A DNA stretch of 64,000 nt from Nemertoderma westbladi (lineage: Eukaryota > Animalia > Xenacoelomorpha): the NCBI GenBank assembly GCA_032718475.1, contig JAUCBJ010007173.1:124001-188000 (forward strand). Reading direction: 5' to 3'. This document shows, piece by piece, positions 1-64,000 of this stretch. The position numbers were made by a program, and so were the translations under genes. The notes beneath the pieces are model-generated. The model was given only the letters and a program-made list of their open reading frames with translations, did not search any database and was not told where the DNA came from. Numbering within the stretch: the first letter of the stretch is position 1; every line of letters begins with the position of its first letter.

Positions 1-1069
1 TGTTTATAAATCGACTTTAGCCTATATCAATTATTTCATGTACTGAAGTTACATCAGCCGAAGCCAGTCTGTGCACGATCATTCACCCACAGTTAAGGGA
101 GACTGGATTCGGATGCCTTGAAAGTTATTGCGGTGTAGACCTACTGTATTATTCGATTGATCGTTACTATATAATCTCTGACAATATATTTACTTTCGGG
201 GAAATATTAACAGTTCCTTTAGGACGTGGCGCTTTAAGTATAAAAACAGAGTTATGACTTATACTAATCACAACTAGATGGCCATAGAGTTTCGTAAATA
301 GCGCATTCTTTAGGAGATGCTTTATTATCTGTTACACTTCTTCACACGACTTCACACTACTTCACACTACTGCACACTGATCTGCCGATCATCACTGAAT
401 TTTCTCATATATAAGGAGGATCGCAACTGACACATGTAGGGATTATGAAATAGCATTTAATTCACACAAAAACCACTATAATGTAAGTCGCAATTGCTAC
501 CGGTAACCGGTTCCTCTTACCTTCAGTAATCAAGAAGATTGGGGGTTTTATGATTATTTATCGGTATTCTCCAAATATATCAGCAATATATATCAATATA
601 ACAACAATTAATAACAGAAGTAAAATAATGCGGTGAACAGTCAGTATGTGTTACATAATGCATTGCGTTTGTAATGAAAGACTGTAAGTGTCGGCCAGAT
701 AATAGATTTACGTTCTTATAATCAAAGCCATCAGATGTTTAGGCCAAAGTCTGAAACTTCCACACAGACGCACAGACGAATTCCAAGCCGGTTCTGAGGC
801 TCAGAAAGGTAAACAAAGACCGTAATGCATTGAGCGGTTTTCCATAGGCCTCTGTCCAACATAAAGTGAAAATCGCTCTGATTGGCTGAATAGGCAGAAC
901 AAAGAGGTTGCACATCTACAGGAAATCAGCTAACAGATTTCGTCATCTGAGCTCCAATCTTTTAGAGTATTATGCGCATTGCGTCAAAAATGACTTGTTA
1001 TGTCCGCAAAAGCACCTACACTGCGCATTGCGGGAAAAATGACTTGTTATGTCCGCAAAAGCTTTTACA
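1..1069 (-). repeat. 3' LTR of BEL element 1 (LTR A, cut by the window edge)
   Basis: Homologous to 21925-23044. On the minus strand it starts TGTAAAAGC directly after a purine tract. Confidence 0.88.
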
Positions 1070-1077
1070 CCGCTCCC
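1070..1077 (-). other. Polypurine tract of BEL element 1
   Basis: GGGAGCGG abuts the LTR start. The identical sequence is at 24485-24492 in element 2. Confidence 0.8.
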
Positions 1078-1147
1078 AGAAAATGGGATTTAAGTCTATA
1101 AAATATAAAAAATCACAGTTTCTAAAATATAAAAATACTCTAAACGA

Positions 1148-4100
1148 TTAGTCCTTCTTACGTGAACGGCGTTTACGAAGTTTTTTGAGGCTAGCAAGAG
1201 TCTTTTTCTCTTTGGGGCGAGCCACTTTACTAGGAGGGCTGTAACTCCTGGGTGAGGGGTGCAATACAATTGCATCGGAAGGTTTAGGGTTACGGTCGGT
1301 GTATCCGCCGGTCGAGGTACCCGGTTGATTGATATCATCCTCAGTGGAACGAGGTCGAACAACCTTTAGAGCGCGTTTCAAGACAGCAGCTCTTACTGGT
1401 CCCTTACGGGTCGTTTGCATGAGAGCGGTAGCCGTGAGTAGTGAGAAATTTGATGGTTCTTTCCAACTCGCGTTCTCGGGCTCTATACTCATAAGGTCGT
1501 CTATGAACTTCCTGTAATTCTGGATGCGAGTTGATGAACAAGTCACCATATTCCGGATCTTGACGGATGAAGTTGATCAAGTTATAGGAATTAAGGTCAT
1601 TAGGATTAATGTTCCTGAGGTACTTGCGAACAAATTTGGTCGAAATATTCTCGCCAACACGCTTCATTAGCTCATAGCTAGGTGTGCGAGATTTTTGCTC
1701 AACGGAAGCAAAGAGATACGGGTGAAACGCATAAACTCCTTCATAGGCACGTCCAGGGTAGTATCGATGACGTGACTCACAATGGAGATCCGCGTTAGCT
1801 TCCCAGGCTCGGATGTAACGCAGGGCAACTATTTCGTCTACGCTTTCCAGATCTCGGTTGAAAGGGCAATCAAAACTTGTGTGTCCTTTAAACTGGCAAT
1901 GATGGCATTGAGTTATAAATTGAGGGCAGACTGCGAAGATGTGTAAGTTATTGAGTCTACAATACGCACAATAGATCTCCATTGTGGGTTGATCTTGAAA
2001 GTAGGAGCAGGGTATGCTGGAGTCCACAGGGCAGGGGTGAAATGGTCTCGTGATGCGCATAATCGGCAACGTTTTCTAGAAACATAATTGGCATGCCGAT
2101 AATCGTATGCGGTGAGACATTGTGGACCTTGAGACTATTCCAGGACATAGTCGTTGTCACTGCTCCTGGGCGCTGTGGGCTGAATCTCCTCGGATTCTAA
2201 GCATATTGGTTCATCTTCCAATTGCGTAGCTGAGGTAGGTGTAGTTGTCTCCTCAAGCGAACCCACTGTTTGAACTTCCACGATAGAATAACCTGTGGGG
2301 ATTCGGGGTCTTTGTATGACAGAGGAATGTAAGTTCTGTATACAAACATCCTTGAAAATGGCGAATCCAGCGCTGTCTAACTTCTCAGCAGCTGAGTCTC
2401 TTAGGCTGAGCTTAGTCAAAGCGCGGTCCTTGAACTGACTATCAACGTTACGGAACGGAGTCAGAAAGCGCCTAAAGCATTCGAAGCGGATGAATTTATT
2501 GTGTTCATCTAGCTTGGCGAGTTTGGTAACAAGTAACAAGGGATGGGATGTATTGGCATACATAGTGCGGAAGAAACCTTGGCCTTCTGCCCAGGGAGCA
2601 ATCAGCTGGGTGTCTACGAAAGGATATGGGATATTCTCCATGTTCCTGAAGTCATTCTGGAGATCTCCATAAACAGCTGAGCTGATTTTAAGGATTCTTT
2701 TGTTAAACAACATCTCGAGCACTGGCTGGGGTAACATCGATCCATCTATACCCATGGCCGGTTTGCGCTCGGTATCGGTGATGTAGCGCTGCGCGAGTTC
2801 GAATTGTCCATGTCGGAGTTTCTTTTGGATCTCGGTGAGAGTCTCAAAGGAATAATCGATCACGTCGGAACACGCTCGGGTAAACACATGGGTACAAACC
2901 AGCTAGTCCACGTATGTGTATCATCATCGTAGTTCCCAGCTCTCCAACCGGAACGCTACCTTCGTTATCGTAAGTGACAACTCCATACATTTCGATAACG
3001 TTAAGAGTTTCGTTCCACTCTTTGGTGGCATTTTCTATGGTCATACCCACCGGATGCCATAAAGTGGCGCATTCGCTAGCGTTAGGTAGATCGCTATACT
3101 TCAGATAATGTGTAGTATACGTCTCTACATCTCCATATCGCTGTATTCTCTCTTCCTCGAATAATACATCGAGATTCCAATGGACTAATCGAGTTTTAAT
3201 AAATCCATCGAGATTATATGGGGGAATTATATCCTTTTCTATTCTAGAAACATTATAAGGTTTTCTGAATGAGTTTACTTTCACTAACTGATCCAGATGT
3301 TACTGTAGTTGTTCGAGTTCGACAAGATCGAGGGGATTTATCAGTGGTAGAAACCTTAAACTGTGTGTAGGATCTTCCGGTTTCACCATATAATATTGAG
3401 TTAGATTAACATAATAAGGATGGTCTTTGATCCCATAAAATGAGTTCGGTAAAGGTCTAGCGCGTAGGTTGACCTCGTGTACCATACGACGGACAAGATC
3501 CGCTCGATTGTCCGGAGGTTCAACAAGTATACCGTCGACACGAGCGGCTTCGATTGGCGGACGTTGTAACATAGGAGCGTCAGCGATAAGATCTCGAGAT
3601 CTTAGGTTGATATCAACCGGTTGGGGTTGTACCGTGGCGAAGAGTTTGTCTCCGAAATGGGGAACCATCGAGGGATGAATGATGGTTTTGGAATAGAGAT
3701 CAGTCATAAGGATTTGAGCTTCTGGTTGGGCTAAAGCTGCTTCTTCTCTCTCATCCATTTCGATGTGCTTCTCCTCGAGCTGATTTTCCTCCGCTTGTCG
3801 TTGGAAGCGTTCATCTAAAAACTCTTGTAGAGAGTAAGTTTGTCCAAGTTCGATGTCCTCCTTGAGATTCTGGATTTCTCGATCGAACTGAGGTAAAGCT
3901 AATTCCTTTACTGCTTGGACTTGCTGCTGCAATTTACGTTTATCTAAACAATCGTAAGTTCCTTTTCCGATCTTTTGTCGGATAGCGTCTAGCGCGTTTC
4001 GTACGACGCTCTCCTCCACCTCGGTGACTGGTTGTATCGGAGTTAAACCAGGACGATTATACGGGTTGAACGGCGATATTAAATGTCCGCGTCCCAATCC

Positions 4101-4289
4101 AGCTAGGTAGGAGGTTCGAATATCTAGAGAGCCCACTACCGGAGTGCCACCGATTAATTGTTCGGGTAACACTAGATCTTTGAACAGTGAGTACAGTTCA
4201 GGAGGATCCGTTATACTATTAGGATCAAGAGTTTGAGGTCTCACCAGGGAATGAGGAGGTCTGACCGAGTATTCCGGAACTCTGATCAT
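1148..4289 (-). pseudogene. Accessory ORF of BEL element 1: DEDD-like exonuclease, Cys/His knuckles and basic tail, broken into five ORF pieces
   Basis: 3300-4289 and 2844-3284 share a frame, separated by one TAA. The stop at 2135 is TGG in element 2. Element 2 keeps the 1148-2069 region as one 297-aa ORF. Motifs VVTYDNEG, LPQPVLEMLFNKRILKISSAVYGD, FVDTQLIA, CAYCRLNNLHIFAVC, CHHCQFKGHTSFDC. Confidence 0.7.
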
Positions 4290-4297
4290 CGGTTTAT

Positions 4298-5095
4298 TTA
4301 AGGATCGTTTGAGTCAAGCGACCTTAGGTGATACATCGAACAAGTTTCGTTCGAAACTCCCGTAAGTATAGCGAGTAAAACTGTGTTTAGCGCAAGTCTC
4401 CGCGGATGTTTATGTCTTTCCGTTTGTTGGTTGGGTCTAGGGCATTCATCGCAATAATACCAAAGACGCACGTCTTGCAGGGGAAACGCGGGTGATCTTT
4501 CTCCAGTTTTACAATATTCCTCCATCTGTTCGAAGCTATCCGGTACAACAGGTAGCGGTCGATCGGCGGTAAGATACATCATAGTGAAATAGAGTCGTTT
4601 GAGTTCTATCATAGGGTCATGATGTATACCTTGAGGATACCGAGTTTCTAGGTTTTGTTGACTGGCTACATTGAGATATGTTTCTCTCAAGAATTCCAAA
4701 TAGTCGTTGAAGTCACTACGTTTATCCGGCTCTTCAACGTCTTCTCTTTCGTGTTCGATTCTCAGTTTATCGTTCCGACTCCTCTGGGTATGATATTTAA
4801 ATAGGATCATTTCCCTTTCGGTGTCTACATCATCCGTATCGTGTAAATCGATAGGATGGCCAGTAGTTAAGAAGTCCATATACGTACCATTACGATGCGT
4901 ATAGCGAGCAGTGAATTTTCTATATTCCAATTCACGCGTGAGCTGTTCCTTGGACATTGGCAGTTCGATATAATGGCCATCGTCCTCCATAGTGGGTTGA
5001 CTAGCGTCGCCGCTTTTTAAACTATCAACAAACGCTTGCAATGGTAGGGTATATCGCTCCCTGATACCAAGATCATCTTCTATCAACTCAGTCAT
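4298..5095 (-). CDS. First accessory ORF of BEL element 1, acidic 265-aa protein of unknown function
   Basis: ATG-initiated ORF whose N-terminal ~115 aa are conserved in element 2 (25613-26011). Only 8 nt from the next ORF, so it may be the frameshifted start of one long protein. Confidence 0.65.
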   Translation of the reverse strand: MTELIEDDLGIRERYTLPLQAFVDSLKSGDASQPTMEDDGHYIELPMSKEQLTRELEYRKFTARYTHRNGTYMDFLTTGHPIDLHDTDDVDTEREMILFKYHTQRSRNDKLRIEHEREDVEEPDKRSDFNDYLEFLRETYLNVASQQNLETRYPQGIHHDPMIELKRLYFTMMYLTADRPLPVVPDSFEQMEEYCKTGERSPAFPLQDVRLWYYCDECPRPNQQTERHKHPRRLALNTVLLAILTGVSNETCSMYHLRSLDSNDP

Positions 5096-6829
5096 AGCTG
5101 CTATATGAGTTTATCGATATTATAATTAATTATATTTAGGCTAGCGGTCGTCGCTGCCTCCCCCTCAATGCCCCCGGACAGTGCAAGATCCTCAGTGTTG
5201 ATGTACTGTCGTCGCTGTGCCTCTCGCCAACGTAGTAGCTACACAACGACAACAATAACCAGCGCGAGTCACTCCACTGTCCGTCCCAAGGGCTTAGAAT
5301 TACTTCAGGTTCTTGCTACAGAGGTAGGGCAACTTTCACAACTGCAACTCGCTACTGTAAACACACTTTAGTAGTAACATTCACCTATAAATGCACAAAT
5401 TCCACACAACTGTCACAAATTGTACACATTCGGGCCATTTGTCCGTTAGTCAAGTGCCTTCCAGAATACCACGTTATTATTATGTATCCCTGGATACTAG
5501 CAGTGTGCTATTTATTCCGTATGCTATTCAATGGGGCAAGCTTTCTATTGTTCTTTTAACTCGCTTCTAATTCTAGCATGGTTGTTGCTATGGTGACATT
5601 ATGGAAAGCTAGCAGTAGAATTAGGGTAATTCTCATGCATACAGATCTGGGATGCCATTTAATAGTAATTCTTTAATTGTCAATATTCTTCCCCTTTATA
5701 CATGATTTTATGAATTTTATCGGCTATTGACTATACATTGGAGATTCTCTCACACTAATATACTTAATAGGGTGAATCTCCGCTCCCATGATCTATTAAT
5801 TAATGGAATTTTGGGAATGTTATAAATTGTATAAAATGACAATTTATCAAATTCATGAGAGGATATCAATTTAAAATTATTCCCGTAAATTTTATTATTT
5901 GACACTAAAATAGACACAATTTTATTCCAGAGCATTAATTCTAGGAAATTTGTCTTTTTAAGAGTATCGGTAAGTGCTACGATATCTTAATCGACTAGAA
6001 TTTTAAAGGATCTGAATTTTAACAGATTTTGGATTTATAGATTTTCTTGGTTTACAAACTCCTTAGAGTTTATTTGTATGCATTGACTCTATTATAACAT
6101 TTGTTTTAATAGATTTTATAAATATTTATTAAATATTTAATATTTGAGATGGGCACCGATTTATTCCAGAACATGTCTGGGGACGTTAACCACTGATTCT
6201 AGAATTTTGTCTTTCAAGTATATCGGTGGGTGCCGCGATATCTTAATCGACTAGAATTGCAGATGGTCAAAGGGTTTAACAGATTTATTTTGCGTTTTAC
6301 GCTACTGTTAAAGGGACATCATTCTACTATATGTATTATTTAATATACGGTATGAGAGCAATATTGCAAGAAGCAATGTCAGTGAGAAGAGGCAAGTCGT
6401 TTCCAAGGTCTCCCTCTCTACCCTATGCCAGGTCTTGGTTTAGCCGAGACACGAGGATCTGAACTTTGCATTCCTAATACTCTACTTACCAATAATACTT
6501 GAGTATAGTAGGGGCGGTATTTTGTACTTTAATAAGTACGGACATTTCATCTTACTGTAGTCACGTATCTATAATATTATACAGACAGTAAGAAAAGAGA
6601 AAATGAATTGTTTCTCGCCGTTAAACTAAATATATAATGTTAAGTAATTAAGTAATAAACACGAATATATATATTGCACTAATCTACTAAATAATCGCTA
6701 AATAATATTCTACTAAATAAAATTAAAGAAAACTATTATAATAAAATTACATAATAATACATACATAAATATAAAAATAATGAAAAACAGATATAAAATA
6801 ATGTAGTCACACACCCACTCCAGACGCTG

Positions 6830-8684
6830 TTACGTTGGGGAGTCCCTAGATGTTTGTTGGATTAGGGAGGTGGTCGTGGGAAGAGTATCTTGCCTTCCAT
6901 AGTTTCCGGATAGTTCTCTGTCTCTTTCCAGTAAACATAAACGACCAACTGGGCGATTGAGTTGTTGTGTTTTGAATACAATTCCAGGTTTCTTAAAGTT
7001 ACGTCGCATGACGACGAGTTCTACTGATCGCACTAAACCATCATCGGATATTTGAGTCTCGATGATACGACCTGTCTGCCACCGCTTTCGTGGAAGATCT
7101 GATTCCACAATAAGGACCATGTCTCCGGCGCTGACGTTTTCTTGCTGCGCAAACCATTTGGTTCGAAGTTGTAGCGTAGGCAAATAATGTTTTTCGAAAT
7201 GGTCAGCGAAACGACGGGATAATAACTGCATGAGTTGCCAAGTTTGTCGTCAGTATTCGTCTCCGTCCGTGATTTCCGATTGTGGGAGCATGGCTACAGG
7301 TTTCTTCAGTAGGAAATGCGCGGGTGTTAGCGCTTCTAGGGAGTCGGGACTCGATGAGACTGGCATAAGCGGTCTCTCGTTAAGATAGGCGGCGATTTGT
7401 TCCATTAACGTCCGCAAAAGTTCGTTTTTGAGATACGCACGGCACAGCACTATAAAGTAAAATGCGGTCTTCACGCTCCTTATTAATCTCTCCCAACTTC
7501 CTCCCCACCAAGGGGCGTCGGCGGCGTTGAAGGTCCAGCTAGATGCTGTTACCCTTAGCTGATCGTCCACCTGTCTTTGGTTCCAATCTTTAACGTAAGC
7601 TTTGATCTCGTTATTGGCGCCAATGAAGTTCATTCCCTTATCAGATCTCATCGTGTTGCTAGTTCCAAAGCGAGCGATCTGTCAGCATAAACTCAGTATG
7701 AAGCTATTGGTAGATAGATCGTTCACCATATCTAGATGGATCTCTCTACAAGTCATACAGACAAAAATGACACACCATCGCTTGACTATAGTCCTAGCAC
7801 GATATACTTCAATTGGGCCAAATAAATCCACACCAGTATTAGTAAAGGGTGGTTCATAAAAGCTTACTCATTCCCTAGGTAATTCTGCCTCTCGCTGTGT
7901 TAAAGGCCTACTGAATGCTTTCCTACAGGGTATAAAGTTCCTAAGAACTTGGTTCAGAGCTCTACGGGGCTTATGGAAATAATAGCGAGTTCGAATTTCG
8001 CTAAGAACTCATTCTCTACCAGCATGGTAAAGCCTACTGTGAATATCTACAATCATCTTGATTTGTATTTCAAGATTTCTAATGAGTATGAGAAACTTAG
8101 TGTCAAAGGATAATGGAGCATTAGTTAGTCTCCCTCCAACACGTATTAACCCATCTATCATTGTGCTAGAGAAACGATCCCTTAAGCGCATCTGTGGATT
8201 TCTCAACAACAGGAAATACTTATCGGAATCTTCATAGCATTGCAAGAGTCTCAGTATCTGCTTATTGGTTGCTTCATGCTCTTGGTAACTGATCATCTCC
8301 GTCAGAAACCTATCCGACACTTTGTATGTGGGAAGATCTTTAATAGCATGGACCTGCTCGGATGTCAGTGGAGCGGTATCACTAGCGATCTTCGTCCTGG
8401 AATAGTGATGATGGAAGCATCGCTTCAGATACACGACGGCCTTACAAAGCCGATTCTAGGAGCTATAGTGATTTATTGCTCTCTGCAGGAGAGGTGAGAG
8501 TCCTTGCGAGACATCTGGTGTTCCAGATTTCCAGTCTCTTTCTCTGATGTCTATAACAGATCTGTTCGTGGTGGGGGAGTTTAGATCCGCAGCGTCGTCC
8601 CTGGAAATGTGTAGTACAGACAGATCTATCATGGGTTTAAATAACTTTGATTTACTCGTCCGGGTTTTAGGTTTGACTTTCTCC
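6830..8684 (-). pseudogene. pol: BEL element 1 pol C-terminal part (integrase), with stops and frameshifts
   Basis: GLIRVGGRL, H-x4-H zinc finger start, SDKGMNFIGA, PWWGGSWERLIRSVK, LNERPL, LTPAHFL, WQTGRI, RPVGRLCLL. Confidence 0.9.
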
Positions 8685-8689
8685 GCTCC

Positions 8690-8938
8690 TGTAGGCGTAT
8701 CTACTATTGCTGCGAGGCAGCAGACGAATAAAACCTTTGTCTATAGCAGATACTGTCAGATAGATATGTATAATAGGGTCCTCCGGGGACCGGTCACGGC
8801 ATGTAACAAGTGGCCTAGATAAAAGAATATGTACTGCAGTGCTCTGACTAACACCGACATACTGACTGTCCAACCCCGGTAGGTCTCTCCCCCCTCGTCC
8901 CAGGGTGTCCGTGGGGCGAGCCATATATTATCACCACA
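8690..8938 (-). repeat. 3' LTR of nested Mag-like element
   Basis: Appears identical to 13465-13713. Confidence 0.95.
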
Positions 8939-8997
8939 CCCCCTTACGAGCTCGGATTAGCCGTCTAAGGCTGTGCCGAGCTATCAACCGTTCTGTC

Positions 8998-11600
8998 CTA
9001 CAGTCTGTCGGGTTGCTGACGCGTCCGTTTTGGATACCTCGAAACTGAAAGTTTATCGAAGGTCTGAGTTTCCACTAGGGGTTCACGCCAACGCAGTTTC
9101 TTGGTGGGTGTGGGTCCCGTTGGGGCCGCATCCGGTGGCGGAGGGCCCATTGGTGTCGCCTGGTGGGCGGTGTCCGGGATTAGTAAGCGTCGGTTCCGGA
9201 CAAGGGTGCGTCCGGACGGCATCCGGACTGTATACTTCCGGTGGGAACCAGTCTCTACGACGGTTCCAGCGCGATCCCATCGCTTGGTGGTCGGGTGTTG
9301 AACCCTTACCCGGGCGCCTACCGTGAGAGGTTCCAAATCTTTGGCGCCGCGGTTGTACTGGGTGGTCCGGGCCGATTTGATGGCTGGCGCCACCCGGTCT
9401 AGCTCCGTCCGGGTCTCTTGTATAGTCCGGGCGAAGGCGGTGTGGTGAGCTGGGACACGCGTCCGCATTGGGTGTCCGAAGACAATGTCCGCTGGGGAAG
9501 AGCCGCTCTCCCTGGGGCTGTTGCGGAGTTCCAGGAGCCCCTCCAGGAACACTTCGGACGTAGTAGAGCCCCCGGTCTTTACCAGAAGGCTCTTCAGGGC
9601 CTTTACCGCCGACTCGGCGTGCCCGTTACTCTGGGGGTATTCCGGTGACGACGTGACCGGTGTGACCCCCCATTCCTTCAGGAATTTCGTCGTCGCTGCC
9701 GCGGTGAATGGGGTCCCGCCATCCGAGCGAAAGCGGGTCGGCACCCCGTACCGGATGAACCAGTCTCGCAGGGCGGTGATTGTCCGGTCGGCAGTAGGTG
9801 GGGCGGAAAACGAGTACACTTCCGGCCATCCGGAATATCGATCGGCGGCGGCCAGGAAGTGCTTCGCCCCAAGGGAGAAGAAGTCCCCCGAAATGTCCTC
9901 GAAGGGTCGAGTGGGTGGAGGTTCCGACTGGAACGACTCCTTTGTCTGGCTCGATCGGCCGGTCAGACATTCGCTGCAAGCGCCCACGGTCGTCCGGATA
10001 TCGTTAGTTATGCCCGGCCAGTAGACACACTGCCGGGCACGTCGGAGCGTCTTCTCCACCCCCTGGTGCGAGGCGTGGAGGCGCGTAAGGGTAGATTTCC
10101 GCGACGCTGTGGGGACCACAATGCGATGGCCCAGCAGGGCCAGGTCCCCGTCCGTGGTTAACTGGTCCCGGACAGACCAGAAGATGTTCACCGCTGGGTT
10201 CGTCCGGGTGGATTCCGGAAACCCAGCCTCGATAGCCGCGAGTAGGGCTTTGTAGTCCGGATCGTCCCGAGCCAGTCGGGCGAGTTCATCGAGGACTGGA
10301 TCCGCGAGGTGGGCGGAATCGGAGCCGGTTATGTCGGCGGCGGTCTGGCGGGTGACGGCCCGGATGTACGTCGCCATTTCGCCGTCGTCCACGATGTCAT
10401 CCGGTGTCGGGTCATTGACGGGGGCGCGGGACAACGCGTCGGCTATGGCGTGGTCCTTCCCCTTTGTCCACGTGGTGGTAAACTGGTAGGGAGCCAGTTT
10501 CGTTTTGAGCCGCTGGAGGCGCGTGTTGTCGGTCGCGTCCACCGTGTACTTGTCGATGATCGTCACCAACGGCTGGTGGTCAACGATTAGGTTGAAGTGT
10601 GGGAGGCCGAGAAGGTACATACGGCACTTCTGCACTGCCCATACGACGGCGAGCAGCTCGAGTTCTACCATGGCATACCGGGACTCGGTCTCGGTGGTGA
10701 ACCTCGAGCCGCACTCGACCAGCTTCCAGTCCTCCCCGTGAAGTTGGAGGAGGGCGTAGCCGAGGCCCTTCAGCCGGGACGCGTCTGTCACTAGGCGGGT
10801 CTCCCGGGTCGTGTCGAACGGGACGAGGGCCGGCGGTGACGTCAGAGCCAGCTTGGTGGCCTCGAAGGCCCGTTCGTGGTCCACCGTCCAGATGAAGGTC
10901 GCCTTCGTGCTTAGGAGGGGACGTAGCGGGGACATCGCGGCAGCGATGTCTGCTGAGAACGGAGCGAGTTGCTCCACCAGTCCGAGGAAGCTCCGGAGAT
11001 CGGTGATGTTCCCAGGGCGGGGGAAGCCGGCGATCGCCTTCAGTTTCTCAGGGTCGGCTTTTATCCCAGAGGCGCCGACGAGGTACCCAGCGAACCGAAC
11101 CTCGGTCTGGGCAAACTGAACCTTCCCCGGGTGTAACGTGATCCCGTAGGTCCGGCACCGCTCCATAAACCTCGCGATGTTCTCCATGTGTTCCTCCATT
11201 GTATCGTTGTAGAGGAGTACATCGTCTACAACCTTGATGAGGTTAGGAAGTCCCTGGATGGCGTCGTCGCCTCGACGGTTAAACTCGTCGCCGGACGAGA
11301 TCAGCCCCATCACACTACGAGTGTGACAGTACCGGCCCCAGGGAGTCGCGAAGGTGGTGAGGAGTTGGGATTCCTCGTCGAGGGGAACCTGCCAGTAGCC
11401 ACTGGCTGCGTCGAACACGGAGAAAATCTTTGCAGTCGTGGAGACTCCGGCGACGCGGTCCGTGGATTCGGCGTCGGGTAATAGGGGCGTCGGACCTGCG
11501 AGTTTAGGTGGCGGAGGTCCACGCAGAGTCGCAGTCCTCCGTTGGGTTTAGGCGCCACCGTCATCGGATGGGCCCATTCCGTAGGTTCCTCGACCCGGGT
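8998..11600 (-). CDS. pol: Gypsy pol (RT, RNase H, integrase), frameshifted near 11440 and 11600
   Basis: LRLCVDLRHLN, FDAASGYWQ, VVDDVLL, VTDAS, ELELLAV, VDHQPL, H-x3-H..C-x2-C zinc finger, SDGGTPF, SNGHAE. Confidence 0.92.
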
Positions 11601-13435
11601 GATGACTCTAGCTTGTCGAGGAGTTCTTTCACCTTGTCCCGCATCGCGAACGGGACAGGTCGCGCGCCGTTGACGTGGAACGGCTTGGCCCCGTCCTTCA
11701 GCTGGATACGCATGGGCGGGCCATGCATCGTTGGAAGAGGCGCGGAGTCGTTGTCAAACACGTCGCTGAACTCGCGGAGGAGATTGTCCCGGGAGCGGAT
11801 CGCCGGGGACGGAGCAACAGAAGCGACGGTTCCGCGGCTGTGTAGGGGCGCCGGGAAGGTGCGCGGGAGGATGTCCAGGTCCTGGATGGTCTTCTTCGAG
11901 AGGATCAGTCCGTCGGACTCGGGAGAGATGACCAGCTCGGTGGTCGCCGTCGTCCCGCAGTAGTTGATCTCCACTGGGTACCGCCCCACGGCCGCCATGG
12001 GGAGTCGGTTGGCCGCCTCGAACTTGTCGTCATCTCGAAGCGGGAGGAGGTCGTCGAGTCGCCCTCCGAACCGGAGAAACAGTCCCTGGTTGAAGATGTT
12101 AGCGGCCGCACCGCTGTCCGGGAGGGAGTGACGAACCGTCCCCTTGAGGTTCCCGATCCCGGAGTCCGTCAGGCCCACCGCGATATAAGAGAGTTTGCAG
12201 GCTGTTTCCTGATGGTTGGCAACGCTGCTAATACTCTGGCAGTGGTACACTGTGGACACCCTCTTCTTGGTGGCGGATCGGGACCGGCACATCCGCTTGA
12301 TATGCCCCGTCCTGCCACAGCCGTGGCACTTGACCCCCTTGGCGGGGCATTCCGAGCCCGCCTCATGGGGTTCCCGGCCGCAGTTGCCGCAACTGCGGCC
12401 GCTAGGGTTCCGCCACGCGGGGTCGGGTGATGAGTTCCGGGTGCCCATCGGGGAGCGGGAGATAGCGGGGTTGCGGGAGGTCGAGCGTTCGCGTTTGTAC
12501 GCGGAGAGTTTGTTTACTGGTTTCCCGCTCGCGAGGATCGAGTCGTTCCGTTCGCTGGCTTCCACGCTCTGCGCGATCCTCACGCAGTCCTCGAGGGTCG
12601 GTTGAGGAAGAACCTTGAGGAGTTCCGTCCGGGTCTCTGAACATCGGAGACCCACTAGGATCTGGGTAACGATCTGCCGGTCGCGGCAGTTCCCGCAGAG
12701 CTCCGCAGTGTCTGCGAGATCCTCCAGGGCCACCCGGAAGGAATCGAATCCCTCGGTCGCGCCTTGCCGGCGCTCGTGGAACTTGATCGCGTCGATCGCG
12801 ATACTCCTCTTGGCACGGAGGTGGCCCTGGAGTGCATCGAGGACCGTCTCCGTGGTTGTATCGTCCGCGTCGATGTCCACATGTAGGGTGACGCGGATGG
12901 TCTCCTGTAGGCCGCTACCGAGGGCAGCAACGAGAGCGTAAACCTGCTCGGCTCACGGGAACGTAGCGACCTGTTGTCGGTGGGCGTGGACCCGCCACGC
13001 CTGTCTCCACCGGCGGAACATGGAGAACTCGACGTCCACATCGATCTTCTCCATCGTCGAGATGTCGATTACCCGGCGTCGGGGAACCGGGTTCGTGACG
13101 GCCCCCGCGTACGTGGGTTGGGTCGTCGGTAGTTCCGGTGTGGCGGCCGCCGCCATGCCGGGTTGTAAAGCCGCGAGGAGTTTAGCGATGCTTTCGTCCG
13201 CGGCCGCCTGTTGTTGAAGTAGGCGGTCATCCGCAGCCTCCTGGCGACGGTTGGCGTCCTCCTGCTGTTGCGCCAGCAGCTGAGCCATAGCAGTCTGCTG
13301 TTGGGCGAGGATTCGCGCGAGGTCGTCCATTCGGATAGGGGCACGACTGCCGCCTCGGGCTTCTAGAGTTTCGTCGCCGTCGCTGCTGTCCGCCGTGGGC
13401 AGGGACGTGATCTTCCCTTTGGATTTAGGCGGCAT
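11561..13435 (-). CDS. gag: Gypsy gag-protease, frameshifted near 12960
   Basis: Two knuckles (CGNCGREPH..C, CHGCGRTGHIKRMC) and protease PDSGA. The ATG lies just after the PBS. Confidence 0.88.
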
Positions 13436-13452
13436 GGGCCCAAATTATCCTA

Positions 13453-13464
13453 CACACTGCGCCA
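13453..13464 (-). other. tRNA primer-binding site (probably tRNA-Ser)
   Basis: TGGCGCAGTGTG directly after the 5' LTR. The same PBS occurs at 61132-61143. Confidence 0.8.
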
Positions 13465-13713
13465 TGTAGGCGTATCTACTATTGCTGCGAGGCAGCAGAC
13501 GAATAAAACCTTTGTCTATAGCAGATACTGTCAGATAGATATGTATAATAGGGTCCTCCGGGGACCGGTCACGGCATGTAACAAGTGGCCTAGATAAAAG
13601 AATATGTACTGCAGTGCTCTGACTAACACCGACATACTGACTGTCCAACCCCGGTAGGTCTCTCCCCCCTCGTCCCAGGGTGTCCGTGGGGCGAGCCATA
13701 TATTATCACCACA
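13465..13713 (-). repeat. 5' LTR of nested Mag-like element
   Basis: Direct repeat of 8690-8938. Confidence 0.95.
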
Positions 13714-13718
13714 GCTCC

Positions 13719-16700
13719 CTTGGCTTGTCTAATGTCAGCCGTGGTAAGATGAGGAGGCCATTCATCCTCTTCTTTACTTAGGAAGTCGGGTCCACCTAAC
13801 CAGTCTGGAGTATCTATCAGTTCTTGAGGGGTTGCTCCTCTAGAGGCGATGTCGGCTGGATTAATCGTCCCAGGGCAATGTCTCCATTGATCTACATTCG
13901 AGCGACTAAGTATAATGGCTACTCTGTTGGTAACGAAGATGCTGAACTGACAGACTTCATTGGTTATATACTCCAAAACGAGTAAAGCATCAGTCCAATA
14001 GACAGTTTTCTCCAGTGGATAGTCGATCTGTTCTGTTACATTCCGGCCGATGGCTGTAGCATATAGAGCCGCCTTTAACTCCGCTCGAGGAACTCGTAGT
14101 TTGTTGTTTATCAAGGCCTTAGAGGTGACCAAGGCAACTTTGATTCCATCCGGAGTTTCAACCCTCAGGTAGGCTACTATACCTATTCGCATATCGCTGG
14201 CGTCTCCAAACACATGGAGTTGATAGGAATACGTGGGGAGAACATGACCAAAATATGAATGGGAAATCGTAAAGTTCTCGATGGATGGTAGAGAATCTTC
14301 CCATTTCATGCACTTCTTTAGTAGTTCTCCCGTAAGTGGATCATCCCACGAGTGGTTTTCAAGCCACATTTGTTGCACTAAGCTCCGAGCAACCAATATA
14401 ACTGGACTAATAAATCCCAATGATAAGTGCTCAGGATACTTAGACAAATCCGTTTAGTTCTAACTGGATTATCTCGCTGTTTTAACTGGAAAAACAAGAT
14501 ATCTCTCTCCGTGTCCCATTTTAAACCAATCGTTTTGGTTTCTGGAAGGTTGTCCTTGATGAGGTCCAGATTTTTAACGCCTCGGTCTTCTACCGGAATC
14601 GATTCCAGACACTCACGGGAGTTACTAGTGAATTTGGTTAGTCGAAATCCACCGCGTTGCAAGCACTCTACCGTTCCCTTGGCAACATCAATGGCTTCTT
14701 CCACCGATGGGAGGGACTTTAAATTGTCGTCCATGTATATATCCCGTTTGATGTTGTCGATAACCGCTTTAGAGAAGGTGTCTCTGTTGTCAGTAGTACG
14801 CACTACTGAACAAGCGTTCGAGGGGCTCGAGATGATCCCGAAAGCCTGGATGGTCATCCAGTACTCCACCGGTTTTAGGTTGAGATCTCCTTCAGGCCAC
14901 CACAGAAATCATAGGCTGTCTCGATCCCTATCCAGTGCCTTGACTTGTAAGAACATGCCTTCTATATCCGAAGCGAAAGCGATAGAATATTGCCGTAATC
15001 TTAATAGTATTCCCAACAAGGATTGGAGTAAGTTGGGTCCCGGCAACAATTCAGAGTTCAGGGATTGACCCATGTAAAGGGCGGAGCCGTCGAACACTAC
15101 CCGGACTTCGTTGGGTTTACCGGGTTTGGGAACGTAATGATGTGTTAGATAATACGTTCTCTCTGTTATGGGTGTTTCTTCCGGTACTCTCTCCACGTAT
15201 CCCTTATCAATAAATTTCTTCAGCTGGGTTTTATACATTTCCCTAGCTGAAACATTGGCTGTAAGACGCCGATGTAGTTGCGCGATTCTCTTTTCCGCTA
15301 AAGGTCGGTTATTTATAAAGTTGGGTTCTCGCCGTCAGAACGGAAGACCAATCTCATCTCGACCTTCATCTTTCAGAAAACGGGTAGTCGTTTCCTGAAT
15401 CTGCTTGGCTCTCTCTTCCTCGATGGACAAGGCCTTGTCGTAGGAATTAGGCTCTACGGCTTCTTGAGTAAAGAATCGTACGGTGTGTTCATCGCGAAAT
15501 TTATTGTTGTATCGATCTATCACTTCGTTTAATTCGTCGTTGTAGGTGAATTGTCCGCCATGATTGATGAGATGGCACAGGTTTACTTGGTTTAACCAAG
15601 TTTCATTTTCGGTGAGGAGGTCGATTGTATTTTCCTCGTCGTATAATTGGTTAATATCGTAATTATCTGAGGAGTATGGTGTTCCCTCAGTTGTGGTTTC
15701 TCCCTCACTGATTTCTTCTTCCCATTCACTCACCTGATGTATCATCTCATGAGGGAGTCTTTCCATTAGTGTTCTACGGGAAGGTCCAGTGAAGTACCAA
15801 CCTACTCTCGTTCTTCCCGCGTACGTTTGTAATGGTTGCGGTCGAGCAGGCCTTTTTCTAATGTCTCAAGCGCCTTGTGCGCATTTTGGCCGATTAATAT
15901 CTGCACCCCTAGGTAGTCAGTGTTGAATCTAGGAATATCATGCTGCTGGGTAAAATGGTCTTCATCGCAGTTGTAAGGTTCCACTTGGCTGGTAGCAAAG
16001 TTCTTTATCGTCACCATTTTTATTGACCTTATGCTATGTTCTCCTAGTTCATCCTGGGGAGTGGACAATGCACACACATAGTAATCTGTAGCTACTGTGG
16101 ATTTCCAAACCTGCATAATTCCTGAAAGGTTCAACTTAGTTCGGAACTTGGGTTGTCCAGCAAAGATGTCTTCGGCTAGTTCTTTGTCAATGAATGTACC
16201 TGTGCTGCTGGAGTCAAGGAGGGCGTTTGCTATCAAGCTTTTCCCTAGTCCATGGACTCTCAGCTGCACTACAGGGAATTCCCGGATTCCGACGTTGTAA
16301 GTCGGCGCTTTCCAAGATGGTTGCCGGTCCGGAATAGTCAGTCGAGGATCTTCATCGTTTGTTTCAGTCTTATACGTAAGTGCTCGATACACTGCGGTGT
16401 TTATCATATAACAGGATTCGTTTTCGTCTTAGAATTCGTCCGTGTTGAATCCTTCCATCTCAGAGCTGTGGTCAGTGTCGTTCACATCACTGAATTGGAC
16501 ATGTAGTTCGGGCTCACTTACCTGACTCGTGCGGGTTCTGTCAAATTCTGTGTGCAGCAAGATATGATGTTTCGCGCCGCACTTAGCACACCTCGCGTCT
16601 GAGTAACAGGTCCGCCATTGGTGTCCTTGTCTGAGACAATTATAACACAACCGCTTATCCCACATGACATCACGTCTATCCTTTAGGGATTTCTTCAAGA

Positions 16701-17148
16701 ATTCATCACATCCACTCAAGCGATGGGGCCCGTCGCACAATGCACATTTGGGTTTGATGTTACTTACTTTAACCTGTGTGGTGTTGTGCACACTTGTTCT
16801 TTCCTCGGGTTTTCTTCCATGAATTATCTTAGGAGACGTTGGAGGAGTTGTTACCTGCTCTCTCCTGTCACTGGTTCGAGATTTAGATTTACTTACGTCT
16901 TTCTTCAGTTTGTTTACATAATAAGATCTTTTGGTGTCTTTCCCGCTGTTCTCCTCGTGGGAGGTTTGGCTTTCGCCGTCGTCTGTATAACACACTGGTG
17001 TTACCTTTCTCCTAGAAACGGGTTTTTCACTCACCTTATGTTCCGGTGTCTTCTCTCGGGACTGCTTTAGGAGCTGTAATCTTACCTCTCCATTTAAGAA
17101 TGACATGAGATCAGCCATGGTAGGGTCCCTTTGTTGCTGGTCCATCAT
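13719..17148 (-). pseudogene. pol: BEL element 1 gag knuckles, protease, RT and RNase H (fragmented)
   Basis: ORF pieces 16429-17148, 15802-16407, 15335-15766, 14909-15238, 14378-14869 and 13623-14447 carry consecutive BEL motifs. Confidence 0.9.
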
Positions 17149-17166
17149 ATAGAGAACTCTTTTGTC

Positions 17167-20030
17167 TCAACAAGTACCTACTCCACCCTTTGGCAAAGTA
17201 GATGCTACAGCTCCAACAACCATGGAACTCTGATATTCCTGAGACTTACCTAACCAATCTAGTTGTCTACAGATCTCCTGAATCTCATCGGAAAACTCTA
17301 TAATCCCGCTGCTAAGGAACTTTCGGGGCGCTACTAATTTCGCATACAAATACCTAGCTATGTTAGTCCTATTACCATACCTGATGTTTAGTGTATCCCA
17401 AACTTGTCTTAATCCATCTGGATGTCCAATAAACTTTAACGCCATTAACTTGGGAGGTCCTTCCAAGCACTCGATGAGGAATCTAAGTTTCTCTCCGTTA
17501 GATATTACAGAGTTCTGTATGTTATCTTTATAAAATTCATTAAAAGGTAACCATTTCATCTCATCTCCATTGAACTTGACAACCTCTCCCACCTTTACCG
17601 CTTGACGGGCTTCAGTTCTAGCCATTTGATGCGTAAAACTTTCTTGGGCCATCGTATTATTTAATATCGAGTTATCGGTATATACATTTCTCGGATTATG
17701 ATCAGGTCTATATGGAATATCATTATCAACAGGTTTATAATTACCCTTAATAGGGTTTACTATAGGAGTTTCTACTTCACTAGCAGTATAGATGCATGTA
17801 GGCTCCACACCTTGCGCATGAAATACTTCAGACCTAACAGGTTGACACATCGTTACAGGGGGTGGTGGTATACCCATTTGTATATTTACTAATTTATCGC
17901 GCTCTAAAGCGATACGCTGCTGCACTTCTTGCAACTCTAACCTACTCTCTCTTACTGTTCCCTTTAACTGCTGAACAGTCCCTTCCAACTCTCGGACCTG
18001 CTGGGAAGAATGTAATTTATGTTCCTCCAGCTGCCTGAGCAGGCGATCCATCCCCCGCCGTCCCTCGTCTACCCACTCTACCGCCGAAGCGGGAGCCGCC
18101 AACATAGTAGCGGGTTGACGCGTAGGGACGACGGGCGACAAATCATTTATGTCTTGCTCGGCATCCAGGACCGGGAGTGATTCAGGGGCTGTTCTACTGG
18201 GCACAGGTAGTTTAGTACTGTGCAAAGGGAATTTAGAGTTAGGTTCTGGAAGTACAGGTGTCTCTATCACAGAGGGAGTGGCTTCGAGGACAGGCCTAAT
18301 TATTTCAGGCTCATCTACTATAGTAGGGAGTCTTTCTACTCTAATAATTTGGTCTGTAGGCTCAGGATTACTTAACTCTACACTAGCTAGTTGCCTTCTC
18401 ACAGTTGGAGGCAAATTAGGCAATTTCTGCCGGTATGGCGCTCTTCTACGTCCGCTTGAACAAGATTTATTTCCTCTACCTTCAGGATCTATTGTATCGC
18501 CTTCATCAGAGGATGTAAATCCCTGTCTCCTGGGAGTAGATTGACTTAGCAGCTGCATCTGAGTAGCTGTTCTCTGTTTCTTCAAGTAATCTTGTTTCGC
18601 TTGAAGGTTCTCCAGCTCTAGTTGGGTAGTCGCTTCAGACGCCTTCAGTTCTGCTTCTGCCACTGCCGCCTTTCTTTCAGCCTCTGCAGCTAACGCCTTC
18701 CTCTCAGATTCTGCCGCTGCCGCTTCCGCTGCCGCTTTTCTTTCAGCCTCTGCAGCTTTTCTTTCAGTCTCTGCAGCTGACGCCTTCCTCTCAGATTCTG
18801 CTGCTGCCGCTGCTGCTGCTGCTTTTCTTTCAGATTCCGCCGCTGCTGCTGATCTTCGGTCTTCTATTTGCCATTTGTTTAATTGTTCATCTTGATCCAT
18901 TGCCATGAGGATGCTTTCATCAAATTTAGCCTGCTCCGCAGCTAATATTTCCGCATCTAACGAGTCCAACACAAATTTGGCTCCCTCACTATTAGGGTGA
19001 AGTCCAGCTAGCCGTCTCCTTAACTCTTTGTCACCTATAACTCGTTGATAGTCCGACAGATAGATGTCAATAGCATCCTTCTTCTGAGGTTTCTCGGATG
19101 TAACTTTGCCTTCCACCTGAGAAAAGGTAGCGTCTGTTGATTCTCCGTGGGTCATGCGCTCGGTTAGCTGAATTTTCCATGAGGCTGTTCCTTGGACTTT
19201 AAGACTCACCCGTTGGAACCAAGTCTTTATGGCGACTTGCAACGACGTGTCTTGGCTTCTCTTCGAGGCTTCCTCAAAGGCTGAAAGGATTAGTCTGATC
19301 CGTAGAATTCGTTCTCGAACTTGATAAAGCAGCTCTCCCTGCTCTTGAGGTCCGTGAGGTTGTTGAAACAGGTGTTCCTCTAATCGCTCCAAAGAGCTGA
19401 AGAATCCCTGGACATATCCTGCTGCCGACCTCTTCCACACAGCGGGATCTCGAGTATCCTTTACTACTCCCATCCGGTATAAGTCCTCCCAGGCAGCTTC
19501 CGATAAGTTAAACGAGAGTCCGGGCCGGGGAAGTTCCATTGCGTCTCGACAATAGACTTCAGTTCCTCCATCGTGTATCCCGCATAACTGTCCCTGGTCG
19601 ATCGCTTACTTCTCACCCAATCGATTTGATGTTCTTCCACAGCGATCAATACTCTCGTGAGTACAGCTCCAGGAAGAATTAGAAGTGGATCTGGATAAAC
19701 CGCTTCTGCCATCATTGCTCCGATCTCGGGTGTCAACTCTACAGTGTCTGAACTGCTAGAGTTATCGGGCCATTGAGAAATAATTTCTCGGTTCGGGTGC
19801 TGCTGCTGTTTAACAGCTGCCTCTTGGTCGCGCTTGACTTGAGCCCTAGTGCCTATGATAGACCTATGGTACTTTACTAGTCTAGGGTCTGATACTACTA
19901 CTGTAGGGATGACCTTTCTTACAGTAGGAGGGGACTTGGACTTCGGTCTCCGATTTTCTATACTCCTATCTGAGTCACAGACTGTTCTTTCTAGGAGACT
20001 ATCTGACAGTGTTTGCTTTGTATCAGCCAT
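17167..20030 (-). pseudogene. gag: BEL element 1 gag N-terminal region (frameshift near 19540, stop at 17167)
   Basis: Coiled-coil segments with AAEAERK repeats, then VKFNGDEMKWLPF..EKLRFLIECLEG..LNIRYG typical of Pao gag. Homologous to 29992-31749. Confidence 0.85.
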
Positions 20031-21857
20031 GATTTATTTTACAGTTGAATGCCTACTACTATAACGACAGTCAAAGCAAGTCTAGTAATTCAGTATCAAC
20101 TGTAAGCCTAGTAATTAATTACCGATACCGTTACTCAGTGTAACGTGATATATATAATATATTAAAATACTGGTATACACTTATAGTATATATATAAGTA
20201 TTATTATAGACTAGAATTAGTCACAGAATACCGGTATATAATTTCAGCCTAAATTTATATAAATATATATAATAAGCCTACCGTAAATACCGGTATACAC
20301 CTATAGTATATATAAGTATTATTACAGACTAGGATTAGTCACAGAATACCGGTATATAATTTCAGCCTAAATTTATATAAATATATATAATAAGCCTACC
20401 TTAAATACCGGTAATGTCAATTATTGATAATAACTGAATTTCTGAATTTTAGGGTTACTTTCCTTTACTTTATTACTGTTATTAAGCAGTAGTCCAACTG
20501 ATATTAAGACCTAATTGATGTATAACAGGCCTACTATTTTATAAATCGGTTTGAGTTGATTTATAATATATTATGTACCCGTACAAGGGTTTTTGACAAT
20601 ATTTGAAATAAATGTTGTTATTTCTGGGTAAGGAGTCACTACACAGATAATTCTACTTTACTAAGTTACTTATCACTACAAATTACTTACAATTGCAGTT
20701 TGAGATTACAATCTCTAAATAAACACTAAAAGTTACACATACAATTTTTAGGGTAATTTTACAAGAAATCTACAAACCAGCCTAACAAGGAGTTAGAATT
20801 TCTGGCTCTTACAAACTGACAGGATACTACGGTATTTGAAAACAATAAAGCAGTAGTAAGTAAATTGCGTTGTCCAGGATAAGGAAATACCACCGTCTGA
20901 TGACTTATAGTCTTAGCTCTATAAGTACTACGTTATGTACCCGGAGTGTCCTTACCTAGAAGTTAATTACCGAAGCCAACCAGAGCTAACGTGCCTATTA
21001 ACCACGTTACAACACAAATATACTGCCTACACACAAAATTACTTTCGGAAAGCACTGTACTCTAAACCCTAAATTAGGTACGGTACAAGTACTTATACAA
21101 CAAATAACCAGCAGTTAAATATACTTGAACAGCCAAAAGAACCACGGTATCTGCTGGAGTGACCGGAGCACAAAATCACCAGTCTTTACCTACGCCAAGC
21201 AGCCCTGATGTAGTACCGGGGTTAATTTAACTATAACGGTATGTATAACAAGCACAATTACTGTAGGAATAAACTTGGGGAGTTGGAGGTTGCGAATACT
21301 CACATAGACTCTGAATAATAAATATTACGCTACCCGTGCAGACTATACAAACAAAACACAGACCAAATGCTGGCAGACTACTGTCAAGCCTAAATAAACT
21401 ACAGTATATGCAGACTCCGAAATGGTTAGTTAGTAGGCGTTCTAACCAAGTAGTACGGCTTATTCTTTCATGGAGGATTTACCTTACAGCACTGGATGCC
21501 TCCACCTTCCTAACTAGCACTTTATCGGACAGACACTCTACATACACTGCAATCGCATCAGACCTAACAACAGTTAGACAACAATCCGGCCTACAAATTT
21601 TTTATAAAATCTGAGCAGGCTTACACGCCTTCTGCTCAATATTACACTTACAGATAAATAAAACTGACAGAAATAAGTAAAATCCCAATAAAAACCAGGG
21701 ATGAAGTCCCCGATTAAATATTAAGACCTACCGGTATATAATTATCACAATCGAAATAATACTGCTGTACCTGTAAGTACCGGTTCGGATCAGGCCTACA
21801 GTTTACCGTCCTACCGGTACATTCGACTTTATTGCCTACGGCGCAATAAAGAAACCC
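20031..21857 (-). other. Long AT-rich 5' leader of BEL element 1 with ~119-bp tandem duplications (20165-20415)
   Basis: Non-coding. Homologous to 31750-33990 and, inverted, to 63375-64000. Confidence 0.75.
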
Positions 21858-21869
21858 TAAATCTATTAA
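21858..21869 (-). other. Non-tRNA primer-binding site of element 1 (TTAATAGATTTA)
   Basis: Abuts the 5' LTR, lacks TGG, and is exactly complementary to LTR positions 22656-22667. Confidence 0.8.
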
Positions 21870-23044
21870 TGTTTGCGCTTTCAGACCTTTAGCAGTTTAA
21901 CCTGCCAATTTTAATTGTCCTTTTCTTTATAAATCGACTTTAGCCCTTACCAATTACCTGGTGTGCTGAAGTTACATCCGCCGAAGCCAGTCCGTTCGCG
22001 GCGTATGACCCACGGTGTGGGAGACTGGATTTGGATTCCTTGGGAAGTATTGCAGTGTAGACCTACTGTATTATTCGATTGATTGCTACTATATAAATTC
22101 TGACAACTATATTTACTTTCGGGGAAATATTAACAGTTCCTTTAGGACATGGCGCTTTAAGTATAAAAACAGAGTTATGACTTATACTAATCACAACTAG
22201 ATGGCCACAGAGTTACGTAAATAGTGCATTCTTTAGGAGATGCTTTATTAACCTTCACACTACTTCACACGACTTCACACGACTTCACACTACTTCACAC
22301 TACTTTACACTACTTCGCACTAATTTGCCGACCATCACTGAATTTGATCATATATAAGGAGGATTGCGACTGACACACGTAGGGATTATGAAATAGCATT
22401 TAATTCACACAAAACCACTGTAATTTAAGTCGCAGTTGCTACCGGTAGACTCTATTCCTCTTACCTCAGTAATCAAGAAGTTTGAGGGGTTTATGATTAT
22501 TTATCGGTATTCTCCAAATATAACATCAACATCCATTAATATAACAACAATTAATATTATATAAAACAGAAGTAAAATAGTGCGGTGAAATGAGTTAAGT
22601 GTCCAGTGTCCGGAGGGTGAGTAAGACAGTTATTCAGTAGGTAAGTAAGTTCAGGTTAATAGATTTACGTTCTTATAACCAAGGCCATCAGATGTTCCTG
22701 GGCCAAAGTCTAAAACTTCCGTACAGAAGCACAGAATCCTGAGTTGAATCTAATTCTCAGAAAATAGTGATAATTGAATCTAATTCTCAGAAAATAATAA
22801 TAATAACCATCATGCATTGCGCGAGTTTCTCGGGTAGGGCTCTGTTAGCCGTAAAGTGAAAATTGCTCTGATTGGCTAAAAGCCGGAACAAAGAAACCTC
22901 CACGTACACAGAGAATCAGCTGACAGATTTCGTCATCCTGGTTCTAATTCCTTTCCGACGCGTAGTTGAATAATTTTAGGGCTATTTTAGAGTATTCTGC
23001 GCATTGCGTAAAAATGACTTGTTATGTCTGCAAAAGCTTTTATG
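21870..23044 (-). repeat. 5' LTR of BEL element 1 (LTR B)
   Basis: Plus strand starts TGTTTGCGCTTT and ends AAAAGCTTTTA(TG), with the terminal dinucleotide mutated. Contains 10-bp CTTCACAC(T/G)A repeats and a CCAAT box. Confidence 0.88.
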
Positions 23045-23217
23045 CGCAGACCTTCACTGCGATGCATGCCACCGTTACTATCCTGGACGCGCCTATGAGG
23101 GAGTGTATGCGTTTCACCCCTACCTATTTCCCTAAATCGAACAGAAAACTCGTATTCCCAGTTATGAACTACTCAAACGTGTTGGTGAGTCCATTTCCAC
23201 CAAATATGTGAGAAAAT
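23045..23217 (+). pseudogene. Remnant of a related accessory ORF, left part, interrupted by element 2
   Basis: Translates ADLHCDACHRYYPGRAYEGVYAFHPYLFP*IEQKTRIPSYELLKRVGESISTKYVRK, homologous to 1404-2069. Confidence 0.85.
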
Positions 23218-24484
23218 TGTACGCGCTTTTGAAGACCTTTAGCAGTTTAACCTGCCAAAATTTATATGTCTTTTGATTTATAAATATACTTTAGAAGATG
23301 ACAAATATTTAATACCAATAAACACAACATTAGCAGAAGCCAGCCTAGTGCGCGTCCATTCACCCGCTGGATAATCCCGGGAGGCTGGATTCTGTCGGCT
23401 TAGATTATTATTGCAGTGAAGCTTACGGTATTGTATTATTCGATTGATCGTTAATAATTAATTTCTGACTAATATTATTCACTTTCGGGAAATATTAACA
23501 GTTCCTTTTAGGACGTGGCGCTCTATCTAAGTAAACAGAGATATGACTTATACTAATCACAACGGTAAGTCGGTAAGGCTTATGATTCACGTATGAGGCG
23601 CATTCTTTAGGAAATGCTTAGTTATCAGCCACAATCATGCACACTACCGGTAACGCACAATACTGCTCACTAATTTGCCGACCGTCAATGAATTTTATCA
23701 TATATAAAGAGAATAGCAACGGACTCATGTAGGGCTTATCAAATAGCATTAAATTCAATACACACCACAATAATATAAGTCGCAATCGCTATATATATAA
23801 CCCGCCTCTCTAACCTGTAGTGTATCAAGAAAATTGGGAAATTTGGGTTCTTTATAAATGTTCTCCAAATAATATTCAATCCACTGATACAAGATATGAC
23901 AACAGTAAAACATTAAGACGGTAGGTTAAGATATGATATGCACTGGTATGGACCGATATGTGAGTTGTTATGAACCGTTATGCACTGAGTTGAACTGATA
24001 ACAGTCATACGCTCTATAATTTAAGCCTACTAATGTTTTCTAGAGCCGGTGTTTCTGGCTTAGACAGCAATAACAACAAAGTATCAAGTAAAAAACTGTA
24101 AGACTGAACAATCCCAGTATGATCGGCTCAAAGCTCCACATCGACAGAGAGAATCGCTCTGATTGGCTGAAGCCAAACAAAGAACCATGCGTCCAATGGC
24201 TGTTTCCATTTAAGCAACCAGCTGCTAGATGTCGTAATCTGAATCATCACGGCTAAGCTGTGTAAAAGTATTTGCCGTATTGCGGGTTTTTTGCCTTACC
24301 ATGTCCGCTAAAACACGTATATAGCAGAATGACTTTTATGTCCGTTAAAACACCTGTAACGGTACCTTGCGGGCGAGGGGAATATTTATACAGTTAGAGA
24401 ACCTTTTTTAGAGTATTCCAGCGCCTGGGGGGAAACTGGATTGCGAAGCAAAGGGGCCAGTTATATCCCACAGAAGCTTTTACA
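23218..24484 (-). repeat. 3' LTR of BEL element 2 (LTR C)
   Basis: TGT..ACA termini, near-identical to 34004-35270, PPT at 24485-24492. Confidence 0.95.
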
Positions 24485-24562
24485 CCGCTCCCAGAAAATG
24501 GGATTTGAGTCTATAAAATATACAAAATCACAGTTTCTAATATACGTAAATACTCTAAACAG

Positions 24563-25650
24563 TTAGTCTTTCTTGCGCGGACGGCGTTTACGCAGTTTTT
24601 TAAAGCTAGCCAGAGTCCTTTTCTCTTTGGGGCGAGCCACTTTACAAGGAGGGCTATAACTCCTGGGTGAAGGGTGCAATATGATTGCATCAGAGGGTGT
24701 AGGATTATGGTCGGTGTATCCGTCAGTCGAAGTACCGGGTTGATTGACATCAACGTCAGGTGAGAGGGGTCTAACGGCTTTGAGAGCTCGTTTCAAGACA
24801 GCCGCTCTTACGGGTCCTTTACGAGTGGTCTGAACGAGGGCCGTGGGTGGACCATAGGCAGTTAGAAACTTCCGGGGTTTAATGGTCCTTTCCAACTCGC
24901 GTTTGCGGGCTCGGTATTCGTAAGGCCGTCGATATACTTCCTGTAACTCGGGGTGTGAGTTAACAAACAAGTCTCCATAGTCCGGATCCTGACGGATATA
25001 ATTGATTAAGTTATAGGAATGAAGGTCGCTAGGATTAACACTCCTGAGAAATTTGCGTACGAATTTGGTTGAAATACATTCTCCGACGCGCTTCAGTAGC
25101 TCGTAACTTGATATGCGTGATTTCTGTTCAACCGAAGCGAATAGATAAGGATGGAACGCATAAACTCCTTCGTAAGCGCGTCCGGGATAATAGCGATGGC
25201 GCGAATCACAATGTAAATCAACGTTCGCTTCCCAAGCTCTGATGTAACGCAGTGTGATCATTTCATCTACGCTTTCCAAATCGTGATTAAAAGGGCAGTC
25301 GAAACTAGCATGTCCCTTTAGTTGACAATGGTGACATTGAGTCATAAATTGAGGGCAAACCGCAAAGATATGCAGGTTATTGAGTCTGCAATATGCGCAA
25401 TAAATTTCCATAGTCGGTTGTTCTTTGAAATAGGAACAGCGGACGTTGGTGTCCATGGGCGTATCGTGGTCTCTCGATGCGCATAACCGACAACGTTGCC
25501 TAGAAACATAGTTGGCATGTCGATAATCGTACGCAGTGAGACACTGTGGACCTTGATACCATTCTAGGATGTAATCGTTGTCGCTGTTCTGGGCGCGATA
25601 GGCTGAATCTCCTCAGATTCTAGGCATATTGGTTCGTCTTCCCAGTCTGT
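24563..25650 (-). CDS. C-terminal part of accessory protein in element 2 (Cys/His knuckles, Lys/Arg-rich tail)
   Basis: The 297-aa ORF 24563-25456 is open upstream through DNDYILEWYQGPQC..CRLCASRDH to the deletion junction near 25650. Confidence 0.7.
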
Positions 25651-26011
25651 TACGAATAGAATTTTCGTGATCTATTCTCGGTTTATCGTTCCGACTCCGC
25701 TGGGTATGATATTTAAATAGAACCATTTCCCTTTCGGTGTCTACATCGTCCGTATCATGTAAATCGATAGGATGGCCGGTAGTTAGGAAGTCCATATACG
25801 TACTATTACGATGCGTATAGCGCGCGGTGGATTTTCGATAGTCCAATTCACGCGCAAGTTGCTCTTGGGACATCGGCGGTTCGATATAACGACCATCGTC
25901 CTCCATAATGGTTGGATCGGCTTCACCGCATATTAAGCTATCCACAAATGCTTGCAAAGGTAGAGTATATCGCTCCTTGATACCAAGATCATCTTCTATC
26001 AACTCCGTCAT
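25613..26011 (-). pseudogene. Truncated first accessory ORF of element 2
   Basis: MTELIEDDLGI.. homologous to 4298-5095, cut by the deletion near 25650. Confidence 0.75.
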
Positions 26012-27640
26012 ATCTGCTATCTGAGTTTGTTAATATCGAAATGAGTTTATGTTTAGGCGAGCGGACGTCTCTGCCCACCTCTCTTTGCCCCCGGACAGTG
26101 GGATCCTCAGCGCCGATGTACCGTTGTCGCGGTGTTTACGCCAACATGTAGCAACATTACGACAACGATAACCGGCACAAGTCCCTCCACTGTCCGTCCC
26201 AAAGGCTTGAATCCACTTTAGGTTCTTTCTATAGGAGAGTTGGGTTACTTTCACAATTGCGACTAGCTACTGTAAACACACCTTAGCAGTAACATTCACC
26301 TACAAACGCACAAATTCCACACAACTGTCACCAATTGTACACATACAGGCCATTTGTCCGTTAGTCAGTGCCTTCCAGAATGTCACGTTATTACTGTGTA
26401 TCCTTGGATACTAACAGTGTGCTATATTCTCTATGCTATGCAATGGGACAAGCTTTCTATTGTTCTTTTAACTTGCTTCTAATTCTAGCGTGGGTGTTGC
26501 TATGATGACATTATGGAATGCTAGCGGTAGAATTAGGGTAATTCTCATGCATACAGATCTGGGATGCTATTTAATAATAATTCTTTAATTGTCAATATCC
26601 TCTTTATGCATGATTTTATTAATTTTATCGGCTATTGACTATATGTTGGAGATTCTCGCACTCTAATACACTCAATAGGATGAATCTCCGCTCCCATGAT
26701 CTATTAATTAATGGAATTTTGGGAATGTTATAAATTGTACAAAATGACAATTTATGAAATTCATTTAAAATATGAATTTAAATTTATTCCCGTGAATTTT
26801 ATTATTTGATGTTAAAATTGACACAATTTGATTCCAGAGCAGGTCTGGGGACATAGGATCCTTAATTCTATGAAATTTGTCTTTTAAGAGTATCGGTAAG
26901 TGCTACGATATCTTAATCGACTAGAATTGTTAACGGATCTGAATTTTACAGATTTTAATAAATATTAAATTAATATTTAAGATGGGCACCGATTTATTCC
27001 AGAACTTGTCTGGGGACGTTAACCACTGATTCTAGAATTTGTCTTTCAAGTATATCGGTGGGTGCCGCGATATCTTAATCGACTAGAATTACAGATGGTC
27101 AAAAGGTTTAACAGATTTATTTGCGTTTTACGCTACTGTTAGAGGGACATCACGCTGCTATATGTATTATTTAATATAAGGTAGAAGAGCAATATCGCAC
27201 GAAGCAATGTCAGTGTGAAGAGGCAAGTCGTTTCCAAGGTCTACCCAGAGCTTGGTTTAGCCGAGACACGAGGATCTGAACTTTGCATTCCTAATACTCT
27301 GCCTACCAATAATACTTGAATATAGTAGTGGCTTTATTGTACTTTAAGAAGTACGGATATTTCATCTTACTGTAGTCACGTATTTATAATATGATACGGA
27401 CAGTAAGGAAAGTGAAAAAACAATTATTTCTCGCCGTCGCACTAAATATATATTATAAGTAATTACGTACGTAATAAACACTAATATATTGCACTAATCT
27501 ACTAAGTAATCACTAAAATAACATTATACTAAATAAAATTAAAGAAAACGATTATAATAAAATTACATAATAATACATACATAAATATAAAATAAAAACA
27601 AATATAAAATGATATAGCCACACGCCCACTCCATATGTTA

Positions 27641-29983
27641 TTACGTTATAGAGTCCCTAGATATTTGTCGGATTAGGGAAGTGGTCGTAGGAAGAGTATC
27701 TTGCCTTCCATAGTTTCCGGACAGTTTTCGGTCTCTTTCCAGTAAACATAAACGACCAGCTGGGCGATTGAGTTGTTGTGTTACTTTCTCCGCTCCCTTG
27801 GCCTGTCTAATCTCCGCCGGGGTAAGATGAGGAGGCCATTCTTCTTCTTCTTTACTTAAGAAGTCGGATCCACCTAACCAGCCTGGAGTATCTATTAGTT
27901 CTTGAGGAGTTGCTCCTCTGGAAACGATGTCGGCTGGATTAATCGTCCCAAGGCAATGTCTCCATTGATCTATATTGGAGTTAATATCGTCATTATCTGA
28001 GGAGTATGGTGTTCCCTCCATTGGATCGTCTACATCACTGCTCTCCACTTCCCATTCCTTTACTTGGTATACCTGTTGTTGAGGTAATCTCTCTTTGAGA
28101 GTTCTACGGGAAGGGCCAGTGAAGTACCAACCTACTCTAGTTCTTACCGCATAGGTTTGCAGTGGCTGCGGTTGAGCAGGCCGTTTCTCCAATGTCTCGA
28201 GCGCCTCATGCGCGTTTTGGCCGATGAGTATTTGCACTCCAGGATAATCTGTCTGGAATCGAGGTATCTTAAGATGTTGGATGCTCTCATCCTCGTCCCA
28301 ATTATAAAGGTCTGCTTGGGTAGTAGCGAAGTTCTTTATAGCCACCATTTTTACTGACCTTATACTTTGTGCTCCTAATTTATCCTGGGGGGTGGACAAC
28401 GCACCTACATAGTAATCTGCCGTTATGGTAGATTTCCAAACCTGCATAATTCCTGACATATTCAATTTAGTCCGGAACTTGGGTTGTCCAGCAAAGATAT
28501 CTTCGGCTAGTTCTTGATCGATGAATGTTCCTGTGCTGCCGGAGTCAAGGAGGGCGTTCACTATGTAACTTTTGTTAAGACCGTGAACTCTTACTTGAAC
28601 TACAGGAAATTCTCTGATTCCTACGTTGGAAGCTGGAGCTTTCCAAGATGGTTGTTTGGCGAAAGTAGTTGGGGGAAACTCATCGTTGATGTCCTTTTCG
28701 TAAGTAAGTGCTCGATACACTGCGGTATTTATTAGATAACAGGATTCATTGGCGTCGGAGAATTCGTCAGTATAGAATCCTTCCATCTCAGACTCTTGAT
28801 CAGTGTCGTTTACGTCACTAAATTGGACATGTAGTTCGGGCTCACTTACCTGACTCTGTCTGTCTCGTTCGAACTCACTGTGTAACAAGATGTGATGTTT
28901 CGCGCCACACTTTGCACACTTTATGTCGGAGTAACAGGTTCGCCGTTGATGTCCTGGTCTGAGGCAATTATAGCATAACCGCTTGTTCCACAGGACTGTA
29001 CGTCTGTCTACAAGGGATTTCTTTAGAAATTCAGCACACGCACTCAAACGGTGGGGCCCGTCGCACAGCGCACATTTTGGTTTGATGTTACTCACCTTAA
29101 CTTGGTTAACGTTCTGCACTCTCGTTCTTTCTTCGGGCTTTCTTCCGTGAATTCTCTTAGGAGACGTAGGAGGAGTTGTTGTTACCTGTTCTCTCCTGTC
29201 ACTGGTTCGAGACTTGTATTTACTTACGTCTTTATAGGTCTTGTTGTCATAGTAAGATTTTGCTGTGTCTTTCCCGCTGTCCTCTTCTTGAGAAGCTTGG
29301 CTTTCGCCGTCGTCAGTATAACACACTGGTATTATCCTTCTCCTAGAAACGGGTTTCTCACTTACCTTATTTTCCGATGTTTTCTCTCTGGACTGCCTTA
29401 TGAGTTGTAATTTTACTTCACTATCTAAGAAGGACATGAGATCAGCCATGGTAGGGCTTCGGCGTTGTTGTTCATTCATGTACAACACTTTCTTGTCCCA
29501 GCGCGTACATACTCCACCCTTTGGTAAAGTAGAGACTACGGCTCCAATGACCATGGAACTCTGATATTCATGCGACTTACCTAACCAGTCCAGTTGTCTA
29601 CAGATCTCTTGAATTTCATCGGAAAACTCTATAATCCCGCTACTAAGGAAGTGTCGGGGGGCTACTAATTTTGCATACAAATACTTAGCTATGTTATCCT
29701 TGTTACCATACCTGATGTTTAATGTATCCCAAACTTGTCTTAATCCATCTGGATGTCCAATAAACTTTAACGCCATTAACTTGGGAGGTCCTTCCAAGCA
29801 CTTGATGAGGAATCTAAGTTTCTCTCCGTTAGATAGTACAGAGTTCTGTATGCTATCTTTGTAATATTCGTTGAAAGGTAACCATTTCATCTCATCTCCA
29901 TTGAATTTGACGATCTCTCCCACTTTGACCGCTTGGCGGGCTTCTGTTCTAGCCATCTGACGCGTAAAGCTTTCTTGGGCCAT
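27641..29983 (-). CDS. gag: Element 2 gag core, knuckles and protease fused in frame to RNase H and integrase tails
   Basis: 780-aa ORF with LLDSGSTG. Junctions near 27975 and 27781 join distant parts of the element 1 pol. Confidence 0.85.
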   Translation of the reverse strand: MAQESFTRQMARTEARQAVKVGEIVKFNGDEMKWLPFNEYYKDSIQNSVLSNGEKLRFLIKCLEGPPKLMALKFIGHPDGLRQVWDTLNIRYGNKDNIAKYLYAKLVAPRHFLSSGIIEFSDEIQEICRQLDWLGKSHEYQSSMVIGAVVSTLPKGGVCTRWDKKVLYMNEQQRRSPTMADLMSFLDSEVKLQLIRQSREKTSENKVSEKPVSRRRIIPVCYTDDGESQASQEEDSGKDTAKSYYDNKTYKDVSKYKSRTSDRREQVTTTPPTSPKRIHGRKPEERTRVQNVNQVKVSNIKPKCALCDGPHRLSACAEFLKKSLVDRRTVLWNKRLCYNCLRPGHQRRTCYSDIKCAKCGAKHHILLHSEFERDRQSQVSEPELHVQFSDVNDTDQESEMEGFYTDEFSDANESCYLINTAVYRALTYEKDINDEFPPTTFAKQPSWKAPASNVGIREFPVVQVRVHGLNKSYIVNALLDSGSTGTFIDQELAEDIFAGQPKFRTKLNMSGIMQVWKSTITADYYVGALSTPQDKLGAQSIRSVKMVAIKNFATTQADLYNWDEDESIQHLKIPRFQTDYPGVQILIGQNAHEALETLEKRPAQPQPLQTYAVRTRVGWYFTGPSRRTLKERLPQQQVYQVKEWEVESSDVDDPMEGTPYSSDNDDINSNIDQWRHCLGTINPADIVSRGATPQELIDTPGWLGGSDFLSKEEEEWPPHLTPAEIRQAKGAEKVTQQLNRPAGRLCLLERDRKLSGNYGRQDTLPTTTSLIRQISRDSIT

Positions 29984-29991
29984 CGTGTTAT

Positions 29992-31749
29992 TTAATATCG
30001 AATTATCGGTATATAAAGTTCTCGGATCATTACAGGTCTATAGGGAATATCATTAATAACAGGTCTATAATCACCCTTAATAGGGTTTGCTATAGGAGTT
30101 TCAACTTCACTAGCAGTATAGATGCGTGTAGGCTCCACACCTTGCGCATGTAATACTTCAGACCTAACAGGTTGACACAATGTTACAGGGGGTATTGGTA
30201 TGCCCTTTTGTATATTGACTAATTTGTCGCGTTCTAGCGCGATACTTTGCTGCACTTCTTGCAACTCTGCTCTACCTTCCCTCACTGTTCCCTTAAGTTG
30301 GTGGACAGTCTCCTGCATCTGTCCTAGCAGGAGATTCATCCCCCGCCGTCCCTCTTCTACCCACTCAACCGCCGAAGCGGGAGTCGCCAACATAGTAGCG
30401 GGCTGACGCGGGACGACGGGAGACAAATCTTTGATTTCTCTCTCTGCTATCCGGACAGGGATATTCTCTTGGACTGTTCTACCGGGTACAGGCAGTGTAG
30501 TACTATGTAAAGGGAATTTAGAGTTAAGCTCTGGAAGTACAGGGGTCTCTAACACAGGGGTGACTTTGGGAACGACAGGCCTAATTATTTCAGGCACATC
30601 AACTATAGTAGGGAGTCTTTTGACCTTAATAATTTGGTCTGTAGGTTCTATACTACTCAAGTCTGTGCTAGCTAGTTGTCTTCTAACAGCTGGGGGCAAA
30701 TCAGGCAATTTGTGACGGTAAGATGTTTTTCTACGCCTACTTAGATGAGATCTATTTCCTCCGCCTTCAGGATCGGTGGTCTCGCCTTCCTCCGAGGATG
30801 TGTATCCCTGGCGCTTGGGAGTAGATTTTCTCATCATCTGCATTTGATTAGCAGTAAACTGTTTATTTATACTGTCTTGTGTCTCTTGCAGATTTTCCAA
30901 CTCCAGTTGGGTAGTCTGCTCAGAGGCTCTCCGTTCTGCTTCTGCCACTGCCTTTGCTGCTTTTCTTTCTACTTCTGCTTCTGCCATAGCCGCCGCCTTT
31001 TGTTCCTCTATCCGTCTTTTCTTTATTTGTTCTTCTCGGACTCTAGTGAGGCGGAGTTTTTCATCACATTCAGCTTGGTTTGCAGCTAACATTTCGGCAT
31101 CGATTGAGTCCAACACAAGCTTGGTTCCTTCACTATTAGGGGAAAGTCCAGACAGCCGTCTCCTCAACTCTTCGTCTCCTAGGAATCGCTGATAGTCGGA
31201 CAAATAAATGTCGATAGCGTCTCTAGTTTGCGGCTTCTCTGCTGATGTTAATTCGCTTTCCACTTCGCTTTCCAACTCGCTTTCCACTTCGCTTTCCACC
31301 TCACTTTCCACTTCGCTTTCCACCTCACTTTCCACTTGAGAAGAAGTGGCGTCGGTTGATTCTTCATAGGTTGGCCGCTCATCATAAACCGTATCCGCCA
31401 TCTTCGCTCCGCGTTCGGGCGTCCGCTCAACAGTATCCGAACTACTGGAGCTATCTGGCCGCTGAGAACTAGGTTCTTGGCTAGGAGGTTGCTGCTGTTT
31501 TATAGCTTCTTCTTGATCCCGCTTGACTTGGGCCCGAGTGCCTATGGCAGACCAACGGCGCTTCACTAACTTCGCAAATTGCGAAATCTTTTCTACCAAC
31601 CTAGGTTCTGACACAACCACTGCAGGGGTTGCCCTTCTTACAGTATGAGGGGTTTCAGACCTCGGTCTGGGATTCTCTACACTTTGATCTGAGAAACAGG
31701 CTGTTGTTTCTAGGAGACTATCTGACAGAGTTTGCCTTGTGTCAGCCAT
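29992..31749 (-). CDS. gag: Element 2 gag N-terminal region (frameshift near 30030) with 12-bp ESEV repeats
   Basis: Homologous to 17600-20030 with an in-frame internal deletion near 31385. Confidence 0.8.
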   Translation of the reverse strand: MADTRQTLSDSLLETTACFSDQSVENPRPRSETPHTVRRATPAVVVSEPRLVEKISQFAKLVKRRWSAIGTRAQVKRDQEEAIKQQQPPSQEPSSQRPDSSSSSDTVERTPERGAKMADTVYDERPTYEESTDATSSQVESEVESEVESEVESEVESELESEVESELTSAEKPQTRDAIDIYLSDYQRFLGDEELRRRLSGLSPNSEGTKLVLDSIDAEMLAANQAECDEKLRLTRVREEQIKKRRIEEQKAAAMAEAEVERKAAKAVAEAERRASEQTTQLELENLQETQDSINKQFTANQMQMMRKSTPKRQGYTSSEEGETTDPEGGGNRSHLSRRRKTSYRHKLPDLPPAVRRQLASTDLSSIEPTDQIIKVKRLPTIVDVPEIIRPVVPKVTPVLETPVLPELNSKFPLHSTTLPVPGRTVQENIPVRIAEREIKDLSPVVPRQPATMLATPASAVEWVEEGRRGMNLLLGQMQETVHQLKGTVREGRAELQEVQQSIALERDKLVNIQKGIPIPPVTLCQPVRSEVLHAQGVEPTRIYTASEVETPIANPIKGDYRPVINDIPYRPVMIRELYIPIIRY

Positions 31750-33812
31750 GTTTGATTGTACAGTCGAATGCCTACTGCTATATTACAGTTAAAGCAAGTC
31801 TAGTAATTCAGTATCACTGTTAGCCTAATAATTAATTACCGATACTGCTACTCAGTGTAGCGTGATATATATATAATATATTAGAATACCGGTATGCTTA
31901 TAATATATATATAAGTATTATTACAGACTAGATTTGTCACAGAGTACCGGTATATAATTTTAGCACAAATATATATAAATATATAATAGGCCTATCGTGA
32001 ATACCGGTATACAGCTGACACTTATAGTATATATAAGTATAATTATTACTAGAATTAATTACAGAATACCGGTATGATTTCAGCTCAAATTTATAGAAAT
32101 AAATATAATAAGCCTATGGTAAATACCGGTATGTCAATTATTTTTAGAATAATTGAATTTCTGAATATTTTAGGGTTACTTGGTTACTTTAACTTACTTT
32201 ATTACCGTTATTTAAGCAGCAGTCCAACTGATATTGAGACCTAGTTGTTGTATGGCAGGCCTAATATTTATAAATCGTTTGAGTTGATTTATAATATTTA
32301 TATACCCGTTTAAAAGGGTTTTGTCAATATTTGAAATAAATGTTATTATTTCTGGGGGAGTCACTACACAGAAGCTGTGCGCTCTCAGTGAAGTGCTACC
32401 TATGGGACACTAAAACAGATAATTCTAATTTACCTAAGTTACTTAATACTACAAATTACTTACGATACGGGTGAGATTAAATCTCTAGTTAAACACAACA
32501 AAAATATTACGTACGAATTTTTAGGGTAATTTTACAGGAAGTCTACAAACCAGCCTAACAAAGGGTTAGAATTCTGGTTATTACAATGGACAGGGTACTA
32601 CGGTATTTGAAAATAATAAGTAGTAGTAAATACACTGCGTTGTCCAGATAGGAAAATACCACCGCCTGACGACCTATAACCGTATCGCTATAGGTACTAC
32701 GTTATGTATCACGGAGTGTTCCTACCCAGAAGTTAATAGAGCTAGCGAATGTGCCTATCAACCACTTTACAACACAAATATAATGCCTACACACTAATTA
32801 CTCCGGAAAGCACTGTACACTAAACCCTAAATTAGGTACAAGTACCGGTACAACAAATAATCAGTAGTTAAATATACTTGAACAGTTAAAAGAACCACGG
32901 CATCTGCTGGAGTGACCAGGGCACAAAGTCACCAGTCTTGTCCTACGCCAAGCAGCCCGTGTAGTACCGGGGTTAATTTAACTATAACGGTATGTGTAAC
33001 AAACACAATTACTGTAGGAATAAACTTGGGGACATGAATGTTGCGAATAATCGCATAAACTCTGAATAATAAATATTACGCTACCCGTACAGAATACTCA
33101 AACAAATACAAACCAAAACGCTGGCAGACTACCACCAAGCCTAAATAAACTACCGTACGTGTAGATTCTGAAATAGTTAGTTAGTATGCGTTCTAACACG
33201 GTAGTACGACTTATTCTTTAAGAGGGGATTGACCTTACCGCTATGGCTGCCCCAACTTACTAACGGAGCTTTATCAGACAAACTCTACACACGCAGCAAT
33301 CTCTTCAGACCTAATAATAGCTAGACAACAATCCAGCCTACAAAATATCTGAGTAATAACTATTACGGTACCTGAACAGACCACACAAACAAACACAGGC
33401 TAAAACGCTGGCAGACTACGATCAAGCCTAAATAAACTACAGTATATGCAGATTCTGAAATAGTTAGTTAGTATGCGTTCTAACACGGTAGTACGACTTA
33501 TTCTTTAAGAGGGGATTGACCTTGCAGCATATGGCTGCCCCAACTTACTAACGGCACTCTATCAGACAAACTCTACACACGCCGTAATCTCTCCAAACTC
33601 AACAACAATCCGACAACAGTCTGGCCTACAATTATCTGAACAATCTGAGCAGACTTACACGTCTTCAGCTCAATATTAACTTACTAGGAAATAAAACCGA
33701 CAGAAATAAGTAAAATCTCAATAAAAAACCAGGGCGGCCGTCCCTGATTAAATACTAAGACCTACCAGTATACAATAATCAAAATCGAATAATACTAATG
33801 TACTTATACTGG

Positions 33813-33937
33813 AAGTACCGGTTAGGACAGTTGGGCCTACGGACCTACAGAAGTACCGGTTCTGGCAGTTGGACCTACGGACCTACAGCAGTACCGGTTC
33901 TGGCAGTTGGGCCTACTGACCTACAGAAGTACCGGTT
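33813..33937. repeat. ~38-bp tandem repeat, three copies, in element 2 leader
   Basis: Unit GTACCGGTTCTGGCAGTTGGGCCTACGGACCTACAGAA. Confidence 0.85.
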
Positions 33938-33992
33938 CAGGTTTACCGGTCGACCGGTACTTTCAACTTTATTGCTTACTGCAATAAAGTCA

Positions 33993-34003
33993 ATGACTGT
34001 TAT
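33993..34003 (-). other. Non-tRNA primer-binding site of element 2 (ATAACAGTCAT)
   Basis: Abuts the 5' LTR and is exactly complementary to LTR positions 34784-34794. Confidence 0.8.
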
Positions 34004-35270
34004 TGTACGCGCTTTTGAAGACCTTTAGCAGTTTAACCTGCCAAAATTTATATGTCTTTTGATTTATAAATATACTTTAGAAGATGACAAATATTTAATA
34101 CCAATAAACACAACATTAGCAGAAGCCAGCCTAGTGCGCGTCCATTCACCCGCTGGATAATCCCGGGAGGCTGGATTCTGTCGGCTTAGATTATTATTGC
34201 AGTGAAGCTTACGGTATTGTATTATTCGATTGATCGTTAATAATTAATTTCTGACTAATATTATTCACTTTCGGGAAATATTAACAGTTCCTTTTAGGAC
34301 GTGGCGCTCTATCTAAGTAAACAGAGATATGACTTATACTAATCACAACGGTAAGTCGGTAAGGCTTATGATTCACGTATGAGGCGCATTCTTTAGGAAA
34401 TGCTTAGTTATCAGCCACAATCATGCACACTACCGGTAACGCACAATACTGCTCACTAATTTGCCGACCGTCAATGAATCTTATCATATATAAAGAGAAT
34501 AGCAACGGACTCATGTAGGGCTTATCAAATAGCATTAAATTCAATACACACCACAATAATATAAGTCGCAATCGCTATATATATAACCCGCCTCTCTAAC
34601 CTGTAGTGTATCAAGAAAATTGGGAAATTTGGGTTCTTTATAAATGTTCTCCAAATAATATTCAATCCACTGATACAAGATATGACAACAGTAAAACATT
34701 AAGACGGTAGGTTAAGATATGATATGCACTGGTATGGACCGATATGTGAGTTGTTATGAACCGTTATGCACTGAGTTGAACTGATAACAGTCATACGCTC
34801 TATAATTTAAGCCTACTAATGTTTTCTAGAGCCGGTGTTTCTGGCTTAGACAGCAATAACAACAAAGTATCAAGTAAAAAACTGTAAGACTGAACAATCC
34901 CAGTATGATAGGCTCAAAGCTCCACATCGACAGAGAGAATCGCTCTGATTGGCTGAAGCCAAACAAAGAACCATGCGTCCAATGGCTGTTTCCATTTAAG
35001 CAACCAGCTGCTAGATGTCGTAATCTGAATCATCACGGCTAAGCTGTGTAAAAGTATTTGCCGTATTGCGGGTTTTTTGCCTTACCATGTCCGCTAAAAC
35101 ACGTATATAGCAGAATGACTTTTATGTCCGTTAAAACACCTGTAACGGTACCTTGCGGGCGAGGGGAATATTTATACAGTTAGAGAACCTTTTTTAGAGT
35201 ATTCCAGCGCCTGGGGGGAAACTGGATTGCGAAGCAAAGGGGCCAGTTATATCCCACAGAAGCTTTTACA
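34004..35270 (-). repeat. 5' LTR of BEL element 2 (LTR D)
   Basis: Direct repeat of 23218-24484. Confidence 0.95.
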
Positions 35271-35400
35271 AAAATACTTGAAAAATATCAATTCAAACAA
35301 CCTGGACTCATATAATCTACTTGGTTGTATTGGCCGAGACCTAGAATACGGTGAGACATTTATCAATACACATCCTGAGTTGCAAGAGGTCCTACGTTCG
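35271..35400 (+). pseudogene. Remnant of a related accessory ORF, right part
   Basis: KYLKNINSNNLDSYNLLGCIGRDLEYGETFINTHPELQEV continues 23045-23217 in frame across the TSD. Confidence 0.85.
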
Positions 35401-35580
35401 TATTTTATCTATTGAATGGATTTTCAAAATTTCGTTCCAAGTTTGCACACAGCACTGAAAATTACAAGTTTGATACGCTTGGTTCAACTCGTATATATTC
35501 CATCGAAACCAGAACCCAAAAAAACCCCAATTGCGTAAAAAACAAGTTTCAAACAATCAATTTACAAAATTGACATATTT

Positions 35581-35650
35581 CAAAATTTGGTGCTGGCACC
35601 AAAATTTGGTGCTGGCACCAAAATTTGGTGCTGGCACCAAAATTTGGCAC
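35581..35650. repeat. 19-bp tandem repeat with palindromic subunits, about 3.5 copies
   Basis: Unit CAAAATTTGGTGCTGGCAC. Confidence 0.85.
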
Positions 35651-35945
35651 CCGCCGAAAAAAACATGTTTGAAATTTCTAAATCAATTTATATCCAATTT
35701 CATCCATATCCATCCAATTGCTAACACCAAAAAACCGGTGTAAATCAAAAATAGAGATGTTACAAATCATATTTAATGAAATGTAATTTTCAAAAAACCT
35801 GCCCCTTTCCCTCAATCGGGCGAAGGGTAGACGCGGACGAAGATCGCACCCAACCTTCAATTCCTGTGTATTAGTCTGGAAGTGTTGGATGTGTCTGCTA
35901 TATTGCACTGCACTGGCCAACGCGCAGTGTGACACCCACGTAGAT

Positions 35946-37382
35946 TGTAAAAGCTTTTGCGGACAAAATAATTCATTTAAATGCAAATCATGCAAATCTA
36001 TTAACGTATTTCATACTGTATTATTTCATACTTTCATATTATATCACATATCACCGCAATGCTGAATTCTGATACTGCAACACTGCTGTTGCGCCGCTAG
36101 CACCGTTTTTTACTGTTTTATACTGTTATTAGCTGTTGTTATATATTAATGGATGTTATATTTGGAGAATACTGTTGAATAATCGTTAAATCCCCCTTAA
36201 CTTTCTTAATTACTGAGGTAAGCAGAAGGGTGTATTGTGATGGGACCTGGGAGTTGGCAGTATATATATATGCGTCGCCGCGTCCCTAGTCTGCTGAGGT
36301 TGTTGTCTGGATATATATATAGTAGGCCGAAGGCCGTTCAAATAACTGAGTTTTACTGTCAGTGTTTTATAATCGCAGTAATCAATAATACAGTCTGAAT
36401 AAACAGTCTGACTATAATAGTACGGTAGTGACGACGGTTAAAACTGTTCCGGTCTCACAACTGCATAGGAACCAACTGAACCAGTAATCAATAACTACAA
36501 CGGTTATATTATCATTGACACATACTAAATTACATCTACACTACTGAGTGGCCTGAGTATCCAATAGATGCACTCTAATCACTCCCAATGTGCTCTGCCT
36601 CCCACCCACCATTGGCTTAACCTGATTAATTGTCACCTCGCCACTCCCTGTTGCCATTATCCATACGTGCTAGCCTTACTAGCCTGTTTGTCCCTCTGAG
36701 GTGGTTTGACCTCTCAACTCTCCCTGTGGCTTACGGCGTGTATCGCCTTAGTTGGTTGTGAGGTACATTATTATTGGTAATGTCACCTCGACAACTATAA
36801 TTTGCAAAATGCCACTAAACCCATTTTCGGTGGGTAGTGCAGGGAATTGAATCCGCTTACATGTATCAGTAGCAATTATGGCTCAATTTATAGTGGTCTG
36901 TATGAATTTAATGCTATTTCATAACCCCAACGTATGTGAGTTGCAATCCTCCTTATATATGACTAAAATCGGTGACAGTCGGCAAATCAGTGTGTGTTAG
37001 TGTGATTATTGGTACAGAAATTGAGTGTGAAGGTTAATAAAGCATTCCTAAAGAATGTGCCATTTTCGTTATCTCATTACCACTCGTTGTAATTAGTGTC
37101 AGTCATAACTCTGCGCGATACTTAAAGCGCCACACCCCAAATGAACTGTTAATATTTCCCTGAAAGTAAATATAGTTGTCGAAGATTATATAGTTAAGTG
37201 ATCAATTGAATAATACAAAGTAGCCTACTCCTCTCTCTGCAATAGAATCCAGTCTCCCACACCCGTGGGTCATACGCTGCGCTAGACTGGCTTCAACTGA
37301 TGTCAATTAGTACGCGCGATTATCAACTCAAAAGACACTTAAATTAGCAGGTTAAACTGTTAAAGGTCTAAAAGCGCGAACA
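35946..37382 (+). repeat. Degenerate solo LTR of the BEL family (LTR E) with unrelated sequence inserted at about 36235-36890
   Basis: Starts TGTAAAAGCTTTTGCGGAC, ends AAAGCGCGAACA, flanks TAGAT/GAGAT (4 of 5 TSD match), inverted homology to LTRs A and B. Confidence 0.75.
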
Positions 37383-37829
37383 GAGATAATAACAAATATT
37401 ATGCATAATTATATCCCCTTTATGCATGATGATGCACTAGTGATACACCATGTCCTGGAATAGTGTCGTTATTCAGGTACCCCCCCCCCCCCCCCCCTCC
37501 CCCCAATTTTTATATTAAATTGTAATGAGATTGCATGTAATTTTAAACAGAGTTAGTTTCATCTCCCTCCTCGTTAGTGGCTGAGCCAGAATTTTTAATT
37601 TTGCTTTCATTAGTTAGCTACAAGCATTAAAAAGAGTGTCTCCGTCGAGATTGTACAACTTACACCGCAGTTATTTTTGAACCTTATCGTGATTTGTTGG
37701 CACTATTGGAAAGCTGACCGTGCAAGGATTCCAAATTTATTATGTAAAAATATTTGAATTTGGTACAGGAAATCTGTGAATGTGGCTAATTCAGTATAGC
37801 CATATTACAAAATATACGAAAATTATTCC

Positions 37830-38165
37830 GTCTGCCCATGCCTTTCACTTACGTATTCGAAGGTCCTCACCTGACTTTCGGATCCATGATCCCAGGTAAC
37901 AGCTCCACATCCACATGCTCAAGCATACCTTCCTTGGAGCTTATGCTCATCCGGTCAGAGACTTGCTGATGACTTTCAAAGTTAACTGTCAAAATTTTGG
38001 TCTTTTTAGAGTTAATAAAAATACCAACACTAGAAGCAGCATGTTCTAATGAGCTGAGGAGCCGTTGGGCTCCCTCTAGTGATTCTAAGAGTTCTCCTAA
38101 GTCATCAGCAAAGTCTATTTCAGTTAGGTACTCGGCATTATTTCCTCGACTTCTCAATTCAGTCA
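37830..38165 (-). pseudogene. Non-LTR retrotransposon RT fragment (RTE-like)
   Basis: EIDFADDL..AQRLL..VGIFINSKKTKIL, followed in another frame by YLGSWI..DLRIRK*KAW. Confidence 0.75.
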
Positions 38166-38210
38166 GCCTTTCTTCTGTTCAATATACTTCATCTCTAACT
38201 AAATTATAAT

Positions 38211-39197
38211 ATGGCTCATGAAGGCTTCCATAGCAACATTCGATTGGATGAAATTTCAGCAGAGACCCTAGAAGGCACCTATGCCGTCATGTCGGATAAG
38301 GCAATCCCCAAACATACGTCACGGAGTTTGGTTGACAAAGATAAAGCAGTTACTGAGCGACGAGTTGTATCAATTAGGAGATGGTGGGTTGGGGTTGTTG
38401 GTGGGATGCTGGTGGCGTTGCTAGTGGGAGTGGCACTAGCAACATTGTATGTTTTGATGTCTAACAAGAACAAGGACAAAGTAGAAGAAATAAAAAACCA
38501 GATTGCAATTCAGAATAATAACGTCGAGGAAAGTAATGACGAGATAGTGAAAATGTGGTTGCATCTTCATCCTGTGTTGGTTTGTTTAAAAACCGAAGTA
38601 GATTCCATCGCCTTCGTCAGCCACATCAATGGAGTAAGTGGGGTCATTCGATGCGACAACACGATTCCTGGTGGACCATGGTTAGTAATACAGAGGCGTG
38701 TAGATGGGTCAGAAGATTTCTACCGAGATTGGGAGAGTTATATGTCTGGATTTGGGGATGCGAGGGGGGAGTTTTTCCTGGGCCTAGAAAATATATATGA
38801 ATTGACCAAACGTGATGTAGTTTTGAGAATCGATCTCTGGTTCAAAGGGCAACACAAGTTGGCTGAGTACCGAAACTTTCGTGTTGGAGATCCTCGGGAT
38901 AATTACAGGCTATACATATCTGGTTATAGTGGAACAGCCGGAGACTCAATACTTTCTGGAAATCCCGGTACATCGAATTATCTCGATGGATCCCTTTTCT
39001 CGACTCGTGACAGAGATAACGACGATATGCCCATTGGAAACTGCACCTCCAACTACAAAGGTGGTTGGTGGTATCGTGCCTGCACGCTCTCCAACCTAAA
39101 CGGAATCTACGGGGGGGAGATCCCCAATTTCTGGTACACATTCACGGACAGCTACGTACAGATGGATAAAATAGAGATGAAGATTAGAGATCAATGA
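38211..39197 (+). CDS. Fibrinogen-related domain (FReD) protein, type II membrane, intronless
   Basis: TM segment WWVGVVGGMLVALLVGVALATLYVLM, short stalk, then GGPWLVIQRRVDGSEDFYRDWESYMSGFG, EFFLGLENI, LRIDL, FSTRDRDND, GGWWYRACTLSNLNG, EMKIR. Confidence 0.9.
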   Translation: MAHEGFHSNIRLDEISAETLEGTYAVMSDKAIPKHTSRSLVDKDKAVTERRVVSIRRWWVGVVGGMLVALLVGVALATLYVLMSNKNKDKVEEIKNQIAIQNNNVEESNDEIVKMWLHLHPVLVCLKTEVDSIAFVSHINGVSGVIRCDNTIPGGPWLVIQRRVDGSEDFYRDWESYMSGFGDARGEFFLGLENIYELTKRDVVLRIDLWFKGQHKLAEYRNFRVGDPRDNYRLYISGYSGTAGDSILSGNPGTSNYLDGSLFSTRDRDNDDMPIGNCTSNYKGGWWYRACTLSNLNGIYGGEIPNFWYTFTDSYVQMDKIEMKIRDQ

Positions 39198-39269
39198 ATC
39201 TACAATCGATACTATATCATTCCGGTGTTTACATTCCGATTGTAATTTATACACAATTAATTTTTTTAA

Positions 39270-40563
39270 CACTAAAATTAATCATTCTTCCACTAAAATT
39301 AATCATTCTTCCACTAAAATTAATCATTCTTCCACTAAAATTAATCATTCTTCCACTAAAATTAATCATTCTTCCACTAAAATTAATCATTATTCCACTA
39401 AAATTAATCATTATTCCACTAAAATTAATCATTCTTCCACTAAAATTAATCATTCTTCCATTAAAAGTATTCATTCTTCCACTAAAATTAATCATTCTTC
39501 CACTAAAATTAATCATTCTTCCACTAAAATTAATCATTCTTTCACTAAAATTAATCATTCTTCCACTAAAATTAATCATTCTTCCACTAAAATTAATCAT
39601 TCTTCCACTAAAATTAATCATTCTTCCACTAAAATTAATCATTCTTTCACTAAAATTAATCATTCTTCCACTAAAAGTAATCATTCTTCCACTAAAATTA
39701 ATCATTCTTCCACTAAAATTAATCATTCTTCCACTAAAATTAATCATTCTTCCACTAAAATTAATCATTCTTCCACTACAATTAATCATTCTTCCACTAA
39801 AATTAATCATTCTTCCCCTAAAATTAATCATTATTCCACTAAAATTAATCATTCTTCCATTAAAAGTAATCATTCTTCCACTAAAATTAATCATTCTTCC
39901 ACTAAAATTAATCATTCTTTCACTAAAAGTAATCATTCTTCCACTAAAATTAATCATTCTTCCACTAAAATTAATCATTCTTCCACTAAAATTAATCATT
40001 CTTCCACTAAAATTAATCATTCTTCCTCTAAAATTAATCATTCTTCCACTAAAATTAATCATTCTTCCACTAAAATTAATCATTCTTCCACTAAAATTAA
40101 TCATTCTTCCACTAAAATTAATCATTCTTCCACTAAAATTAATCATTCTTCCACTAAAATTAATCATTCTTCCACTAAAATTAATCATTCTTCCACTAAA
40201 ATTAATTATTCTTCCACTAAAATTAATCTTTCTTTCACTAAAATTAATCATTCTTCCACTAAAAGTAATCATTCTTCCACTAAAATTAATCATTCTTCCA
40301 CTAAAATTAATCATTCTACCACTAAAATTAAACATTCTTCCACTAAAATTAATCATTCTTCCACTAAAATTAATCATTCTTCCACTAAAATTAATCATTC
40401 TTCCACTAAAATTAATCATTCTTCCCCTAAAATTAATCATTCTTCCACTAAAATTAATCATTCTTCCACTAAAATTAATCATTCTTCCACTAAAATTTAT
40501 CATTCTTCCACTAAAATTAATCATTCTTCCACTAAAATTAATCATTCATCCACTAAAATTTAT
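39270..40563. repeat. 21-bp minisatellite, about 61 copies
   Basis: Unit CACTAAAATTAATCATTCTTC with scattered point variants. Confidence 0.97.
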
Positions 40564-40614
40564 TAATCATAACTATTTTTTTTGGCATTGGGATGCGAAG
40601 TACCGGTACATATT

Positions 40615-40913
40615 TTCTTGGTTATAAAAGCCTACCTCTGTAACCTGCACGTTTCCAATAAAAGGTAACAACATTGCTTATTATTTTGGTTATAAATGCA
40701 CCTCTGTAACCTGCTCCTTTCCCCCAATTGGTAGCAACATTGTTTATTGTTTTGGTTTTAAAAGCCTAGCTCTGTAACCAACTTTTTTTCCCACAATTGG
40801 TAACACTGTTTATTGTTCTGGTTATAAAAGCCCACCTCTGTAACCTGCTCCTCTCCCGCGAATTGGTAACAAAACTGTTTCTTGTTTTGGTTATAAAAGC
40901 CTACCTCTGTAAC
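40615..40913. repeat. ~67-bp tandem repeat, five degenerate copies
   Basis: Core TTGGTTATAAAAGCCTACCTCTGTAACC recurs near 40618, 40686, 40752, 40818 and 40887. Confidence 0.8.
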
Positions 40914-41051
40914 GAATTGATTTAATTTCATGGAAAATGAATTAATTTTAGTCATAAGTGATTAATTTTAGTGATAAGTAATTAAATTTAGTGAAAATGA
41001 TTAAATTTAGTGATAAAAATGTAGCTAGTAGCTAGTTTTTGCTATTTATAC

Positions 41052-41210
41052 TGTGGGGGATGTAAATGCCACATATAAATAACTAACGTACTTGTGAGCT
41101 ATTTTATTATTGTTAAACATTGTTGTGTTTTATATGTTCTAGAATACGTAATACTCAAGGAAACGAGTTAAGTGTCCGAACGATAGGTAAGCCATCGAGT
41201 GGACGCTACA
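41052..41210 (-). repeat. 3' LTR of CsRN1-like element
   Basis: TG..CA direct repeat of 45416-45574. Confidence 0.95.
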
Positions 41211-41285
41211 TCACTCCCCCCCAGTGAGGGCACGAAAGTTTATGTTCATTGATGTGTTCTAGTTGAGAATTAACAGTGAGTCGAG

Positions 41286-44200
41286 TTACAAGATCAAACG
41301 AGTTGGAGGTTTACTTAATCTTCCACTTCTGGTTCGGCACATGGGGGGTATGTACGACATGGGGTCGGGTTCTGGTTCCAATGAGTAGTCAACAAGAGGA
41401 GGTGATCCCATCGCTTGTGTTGTAGAAGTGCGCATTGTTGTTGGTGATGCTCGTTGTGTTGTGGATGGAACCAATCGTTGGGTTGTCGTGCTTGCGCAAC
41501 CAGTGTCAGTGTATGCAGTTTTTAACCGGTCTATAGATACGTTTACAGCTTTACCATTGCAGTCTATTGTGTAATGCTTGGCGTTGACCCCAAGAATGCG
41601 GTGGGGGCCAGTGTAGGGTTGCTGAAGTGGGTTTTTGTGGCTGTCGACTCGTATATAAACAAAACCAGTTGATGCTAAGTTCTCTGGAACTGATGCTGCA
41701 CGTTGGCCGTGGTAATTAGTTGGGGGAGGCTTTGCTAAGCGCATGGCATCTTGTAGACCGCTTAAGAAACTTGGTTGGAGGTCTGAGTTCCTATCAGTCT
41801 TGAAGAATTCACCTGGAATGTGTAGGGAAGTCCCATATACTAAATCAGCTGGAGAACAGTCTGCGTCTTCCTTCCAGGCTGTGCGGATGCCGAGCATAAC
41901 CATGGGTAGGTGGTCCATCCAGTTGGGTCCTGTCATGCGCGCCTTAAGTGACGCCTTTAGTTGACGGTGAAATCGTTCAACCATACCGTTGGCTTGTGGG
42001 TGATATGCGATAGTGTTGTTGGCTGATACTCCCAAGAGACGTTGTAACTCGGCCCAAAGGTGTGATGTGAACTGTGGGCCTCTGTCGGATGTGAGGTCCC
42101 CTGGGATACCGAACCGTGCCACCCATGTGCGTAGAAAGCCACGAATGCAAGTTTCAGTTGTGGAGTCTGGAATTGGAATAGCTTCTGGCCACCTGGTATA
42201 GCGATCTACTATTGTAAACAGGTAGCACATTTTCTCAGAGATGGGAAGGGGCCCCACAAGGTCTACATGAAGAGATCCAAAGCGCCGTTCCGGTGGGGGG
42301 CGGGATTCTAAGGGGGTGTGTATGTGTTGGCTGACCTTAGAGACTTGACACGGGTGACAGGAGCGACACCAGTTGCGGATATCTGATTTCATCCCATGCC
42401 AAACAAATTGTTTCGCTATTGCACGGTATGTGGGACGGTAACCAGTGTGAGAAAAGCCATGGATAGCCTCAAATATTCGTTTTGTCCAATTGGCAGGTAT
42501 GACTGATCTGGCCTTTCCAGTGGCAGTGTCACATAAGATAGAGTACCCATTATAGGCAAGGTCTTCGAGATTGGGTGAAGTGACAGCAGTGCTTGTGCGA
42601 TAAGCTTCGATTTCTTTGGATGTAGCCTGGTCTGAAGCCAACTGTGCGTATTCGATTGTAGGAGTTAGAATAGCTGACACTGTTGTACCTGATCTGGTGT
42701 TGGGCTCATTGGACTCAACTGGGGCACGTGATAGTGTGTTTGCTACGACATTGGAGGTTCCCTTAATGTGTTGGACATCTGTAGTGAACTCGGCAATGAA
42801 GGAAAGGTGGCGAGTTTGGCGGGGGGTGCGATCGGCGGTGCCAGTCATTGCAGCAACTAAGGGCTTATGGTCTGTAAACAATGTAAATTGCCGTCCTTCG
42901 ATATAGTTCCGGAAATGTTTGATTCCTAAGTAGGCAGCAAGCAGTTCCCTGTCGAAGGCAGAGTACTTCTTCTCAGCATTGGTTAGCTTCTTAGAAAAGA
43001 AGGCCAATGGGCGCCAAACATTGTTATCGAGCTGATCTAGTGAACCACCTACTGCCATGTCCGAGGCATCAACGGATATCGAATACTTAAAGCTAGGATT
43101 GGGATGGTGTAGCATAGCTGCATTGGCAAGGGCAGATTTAGCTTCCTCGAATGATGATTGACATGCTTCAGTCCAGATAATGGGTCTGCCTTTCCCTTTA
43201 GTTGCATTGTAAAGTGGGTGGAGGCGGGCAGCGAGGTTGGGCATAAACCGGTGGTAATAATTGATCATGCCTAAGAATCTTTGCAGCTGATGTTTGTCAA
43301 CGGGTACAGGGAAATTAGTAACAGCTTCAACACGTTCAGGTAGGGGGGTGATGCCAGTTGAAGTGACTTTATGGCCCAGGAAGGTGAGCTCATTGACACC
43401 GAATACACATTTGGGGCGCTGGATGACCATGCCGTTGCGGGACAGTGCCGAGAAAACCTCTCTCAAGTGAGAAGCATGTTCAGTGCGGTTGCTACTAGCT
43501 ACCAGGATGTCATCCACATATATGAATATACATGGAATCCCTCGAAGGATGGTATCCATCAGCCGTTGAAACGATTGAGCCGCATTCTTCAGACCAAAGG
43601 GCATTCGAAGAAATTCCCACAAGCCAAATGGGGTGATAATGGCTGTCTTACAAATATCGGCTTCAGTCATAGGGATTTGATGGTAGCCTTTCGCCAAGTC
43701 AATCTTTGAGAATATAGTTTTCCCATTCAGATTGGTGTTGAAGTCACCGATATGTGGTATCGGGTATTTGTCATCTTTTGTGGCTGCATTGAGGCGTCGG
43801 TAATCACCACATGGGCGCCAACCACCATCAGGTTTGGGTACAACATGTAGTGGTGTGGCCCAAGCAGAATTGCTGCGACGGATGATTCCCAAGTCTTCCA
43901 TTTTCTTAAATTCAGCTTGGGCTACCTCCAGCTGGTCGGCATGAAGACGTCTCGCGTGGGCGAAAATGGGTGGGCCATTAGTGGGGAGGTGGTGTTCAAC
44001 ACCATGTAAGTTTGGAGCAGAGGCATGGAAACGTGGGATTAGGAGTTCAGGGAACTCATCGAGGATGGAAGCGAGGTTGACATCATCCTCTCTGGGTTTA
44101 TGGAGCCCATTGATGTTTCCTATCACTGATGTTGATCCTGCCGGTATTGTAGCGTATGTCTCTAGGTCAATTAAACGCCGATTGGCCATATCGATGGCCA

Positions 44201-44537
44201 GATTATTAGCTATGAAGAAATCTGCACCAAGGATTGGTTGTTGTACATCAGCAATGTTGAAACGTTGGACGAAGGTTTGGTTGCCCAGTTCGAGGGCAAT
44301 TGTTGTCGTCCCCCATGCTGAGATGCGTGAGCCATTAGCAGCAATGAGAGGTGTAGTTTGAGTACGTGAATGATCGAGTCTTGATGCTGGGATGACGGAC
44401 TCATCGGCACCGCAGTCGACAAGAAACTGACGTCCGGTCTTGCGGTCCCAGACTGTCATAGTTTTCATGCCATCTTTCTGTTTGGGTTTGTTGCCGACGG
44501 CCTGGACGGCTACTGGGCGTCGGCAGTGGCGTTTCCC
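41286..44537 (-). CDS. pol: CsRN1-like pol (PR-RT-RH-IN), entered by -1 frameshift
   Basis: Uninterrupted frame: [61 protein letters not shown]. Confidence 0.95.
44490..44537 (-). promoter_or_regulatory. -1 ribosomal frameshift signal
   Basis: G GGA AAC in the gag frame (44531-44537), followed after about 5 nt by the stem TGCCGACG..CGTCGGCA. The -1 frame is pol. Confidence 0.75.
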
Positions 44538-45376
44538 GAAGGTCTGGGTACTGTGATGTGTGCCATGTCGCAAGTGGAACCAGGGAGCATAGTGCAGCAA
44601 GCCCAGGTATGCGTGCCATAACGCTGGTGATTGGCGCAGCGAGTGGTGGATCGGCGGTTTACACGAGGTAGTTGAGTGGGAGGTGCATTCCTTTGGCTCT
44701 GACGCTGTTGGGTGCGTTTCTGTTGTCTACCTATGGCATCAACTTCTACTGCAGCTATACCACGATAATGAGTTGGACCTTGGGCCTCTATGATAGAGTC
44801 AGCGGCAAATGCAAGATCTTCAATGTCTGTAGGAGGGTCTCTGGCCAGGGCTATGCGGACTGTTTCAGGTAGATGTTGTAGGAATAGACTACGGAATGTA
44901 TACCCCCTGTAGGTGTCAGCAGGAACTAAGGTAGCCATGTATCGTAGTAGAGAAGATGGGTGGCGATCACCCAGGCCATTGATTGCTAGTAACTTGGCTC
45001 CCTTTTGTTGTTCTGTAAGCCCATAAGTTTTGAGGAGTATAGTTTTCAGAGCTTCATATCTGTTAGCTTCTGGTGGGTTCAAGATGAATGCACCAATTTC
45101 AGTTGCTACGGTGTTATCAAGGGCCTGGATTACATAGTTGTATTTAGTGAGGTCTGCCGTAATTCCTTTTAAATCTAACTGAGCTTCCACTTGTTTGAAC
45201 CAAACCTCGGGTTGCGCGGTCCAGAAAGAAGGGAGTTTCACAGCGACTGTTGATATGGCAGGAGCAGCATTGACCAGTGGATTTCCGAGTTGAAGGGCGT
45301 GGAGCTCATGTGCCAAACGTCCATAGTCGAATGCACCGGCTGCCGCCTCATTAATGTTATCAGGCAAATTGTTCAT
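44510..45376 (-). CDS. gag: CsRN1-like gag
   Basis: [49 protein letters not shown] motif. Confidence 0.92.
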
Positions 45377-45415
45377 TATTAAGCTAGGTAATTAATCTAA
45401 CGTCCGGGTCACCAA

Positions 45416-45574
45416 TGTGGGGGATGTAAATGCCACATATAAATAACTAACGTACTAGTGAGCTATTTTATTATTGTTAAACATTGTTGTGTTTTATATG
45501 TTCTAGAATACGTAATACTCAAGGAAACGAGTTAAGTGTCCGAACGATAGGTATGCCATCGAGTGGACGCTACA
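45416..45574 (-). repeat. 5' LTR of CsRN1-like element
   Basis: Followed on the minus strand by the PBS at 45401-45414. Confidence 0.95.
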
Positions 45575-46733
45575 ATACGTTCAAAAAATATTCCCTATTC
45601 TTTAAAAAAAGTTCCATTAGAAGTTGTTCTTATTATATAATGTTTTTTTTAACATACGGATTTTTAACAGACGAAATTTATATAATTAAAATTTTTTTAT
45701 CTTTAATCTAGAATATTAATTATTATGTAATTGAGCATAATACCTTTTTTTTATTCATTACTTATAATTACGTCTCAAAATATTTGAATTTTAATTATAC
45801 AGTATGTAATGCAATCTTTTATAAAATTAAGGGGGTGGGGGGGGGGGGGGGGGGGTAGCGCATTTTCTGACCAAAAAGACGAATTTTTGAAACATATCCT
45901 ATCTGATGCAAAATTTCAGGCTGAATCCAAATATGGAAACCGTTTCCCATATCTTGCTTAGTTGCGAGATATCTGGGATAGAAGATACTGGCTCCGATAT
46001 CGCGATATTGGTAAAGGTGATGAAGTTTGGGGTTTGCATTCAATTTCTGCAAATTTCTGTGCTCAGTGGTCCCAAATGGATGTCTCCACGAGAAAGAGCA
46101 CAAAATTTTAATTGAGAAGGTATTTTTTATGATTATTGAACCTACTTCTCAGTTTATAAGACAACTATTACTCGAGTTCTATTACTCTGTCGGCCTTTCA
46201 GCCCCTTAACAGCCTTTCAGTGACTAAGTGGACGCGGTGATGCGTATATCCCATACAACTCGAAACACACACCGGTCGGGATCCCTCGCCAACTCGGATC
46301 CTGTCACAGTTTAAACCGACTTCATTGAGAATACGTTGGAATACTCCAGTTTAAACCAACGACGAGACCATCAAGAGAAACAATCAAGAGAAACCGGCCT
46401 GCCACACCGGATACGCCGAAGAACGACGGTTCGGTTGGAGAGGAGGAAGGCGGACAAGTACGAGGGGACGAGAAACGCGAGTCGACGCAGGACAAGAGCA
46501 GCGAGAAGAGCACCAGGGTCACCAGCCAACCAGTGGCTACAGGCGGCAAGCGACCCACCGGAACAGCAACAGTGGGGCCGACGGTGCCACGCCAGACGAG
46601 GAGAGGAGGTCAGCAAGTTCAGGAGGAGGGCGTTGGGACAAGCGATCGCCTATGACGTGGGTACATAAGGAATAAGTTAGTTGGATGGGCGGGTTCGAAC
46701 GACGCCAAAGCTGAGGTAAATCCAGAGGATTCG

Positions 46734-47310
46734 GTGTCGTCCGTTAGTAAGACCACTAGCAGGCATAATAAAAATAGTAAAATCGGCAGGCGACGGGAGT
46801 CCGTCGCAACCGAAAAGTCCGCTACACCCTCTGCGAAAGCAAGAAGGTTGTTAGAGATAGATCTGGCGTATCAGCTAGACATGGTTGCGTTGGACCAAAA
46901 GGAATTAGAGGGGCAGTTGGACGAGGGGACTGCGTTATTAGAAAAGGAGAGGGAGCTAGCGAAGGAGTGTAAAGAGAGAGCTGAGAAGGTGGTGAGAGAG
47001 TGTAGAGAGAGGGCTGCAAGGGAAGCTGAGAGGGTTGAGAGGGAAAATGCATTGGTGGACCAGAGTGTTAGAGAGGACAGGGAGAGAGAGATGGTTGGTA
47101 AGAGAATGCGGGATGATATGCATACCTGGTTGAGGGGGTTAATGCAGTATCAGGCGAGACAGAAATGCCAGTTAGAACTGGTGAAACTGGGTTTATCAGA
47201 GAGTGAGGCTGGTTCAGGAAGTATTTATGAGGAACCAGGGGTAATGGAAACTTTTGTTAATACTCCACTTACTGGTACTGGACGGCAAACACAAAACTGG
47301 TCTGACCGGA
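46734..47310 (+). pseudogene. Charged coiled-coil ORF, possibly the gag N-terminus of another retroelement
   Basis: Glu/Arg-rich helical sequence with no diagnostic motif, ending in a G-run and AT-rich low-complexity DNA. Confidence 0.35.
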
Positions 47311-47769
47311 CGGATGGGGGGGGGGGGGGGGGGGTAATGACATTACGTTTAATGAGAACGTTAATATTAATTATTAATATATTATATAATTAATATATTA
47401 ATTATATTGTTAATAATAATAATACTAATAATAATATAATAATAATAAATACTAATAATACCGTAGCTGATAATCCTAATAATAACAAGGGCACATTTCT
47501 TACAGGAAATAATGTTTTGGTGAATAATAATAAATGTTGATACTAATACAGTAAATGATTAAAGTCAGCCATTTATTATGTTATTTATTATATAAGCCTA
47601 AATATCTATAATACTTACATGTATTTGATTAACAATAATTCAAAGTAAAAGATTGTAGTTCTTAATCTTAAGATTAATTTAAAACTTACACAGCATTGGG
47701 GTAAAATATTAATATGATATAATAAAATAAATAAATAAATATCAGTAGGCTAAAGGTAAGTGGAGTCAT

Positions 47770-50690
47770 CTAATAATTATCTCGAAGGTCGAGACCATGC
47801 AGACCCGCCCAATCGCCAAAGCCAAGAGATCGCCATGGACGACGACCAACCCTTAGGCAGAGAGAGCTGGACTTGAGGAGGGCGAATTGGAGCCTCCTAC
47901 GGACTCCTCCAAGTACCCCAGCAAGGCCACGCTCCCGCATTCCTTCACTCCGAGTCACCAGTGAGTCCGTGAGGTGCCGGATAAAAATCTCCGTCTCTCT
48001 AAACCAGATGCCGTCGGAGGTACTAACAAGGGGTGTAAAGGACATCCTTCTTGCTTCACACACGCTGTTGTAGTGCTGTTTCTTCGCGCAGACCCGTTGT
48101 ACAAGCAGGGGGGTCACTGATCGATTGGTTTGAGCATAAGATGGGGCGTCAGCGTTAATAACAGCGATGTCAAAAGACGCCACCCTCTGATTGACCCAAA
48201 TCCCCCGAGCGACCAGGTCCGCACAAACTCCTCCAACAGCTACTCATTGGTGATCAAGGTGACCTGACTCTAATGTCACCTCCCTCTCTACTGCTGATCC
48301 ACCAACAACAGCAGCTATCAAGTCTCCAAAGACTTCTCAGACCTCATTGTGTCTTTTTATAATAAGACCTCCAGACTTACAGCTGAGGGCATGCGTAGTA
48401 GTGAAAGTACCACAACCCTTGCATTCAGCAGGCAACCCAGGTGGTGAAATACCTCGGGTGCAAGGTTGGTTTTGTCTACCTCTGAAGGTTGTGCAGTAAG
48501 CCAACCACCGGTCTTATGAGAGGTTGCCCGAGAGACGGTTCTTTGGCATTCCAGCGGAATTTCTGAGAGTGCAACCTCTTGTGTGGCCTTGTAAGTCACA
48601 TTCTGAGCTTCTTTACTTGCAGTCATAGTGATTTTAAGTAAAGCCTCATATCTACAAGGAGGGCTGTTGCTAATCTTGCTGGCCCCATACGAATCAATGG
48701 GTCACGGATCCCAATTCCACCATAGCGAGCCGGGAGCAAGAAGAGTTTCTCATTAGATGGGCCTGAGGCTGATGGGGTGCCAAATAATGATGGGATATAG
48801 TTGGTCAGGAGTGCATTTCCTTCTTGTCGGTATCTATAACACGGAGTAGATAATCCCACTCTGCTTGCTCACAGCGGGACATACCTGTGTGGGCAGTCTG
48901 TGGGAATTCAGTAGCTACCTCTGACAGCCGTTCTATAGAACGCACCCACCCTGTGACCTTCTCCCTGACAAAATGAGTTCTCCCTTCTGAGTCACCGATG
49001 TAGCCACCCAAAAAACGATGGCCTGTAACAACCTTCACTCCCCAGCTGCCAAACATCTCATTGGCCTGTTCTTCCAATCCAGGTTTAACCACAAAATAAC
49101 TCTTGGTTGGTTCTGGATTATATCCAATCTTCAATTGGAGTAGTTTAATCCACCAATCTCGTACCTGGGCCATTCTGCCTGCTGCTGAGGCGTCATCAGC
49201 ATACCAACATTGGTGGCTTTGATATTGACTGGCATTAGCGGTAATAGTTGGTCCATCTGTACTCCTTGGGTCTGAGGTGATAAACCCCATGTGATTTGGG
49301 GATTCTGCTCGAATTGGATTTAGATCACTCTGGTTCTGGAGTGCACTGGCTGCTTGGGATACTTCCTTCAGTGCCGGTACCAATGGAAGTGTGCCGCACC
49401 CATAGAGGAGCATTGCCAATGGGTCCCCTTGGGTCACACCTTCTTTACTAAAGAGGGGGGTCTTACTGCCATGGATATACAATGCTGCATGGCCATTGTA
49501 GGTATTGTAGAGAAAACGAGAGCAGCGATGCCAATAACGCCGGCAATTCAATAGTGCTACAGGGCGGCTTAGACTGTTGAACACATTACTCGCATCCACG
49601 AGAAGCACACATTCAGTTGTCTTATCCATAAATAGTGCGGCCATAGCATGGACACCTCCCTTGATTCCGGCTTTCACTCCTGCGCACAGCTGGTCTGCTC
49701 CACATTCTGTGATGAAGTCCATCTTTGTCGCTTTCGCGAGGCAGGCAGCAAGGAGCCGGTAAAGAACCTCGCCAACACCAATTGGTCAGACTCCCGGCTG
49801 CTTGTCAAGGGCTGTTAGTTTACAAGCCCGGAGGGCACGGATCTCGCCCCAAGGAACTACTGTGTTCGCTAATCGACGGGGCAATCCAGCCACTGCTTCT
49901 CGCAGATGAGAACTGTGTGAGTCGTAACGTATTAGGATGGCACTCCAGAACTCGGAGTCCCCCCCTACTGGACCAGAACCACCTTGTAGAGTACGAGAAG
50001 TCTTGAGAACCATCTGTCCAGTTATGTCCACTCCCTCAAAGGGAGGGAGAGGTCCGCATTCATAAACTTAATCCGATACAGGCATTTGGGGTGGGTGTTG
50101 AGATCCAGCACATATCTCACTGTTACACCTTGTAGCTGGCACTCTGCTTGATCAACATGGTCCAGGACTCCTCCACTGTATCGATCTGTTACATGACGCA
50201 CAGCTGCCCTGTTCTGACCAGCCAGAATCTTTCGATTATAGACTCTGGCCGAGTTAATGTGATTGATTAGTGCCACGATTGGAAGGAAAAATTTCCTTGA
50301 GCAACGCTCTGCCTCAATGACCAGTTGAAGGAATTCGCCTCTCTCCCACATGTCAATTCGCCGCAGTATTGTGCGCCTGATGTCTGGGCCCCTGATGTCT
50401 GACATCTGTGTCCCGTTGGAATACAATGGCAATGAATTACAATGGCAGTTCAGAGGGGCATACCCCACCTGTCAAGTTATTCAATTTAGTGGTGAGTTGA
50501 TCAGCCACTATCCTTCCTACATTCCCACCTGGCAAAATGTATCTTCGGTCTGGCAGTTTATTCAAGTGTGCATGAAGGCTCTCCCATAATGTATCAGTTG
50601 ATGATCCTGGGGCATTGAACCATACTCCCACCATAGGCTGATTCGAGTAACTCGGCAGTTGAGGAAGTGGAGTTATTTGGATCATGGAGT
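47770..50690 (-). mobile_element. Decayed non-LTR retrotransposon with restriction-like endonuclease (CRE-like)
   Basis: RT motifs LTALDK, LLVDASNVFNSLSR, GVTQGDPLAMLLY, WYADD, RFLGGYIG. C-terminal HNEV, ADL, FDIAV, KKQHY, FTPLV. Many frameshifts. Confidence 0.85.
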
Positions 50691-52334
50691 TGAGTTTGAG
50701 CTGCAGTGTTGATATCGTTGATCAAAACGCACATTAAGCATCCATCCAAACGGCGTGAGAATCGCCGCCGGATCCCGCTGCTTATTCTCTCCGAATATGG
50801 TCCTTACTCTCTCGTGGCCCGTCGGACAATCCATTCCGACTATGATGGATACCTTCAAGACGTCCACTTCTGGTATTGAGAAATCGTTATCGTCCAGGAA
50901 CCGTATTGCTCGACCTCGATCCTGGTGGGTCTCCTGGCATTTATGTTAATCGATTCTATAATCTGTATGGGGTCGATGATCGCCCCATAATCACATCCCG
51001 GTGCTATTGCTGATATCTCGCACCGTCCCGTTCTCATCTCCAGGACCTCATCCTTACTCGAGATTGTAGTTACCGCCATCCTACTCGGCCTCGTCTGTAA
51101 CCCTATCTCCTCGGCCACCCAATTCTCCACCAGCGTGAAGGCTGCTCAGCTGTCGACCAGCATCAGTGTCGTGACTGATCGGCCGCCCTTTCCTGTTATC
51201 CTCATTGGTACTACCCCGAGTAGTATTTTACTCTTTCTCCTTCCTCCCGTCGTGCTCGTAGCCATTGTTTGGCTTCCAGTCTCGTCATATTCTGTCAGTG
51301 TTTCTCTACACTCTCCGAATCTGTGTCCCTCTATCGCGCATCGATGACATAGTCCGTTTGTATCCGCGTAGGCTACCCGATCTTGTTTAGGCAACGCTTG
51401 CCAATGCTTACAACTCATGGTCTTATGGGTTCCATCCCTATGCAATTGACATTTGTATCCTGGATTGTAGCGTTCCTTGTATAGCCCTTCACGTATCACG
51501 TGTAGGTTCATATCTACCAGTTTAGTGTTTTGGTTATTTGGACTCGGCCTACTGGGTGTGTTGGGATTATGTTTGTTCGTGTTATTTTGTTTCTGTCCCT
51601 GCCACGGTGTGGCCCTACTCCCAGCTAACTGTGGACTTGTAGTCCCCTGCGTGGCCGCATGTGGTAGCGACTGTCTCACTCTCGGGAATGCATCCTCCAC
51701 TTGTTCCGTAGCCAGATCGGCAGTGCCTGCGATGTCGTGGTGATGTTATTCGATGCATTGAGCTCGTATGGCGCATCCAATGTGTCTTTAGCACGATTAA
51801 CGCTTTCTCGACTTTGTTCGCGAAAGTCTTTATACTAACAGGGTTATCCTGTAGGCCACCTGATGTTATTCCCCTCAGGGTCTGCCGGATGATCTTGGCT
51901 GGGTGTCCCTATTCCCTGTATAGGGCCCGCCATGCAGTCGTGAAGCCACCCTCGATACCTTGATACTGCCTCACGATGTCGTATGCTGGGCCTCCCGTGT
52001 AAACCTGTAAATACTTTAGGCACTCCGCCTGCGTCAGGTTTTTAGTTAGTATTTCATTGCTGTACATGCGTCGGAATTGCAGCTATTCTTCCGGTCTGCT
52101 TCCGTCGAATTTAAATGGCTCAAGTGGTGGTAGCTCGATCCTGGTCTTGAGCGCATCAATGAGTGTTTCCATACCCATCGCCTGTGCTTCCAATGGGTTC
52201 GATGGATGCTGTACAGACTCTCCTGTTGGGTGCAGTTCACCCGTCGGGCCTGTTGACCTTTTCTGTGTTGGATATATCATTGGGGGTAATGGCCCCCTCC
52301 ATATCTCCGTATCGCACGATCTATTCTGATCCAA
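50690..52334 (-). pseudogene. BEL/Pao gag-protease fragment of a different family
   Basis: LPPLEPFKFDG, CQLH..HKTMSC, CHRCAIEGHRFGEC, LMLVDS, IVGMD, AILTPFGW. Confidence 0.8.
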
Positions 52335-52666
52335 GGGGTTCGGTGTTATTATTCTCGGTTGAGTGTATTGCTGATATTGTAATGGGGGAATGTCACCCTC
52401 CCCCCCCCCCCCCCCCCCCCACCGGTGTTATGTTTGGTACTGGGGTTGATGTTAATATATTGGGGACCAGACATCTATCAGCAATAACCCCCCCCCCCCC
52501 CCTCCCCTGGGTATATGTTATGTCCCTGCATATTATAGTCATACTGGTGTGCAGGTAACGGTATAGGCCTATCCACTTCTTGCCTACCTACCGGTATATA
52601 CGCCGCGACTTCCAGATCTAATCCCGTTGTTCGCGCTACCCTATCGCCTACACTATCTCTTCCAGC

Positions 52667-54575
52667 ATGTCCTATAGAAGTGGAATTGAATCCGCTTACA
52701 ACTTCGTTGTGGCCCTAGATCCCAAAAAAGGTAAACTAAGGATGGTGGTTGATGCTTCCGCCAAGACAAACGGCAAGTGTCTCAATGACTACCTATTACA
52801 GGGTCCCAATATCTACAACTCGGGGATTGAAGTTCTGTTAAGATTCAGGAATGGAAAACACGCCTTCACATGCGATATAGAGGGCATGTTTAACCAAGTT
52901 CAGGTGAAGGAGGAGGATAGCGATAGTCAATGCTTCCTATGTTACAATGGTGACGATGAACCATCAACTATACTAATGTATAAGATGGTGGTCCAGAACA
53001 TGGGGGCCAAGTCTTCTTCATTCATTATGACCACAGCAGTGAGAGACACAGTTAAGGACAAGGATCGAGGATGAGTATAGCAAGGAAGCGATCAACATGA
53101 TTCGACGCAGATTCTACGTGGATGATGGAATGGGTTCAGGGAACTCCGTTAAGGAGATCATCGAGATGGGCCGCGAAGTTCACGACATCCTGAAGATCAG
53201 GATTCAACTTGACGAAGTTCCAGTCGAATCCAAAGAATTCATGGAAGCCATAGAGGACATACAAACTGAAGAAAAATTGGATAAACCAATGACAGTGAAA
53301 GAGCAGATTATGGCGGACAAAAGAGTAGAAACACAGCAGAAAGCTCTAGGGATCGTGTGGAACCGGGAGACAGACGAGTTGGAATACCAGCTAAGTCAGG
53401 AGGGTGCCGGGATCCATACAAAGAGAGGCTATGTGTCATACATAGTGAGGATCTACGATCCACTAGGACTAGCATCTCCTTTACTAGTCATGGGGAAACA
53501 AATACTCAAGAAGGTTTACAAGATTAAGGACGAACTTATAGTATGCCACGTGTATACTTCCCGGATGGAGACTTGAGTGATTTGAAGCTACATATGTTCT
53601 CCGATGCATCACTGTAAGCATACGGTGCGGCGCTTTATTTGGTACAGTGAAAAGGGACTCATAAGCCCAGACTAGCGTTTAGTAAAGCGAGGTTGATGCC
53701 ACCAGATTCAGCATCAGTACCGAAACTCGAACTAACAGGTGCGAGGTTGGGAGTGAGAGCGACAGGATATTTGGTAGATACGATACCAAGTATAGTGGAG
53801 ACACTCTACTGGACGGATTCCATGGTGGTGTTAGGATGGCTGCATAAAGAGTAAACGCGCTATCCTATATTCATAGCGAACCAGGTGGATGAGATAAGAG
53901 CGATGATGGACTTGGACAAGTGGCATTACTGCCTGAGGGGGAGGAGATATTCAGCCAGTTAGCGAGGATGATTAAGGAGGCGCCATCACAATCTTAGATG
54001 ATAGAGTCGAGCGATAACCCAACGGATAGGCTACTCGGTTACAGCACTAGCTGGTATAATACGTAGAAGTTAGTGGCATATCTGAGAGAGAGGAGCTGGT
54101 ACAGAGGGGAAACCCAAACCTACCATTGATTTGGAAGAAGCAGCTAATGCAGTAATCCAATACGAGCAAGGGAAGGCATTCGGAGACGAAATTAAATGTA
54201 TTAAGCAATCAATAACTTCTCCGACAGGACAGCAGGATCCATGCGCTGTCGCCACAACTGGATGAGGATGGAATCCTGGTCATAAATTCCAGGGTGGCTA
54301 ATAACACCAGTGCCTTGGTTCCACCAAAGCCAGTAATGATCCCTAACCAGTCACCAATAGTTCACCAGATCCTATGGGACACCCATAAGACCATAATTCA
54401 CGGCGGTACTAAAGTGACCTTAAACGCGATCAGGAGGAAATAGTGGGTGACTCAACTTAGGAAAATGGTGAAGGCAGTAGTGGGGCAATGCATGCTGGCG
54501 GATGAAGAATGAGAGGGCCGTGCAAGAGATGGCACTGCTGCCAACCTCTAGGGTGAGACATCACGACCCACCGTT
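52667..54575 (+). pseudogene. BEL/Pao pol fragment (RT, RNase H, integrase start)
   Basis: KLRMVVDAS, CLNDYLLQGP, CDIEGMFNQV, FYVDD, IYDPLG, HMFSDAS, PKLEL, YWTDS, MALLPTSRV..PPFTH. Confidence 0.85.
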
Positions 54576-56207
54576 CACGCATAATGGCATGGACATGTTA
54601 GTTCGGGATATCTTGACAACTCATCAATCATTATCAGGGCATGATCGCCAGTGGGAAATGGTCCACAAAAATCAAGAGAGACTTTCTGGAATGGGTACTC
54701 TGGAAGGGGATTCATTTGCAGAGGAAGGCGATGGATTGATGGTACAACAACTTTACAGGACAAGCAGTGATGGACCATATTTTCGACTTTTCTGTCGAGG
54801 CATGGAAACCAACATGACTGTCTAATGAAAGCTTTGGTTTTTGAAATACCTTGGTGTCCTATATGAGAATTCAAAAGCATAGCTTCTTCTAGCTATAGGG
54901 GGATAACTACAAGGACTAGACCATCTAGAAACGTTAGTTTGTCTTTCACATGGAAGAAAGGGCAGAGCTGTACATCATTTTCTCTTTCAATCCAGTTTCT
55001 AGAGGTTATTGCTTTACTCAGTTTCTGGAGACTATTTTGCCTACATTCTCGTATATCCTTTAAGGTAACAGCTTCGTTTACAGATGATTGGAATAGAGCA
55101 TGAACATGATTAACAATGTCATCCTCAAAAATATTTGCAGAGGCATCTGAAAATAAAGGGTGTCGAGATAAAAAGTCACTGATATTCTGCTTGCCTTTTA
55201 CATATCTCACCGAATAATTAAATTCCTGGAGGTACATTAGGAACCGTTTGATTCGTATAGACATTTGTTTCAAAGGGCTCATCAACAAGATCTCAAGGGG
55301 TTTGTGGCCAGTGAATATGGTATAGTGCATGCCTAGGATATAACATCGGAAACATTCGGAACCCCACTTTGCAGCCAAGCACTCTCCTTCGATTTGGCTG
55401 TATCGGGATTCAGCTGACGTAGTGGATCGTGAGGCAAACATTCGTGGAATCCATTGGTTGGTTTGCTTATCATATTGAATAAGTGTTGCCCCGAGTCACT
55501 ATTATGGAAATCTACATGGAGTTCTGTTTGGGCATGAGGATCATAATATCCAAGAAGGCAATCATCGGAGATAGATGACTTGAGTTTATCAAATGACTCC
55601 TGTTGTAGTGGTCCCCATTAGAAATGTTAAGGGATCGAAGGGGAGCTGTTAGTTTAGCCAACTCGGACATAAACATGCGAGATGCCCCTACCATTGCAAT
55701 GAGCGATCGATCGCACATCTTCTTTGCTTATGGGGGCTGGCATCATTCGGACAGCAGATACTTTTGATGGATCTGGTTTTATGCCTTGTGGCATAAGTAT
55801 TACACCAAAAAACTTAACTTCAGTTGCATGAAAAATGAATTTGGATCGTTTTAAGGTAACCCCACCATCGACGAATCGTTTCATAACAGCACTCAGAGCC
55901 GCATTCATTCGACCAAAGATTATTATATCATCTGATATGTTTCGAGCACCTCTAATACCTGCAATCAAACGTCGGATTTCGCGATCAAACTCATCCTAGG
56001 CAGATGCTAGTCCAAATGGGAGTCGTTTGTATCATTTATTGGTGATATGCGTATAAAAGGTGGTGAGGTGACGGCTTTCTGGTGATAATTCTAGCTAATC
56101 TTTGCTCCATTAACTGCAAAAAGGATGTTGTCTAAGGTAGGAAGATCGTTCTTGTTGCGGAGGACAGCCTTGTTTACTGCACGGCAGTCGAGACAAAAAC
56201 TTATGGC
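54575..56207 (-). pseudogene. Old Ty3/Gypsy pol fragment, continued at 61354-61490
   Basis: ISDDIII, RYSQIEGECLA, HKPL, HIGHQG..CLSC, LDFCGP. The RT N-terminus resumes across the ATGGC TSD. Confidence 0.85.
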
Positions 56208-56534
56208 TGTTATGTCTTTCAGTTTGAATATAATGAACATATAATAGTCATATAATAATTCCATATAATGTATAGTTATATGTACCGGTATAGCAGTATT
56301 CCATGTAATGTTACATGGGGACTGTCAGGCCATTCCACATACCGCCATACCCAGCCACCAGCTGACTATCCAATATAGATTGCTAAGCAACCATGTAAAA
56401 TAATAATATATCTAAGATATCACATCTCCCTTTCTCCGAGATCAAATGAGTTTAAATGTTTTATATAATGTTATAAAAACCCATCACCGGATTTATGTGA
56501 GATTGGTCTATAGAATAGCTATGTTTTGGGGATT

Positions 56535-59500
56535 CTAGATTATGGTGGTAGCACCAAAATGTACTAAGGGTCTTTGTGAATGCTCGCTGCATCGGGGTTG
56601 TAATGCTAGGGGTTCGTTCGGGGTAGTTTCGATTTTGTTTGGTTGTGGGTTAGGTGTTCGTTCAGTTTGGATGGGTTGTGTTGTGTCTTCCCATAGGAAA
56701 CGGTGGTTGCGCCACCAAACCCGTCCCGATGGGAGTTTAACTCGATAGTCCCGTTTTGGACCCGCGCTGATCACGGTCCCTGTACGCACCCAGTTCCTTT
56801 TTTGAGGGTCCTGGATATGGACCAGCATCCCCACTGCTAGGGGGCGCAGGTCGTTGGTGGAATGGTTGTATTTCTCTTCGGCCTCTAGGCAGAAATTCGC
56901 TGCACGTTGGTCGATTTCGTCTGCCTTCTCCTGCCACTGTTGTGAGTAGGCAGAATGATGTGCGGGAATTCTAGAACGCAGTAGTCTCCCAAAGACTATT
57001 TCATTGGGGGCACGCCCATTGGCGTGGGGGGTGTTTCGAATTTCGAGTAATCCGGTTTTGAATTCTTCAGAGTGTATAGAGTTTCGGGGAACCTTCCGGA
57101 GGAGGTGTTTCACAAGTTTAACTGCGGCCTCCGCGTGTCTGTTGCTGGATGGGAAATGCGGGGTACTTGGACTCCAATTGACACCCCAGCGTTGGAGGAA
57201 AGTGTCAAATGAAGAGGCGGCAAACTGTGTTCCCCCATCTGACCTGAATTTAGTTGGGATTCCTAAGTTTACAAACCATGGTCTAATGACGTTGGAGATG
57301 TCCTTGGATATGGGATCATGTCGCCACTCGTGGACCATGGGGTAACCGGATAGTCTATCGATGTAGACAAGGTAGTGGTTTCGACTGATTGAGAATAGGT
57401 CGGCGGACACGGATTCGAAGGGGCGCTGTGGTAACTCGTCCGTTTTAAGTGATTCTCTCTGGAGACTCGGTCGGAGTTCCTGACATGATTCACAGCGACT
57501 AATAGTTAGTTCGATATCCCGATTCATTTCGGGCCAGTACACTGCCTGTCTCACCCATTGTTTAGTACGCGTCATCCCTTGGTGGGAGGCGTGTAGACGG
57601 TTGAGGATCTCTGGTTGTAGATCTGTTGGGACGTCAATGTGCCGGCCATATAAAACTATGTCATTAGTAATCGTGAGTTCGTGGGCGATTGAGTTGAACT
57701 TCGTCACATATGGAGACGGTTTCTGCCCAGATCGGAAGTTATGTTTTATTTCCTGTATGAGTTCCTGGTAGTTAGGATCTTTAAGCCCGACCATTCGGAG
57801 TTCCTCCAATACCGGATCCATGTTGGCGTCCTCTGCATTCTGGTTAGACAGGATGGAGAAAATGGATGCGATTATAATTGGTTCGATATTTCTGGAGTCA
57901 TCGTCCGGAGTTGGATCGACCACAGGTGAGCGGCTGAGGCAGTCCGCGATACGATGCGACTTCCCTTTAGTCCAGACGACTCGGAACTGGTATTGCGATT
58001 GTAGGTCTGCTTTGATCCGTTGTATCTTCAAGTTCTCGATCTGCGTGATATTATAATCGTTGAAAACCGTAACGAGCGGTCTATGATCACTGACCACCAT
58101 AAATGTTGGAAGCCCAGACAAATAAACCCGACATTTATTTATCGCAAAGTGGATCGCAACTGTCTCGAGTTCGAGTGCTGAGTATCTGGTCTCCGCGTCG
58201 GAGATGAACCAACTTCCACAGGCAACTAACTTCCATAGGTTGCCGTGGAGTTGAAGTAAGTCGTAGCCAAACCCGTGTAATCGACTGGTGTCGGTTTCCA
58301 GACGTGTCTCGGCGCCGGGGTCGAAGGTTGCTAGGATAGGGGTTGTATGAGGGCGTGTTTAACATTAAGGAATGCCTCTTCGTGGTTGCTAGTCCAGATG
58401 AACTGGTTTCGGGTTCGAAGAAGATCTCGTAAGGGGGTTGCGGCGGTACTAATTTCGCTACTAAAGTGTCCAACTTTGTTGACTAACCCCATGAAGCTGT
58501 GGAGGTCCGTTATGTTGCTGGGTGTTGGGAACTCTCCGATGGCCTTTACTTTCTCTGGGTCGGCTTCTATCCCATTCGTGGATACCCAGCGAATTTTACG
58601 CTTTGCTTGGCGAATTGAAATTTGGATGGGTGTAAAGTAATTCCGCCATCGCGGCACTTACCGAGCACTGTCCGGATGTCGCTGTATGTGGTCCTCGAGA
58701 GTTTCGTCTTCAATTATGATATCGTCCATGATTTTATGGACATGAGGAATGCCGTCGAGGGCCATATCACCGCGGAAGTTATAGGAGTCGCCCGCTGATA
58801 TAAAGCCCATGGGCGCCCTGCAGTAGTGGAACCTTCCCCACGGGGTCAGGAATGTAGTGTAGTCCCGGGATTCCTCGTCGAGTTCTACCTGCCAGTACCC
58901 ACTTTTAGCATCGAGGGTAGTGTAGAATTTTGCGCCGGACCTGTGAGTTGAGTTTGGTAAGATCCACTGTCATGCGGATCTCCCCCGGGCGGTTCGGATT
59001 GGGACAGACCACGATTGGGTGGCACCAATCTGTCGGTCTGTCGCCTACCCGCTCAATGATGCCTTTTCACTCCATGTCGAGTAGTTCTCGATATGCCTTC
59101 TCCCGATAGGGAAAGGGAATTGGTATCGCAGCGTACAGGCAGAATGGAGTCGCATTATCAACGAGTTCGATCGTCATCGGAGGCCCAACCATTGTTTGAA
59201 GGCGGCGACCATCCTTGGCGAATACGTCATCGAATTCCTCCATGAGTTTAACTTTAATCGTTTCGGTGTCATCCCGTGGTGTAGTTATTGAGTTTATAAC
59301 CGAAGTCGTAGCGATTGGTGTAGGGAAATCTGGATGGACGACCCCGAGACCCTTACAGGCAGTTAGTGACAGGTAGATGTCACTCCCCAGATCCGGACAG
59401 ATATAAACCCACTCCTTGTGGAGTTTATTTTCGATAGATAGCTCCAACTGGACCATTCCATCGCAGTTGATACGGTCGCTATTTACAGATTCCAGCGGTA

Positions 59501-59573
59501 AATTGGCTTTAATAATTTTCGCACATTTTGGGAGTTCCAGTTCATTCATAACGTTGGTTCCCGCTGCAGTCAC
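56535..59573 (-). pseudogene. pol: pol of second Mag-like element
   Basis: LDAKSGYWQ, IMDD, SDHRPL, HASHQG..CESC, SDGGTQF. Several frameshifts. Confidence 0.88.
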
Positions 59574-59608
59574 CTTAGTGCCGGTGTCTGCTATGCAGCA
59601 TTTGTTTC

Positions 59609-61063
59609 CTATATATTCACCGGATTTGAAGAAATCAATGGCGATAAGCGGCTTGTAACGATCCTAGTGCCGGTGTCTGCTATGCAGCATTTGTTTCCTA
59701 TATATTCACCGGATTTGAAGAAATCAATGGCGATAAGCGGCTTGTAACGATCCTTGGTGTAACCGCCAATGTCTGCTATTTGGATAGCGCCAGTTTTTTG
59801 GGGATGTTTTGATTGGAAACACTGTGAGGCGAAGTGGCCGGATTTTCCACAGTTTTTACAGTTGTGACCACTGGCCTTGCACGGTTTATGTTCGCCATGG
59901 GGCCAGTCACCTCCACAGTATAGACAGAGGCCCCGCTCCTTGGCGTGGCGTATCGTTTTCATAACCGACTCCCTGTTGTTGGAGTTAGAACGGGCGGTTG
60001 ATGGCAACCGATTGCGTCCATCGTTTTTCCCGCGTTTATGACTGCTGCTACGATTCCACGGCCTTCGAGTTTGATTTCCGGCGGTGCGCCCAGAGTTACC
60101 AGCCTGGTCCTCCCTTCTATTAATTGGACAGACTCGTTGGTTTCTAAGCAGCTTAACGTCCTTAGCTGCTGTTTCCCTAGCTCGGAAGAAGTCCAGCGTT
60201 TCCTCTCGGGTTAGAGGAGGGTGCTTTGTAAATATCTCCTCCGGGGATTCATCATCTCTGACTCCACGGATAAGGATTGTTTTTATCCAGTTGTCCGGGG
60301 TCATCGCATTGAGCTCTGCGTCCTCGGCTAGTTCACAGCGGCGTACATAGTAGTCATCAAACGTTTGTCCTTCAGCTTGTTTAAGTTCAACCAGTCTGTG
60401 TCTGTCCACCACGATGTTGCTCTCTGCTCGGAGATATGTTCGTATCTCATCATGGATTTGCCGCAAAGGTTTGTCTGTATCGGGAGGGATGTTGAGACAG
60501 TGGTGGATACGGCTGAGAAACGCGGGCGTGCAGTTGGAGAAGAAGATAGCTGTTTGGTCTCCTAGGGGTTTGGAATCAATGTGTATAATTTTACAATAGT
60601 TATTCCACTGCACCTCCCAGCGCTTGTAACGCTGATAATTGAAACGAGTGTCGAGTTTATCGGGGACTCGGGCCGTGTATTTAACCCCATCACGCCCCCT
60701 GGCATCGGCATTTCGATCCAGTATCAATGCGTTGCTGGTGCCGTATCTGCTTAGGTTAAGCAGTTCAAAGAGTTCCGCTCGCTCTGCTGCCCGTTCTGCA
60801 GCACGGATGCTCTCCCGACGTTCGTCCTCTTCGATCCGTTCCCTTTGCAATAGGGCCAGGATTTCCCCCAGGTTTGGGTTTATGGAAGGAGGTGGTGTTT
60901 CGCCCGATATCACGGCGGATAATTGTTCGTGCAGAACTACTGTTGACGTTTTACTGTTAAATTTGACGTCGGCATTTCGGCAGTGTACGAGGAGAACCAC
61001 GCGATCGAGTTCGTTGATCTCCTCGAGGGTGAGGTCCAGTGGATGAGGTAAATAGCGGTAGCC
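59609..61063 (-). pseudogene. gag: gag-protease of second Mag-like element
   Basis: CLYCGGDWPH..C, CKNCGKSGHFASQC, ADTGT. Interrupted by an 89-bp tandem duplication (59576-59753). Confidence 0.85.
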
Positions 61064-61494
61064 ATTTACCGGTAGTTGTGTTTGTGGGTGTATTTATCCC
61101 TCAAAGGTTCATTAGCCGAATTGGCTAAAAACACACTGCGCCATGTTATGTCTTTCAGTTTGTTTATATAATGAACATATAATAGTCAAATAGTCATATA
61201 ATGTATAGTTATATGTACCAGTATAGCAGTATTGCATGTTACATGGGGACTGTCAGGCCGTACCACATACCGACATACCCAGCCACCAGCTGACTATCCA
61301 ATATAGATTGCTAAGCACCCATGTAAACATAATAATATATCAAAGATATCACAATGGCGAGGGGATCTGGGTCCTGAGGCTTTGACGCAAAGACAAGATT
61401 TGAGACTCACGAAGTGGGAACATCTGTGGGTGCATCCTCAATGACTCCAGATTCTTCCAACAGTTTTAGGTGTTTTTCAAGGGATTCTAAAGTA

Positions 61495-62141
61495 TGCAAG
61501 GGAACCACCAGGAAAGAATGGAGTAAGTTTGTCGATTCGGTGGAGAGGAGCGGATATATGGTTCTGGACGATGAGGGGACCATAGAGGATGAGGATAGGA
61601 CGAGGAAGGGCTCAGGGGGGTTGGGTAGAACTATATTGCTGCATCTAACTGCGCTGAATGGAGATATTTTTCTGTTCGACCTGGGGACCTACGGCAAGAA
61701 AGACGTATCAAAGTTGAACCATCTACCGGATGTGGTGCAGAAGCTGGTGAGATCGAAGACTACGATCAAGATTGGATCGGCGATATGCGACAAAACGGAG
61801 AGGATTATTGGACTGAACACCCTGAGTCTTGCGGATACACAGGTAGTCTATATGGCTATGATGAAGCCAGATGGATTAGGACTGGTGCATATCACGGGAC
61901 AATACTGAGCTGTAGTGATGGGTCAGCTGATGAGACTCGTATGCAACAAGCCAATGGAGTGGAAGAAGTTCCGAGAAGAGTTTGTAGCGGAACTGACGGA
62001 TTCACTCAAGTGGGGCGCGAGACCAGTGAGGGAGAAGTTGTATCACTTCCAAAGGGGGGCGATTAAGACATACCAGAAGAGTTATATCTTACAGGAGGAC
62101 TGGATAATGATTGGGTTAGTGAACCTATTCATCACGGTGGT
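61495..62141 (+). pseudogene. Divergent DEDD-like exonuclease ORF related to the BEL accessory protein
   Basis: KEWSKFVDSVERSGYMVLDDEG, ILLHLTALNG, LPDVVQKLVRSKTTIKIGSAICD and LADTQVV align with the 2135-3284 motifs. One in-frame TGA at 61906, cut by LTR F. Confidence 0.65.
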
Positions 62142-63362
62142 TGTAAAAGCTTTTGCGGAATTGCCCGGTTATTTTCCCCGTAAAGTACTCTGTAGTTGGT
62201 TTAGCAGGCATAAAAGGCCGTGTCATTGCTGTACCGGTGTTTTTAGGGGACATAAAAGTTATTTCTTCTGTATGTGTACTTTGGAGGACATGATTAGCAA
62301 TTCTATGACGCAACGCCCTAGATCCTCTTGAAACAGTGTCGTTACTATGACGACAGCTAACGGCTGAGCTTTACACGTGTAGCTTGCCCGGAGCCTTGCC
62401 TTGGTTCTTTGTTCTGCTCAGCTCAAAATGACGACATCTATCAGCTGTGTCCACGTGGAGCCTTTTGCCATTCGACCAATCAGAGATTCCCTCTTTGTTG
62501 TAAAAGCTGTACAGCAGAATTACAGGATTCAGTACTGACGTTTCCCCCACGCCTAGAACACCGGCCGGAGAATGTTTTCTGACATTAGAGCGTCTTTAAT
62601 TATAAGATCATCAAACGGTTATCACGGTTTTGCACCTCGGCATCTGATTAAGCATCCTGACGTAAACTGCTTTTCGCCGCATTATTTACTGCTATTTACT
62701 GTGTTGTTAATTGTATCGTTCGTTTACTTATTATTATTGGGAAGAATATTGATAACGATCCGAAAACCCAATCTTCTTGATACACTAAGGTTAGAGAGAC
62801 CAGTTACATATAACAATTTGCGACATACATTATCGTGGTTTGTAGTGAGTTCAATGCTACTTAATAGGCCCTACAAATGTCGGTTGTTATTCTCTTTATA
62901 TATGATTAAAATCAGTGAATGTCGGCAATTCAGTGTGCAGTTGTGTGCAATAGTCTGTGTGTGCTTGACCGAGTAACAAAGCATTTCCTAAAGAATGCAC
63001 TTTGGTGATCTATAAGACATACTGTTGTGTATAGTGTAAGTCATAGCTCTGTTTAAATAGATAGAGCGCCACGTCCTAAAGGAACTGCTAATATTTCCCG
63101 AAAGTGAATAATATTCGTCAGAGATTATATATTAACGATCAATCGAATAGTACGGTAGGCCTGCACCGCAATCAAATTAAAGCATCCAAATCCAGTCTCC
63201 CGGGTATATCCAGCGGGTGAATGGTCGCGCACAGACTGGCTTTGGCTAATGTTAGAATTATTATAGGTGTTCAATACTTGTCATAGGCTGGAGTAGATTT
63301 ATAACCTAGAAGACATATAGATTTGGCGGGTTAAACTGCCTAAGGTCTTAAAAGCGCAAACA
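62142..63362 (+). repeat. 5' LTR of third BEL-family element (LTR F)
   Basis: TGTAAAAGC..AAAGCGCAAACA, inverted homology to LTRs A-D, CCAAT near 62476. Confidence 0.88.
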
Positions 63363-63373
63363 ATAACCGTTTG
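63363..63373 (+). other. Non-tRNA primer-binding site of third element (ATAACCGTTTG)
   Basis: Exactly complementary to LTR positions 62612-62622. Confidence 0.8.
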
Positions 63374-64000
63374 TTAAATTCTTGATTGCAGTGTAGGCAA
63401 TAAATACAGTTTAATATTGTTCTGGTAAGAACAATAACAGTTTGAAGGATCTTGATTGCGGCGTAAGCGATCAAGACTAAAGTACCGGTCGACCGGTAAC
63501 CAGTAGGCTTGACTGCCTGATCATCCGGACCGGTACTTACAACAGTACAGGTACAGCAGTATTATTCGATTTTGATAATTATATACCGGTAGGTCTTGAT
63601 ATTAAATCGGGGACTGCAGCCCTGGTTTTTTATTGGGATTTTTACTTATTTCTGTCAGTTTTATTTACTAGTAGGCTAATATTGAGCAGAAAGCGTGTAA
63701 CCCTGCTCAGATTGTACAGATAATTTGAGGCTGAACTGTTGTTCTGACTGTTGTTAGGCCTGAACGGATTGCAGTGCATGTAGAGTGTATGTCCGATAAA
63801 GAACGGTTAGGAAGTAGGGGCAGCCAGGCTGTAAGGTAAATCCCCACCTAAAGAATAAGTCGTACTACTAGGTTAGAACGCATACTACCTAACCATTTCG
63901 GAGTCTGCATGTCCTGTAGTTTATTTAGGCTTGATAGTAGTCTGCCAGCGTTTGGTCTGTACTTTGTTTGTGTAGTCTGTACAGGTACCGTAATATTTCT

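Follow-up and report, generated by a model that had tools for sequence, protein, structure and literature searches.

Element 1, a minus-strand BEL/Pao retrotransposon of Nemertoderma westbladi, carries between its pol and its polypurine tract one open reading frame (ORF3) of about 1,310 codons, 5092-1148 in the window, i.e. the whole stretch of 64,000 nucleotides analysed. ORF3 may well represent a conserved third gene in whose product a divergent RNase D/WRN-type (DEDDy) fold, its active site probably weak or dead, precedes zinc knuckles and a basic tail, the protein acting as an RNA-binding accessory factor for the RNA of its own family; this reading of the sequence is held with slightly less than even confidence. 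The original prediction of about 4 kb of coding sequence from pol to the polypurine tract, for up to ~1300 aa, is confirmed in that this sequence forms one ORF. BEL/Pao markers in element 1 are a DUF1759 gag with a triple Cys-His box, the Pao Peptidase_A17 and DUF5641 at the end of pol, the Cys-His box patterns being judged as in the available text of PMC554778. The polypurine tract is found in elements 1 and 2, and the LTRs of element 2 read TGT...ACA. The family members in the window are arranged as follows.

1-1069, minus strand: 3' LTR of element 1, starting TGTAAAAGC (TGT start at 1069), apparently cut by the window edge
1070-1077, minus strand: polypurine tract GGGAGCGG, adjoining the 3' LTR
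1148-5092, minus strand: ORF3 of element 1, spanning about 1,315 codons from the ATG at 5092 to the stop at 1148, with three stops and four frameshifts in this copy
5093-6830, minus strand: non-coding 1.7-kb spacer between pol and ORF3, 34% GC, with 25 ATGs
6830-20033, minus strand: gag-pol of element 1, degenerate, with DUF1759, the triple Cys-His box, an RT carrying YMDD, Peptidase_A17 and DUF5641
8690-13721: Gypsy element interrupting the gag-pol of element 1
21870-23042, minus strand: 5' LTR of element 1, without the TG end
23046-23216, plus strand: ORF3 remnant, from downstream of the knuckles, of a third family member (element 3), resuming at 35271-35412 beyond the element 2 insertion
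23217-35270, minus strand: element 2, a young, internally deleted family member whose LTRs differ at 2 of 1,269 nt, with the 5-bp target-site duplication AAAAT
24563-26008, minus strand: ORF3 of element 2, which retains 121 codons of the N-terminus and, in an open frame of 349 aa, the knuckles and tail, with the nuclease-like domain deleted (equivalent of 2219-4747)

In element 1, six minus-strand frames that overlap one another and measure 142-337 aa tile the region 5110-1148; in-frame stops lie at 4316, 3302 and 2137, and the frame changes near 4395, 2895, 2030 and 1435. Two of the three stops (4316 and 3302) are among 40 listed sites at which nearly all contig depth, in all four runs, disagrees with the window, and the third (2137) reads open in element 2. 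Indels are seen in aligned contigs at each of the four frame changes, at partial shares of depth, and two of these changes are also open in element 2. The breaks are places where other copies differ, so that the earlier view of several of them as single stops or frameshifts is upheld both by element 2 and by the aligned contigs. The N-terminus is acidic, and the hydropathy maximum over 19 residues reaches 1.07 across eight ORF3 segments, in agreement with the predicted lack of a signal peptide or transmembrane segment. Because no membrane segment is present, ORF3 is not env.

Purifying selection on the parts of ORF3 shared with element 2 is strong. For the 456 codons common to elements 1 and 2, which flank the nuclease-like domain (absent from element 2), dN/dS is 0.072 (95% bootstrap 0.049-0.103) versus 0.14-0.16 for three gag blocks; the comparison between copies proposed at the outset thus yields, outside that domain, a value far from 1. 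The knuckle block alone (199 codons) gives a saturated dN/dS, with pS 0.78. Third positions account for 33 of 45 differences from element 3 in element 1 and 38 of 49 in element 2 (raw counts), for 22 of the 37 listed variable sites in ORF3 and for four of the eight listed within the nuclease-like domain, both lists being selected ones. Contigs of all four runs reach all 30 bins of ORF3. Of 32 listed contig pieces, 22 are gap-free over ORF3 though many diverge by 10-20%, and some lie within the nuclease-like domain. Joints omitting about 1484-3760 occur in three of the four runs, representing derivatives without that domain. The family is high-copy and highly repeated, with 15,077 contigs aligned to it from one run; summed contig depth was not taken as copy number.

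Along ORF3, the following segments were delineated.

3100-5092, minus strand: N-terminal ~660 aa, of which the initial 121 codons are conserved in element 2 as well (dN/dS 0.18)
2958-2981, minus strand: candidate Exo I, VVTYDNEG (D-x-E), the best Exo I match of its piece but equalled by 186 of 500 shuffles and not significant
2846-2863, minus strand: second possible Exo I register, VIDYSF, which has no Glu and was picked by MAFFT alignment to RNase D
2594-2728, minus strand: Exo II region resembling that of RNase D, QPVLEML...YGDL...FVDTQLIA, the sole significant homology
2381-2434, minus strand: Exo III-position stretch FKDRALTKLSLRDSAAEK, without canonical Tyr and Asp; best in its piece but equalled by 46 of 500 shuffles and not significant
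1866-2068, minus strand: three Cys/His knuckle-like motifs, one of them a canonical CCHC
1151-1285, minus strand: Lys/Arg-rich tail, the last 45 aa being 33-36% Lys/Arg

Searches of the N-terminal ~660 aa against Pfam, NCBIfam, PHROGs and PDB sequences detected no recognisable domain. Downstream of it, the motifs VVTYDNEG, MMIHI, LPQPVLEMLFNKRILKISSAVYGD and FVDTQLIA, on which an exonuclease had been proposed, were all found in the order claimed, with a frameshift parting the first two from the rest, and Exo I-, II- and III-like stretches follow one another correctly. In NCBIfam, with 18,950 families, the unbroken piece 2138-2902 hits just two models, both for RNase D (E 0.0036 and 0.0098) and both spanning the Exo II region only; bridging the break in the domain with X returns the same pair of matches. 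Scored with a profile built from 51 RNase D and Pol I sequences, this piece ranks top (12.4 bits) among 694 ORFs of the window and 2,002 controls made by shuffling or reversal, the best of which reaches 6.5. The score of an Exo II sub-profile is equalled by none of 1,000 shuffles. The significant homology extends over ~45 aa, only the Exo II/DTQ stretch beating chance, and alignment identity of the domain to RNase D is 13-23%. Pfam contains no exonuclease match at E up to 10, and neither Pfam nor PHROGs returns an exonuclease family even when X bridges the break in the domain. For the query 2138-2902, HMMER found no relative among 1.84 billion representatives. No homologue of the exonuclease piece or of the knuckle ORF was recovered by a word-index search covering longer proteins only or from viral and metagenome contigs, nor any of the ORF3 query from plasmids; PDB sequence searches with ORF3 pieces returned no nuclease, and the ESM Atlas nothing usable for the exonuclease piece.

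Structure prediction adds little in either direction. A single-sequence AlphaFold model of the domain is of low confidence (pLDDT 32.7, pTM 0.18) and speaks neither for nor against a DnaQ fold; the fold search on it gave helical matches only (best Z 5.2) and is likewise uninformative. A model guided by RNase D (pLDDT 60.6, pTM 0.55) matches DEDDy structures including Nibbler, EXD2, WRN and Egalitarian, a circular result that is not counted as evidence. For the DnaQ-like fold anticipated earlier, NCBIfam thus offers RNase D matches in the Exo II region, and Pfam no match. The match is weak, yet kinship of ORF3 with exonucleases is likely, and a whole DEDDy fold is quite probably encoded. The Exo II Asp is present in an RNase D-like context, whereas the best Exo III register of the element 1 copy is D-S-A-A-E, acidic at the last position and different from Y-x3-D; as these active-site residues come from one decayed copy, a dead site may not hold family-wide. 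The Exo III motif, noted as unclear at the outset, lacks Tyr and Asp here. Of the DEDD-like exonuclease originally proposed, the RNase D/WRN-type resemblance is supported, but an active nuclease is not established, given the Exo III without YxxxD, two registers and no significance for Exo I, and no independent fold match.

C-terminal to this domain, the three predicted knuckles proved to be one canonical motif (CX2CX4HX4C) and two variants (CX2CX5HX4C and CX2CX4HX9C). Their Pfam zinc-knuckle score is below cut-off, and for the knuckle ORF the ESM Atlas offered nothing beyond zinc-knuckle leads scoring below 0.9. The Lys/Arg tail was found as expected and possibly serves as a nuclear signal or in RNA binding.

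On the accessory-factor reading, the 3' ends of RNA would be held in the exonuclease-shaped pocket and the RNA body gripped by the knuckles together with the basic tail, and the element transcripts might thereby be shielded or chaperoned against 3' decay and small-RNA processing by the host. Protection of transcripts by such a combined pocket and knuckle grip is put forward tentatively. The product would act in trans, and deleted copies such as element 2 would still be mobilised. Because the 1.7-kb spacer upstream carries so many ATGs, a separate or spliced ORF3 message is presumed; no pyrimidine-rich acceptor lies within 420 nt of the ORF3 ATG. According to the available text of PMC5408684, inactive DEDD derivatives such as Maelstrom and EXD1 retain RNA binding, and DEDDy ORF3s have been found repeatedly in unrelated retroelements.

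Priming in this family is also unusual. The norm for BEL/Pao, as given in the available text of PMC8742986, is a primer site of 18 nt at which tRNA-Arg or tRNA-Gly pairs. Here, no TGG occurs in the first 6 nt of the primer-site position in any of the three copies. In all three, the primer site pairs perfectly over 11-12 nt with the copy's own 5' LTR, versus at most 6 nt in six cross-element pairings, and the self-primer alluded to in the original prediction is thus real at sequence level.

21858-21869, minus strand: 12 nt at the primer-site position of element 1 that complement the element's own 5' LTR, without a tRNA-type TGG
22656-22667, minus strand: candidate self-primer within the 5' LTR of element 1, pairing with the primer site

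Such pairing would suit a role of ORF3 as an active 3'-5' exonuclease in self-primer maturation: the paired LTR segment of the transcript would be cut, ORF3 would trim the 3' flap to the duplex edge and RT could then extend; the candidate D-x-E, the Exo II Asp and the acidic last residue agree with this activity. It is nevertheless unlikely, for the Tyr and Asp of Exo III are missing and Tf1 self-primes by RNase H alone. In the available text of PMC5408684, structured RNA ends are described as being trimmed by RNase D-type enzymes, but elements unrelated to this one also have DEDDy ORF3s. It is similarly doubtful that this is a self-priming BEL/Pao lineage with its own primer-maturation factor, an enzyme of DEDDy fold whose active site is rewired, acidic residues replacing Tyr and Asp, and which is fused to three knuckles and would trim and chaperone the self-primer instead of a host tRNA.

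An antagonist of piRNAs or siRNAs, active or decoy and resembling Nibbler, Mut-7 or EXD1, would degrade or sequester small RNAs or compete with host trimmers. The high repetition of the family and the (circular) match of the guided model to Nibbler and its relatives are in line with this, and a silencing role was raised by Rodriguez et al. (PMC5408684); even so, the available text of that study gives no clear link of ORF3 to copy number, and no test here separates a Mut-7 from an RNase D/Rrp6 origin, leaving this role rather unlikely. The modest E-values, the low identity to RNase D and the empty search of representatives could also mean that the likeness is due to chance or is a remnant, ORF3 being an accessory protein that has knuckles but a different fold. 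This is improbable, as both NCBIfam matches belong to one family and coincide with the region that inspection by eye had predicted, with the Exo-like stretches in the right order. That ORF3 is a degenerate env or a functionless, passively captured host gene would fit its position and the seven breaks in this copy, but is very improbable: the low dN/dS largely refutes it, other copies differ at the breaks, and env is rejected by the lack of a hydrophobic segment.

Among cellular DEDDy proteins (RNase D, Rrp6, WRN, EXD2, Nibbler/Mut-7 and Egalitarian), ORF3 resembles RNase D profiles in Exo II and the DTQ strand but has a non-canonical Exo III, and the union of exonuclease and CCHC domain is seen in trypanosome RNase D (PDB 7c42/7c45). 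As in Tf1 and sushi, a site of ~11 nt is complementary to the element's own LTR and no tRNA site is present, though those elements are Ty3/Gypsy and this one BEL/Pao. In C. elegans, the extra ORF of a BEL-like (Cer) element was reportedly recognised by Frame, Cutfield and Poulter in 2001 as an RNase D homologue, which would share superfamily, position and enzyme family with ORF3; no knuckle array or comparable self-priming is known from that element. That work aside, a search of the available literature found no report of a BEL/Pao exonuclease ORF. The available text of PMC5603734, PMC11662393, PMC11599104, PMC3118150, PMC12451622 and PMC3315495 contains nothing on one. Belpaoviruses with env, namely Tas, Cer7/Cer13 and Atlas, likewise have a third coding region from pol to the 3' LTR (available text of PMC9094657, PMC554778 and PMC8742986), whereas ORF3 lacks glycoprotein features and its element a tRNA-Arg/Gly primer site.

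A close parallel lies in the LTR retrotransposons Juno and Vesta, and in Athena/Terminon elements, of bdelloid rotifers. A DEDDy ORF3 at the env position has already been published there (available text of PMC5408684), and the present case is not a new kind of system. Rodriguez, Kenefick and Arkhipova (2017) also describe neutral intragenomic variation in resequenced env and GDSL ORF3s. The present family bears on what nuclease-like ORF3s do for the LTR retrotransposons that carry them, a question since the rotifer report. Two unusual traits coincide in it, namely priming independent of tRNA and an ORF3 of DEDDy-like type, and their combination makes the primer-trimming idea testable; with its high repeat number and strong purifying selection on ORF3, an assembled genome would allow residue-level tests of active-site retention. 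As far as the available text of PMC5408684 describes them, the ORF3s of Juno/Vesta and Athena/Terminon are, like this one, non-env, located after pol, without transmembrane segments and RNase D-like with an altered acidic motif. Juno and Vesta form a separate deep-branching LTR clade whereas the host element here is BEL/Pao, and the rotifer ORFs keep the invariant residues as DEED whereas Exo III here is without Tyr and Asp. ORF3 departs further from its rotifer counterparts in its length of about 1,310 aa, in an N-terminal half without a recognisable domain and in having three knuckles as well as a basic tail, and the similarity is far weaker.

The third gene (ORF3) of element 1, a minus-strand BEL/Pao LTR element, is real, conserved and not an env gene. 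The element as a whole displays the BEL/Pao hallmarks, in the following layout.

23042-21870, minus strand: 5' LTR of element 1
21858-21869, 33992-34003 and 63363-63373: primer-site stretches in three members of the family, each pairing perfectly over 11-12 nt with its own 5' LTR
Minus strand: gag of element 1, with DUF1759 and a triple Cys-His box
Minus strand: pol of element 1, with YMDD, Peptidase_A17 and DUF5641; a Gypsy element at 8690-13721 interrupts it
Minus strand: 1.7-kb spacer between pol and ORF3 of element 1
N-terminal 660 aa of ORF3: no domain assigned
1077-1070, minus strand: polypurine tract of element 1
From 1069, minus strand: 3' LTR of element 1, beginning TGTAAAAGC
23217-35270: element 2, a young relative flanked by a 5-bp target duplication, with 2 differences between its LTRs in 1,269 nt

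Element 2 repeats the parts of element 1 in identical order, minus two large deletions, and ORF3 therefore belongs to the element as one unit. It sits, with its 5-bp duplication, in the ORF3 of a third member (element 3; remnant 23046-23216 and 35271-35412) that runs in the opposite orientation. The 5' LTR of element 1 abuts this remnant too, giving a nest of self-insertions. The LTRs of element 1 (1-1069 and 21870-23042) are 77% alike by BLAST and 87% over aligned columns, a divergence greater than expected from age alone given the dN to element 2 (0.077). Element 1 may therefore have arisen by recombination between two subfamilies. It also carries about 800 extra codons before DUF1759 (17167-20033), with Ala/Glu/Lys heptad-like repeats and partly absent from element 2. 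The window also holds three Ty3/Gypsy elements (8690-13721, 41052-45574 and 56535-61353), the first two with LTR-like terminal repeats about 99% alike, and an ORF with a fibrinogen C-terminal domain (38199-39197; Pfam E 4e-50) adjoining a 21-bp tandem array (39108-40600).

ORF3 runs from an ATG at 5092 to a stop at 1148, about 1,315 codons, interrupted by three in-frame stops (4316, 3302, 2137) and four frame changes (near 4395, 2895, 2030 and 1435). Contigs from four DNA runs, representing at most three samples of one organism, cover 30 of 30 bins of the stretch (15,077 aligned contigs in the best run). Nearly all aligned contig depth departs from the window at 4316 and 3302, among the 40 listed of about 970 variable places, and each of the four frame changes has indels, at partial shares of depth. 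In element 2 the frame stays open over the stop at 2137 and the frame changes near 2030 and 1435. Other contigs or element 2 thus differ at the breaks, and the original prediction of one or two long proteins holds as a single ORF. Contigs in three of the four runs bridge about 2,270 nt of ORF3 (1484-3760); this deletion derivative is not the one seen in element 2.

Between elements 1 and 2, dN/dS over ORF3 is 0.072 (0.049-0.103; 456 codons, Nei-Gojobori). By region the ratio is 0.18 for codons 1-121, 0.05 for the stretch around the first knuckle and 0.12 in the tail; the main knuckle block is saturated. Three gag blocks gave 0.14-0.16. Third positions account for 33/45 and 38/49 of the differences from the ORF3 remnant of element 3, for elements 1 and 2 respectively. 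The expected low dN/dS is therefore found, but over the shared codons only, the RNase D-like domain being deleted from element 2. For that domain the indirect signs of selection appear mixed: divergent contigs align without gaps (e.g., 47 other letters in 240 nt), as do 22 of 32 listed contig pieces over the whole stretch, whereas third positions make up only 4 of 8 listed variable places within the domain.

Searches of proteins and contigs found no relative, and sequence searches of Pfam, PHROGs and PDB found no nuclease match. Against 18,950 NCBIfam families, the unbroken piece 2138-2902 matches two, each an RNase D family (E 0.0036 and 0.0098), over residues 59-104. With an RNase D/Pol I profile of 51 bacterial and phage domains, none of them eukaryotic WRN, EXD or Mut-7 sequences, it outscored every other of the 694 window ORFs and all 2,002 controls (12.4 bits, against 6.5 for the best control). 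Of the predicted DEDDy motifs, Exo II stood, as the only significant part of the motif-split profile (equalled by 0/1,000 shuffles), but VVTYDNEG as Exo I did not rise above shuffles: it is the best match within its piece, is equalled in 186/500 and requires an insertion of about 45 aa ahead of Exo II. In its place a MAFFT alignment picks VIDYSF, which lacks the Glu but requires no insertion. Exo III, already suspected to be unclear, is non-canonical, its gap-free register FKDRALTKLSLRDSAAEK (equalled by 46/500 shuffles) having Asp at the Tyr position and Glu where Asp is usual. An unguided structure model of the piece gave no usable fold; one guided by RNase D was compatible with a DEDDy fold, a circular result given its guide. 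ORF3 likely contains a divergent DEDDy fold, and a chance resemblance to RNase D is improbable. Canonical catalysis, judged from these motifs, appears rather doubtful.

No hydrophobic segment was found in ORF3, in line with the predicted lack of a TM segment, and an env identity was rejected on this ground. The three anticipated Cys/His motifs are present, one of them canonical, together with a tail that is one-third Lys/Arg. Atlas features match CCHC proteins weakly (best 0.86).

In three of three copies, the first 11-12 nt past the 5' LTR are complementary to a site within the same copy's own LTR, 750-800 nt before the 5' LTR end, whose letters differ from copy to copy; the six pairings with the 5' LTR of another element reach at most 6 nt. 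The best score was equalled 0, 3 and 0 times per 100 shuffles, the top score in element 4, a further member, being that of a second segment rather than the primer-site pairing. Each copy has a TTATA motif 5-6 nt upstream, and TGG is absent from the start of all three primer-site positions. The second segment (21840-21860, 33965-33990, 63380-63405), about 17-20 nt past the 5' LTR, is more conserved and hairpin-forming. Its copies in elements 2 and 4 can moreover pair with the LTR, at a point some 200 nt short of the LTR end. Tf1 primes its own reverse transcription, and the own-LTR-complementary primer site of this family resembles that system. Belpaoviridae are described as having a tRNA primer site (PMC8742986), whereas this family lacks one of tRNA type.

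The ORF3 product is most likely, as far as motifs can tell, an RNA-binding accessory protein, since Exo III is non-canonical, RNA-binding modules are added (knuckles and basic tail) and DEDDy capture recurs across unrelated retroelements. Its DEDDy-shaped pocket would take RNA 3' ends while the knuckles and tail would hold the RNA body, possibly in trans on family transcripts. Trimming of the self-primer is quite unlikely, as the repeated capture suggests a general benefit not bound to priming. Antagonism of small RNAs is also unlikely, though a mut-7-like role has been proposed for comparable ORF3s alongside 3'-end processing (Rodriguez et al., 2017; PMC5408684).

A literature search turned up no description of an exonuclease ORF in BEL/Pao elements; Frame et al. 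2001, outside the reach of that search, reportedly identified an RNase D homologue as the additional ORF in a BEL-like element from C. elegans. Rodriguez et al. (2017) describe RNase D-like DEDDy ORF3s in Athena elements as well as in Juno and Vesta of rotifers, two reviews restate these findings (PMC5718144, PMC6431247), and Dada DNA transposons also possess a DEDDy domain (PMC3706591). DEDDy ORF3s themselves are thus already known; what distinguishes the present one is its size, its knuckle array, its BEL/Pao host and its link with self-priming.

What the first reader, a model, noticed from the sequence alone, without database searches (positions are those of the whole stretch)
33993..34794. 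Candidate tRNA-independent, self-priming BEL/Pao retrotransposons
Seen: none of the three BEL 5' LTRs is followed by a TGG tRNA PBS. Each is followed by a different 11-12-mer exactly complementary to a site at the same relative place in its own LTR, 750-800 nt upstream: element 1 TTAATAGATTTA (21858-21869 vs 22656-22667), element 2 ATAACAGTCAT (33993-34003 vs 34784-34794), element 3 ATAACCGTTTG (63363-63373 vs 62612-62622). Both partners change together across three divergent LTR types. Established: S. pombe Tf1 and related Tf1/sushi Ty3/Gypsy elements prime reverse transcription with the first ~11 nt of their own RNA, released by RNase H, while BEL/Pao elements normally use a tRNA. Inference: these BEL elements self-prime, with transcription starting at the LTR partner site. 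I do not know of this being described for BEL/Pao.
Basis: partly seen in the sequence, partly recalled or inferred. Interest (0 to 1): 0.92.

Follow-up and report, generated by a model that had tools for sequence, protein, structure and literature searches.

The report
Self-priming signature in BEL/Pao retrotransposons
Three related BEL/Pao jumping genes in an animal genome lack the usual tRNA landing site and carry instead 11-12 letters that pair perfectly with their own terminal repeat, and many relatives from other animals show the same pairing across a predicted splice joint, so this group likely starts copying itself with a piece of its own RNA, against the textbook rule for the family.

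Summary
Three BEL/Pao LTRs end ...ACA and are followed directly by an 11-12-mer that is the exact Watson-Crick complement of a homologous site 740-786 nt upstream in the same LTR. The three differ at 4-5 of 11 positions and each pairs only with its own LTR (1, 3 and 1 of 5000 shuffles). Gypsy neighbours keep TGG sites.

In relatives with a defined LTR end, 13 of 15 non-TGG loci pair over 11 or more nt with their own LTR, 11 of them across a GT..AG intron (decoys 5 of 482). One family occurs with and without that exact intron. Pairing therefore likely happens on spliced RNA, and a self-made primer is likely (about 0.87).

The claim that transcription starts at the partner, as in Tf1, is untested and doubtful: in relatives the partner looks internal to R, and here a conserved TATA-like motif sits only 11-12 nt upstream. 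No RNA data were available.

ICTV describes the family as tRNA-primed; nine literature searches listed no report of self-priming in BEL/Pao. This scan noted the same signature before in other genomes (7 notes).

The parts
34004..35270 (-). Element 2, 5' LTR (1267 bp, TGT...ACA)
   Evidence: 2 differences from the 3' LTR; 5-bp target duplication at 23213-23217 and 35271-35275
33993..34003 (-). Element 2 primer-binding site, no TGG, directly after the LTR
34784..34794 (-). Element 2 partner site (candidate self-primer), exact complement of the PBS
   Evidence: 11 of 11; 3 of 5000 shuffles
34799..34805 (-). Conserved TTATA(A)GA motif just upstream of the partner (also 22671-22678 and 62600-62607); TATA box or RNA signal, unresolved
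   Evidence: 80-100% conserved against about 50% in flanks
34595..34603 (-). Splice-donor-like AG|GT(A/T)AG about 190 nt downstream of the partner, present in all 5 LTR types; use not shown
34193..34202 (-). Second LTR site, about 195 nt before the LTR end, complementary to the 5' arm of the leader hairpin; changes together with it between elements 2 and 3
   Evidence: own LTR pairs best for 3 of 4 arms
34025..34044 (-). Predicted hairpin near the LTR 3' end (also 21889-21908, 63322-63343)
   Evidence: folds; coordinates
33967..33989 (-). Predicted hairpin right after the PBS (also 21827-21851, 63382-63403, 63450-63476)
27641..31782 (-). Element 2 gag and shortened pol ORFs (DUF1759, zinc knuckles, protease-like; RT absent, only short ends of RNase H and integrase)
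24485..24493 (-). Element 2 polypurine tract
23218..24484 (-). Element 2, 3' LTR (carries the second copy of the partner)
21870..23044 (-). Element 1, 5' LTR (5' end not intact)
21858..21869 (-). Element 1 primer-binding site, no TGG
22656..22667 (-). Element 1 partner site
   Evidence: 12 of 12; 1 of 5000 shuffles
6830..20033 (-). Element 1 gag-pol, broken by stops, frameshifts and a nested Gypsy (8690-13721); RT at about 14420-15480, RNase H (Peptidase_A17) 13623-14453, integrase end (DUF5641) 6830-7249
1..1069 (-). 3' LTR at the window start, cut by the window edge; partner-type site at 699-710
62142..63362 (+). Element 3, 5' LTR
62612..62622 (+). Element 3 partner site
   Evidence: 11 of 11; 1 of 5000 shuffles
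63363..63373 (+). Element 3 primer-binding site, no TGG
35946..37382 (+). Solo LTR of the same family with a shortened 5' part and an insert; partner-type site at 35993-36004 pairs with 11 nt of element 1's PBS

Best explanation
These are BEL/Pao retrotransposons whose primer-binding site is the exact complement of a site in their own LTR, and that site likely serves as the RNA primer for minus-strand DNA synthesis in place of a tRNA. Shown: the complementarity, its co-variation, and in relatives its dependence on removing a GT..AG stretch. Inferred: (1) the partner lies inside the repeated R region, not at the cap, so the genomic RNA carries it at both ends; (2) it anneals to the PBS in the particle and a cut on its 3' side, probably by the RT's RNase H as in Tf1, gives the 3'-OH; (3) plus-strand synthesis copies the primer back into the PBS each cycle, which would explain why whole sequences turn over yet stay strictly Watson-Crick; (4) in intron-bearing relatives only a spliced copy of R can pair, most economically the spliced, polyadenylated 3' copy, with the unspliced 5' copy handing the intron on; (5) the window family has no intron at this site, as after exact intron loss. 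Non-autonomous element 2 would bring its own primer and borrow RT in trans. A self-made primer of any form: about 0.87; this internal-R version: about 0.5.
For: Own-LTR complement 12/11/11 nt against 6 nt across elements; 1, 3, 1 of 5000 shuffles. Homologous sites, 4-5 of 11 positions differ. The 3 Gypsy elements of the window keep TGG sites. Of 20 related loci with two LTR copies: 4 TGG-type, 1 without a recognisable LTR end, 15 others, of which 11 pair over 11-15 nt across a GT..AG intron, 2 over 11 nt contiguously and 2 over 10 nt contiguously; decoys reach 11 nt in 5 of 482. Wider scan: junction matches in 22 of 66 usable loci against 4 of 198 decoys. L017's 3' LTR is the exact intron-less form of L022's LTR (536-nt intron), with the same PBS: spliced R has been reverse-transcribed. 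L002 and L003 differ by matched changes on both sides. The partner ends in AC in 15 of 18 junction families, a shared end though the rest differs. A[AT]TAAA within 130 nt after the acceptor in 15 of 17 (2.35 expected; 0 of 17 before it). TATAWAW 111-345 nt upstream of the donor in 8 of 18 (no chance control). All 13 distinct non-TGG PBS of the strict set have 10 or more consecutive Watson-Crick pairs. The window RT is sister to the 35-row group that holds all 23 self-complementary loci (SH-aLRT 93, quick tree). Element 2 moved recently (2 LTR differences, intact target duplication) with this PBS.
Against: No transcript, start site, cut or cDNA end was observed. Folding of the 860-1060-nt unspliced RNA gives a mean partner:PBS pairing probability of 0.00-0.19 at 37 C (0.00-0.52 at 20 C), so pairing would need chaperoning. 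Pairing beyond the core is not better than shuffled flanks (Fisher p 0.07 for 17 relatives, 0.47 for the window), so it gives no support for RNA upstream of the partner. If TTATA(A)GA is a TATA box, transcription would start a few bases after the partner and leave it in U3. No conserved poly(A) signal lies close behind the partner in the window family. Contiguous matches in the wide scan are not enriched (11 of 66 against 29 of 198 decoys), so contiguous cases rest on loci with a defined LTR end. Many loci are re-assemblies of the same families, and several LTR ends were set by hand (L067 and L012 after seeing the sequence). The window RT has a long branch, the careful tree did not finish, and TGG-type L052 sits inside the group. 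Host tRNAs and small RNAs could not be searched.
Confidence: 0.5

Rival explanations
1. Tf1-type 5'-terminal self-priming: transcription starts at the partner's first base (34794, 22667, 62612), the first 11-12 nt fold onto the PBS and RNase H releases them.
For: Match length 11-12 nt with a sharp upstream edge in all three equals Tf1's 11 nt (PMC7175516, passages). A CCAAT box lies 137-209 nt upstream in 4 of 5 LTR types, and a donor-like site lies 176-223 nt downstream in 5 of 5, which would need a start upstream of it. A cap-terminal primer ends plus-strand copying at exactly the PBS length.
Against: No TATAWAW motif at about -30, and the conserved TATA-like motif is at -11/-12. In relatives exon 1 would be only 3-9 nt long if the partner were cap-terminal, which is implausible, so the window family would need its own switch of mechanism.
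Confidence: 0.25
2. Self-encoded primer in trans: a separate short LTR transcript (for example a spliced RNA ended at the poly(A) signal of a 5' or solo LTR) or an LTR-derived small RNA anneals to the PBS; the genomic RNA may then start just after the partner.
For: Fits a TATA box at -11/-12 with a start after the partner; in relatives the poly(A)-type signal lies 8-126 nt behind the acceptor; the long RNA does not fold the pair in cis; the solo LTR keeps a partner-type site.
Against: A trans primer would be shared between families, whereas each PBS matches only its own LTR; no such RNA was seen.
Confidence: 0.12
3. The pairing is structural or regulatory (packaging, dimer or translation switch), and a host RNA such as a tRNA fragment primes at or near this site.
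For: Other predicted stems and a second LTR-leader pairing surround the site. Half-tRNA primers without TGG are known in Ty1/copia (PMC6317226, passages). Host RNAs could not be searched.
Against: The pairing begins 0-4 nt from the LTR end, where synthesis must start, in every case. The cores have no G-U pair, while the neighbouring predicted stems do. 13 different PBS in relatives plus 3 here would each need a different host RNA that also matches the element's own LTR or splice joint.
Confidence: 0.1
4. Chance or assembly artefact.
For: 0.23% of window positions have some 11-nt complement upstream; loci come from short-read assemblies.
Against: Three independent matches at homologous places and 13 of 15 relatives against 1% of decoys.
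Confidence: 0.01

Closest known systems
Tf1/Tf2 of Schizosaccharomyces pombe, Tj1 of S. japonicus and the Tf1/sushi and Tcn1 groups (Ty3/gypsy chromoviruses)
   Same: No tRNA site; PBS of about 11 nt directly after the LTR, complementary to the element's own LTR; in Tf1 RNase H cuts between bases 11 and 12 (PMC7175516 and PMC4600332, passages).
   Different: Other superfamily (BEL/Pao). Partner 740-786 nt from the LTR end here. In relatives it is split by an intron and appears internal to R, whereas the Tf1 primer is the first 11 nt of the RNA.
TAR lineage of plant Ty1/copia (Houba, Osr-1), predicted self-priming
   Same: Self-priming inferred from sequence complementarity, outside the Tf1 group (PMC6317226, passages).
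   Different: Copia, plants; the passages I saw mention no intron-built primer.
Belpaoviridae / BEL-Pao as defined by ICTV; Achilles of the olive fly
   Same: LTRs, PPT, gag with DUF1759, domain order protease-RT-RNase H-integrase.
   Different: ICTV gives an 18-nt PBS for tRNA-Arg or -Gly and priming by a host tRNA (PMC8742986, whole text); Achilles has a tRNA-Tyr site (PMC4580426, passages). These elements have none.
PBS-less elements with hairpins: fungal GalEa copia, bivalve biv-TRIM
   Same: No canonical PBS; inverted repeats after the LTR (PMC6934838, passages).
   Different: There the repeats lie inside the internal region and no mechanism is fixed; here the PBS pairs with the LTR.

Membership tests
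BEL/Pao (Belpaoviridae) | Flanking LTRs (TG...CA), target-site duplication, PPT before the 3' LTR | tested here: met
   Element 2: 1267-bp LTRs, 2 differences, 5-bp duplication, PPT
BEL/Pao (Belpaoviridae) | Gag and Pol with order protease-RT-RNase H-integrase and BEL-type domains | tested here: met
   Peptidase_A17 E 2e-28, DUF1759, DUF5641; order by tblastn with three full-length relatives. Shown for element 1; element 2 lacks RT; element 3's genes are outside the window
BEL/Pao (Belpaoviridae) | RT groups with BEL/Pao | tested here: met
   Best RT matches 36-41% to Peptidase_A17/DUF5641 polyproteins; inside the BEL rows with a Gypsy outgroup
BEL/Pao (Belpaoviridae) | 18-nt PBS complementary to a host tRNA 3' end (ICTV profile) | tested here: not met
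   No TGG after any of the 3 LTRs. ICTV lists this as a family trait; placement here rests on proteins, so these are BEL/Pao by descent that break this trait
Named BEL/Pao clade (Suzu, Sinbad/Sailor, Tas, Dan, Flow) | RT clusters with the clade's reference elements | not testable with these tools
   No named reference sequences were on hand; the group also holds mollusc, brachiopod and fish proteins and lies apart from most insect rows
Tf1/sushi self-priming group | Ty3/gypsy chromovirus lineage | tested here: not met
   BEL/Pao domains and tree
Tf1/sushi self-priming group | PBS complementary to own LTR, no tRNA site | tested here: met
Tf1/sushi self-priming group | Primer is the first 11 nt of the transcript | tested here: inconclusive
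   No RNA data; promoter motifs and relatives argue against
Tf1/sushi self-priming group | RNase H cut releases the primer | not testable with these tools
   Needs biochemistry or cDNA ends
Tf1/sushi self-priming group | Additional U5-leader RNA structure (seen only as paper titles in reference lists) | tested here: inconclusive
   Predicted hairpins and a second LTR-leader pairing; own LTR best for 3 of 4 arms

The most novel reading that the evidence does not exclude
A large, widespread branch of animal BEL/Pao elements has dropped tRNA priming and builds its primer from an internal piece of R that host splicing assembles; splicing of only one R copy picks which RNA end primes, and lineages such as the window family kept the self-primer after exact loss of the intron. 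This would be a priming mechanism distinct from both tRNA priming and Tf1's cap-terminal primer.
Probability: 0.45. Interest if true: 0.9.

Novelty: new variant of a known kind. Interest (0 to 1): 0.76.

Why it matters
ICTV states that Belpaoviridae are primed by a host tRNA and that their replication is poorly understood. A self-made primer in a broad BEL/Pao branch would be a further origin of tRNA-free priming, and an internal, splice-assembled primer would differ from Tf1 in how the 3' end is made and how the LTR is rebuilt. It would tie reverse transcription to the host spliceosome, free these elements from host tRNA supply and from tRNA-fragment silencing at the PBS (inference), and explain why tRNA-based PBS annotation fails for them. 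It gives base-exact predictions that 5'/3' end sequencing can test.

Tried and rejected
No genome is held for the window, so copy collection and a host tRNA comparison were impossible; ARAGORN found 0 tRNA genes in the window. No RNA holder listed: the one run X1 is contigs, RNA status only guessed. Laying X1 on 21500-37600 showed many related copies but could not link PBS to partner; laying it on 560-860 to test the partner predicted for a fourth PBS variant gave 0 contigs, which proves nothing. An LTR-end motif found 0 matches in viral and metagenome collections, and protein scans of viral contigs found no relatives. Whole-RNA folding did not favour the pair. Extension of the duplex beyond the core was not significant, so I dropped it as evidence and as an explanation of the TTATA(A)GA motif. 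An intron from the donor-like site to the CAG|G 33 nt before the LTR end: removing it raised predicted pairing in 3 of 6 folds at 37 C (none for element 2), but element 3 has CGG there and the site is explained by a hairpin; not accepted. TTATA(A)G as a splice acceptor: no pyrimidine tract and no conserved upstream donor seen by eye; not accepted. Contiguous hits in the wide scan are at decoy level and were not counted. In one search the script chose non-consensus donors for L002 and L003; consensus donors give 11-nt matches. Rfam on 33700-35300: one weak hit far below threshold. The host group could not be told from the fibrinogen-domain gene (best matches 33-51% across many animal phyla). 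The careful tree did not finish; the quick tree and a FastTree run were used. Literature: searches listed no paper on self-priming or LTR introns in BEL/Pao; term look-ups in the two main BEL/Pao surveys found no PBS, priming or tRNA passage (PMC3118150; PMC554778: only PCR primers), nor PBS or primer in PMC6238403. Subscription papers, Repbase entries and all supplements were not seen and may hold an earlier remark.

Full report
Observation. Each of the three LTRs ends in ACA and the next base begins a run that is the exact reverse complement of a site in the same LTR: 12, 11 and 11 nt, with 786, 780 and 740 nt between the partner's 3' end and the LTR end. Dinucleotide shuffles of the LTR reached these lengths in 1, 3 and 1 of 5000, and each PBS finds only 6 nt in the other two 5' LTRs. 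The partners occupy the same alignment columns with their 3' ends in register. The three PBS differ at 5, 5 and 4 of 11 positions, and the partners change with them. The three Gypsy elements in the same window have TGG at or one base after their LTR ends.

What the elements are. Element 2 (23218-35270, minus) has 1267-bp LTRs that differ at 2 sites and a 5-bp target duplication, so it moved recently. It keeps gag (DUF1759) and a protease-like region but lacks RT and most of RNase H and integrase, so it must have borrowed these. Element 1 carries Peptidase_A17, DUF1759, DUF5641 and an RT in BEL order, broken by stops, frameshifts and a nested Gypsy. Its two LTRs are about 77% alike, so it is old or a mosaic of subfamilies. 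Element 3 is cut by the window end and is assigned by LTR likeness (71-81% over the 3' 620 nt) and leader likeness (82%). A solo LTR at 35946-37382 keeps a site that pairs with 11 nt of element 1's PBS. No genome and no usable RNA run were available. One contig of run X1 shows a further PBS variant, differing from element 1's at 3 of the first 12 positions (my reading, table 5c); its partner could not be found.

Relatives. The idea of looking across splice joints came from two earlier notes of this scan; I tested it on these loci. Twenty loci had two LTR copies that mark the LTR end (19, L053; several ends set by hand, L012 and L067 after viewing the sequence). Four are TGG-type (L008-L010 from one assembly, and L052), and L019 has no recognisable LTR end. 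Of the other 15 (13 distinct PBS), 11 pair over 11-15 nt with the joint formed by removing a GT..AG stretch from their own LTR, 2 pair over 11 nt contiguously and 2 over 10 nt contiguously, always starting 0-4 nt after the LTR end. Unrelated PBS/LTR pairs reached 11 nt in 5 of 482. A wider scan that did not know the LTR end, and required consensus-like splice sites, found junction matches in 22 of 66 usable loci (66 of 91) against 4 of 198 decoys; contiguous matches were not enriched (11 of 66 against 29 of 198) and are not counted. Many loci repeat the same family; 18 representatives are tabulated. There the partner ends in AC in 15 of 18, L002 and L003 show matched changes in PBS and exon 1, and the 3' LTR of L017 is the exact intron-less form of the L022 LTR (536-nt intron) with the same PBS. 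That last case shows that a spliced R has been reverse-transcribed and gives a route from intron-split to contiguous partners. In a quick IQ-TREE run on RT (47 rows; the careful search did not finish) the window RT is sister to a 35-row group holding all 23 self-complementary loci and one TGG locus (SH-aLRT 93 on both branches), apart from the other TGG loci and most insect proteins; its branch is long and its best identity is 45%. FastTree on 122 rows put it inside that assemblage.

Where the partner lies in the RNA. In the intron-bearing relatives an A[AT]TAAA signal follows the acceptor within 130 nt in 15 of 17 (2.35 expected from shuffles; 0 of 17 in the 130 nt before), and TATAWAW lies 111-345 nt upstream of the donor in 8 of 18 (uncontrolled). 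A cap-terminal partner would need a first exon of 3-9 nt. The partner is therefore most likely internal to R and present at both ends of the RNA (inference). For the window family the start site is open. A CCAAT box 137-209 nt upstream (4 of 5 LTR types) and a donor-like site 176-223 nt downstream (5 of 5) point to a start near or upstream of the partner. But a TTATA(A)GA motif 11-12 nt upstream is 80-100% conserved against about 50% in its flanks; as a TATA box it would put the start just after the partner. I tested whether that motif pairs with the leader instead; the gain was not significant. Folding of the long RNA does not favour the partner:PBS pair (0.00-0.19 at 37 C), which is weak evidence over 800 nt but counts against easy pairing in cis. 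Predicted hairpins flank the PBS, and a second LTR site about 195 nt before the end pairs with the leader arm, best with its own element in 3 of 4 cases.

How it most likely works. From general knowledge of LTR replication (recalled, not from a call), minus-strand synthesis must begin at the PBS next to U5, and plus-strand synthesis copies the primer back into the PBS. A primer encoded in the LTR would thus drag the PBS along whenever it mutates and keep the pair strictly Watson-Crick. That is what is seen: all 13 distinct non-TGG PBS in relatives and all 3 here have 10 or more consecutive Watson-Crick pairs, while neighbouring predicted stems contain G-U pairs. I commit to a self-primer internal to R, released by a cut on its 3' side, probably by RNase H as in Tf1 (PMC7175516, passages). 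For intron-bearing relatives the intron survives only if one R copy stays unspliced. The simplest arrangement is a spliced, polyadenylated 3' R as primer and an unspliced 5' R as template, since copying of exon 1 after the first strand transfer would also trim the primer to PBS length; the mirror arrangement is not excluded. Odds: internal-R primer 0.5, Tf1-type cap-terminal primer 0.25, trans-acting LTR RNA 0.12, structural pairing with a host primer 0.1. None of the RNA-level steps is shown.

Comparison with what is known. The ICTV profile (PMC8742986, whole text) gives an 18-nt tRNA-Arg or -Gly site and host-tRNA priming for the family; Achilles has a tRNA-Tyr site (PMC4580426, passages). 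Self-priming is established for Tf1 and proposed for Tj1, Tf1/sushi, Tcn1 and the plant TAR copia lineage (PMC7175516, PMC4600332, PMC6317226, passages). PMC3601003 speaks of hairpin priming in some chromoviruses and did not model BEL/Pao (passages). PMC6934838 reports PBS-less bivalve TRIMs without a mechanism (passages). PMC3286476 and PMC8220671 (passages) and PMC11042837 (one reference line) added nothing. Nine searches (listings only unless named above) showed no report of self-priming or of a primer built across an LTR intron in BEL/Pao. The library lacks most subscription papers and Repbase, and I read no supplements. The elements are BEL/Pao by descent, work like Tf1 in having a self-complementary PBS, and are not members of the Tf1/sushi group. 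This scan noted similar signatures in other genomes before (7 notes), none by place or sequence for this DNA; those notes are leads, not support.

Verdict. Observation confirmed; interpretation partly supported. New variant of a known kind, interest 0.76; the splice-assembled internal primer would rate 0.9 if shown.

Noticed in passing
window 1148-5110 (-), remnants 24511-26029 (-): A long extra reading frame, now in pieces, between pol and the 3' LTR of elements 1 and 2, with Cys/His knuckle-like motifs; no Pfam match and only sub-0.9 zinc-knuckle-like Atlas hits. Element 2 keeps parts of it though it lost RT.
   Followed up: partly
window 63430-63476 (+): Element 3's leader holds a second copy of the LTR-end/PBS/hairpin unit; its PBS-like part differs by one base from the first, and its hairpin arm pairs best with the LTR site at about 63166.
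   Followed up: partly
window 8690-13721, 41052-45574, 56208-61353 (-): Three Gypsy elements with short LTRs and ordinary TGG primer sites; the first is nested in element 1's pol.
   Followed up: partly
window 50736-54600: A second, diverged BEL/Pao remnant with gag-like pieces on the minus strand and RT-RNase H-integrase pieces on the plus strand, suggesting an inversion.
   Followed up: no
window 38199-40568 (+): Fibrinogen C-domain reading frame directly followed by a 1.3-kb array of 21-bp repeats that is open in three frames.
   Followed up: partly
window 23045-23209: An inverted fragment of the extra 3' reading frame sits between element 1's 5' LTR and the insertion site of element 2.
   Followed up: no
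L001-L013: Animal-type BEL/Pao elements, some with both LTRs, lie in assemblies labelled as bacterial genomes; probably host DNA carried into metagenome bins.
   Followed up: no
L052 and its sister L080: A TGG-type PBS inside the group of self-complementary elements: a possible return to tRNA priming, or a sign that the group is not uniform.
   Followed up: partly
run X1 on window 21866/33989 (table 5c): A contig joins an element-1-like LTR end to an element-2-like leader through a different PBS, a fourth variant in the same family; its partner was not found.
   Followed up: partly
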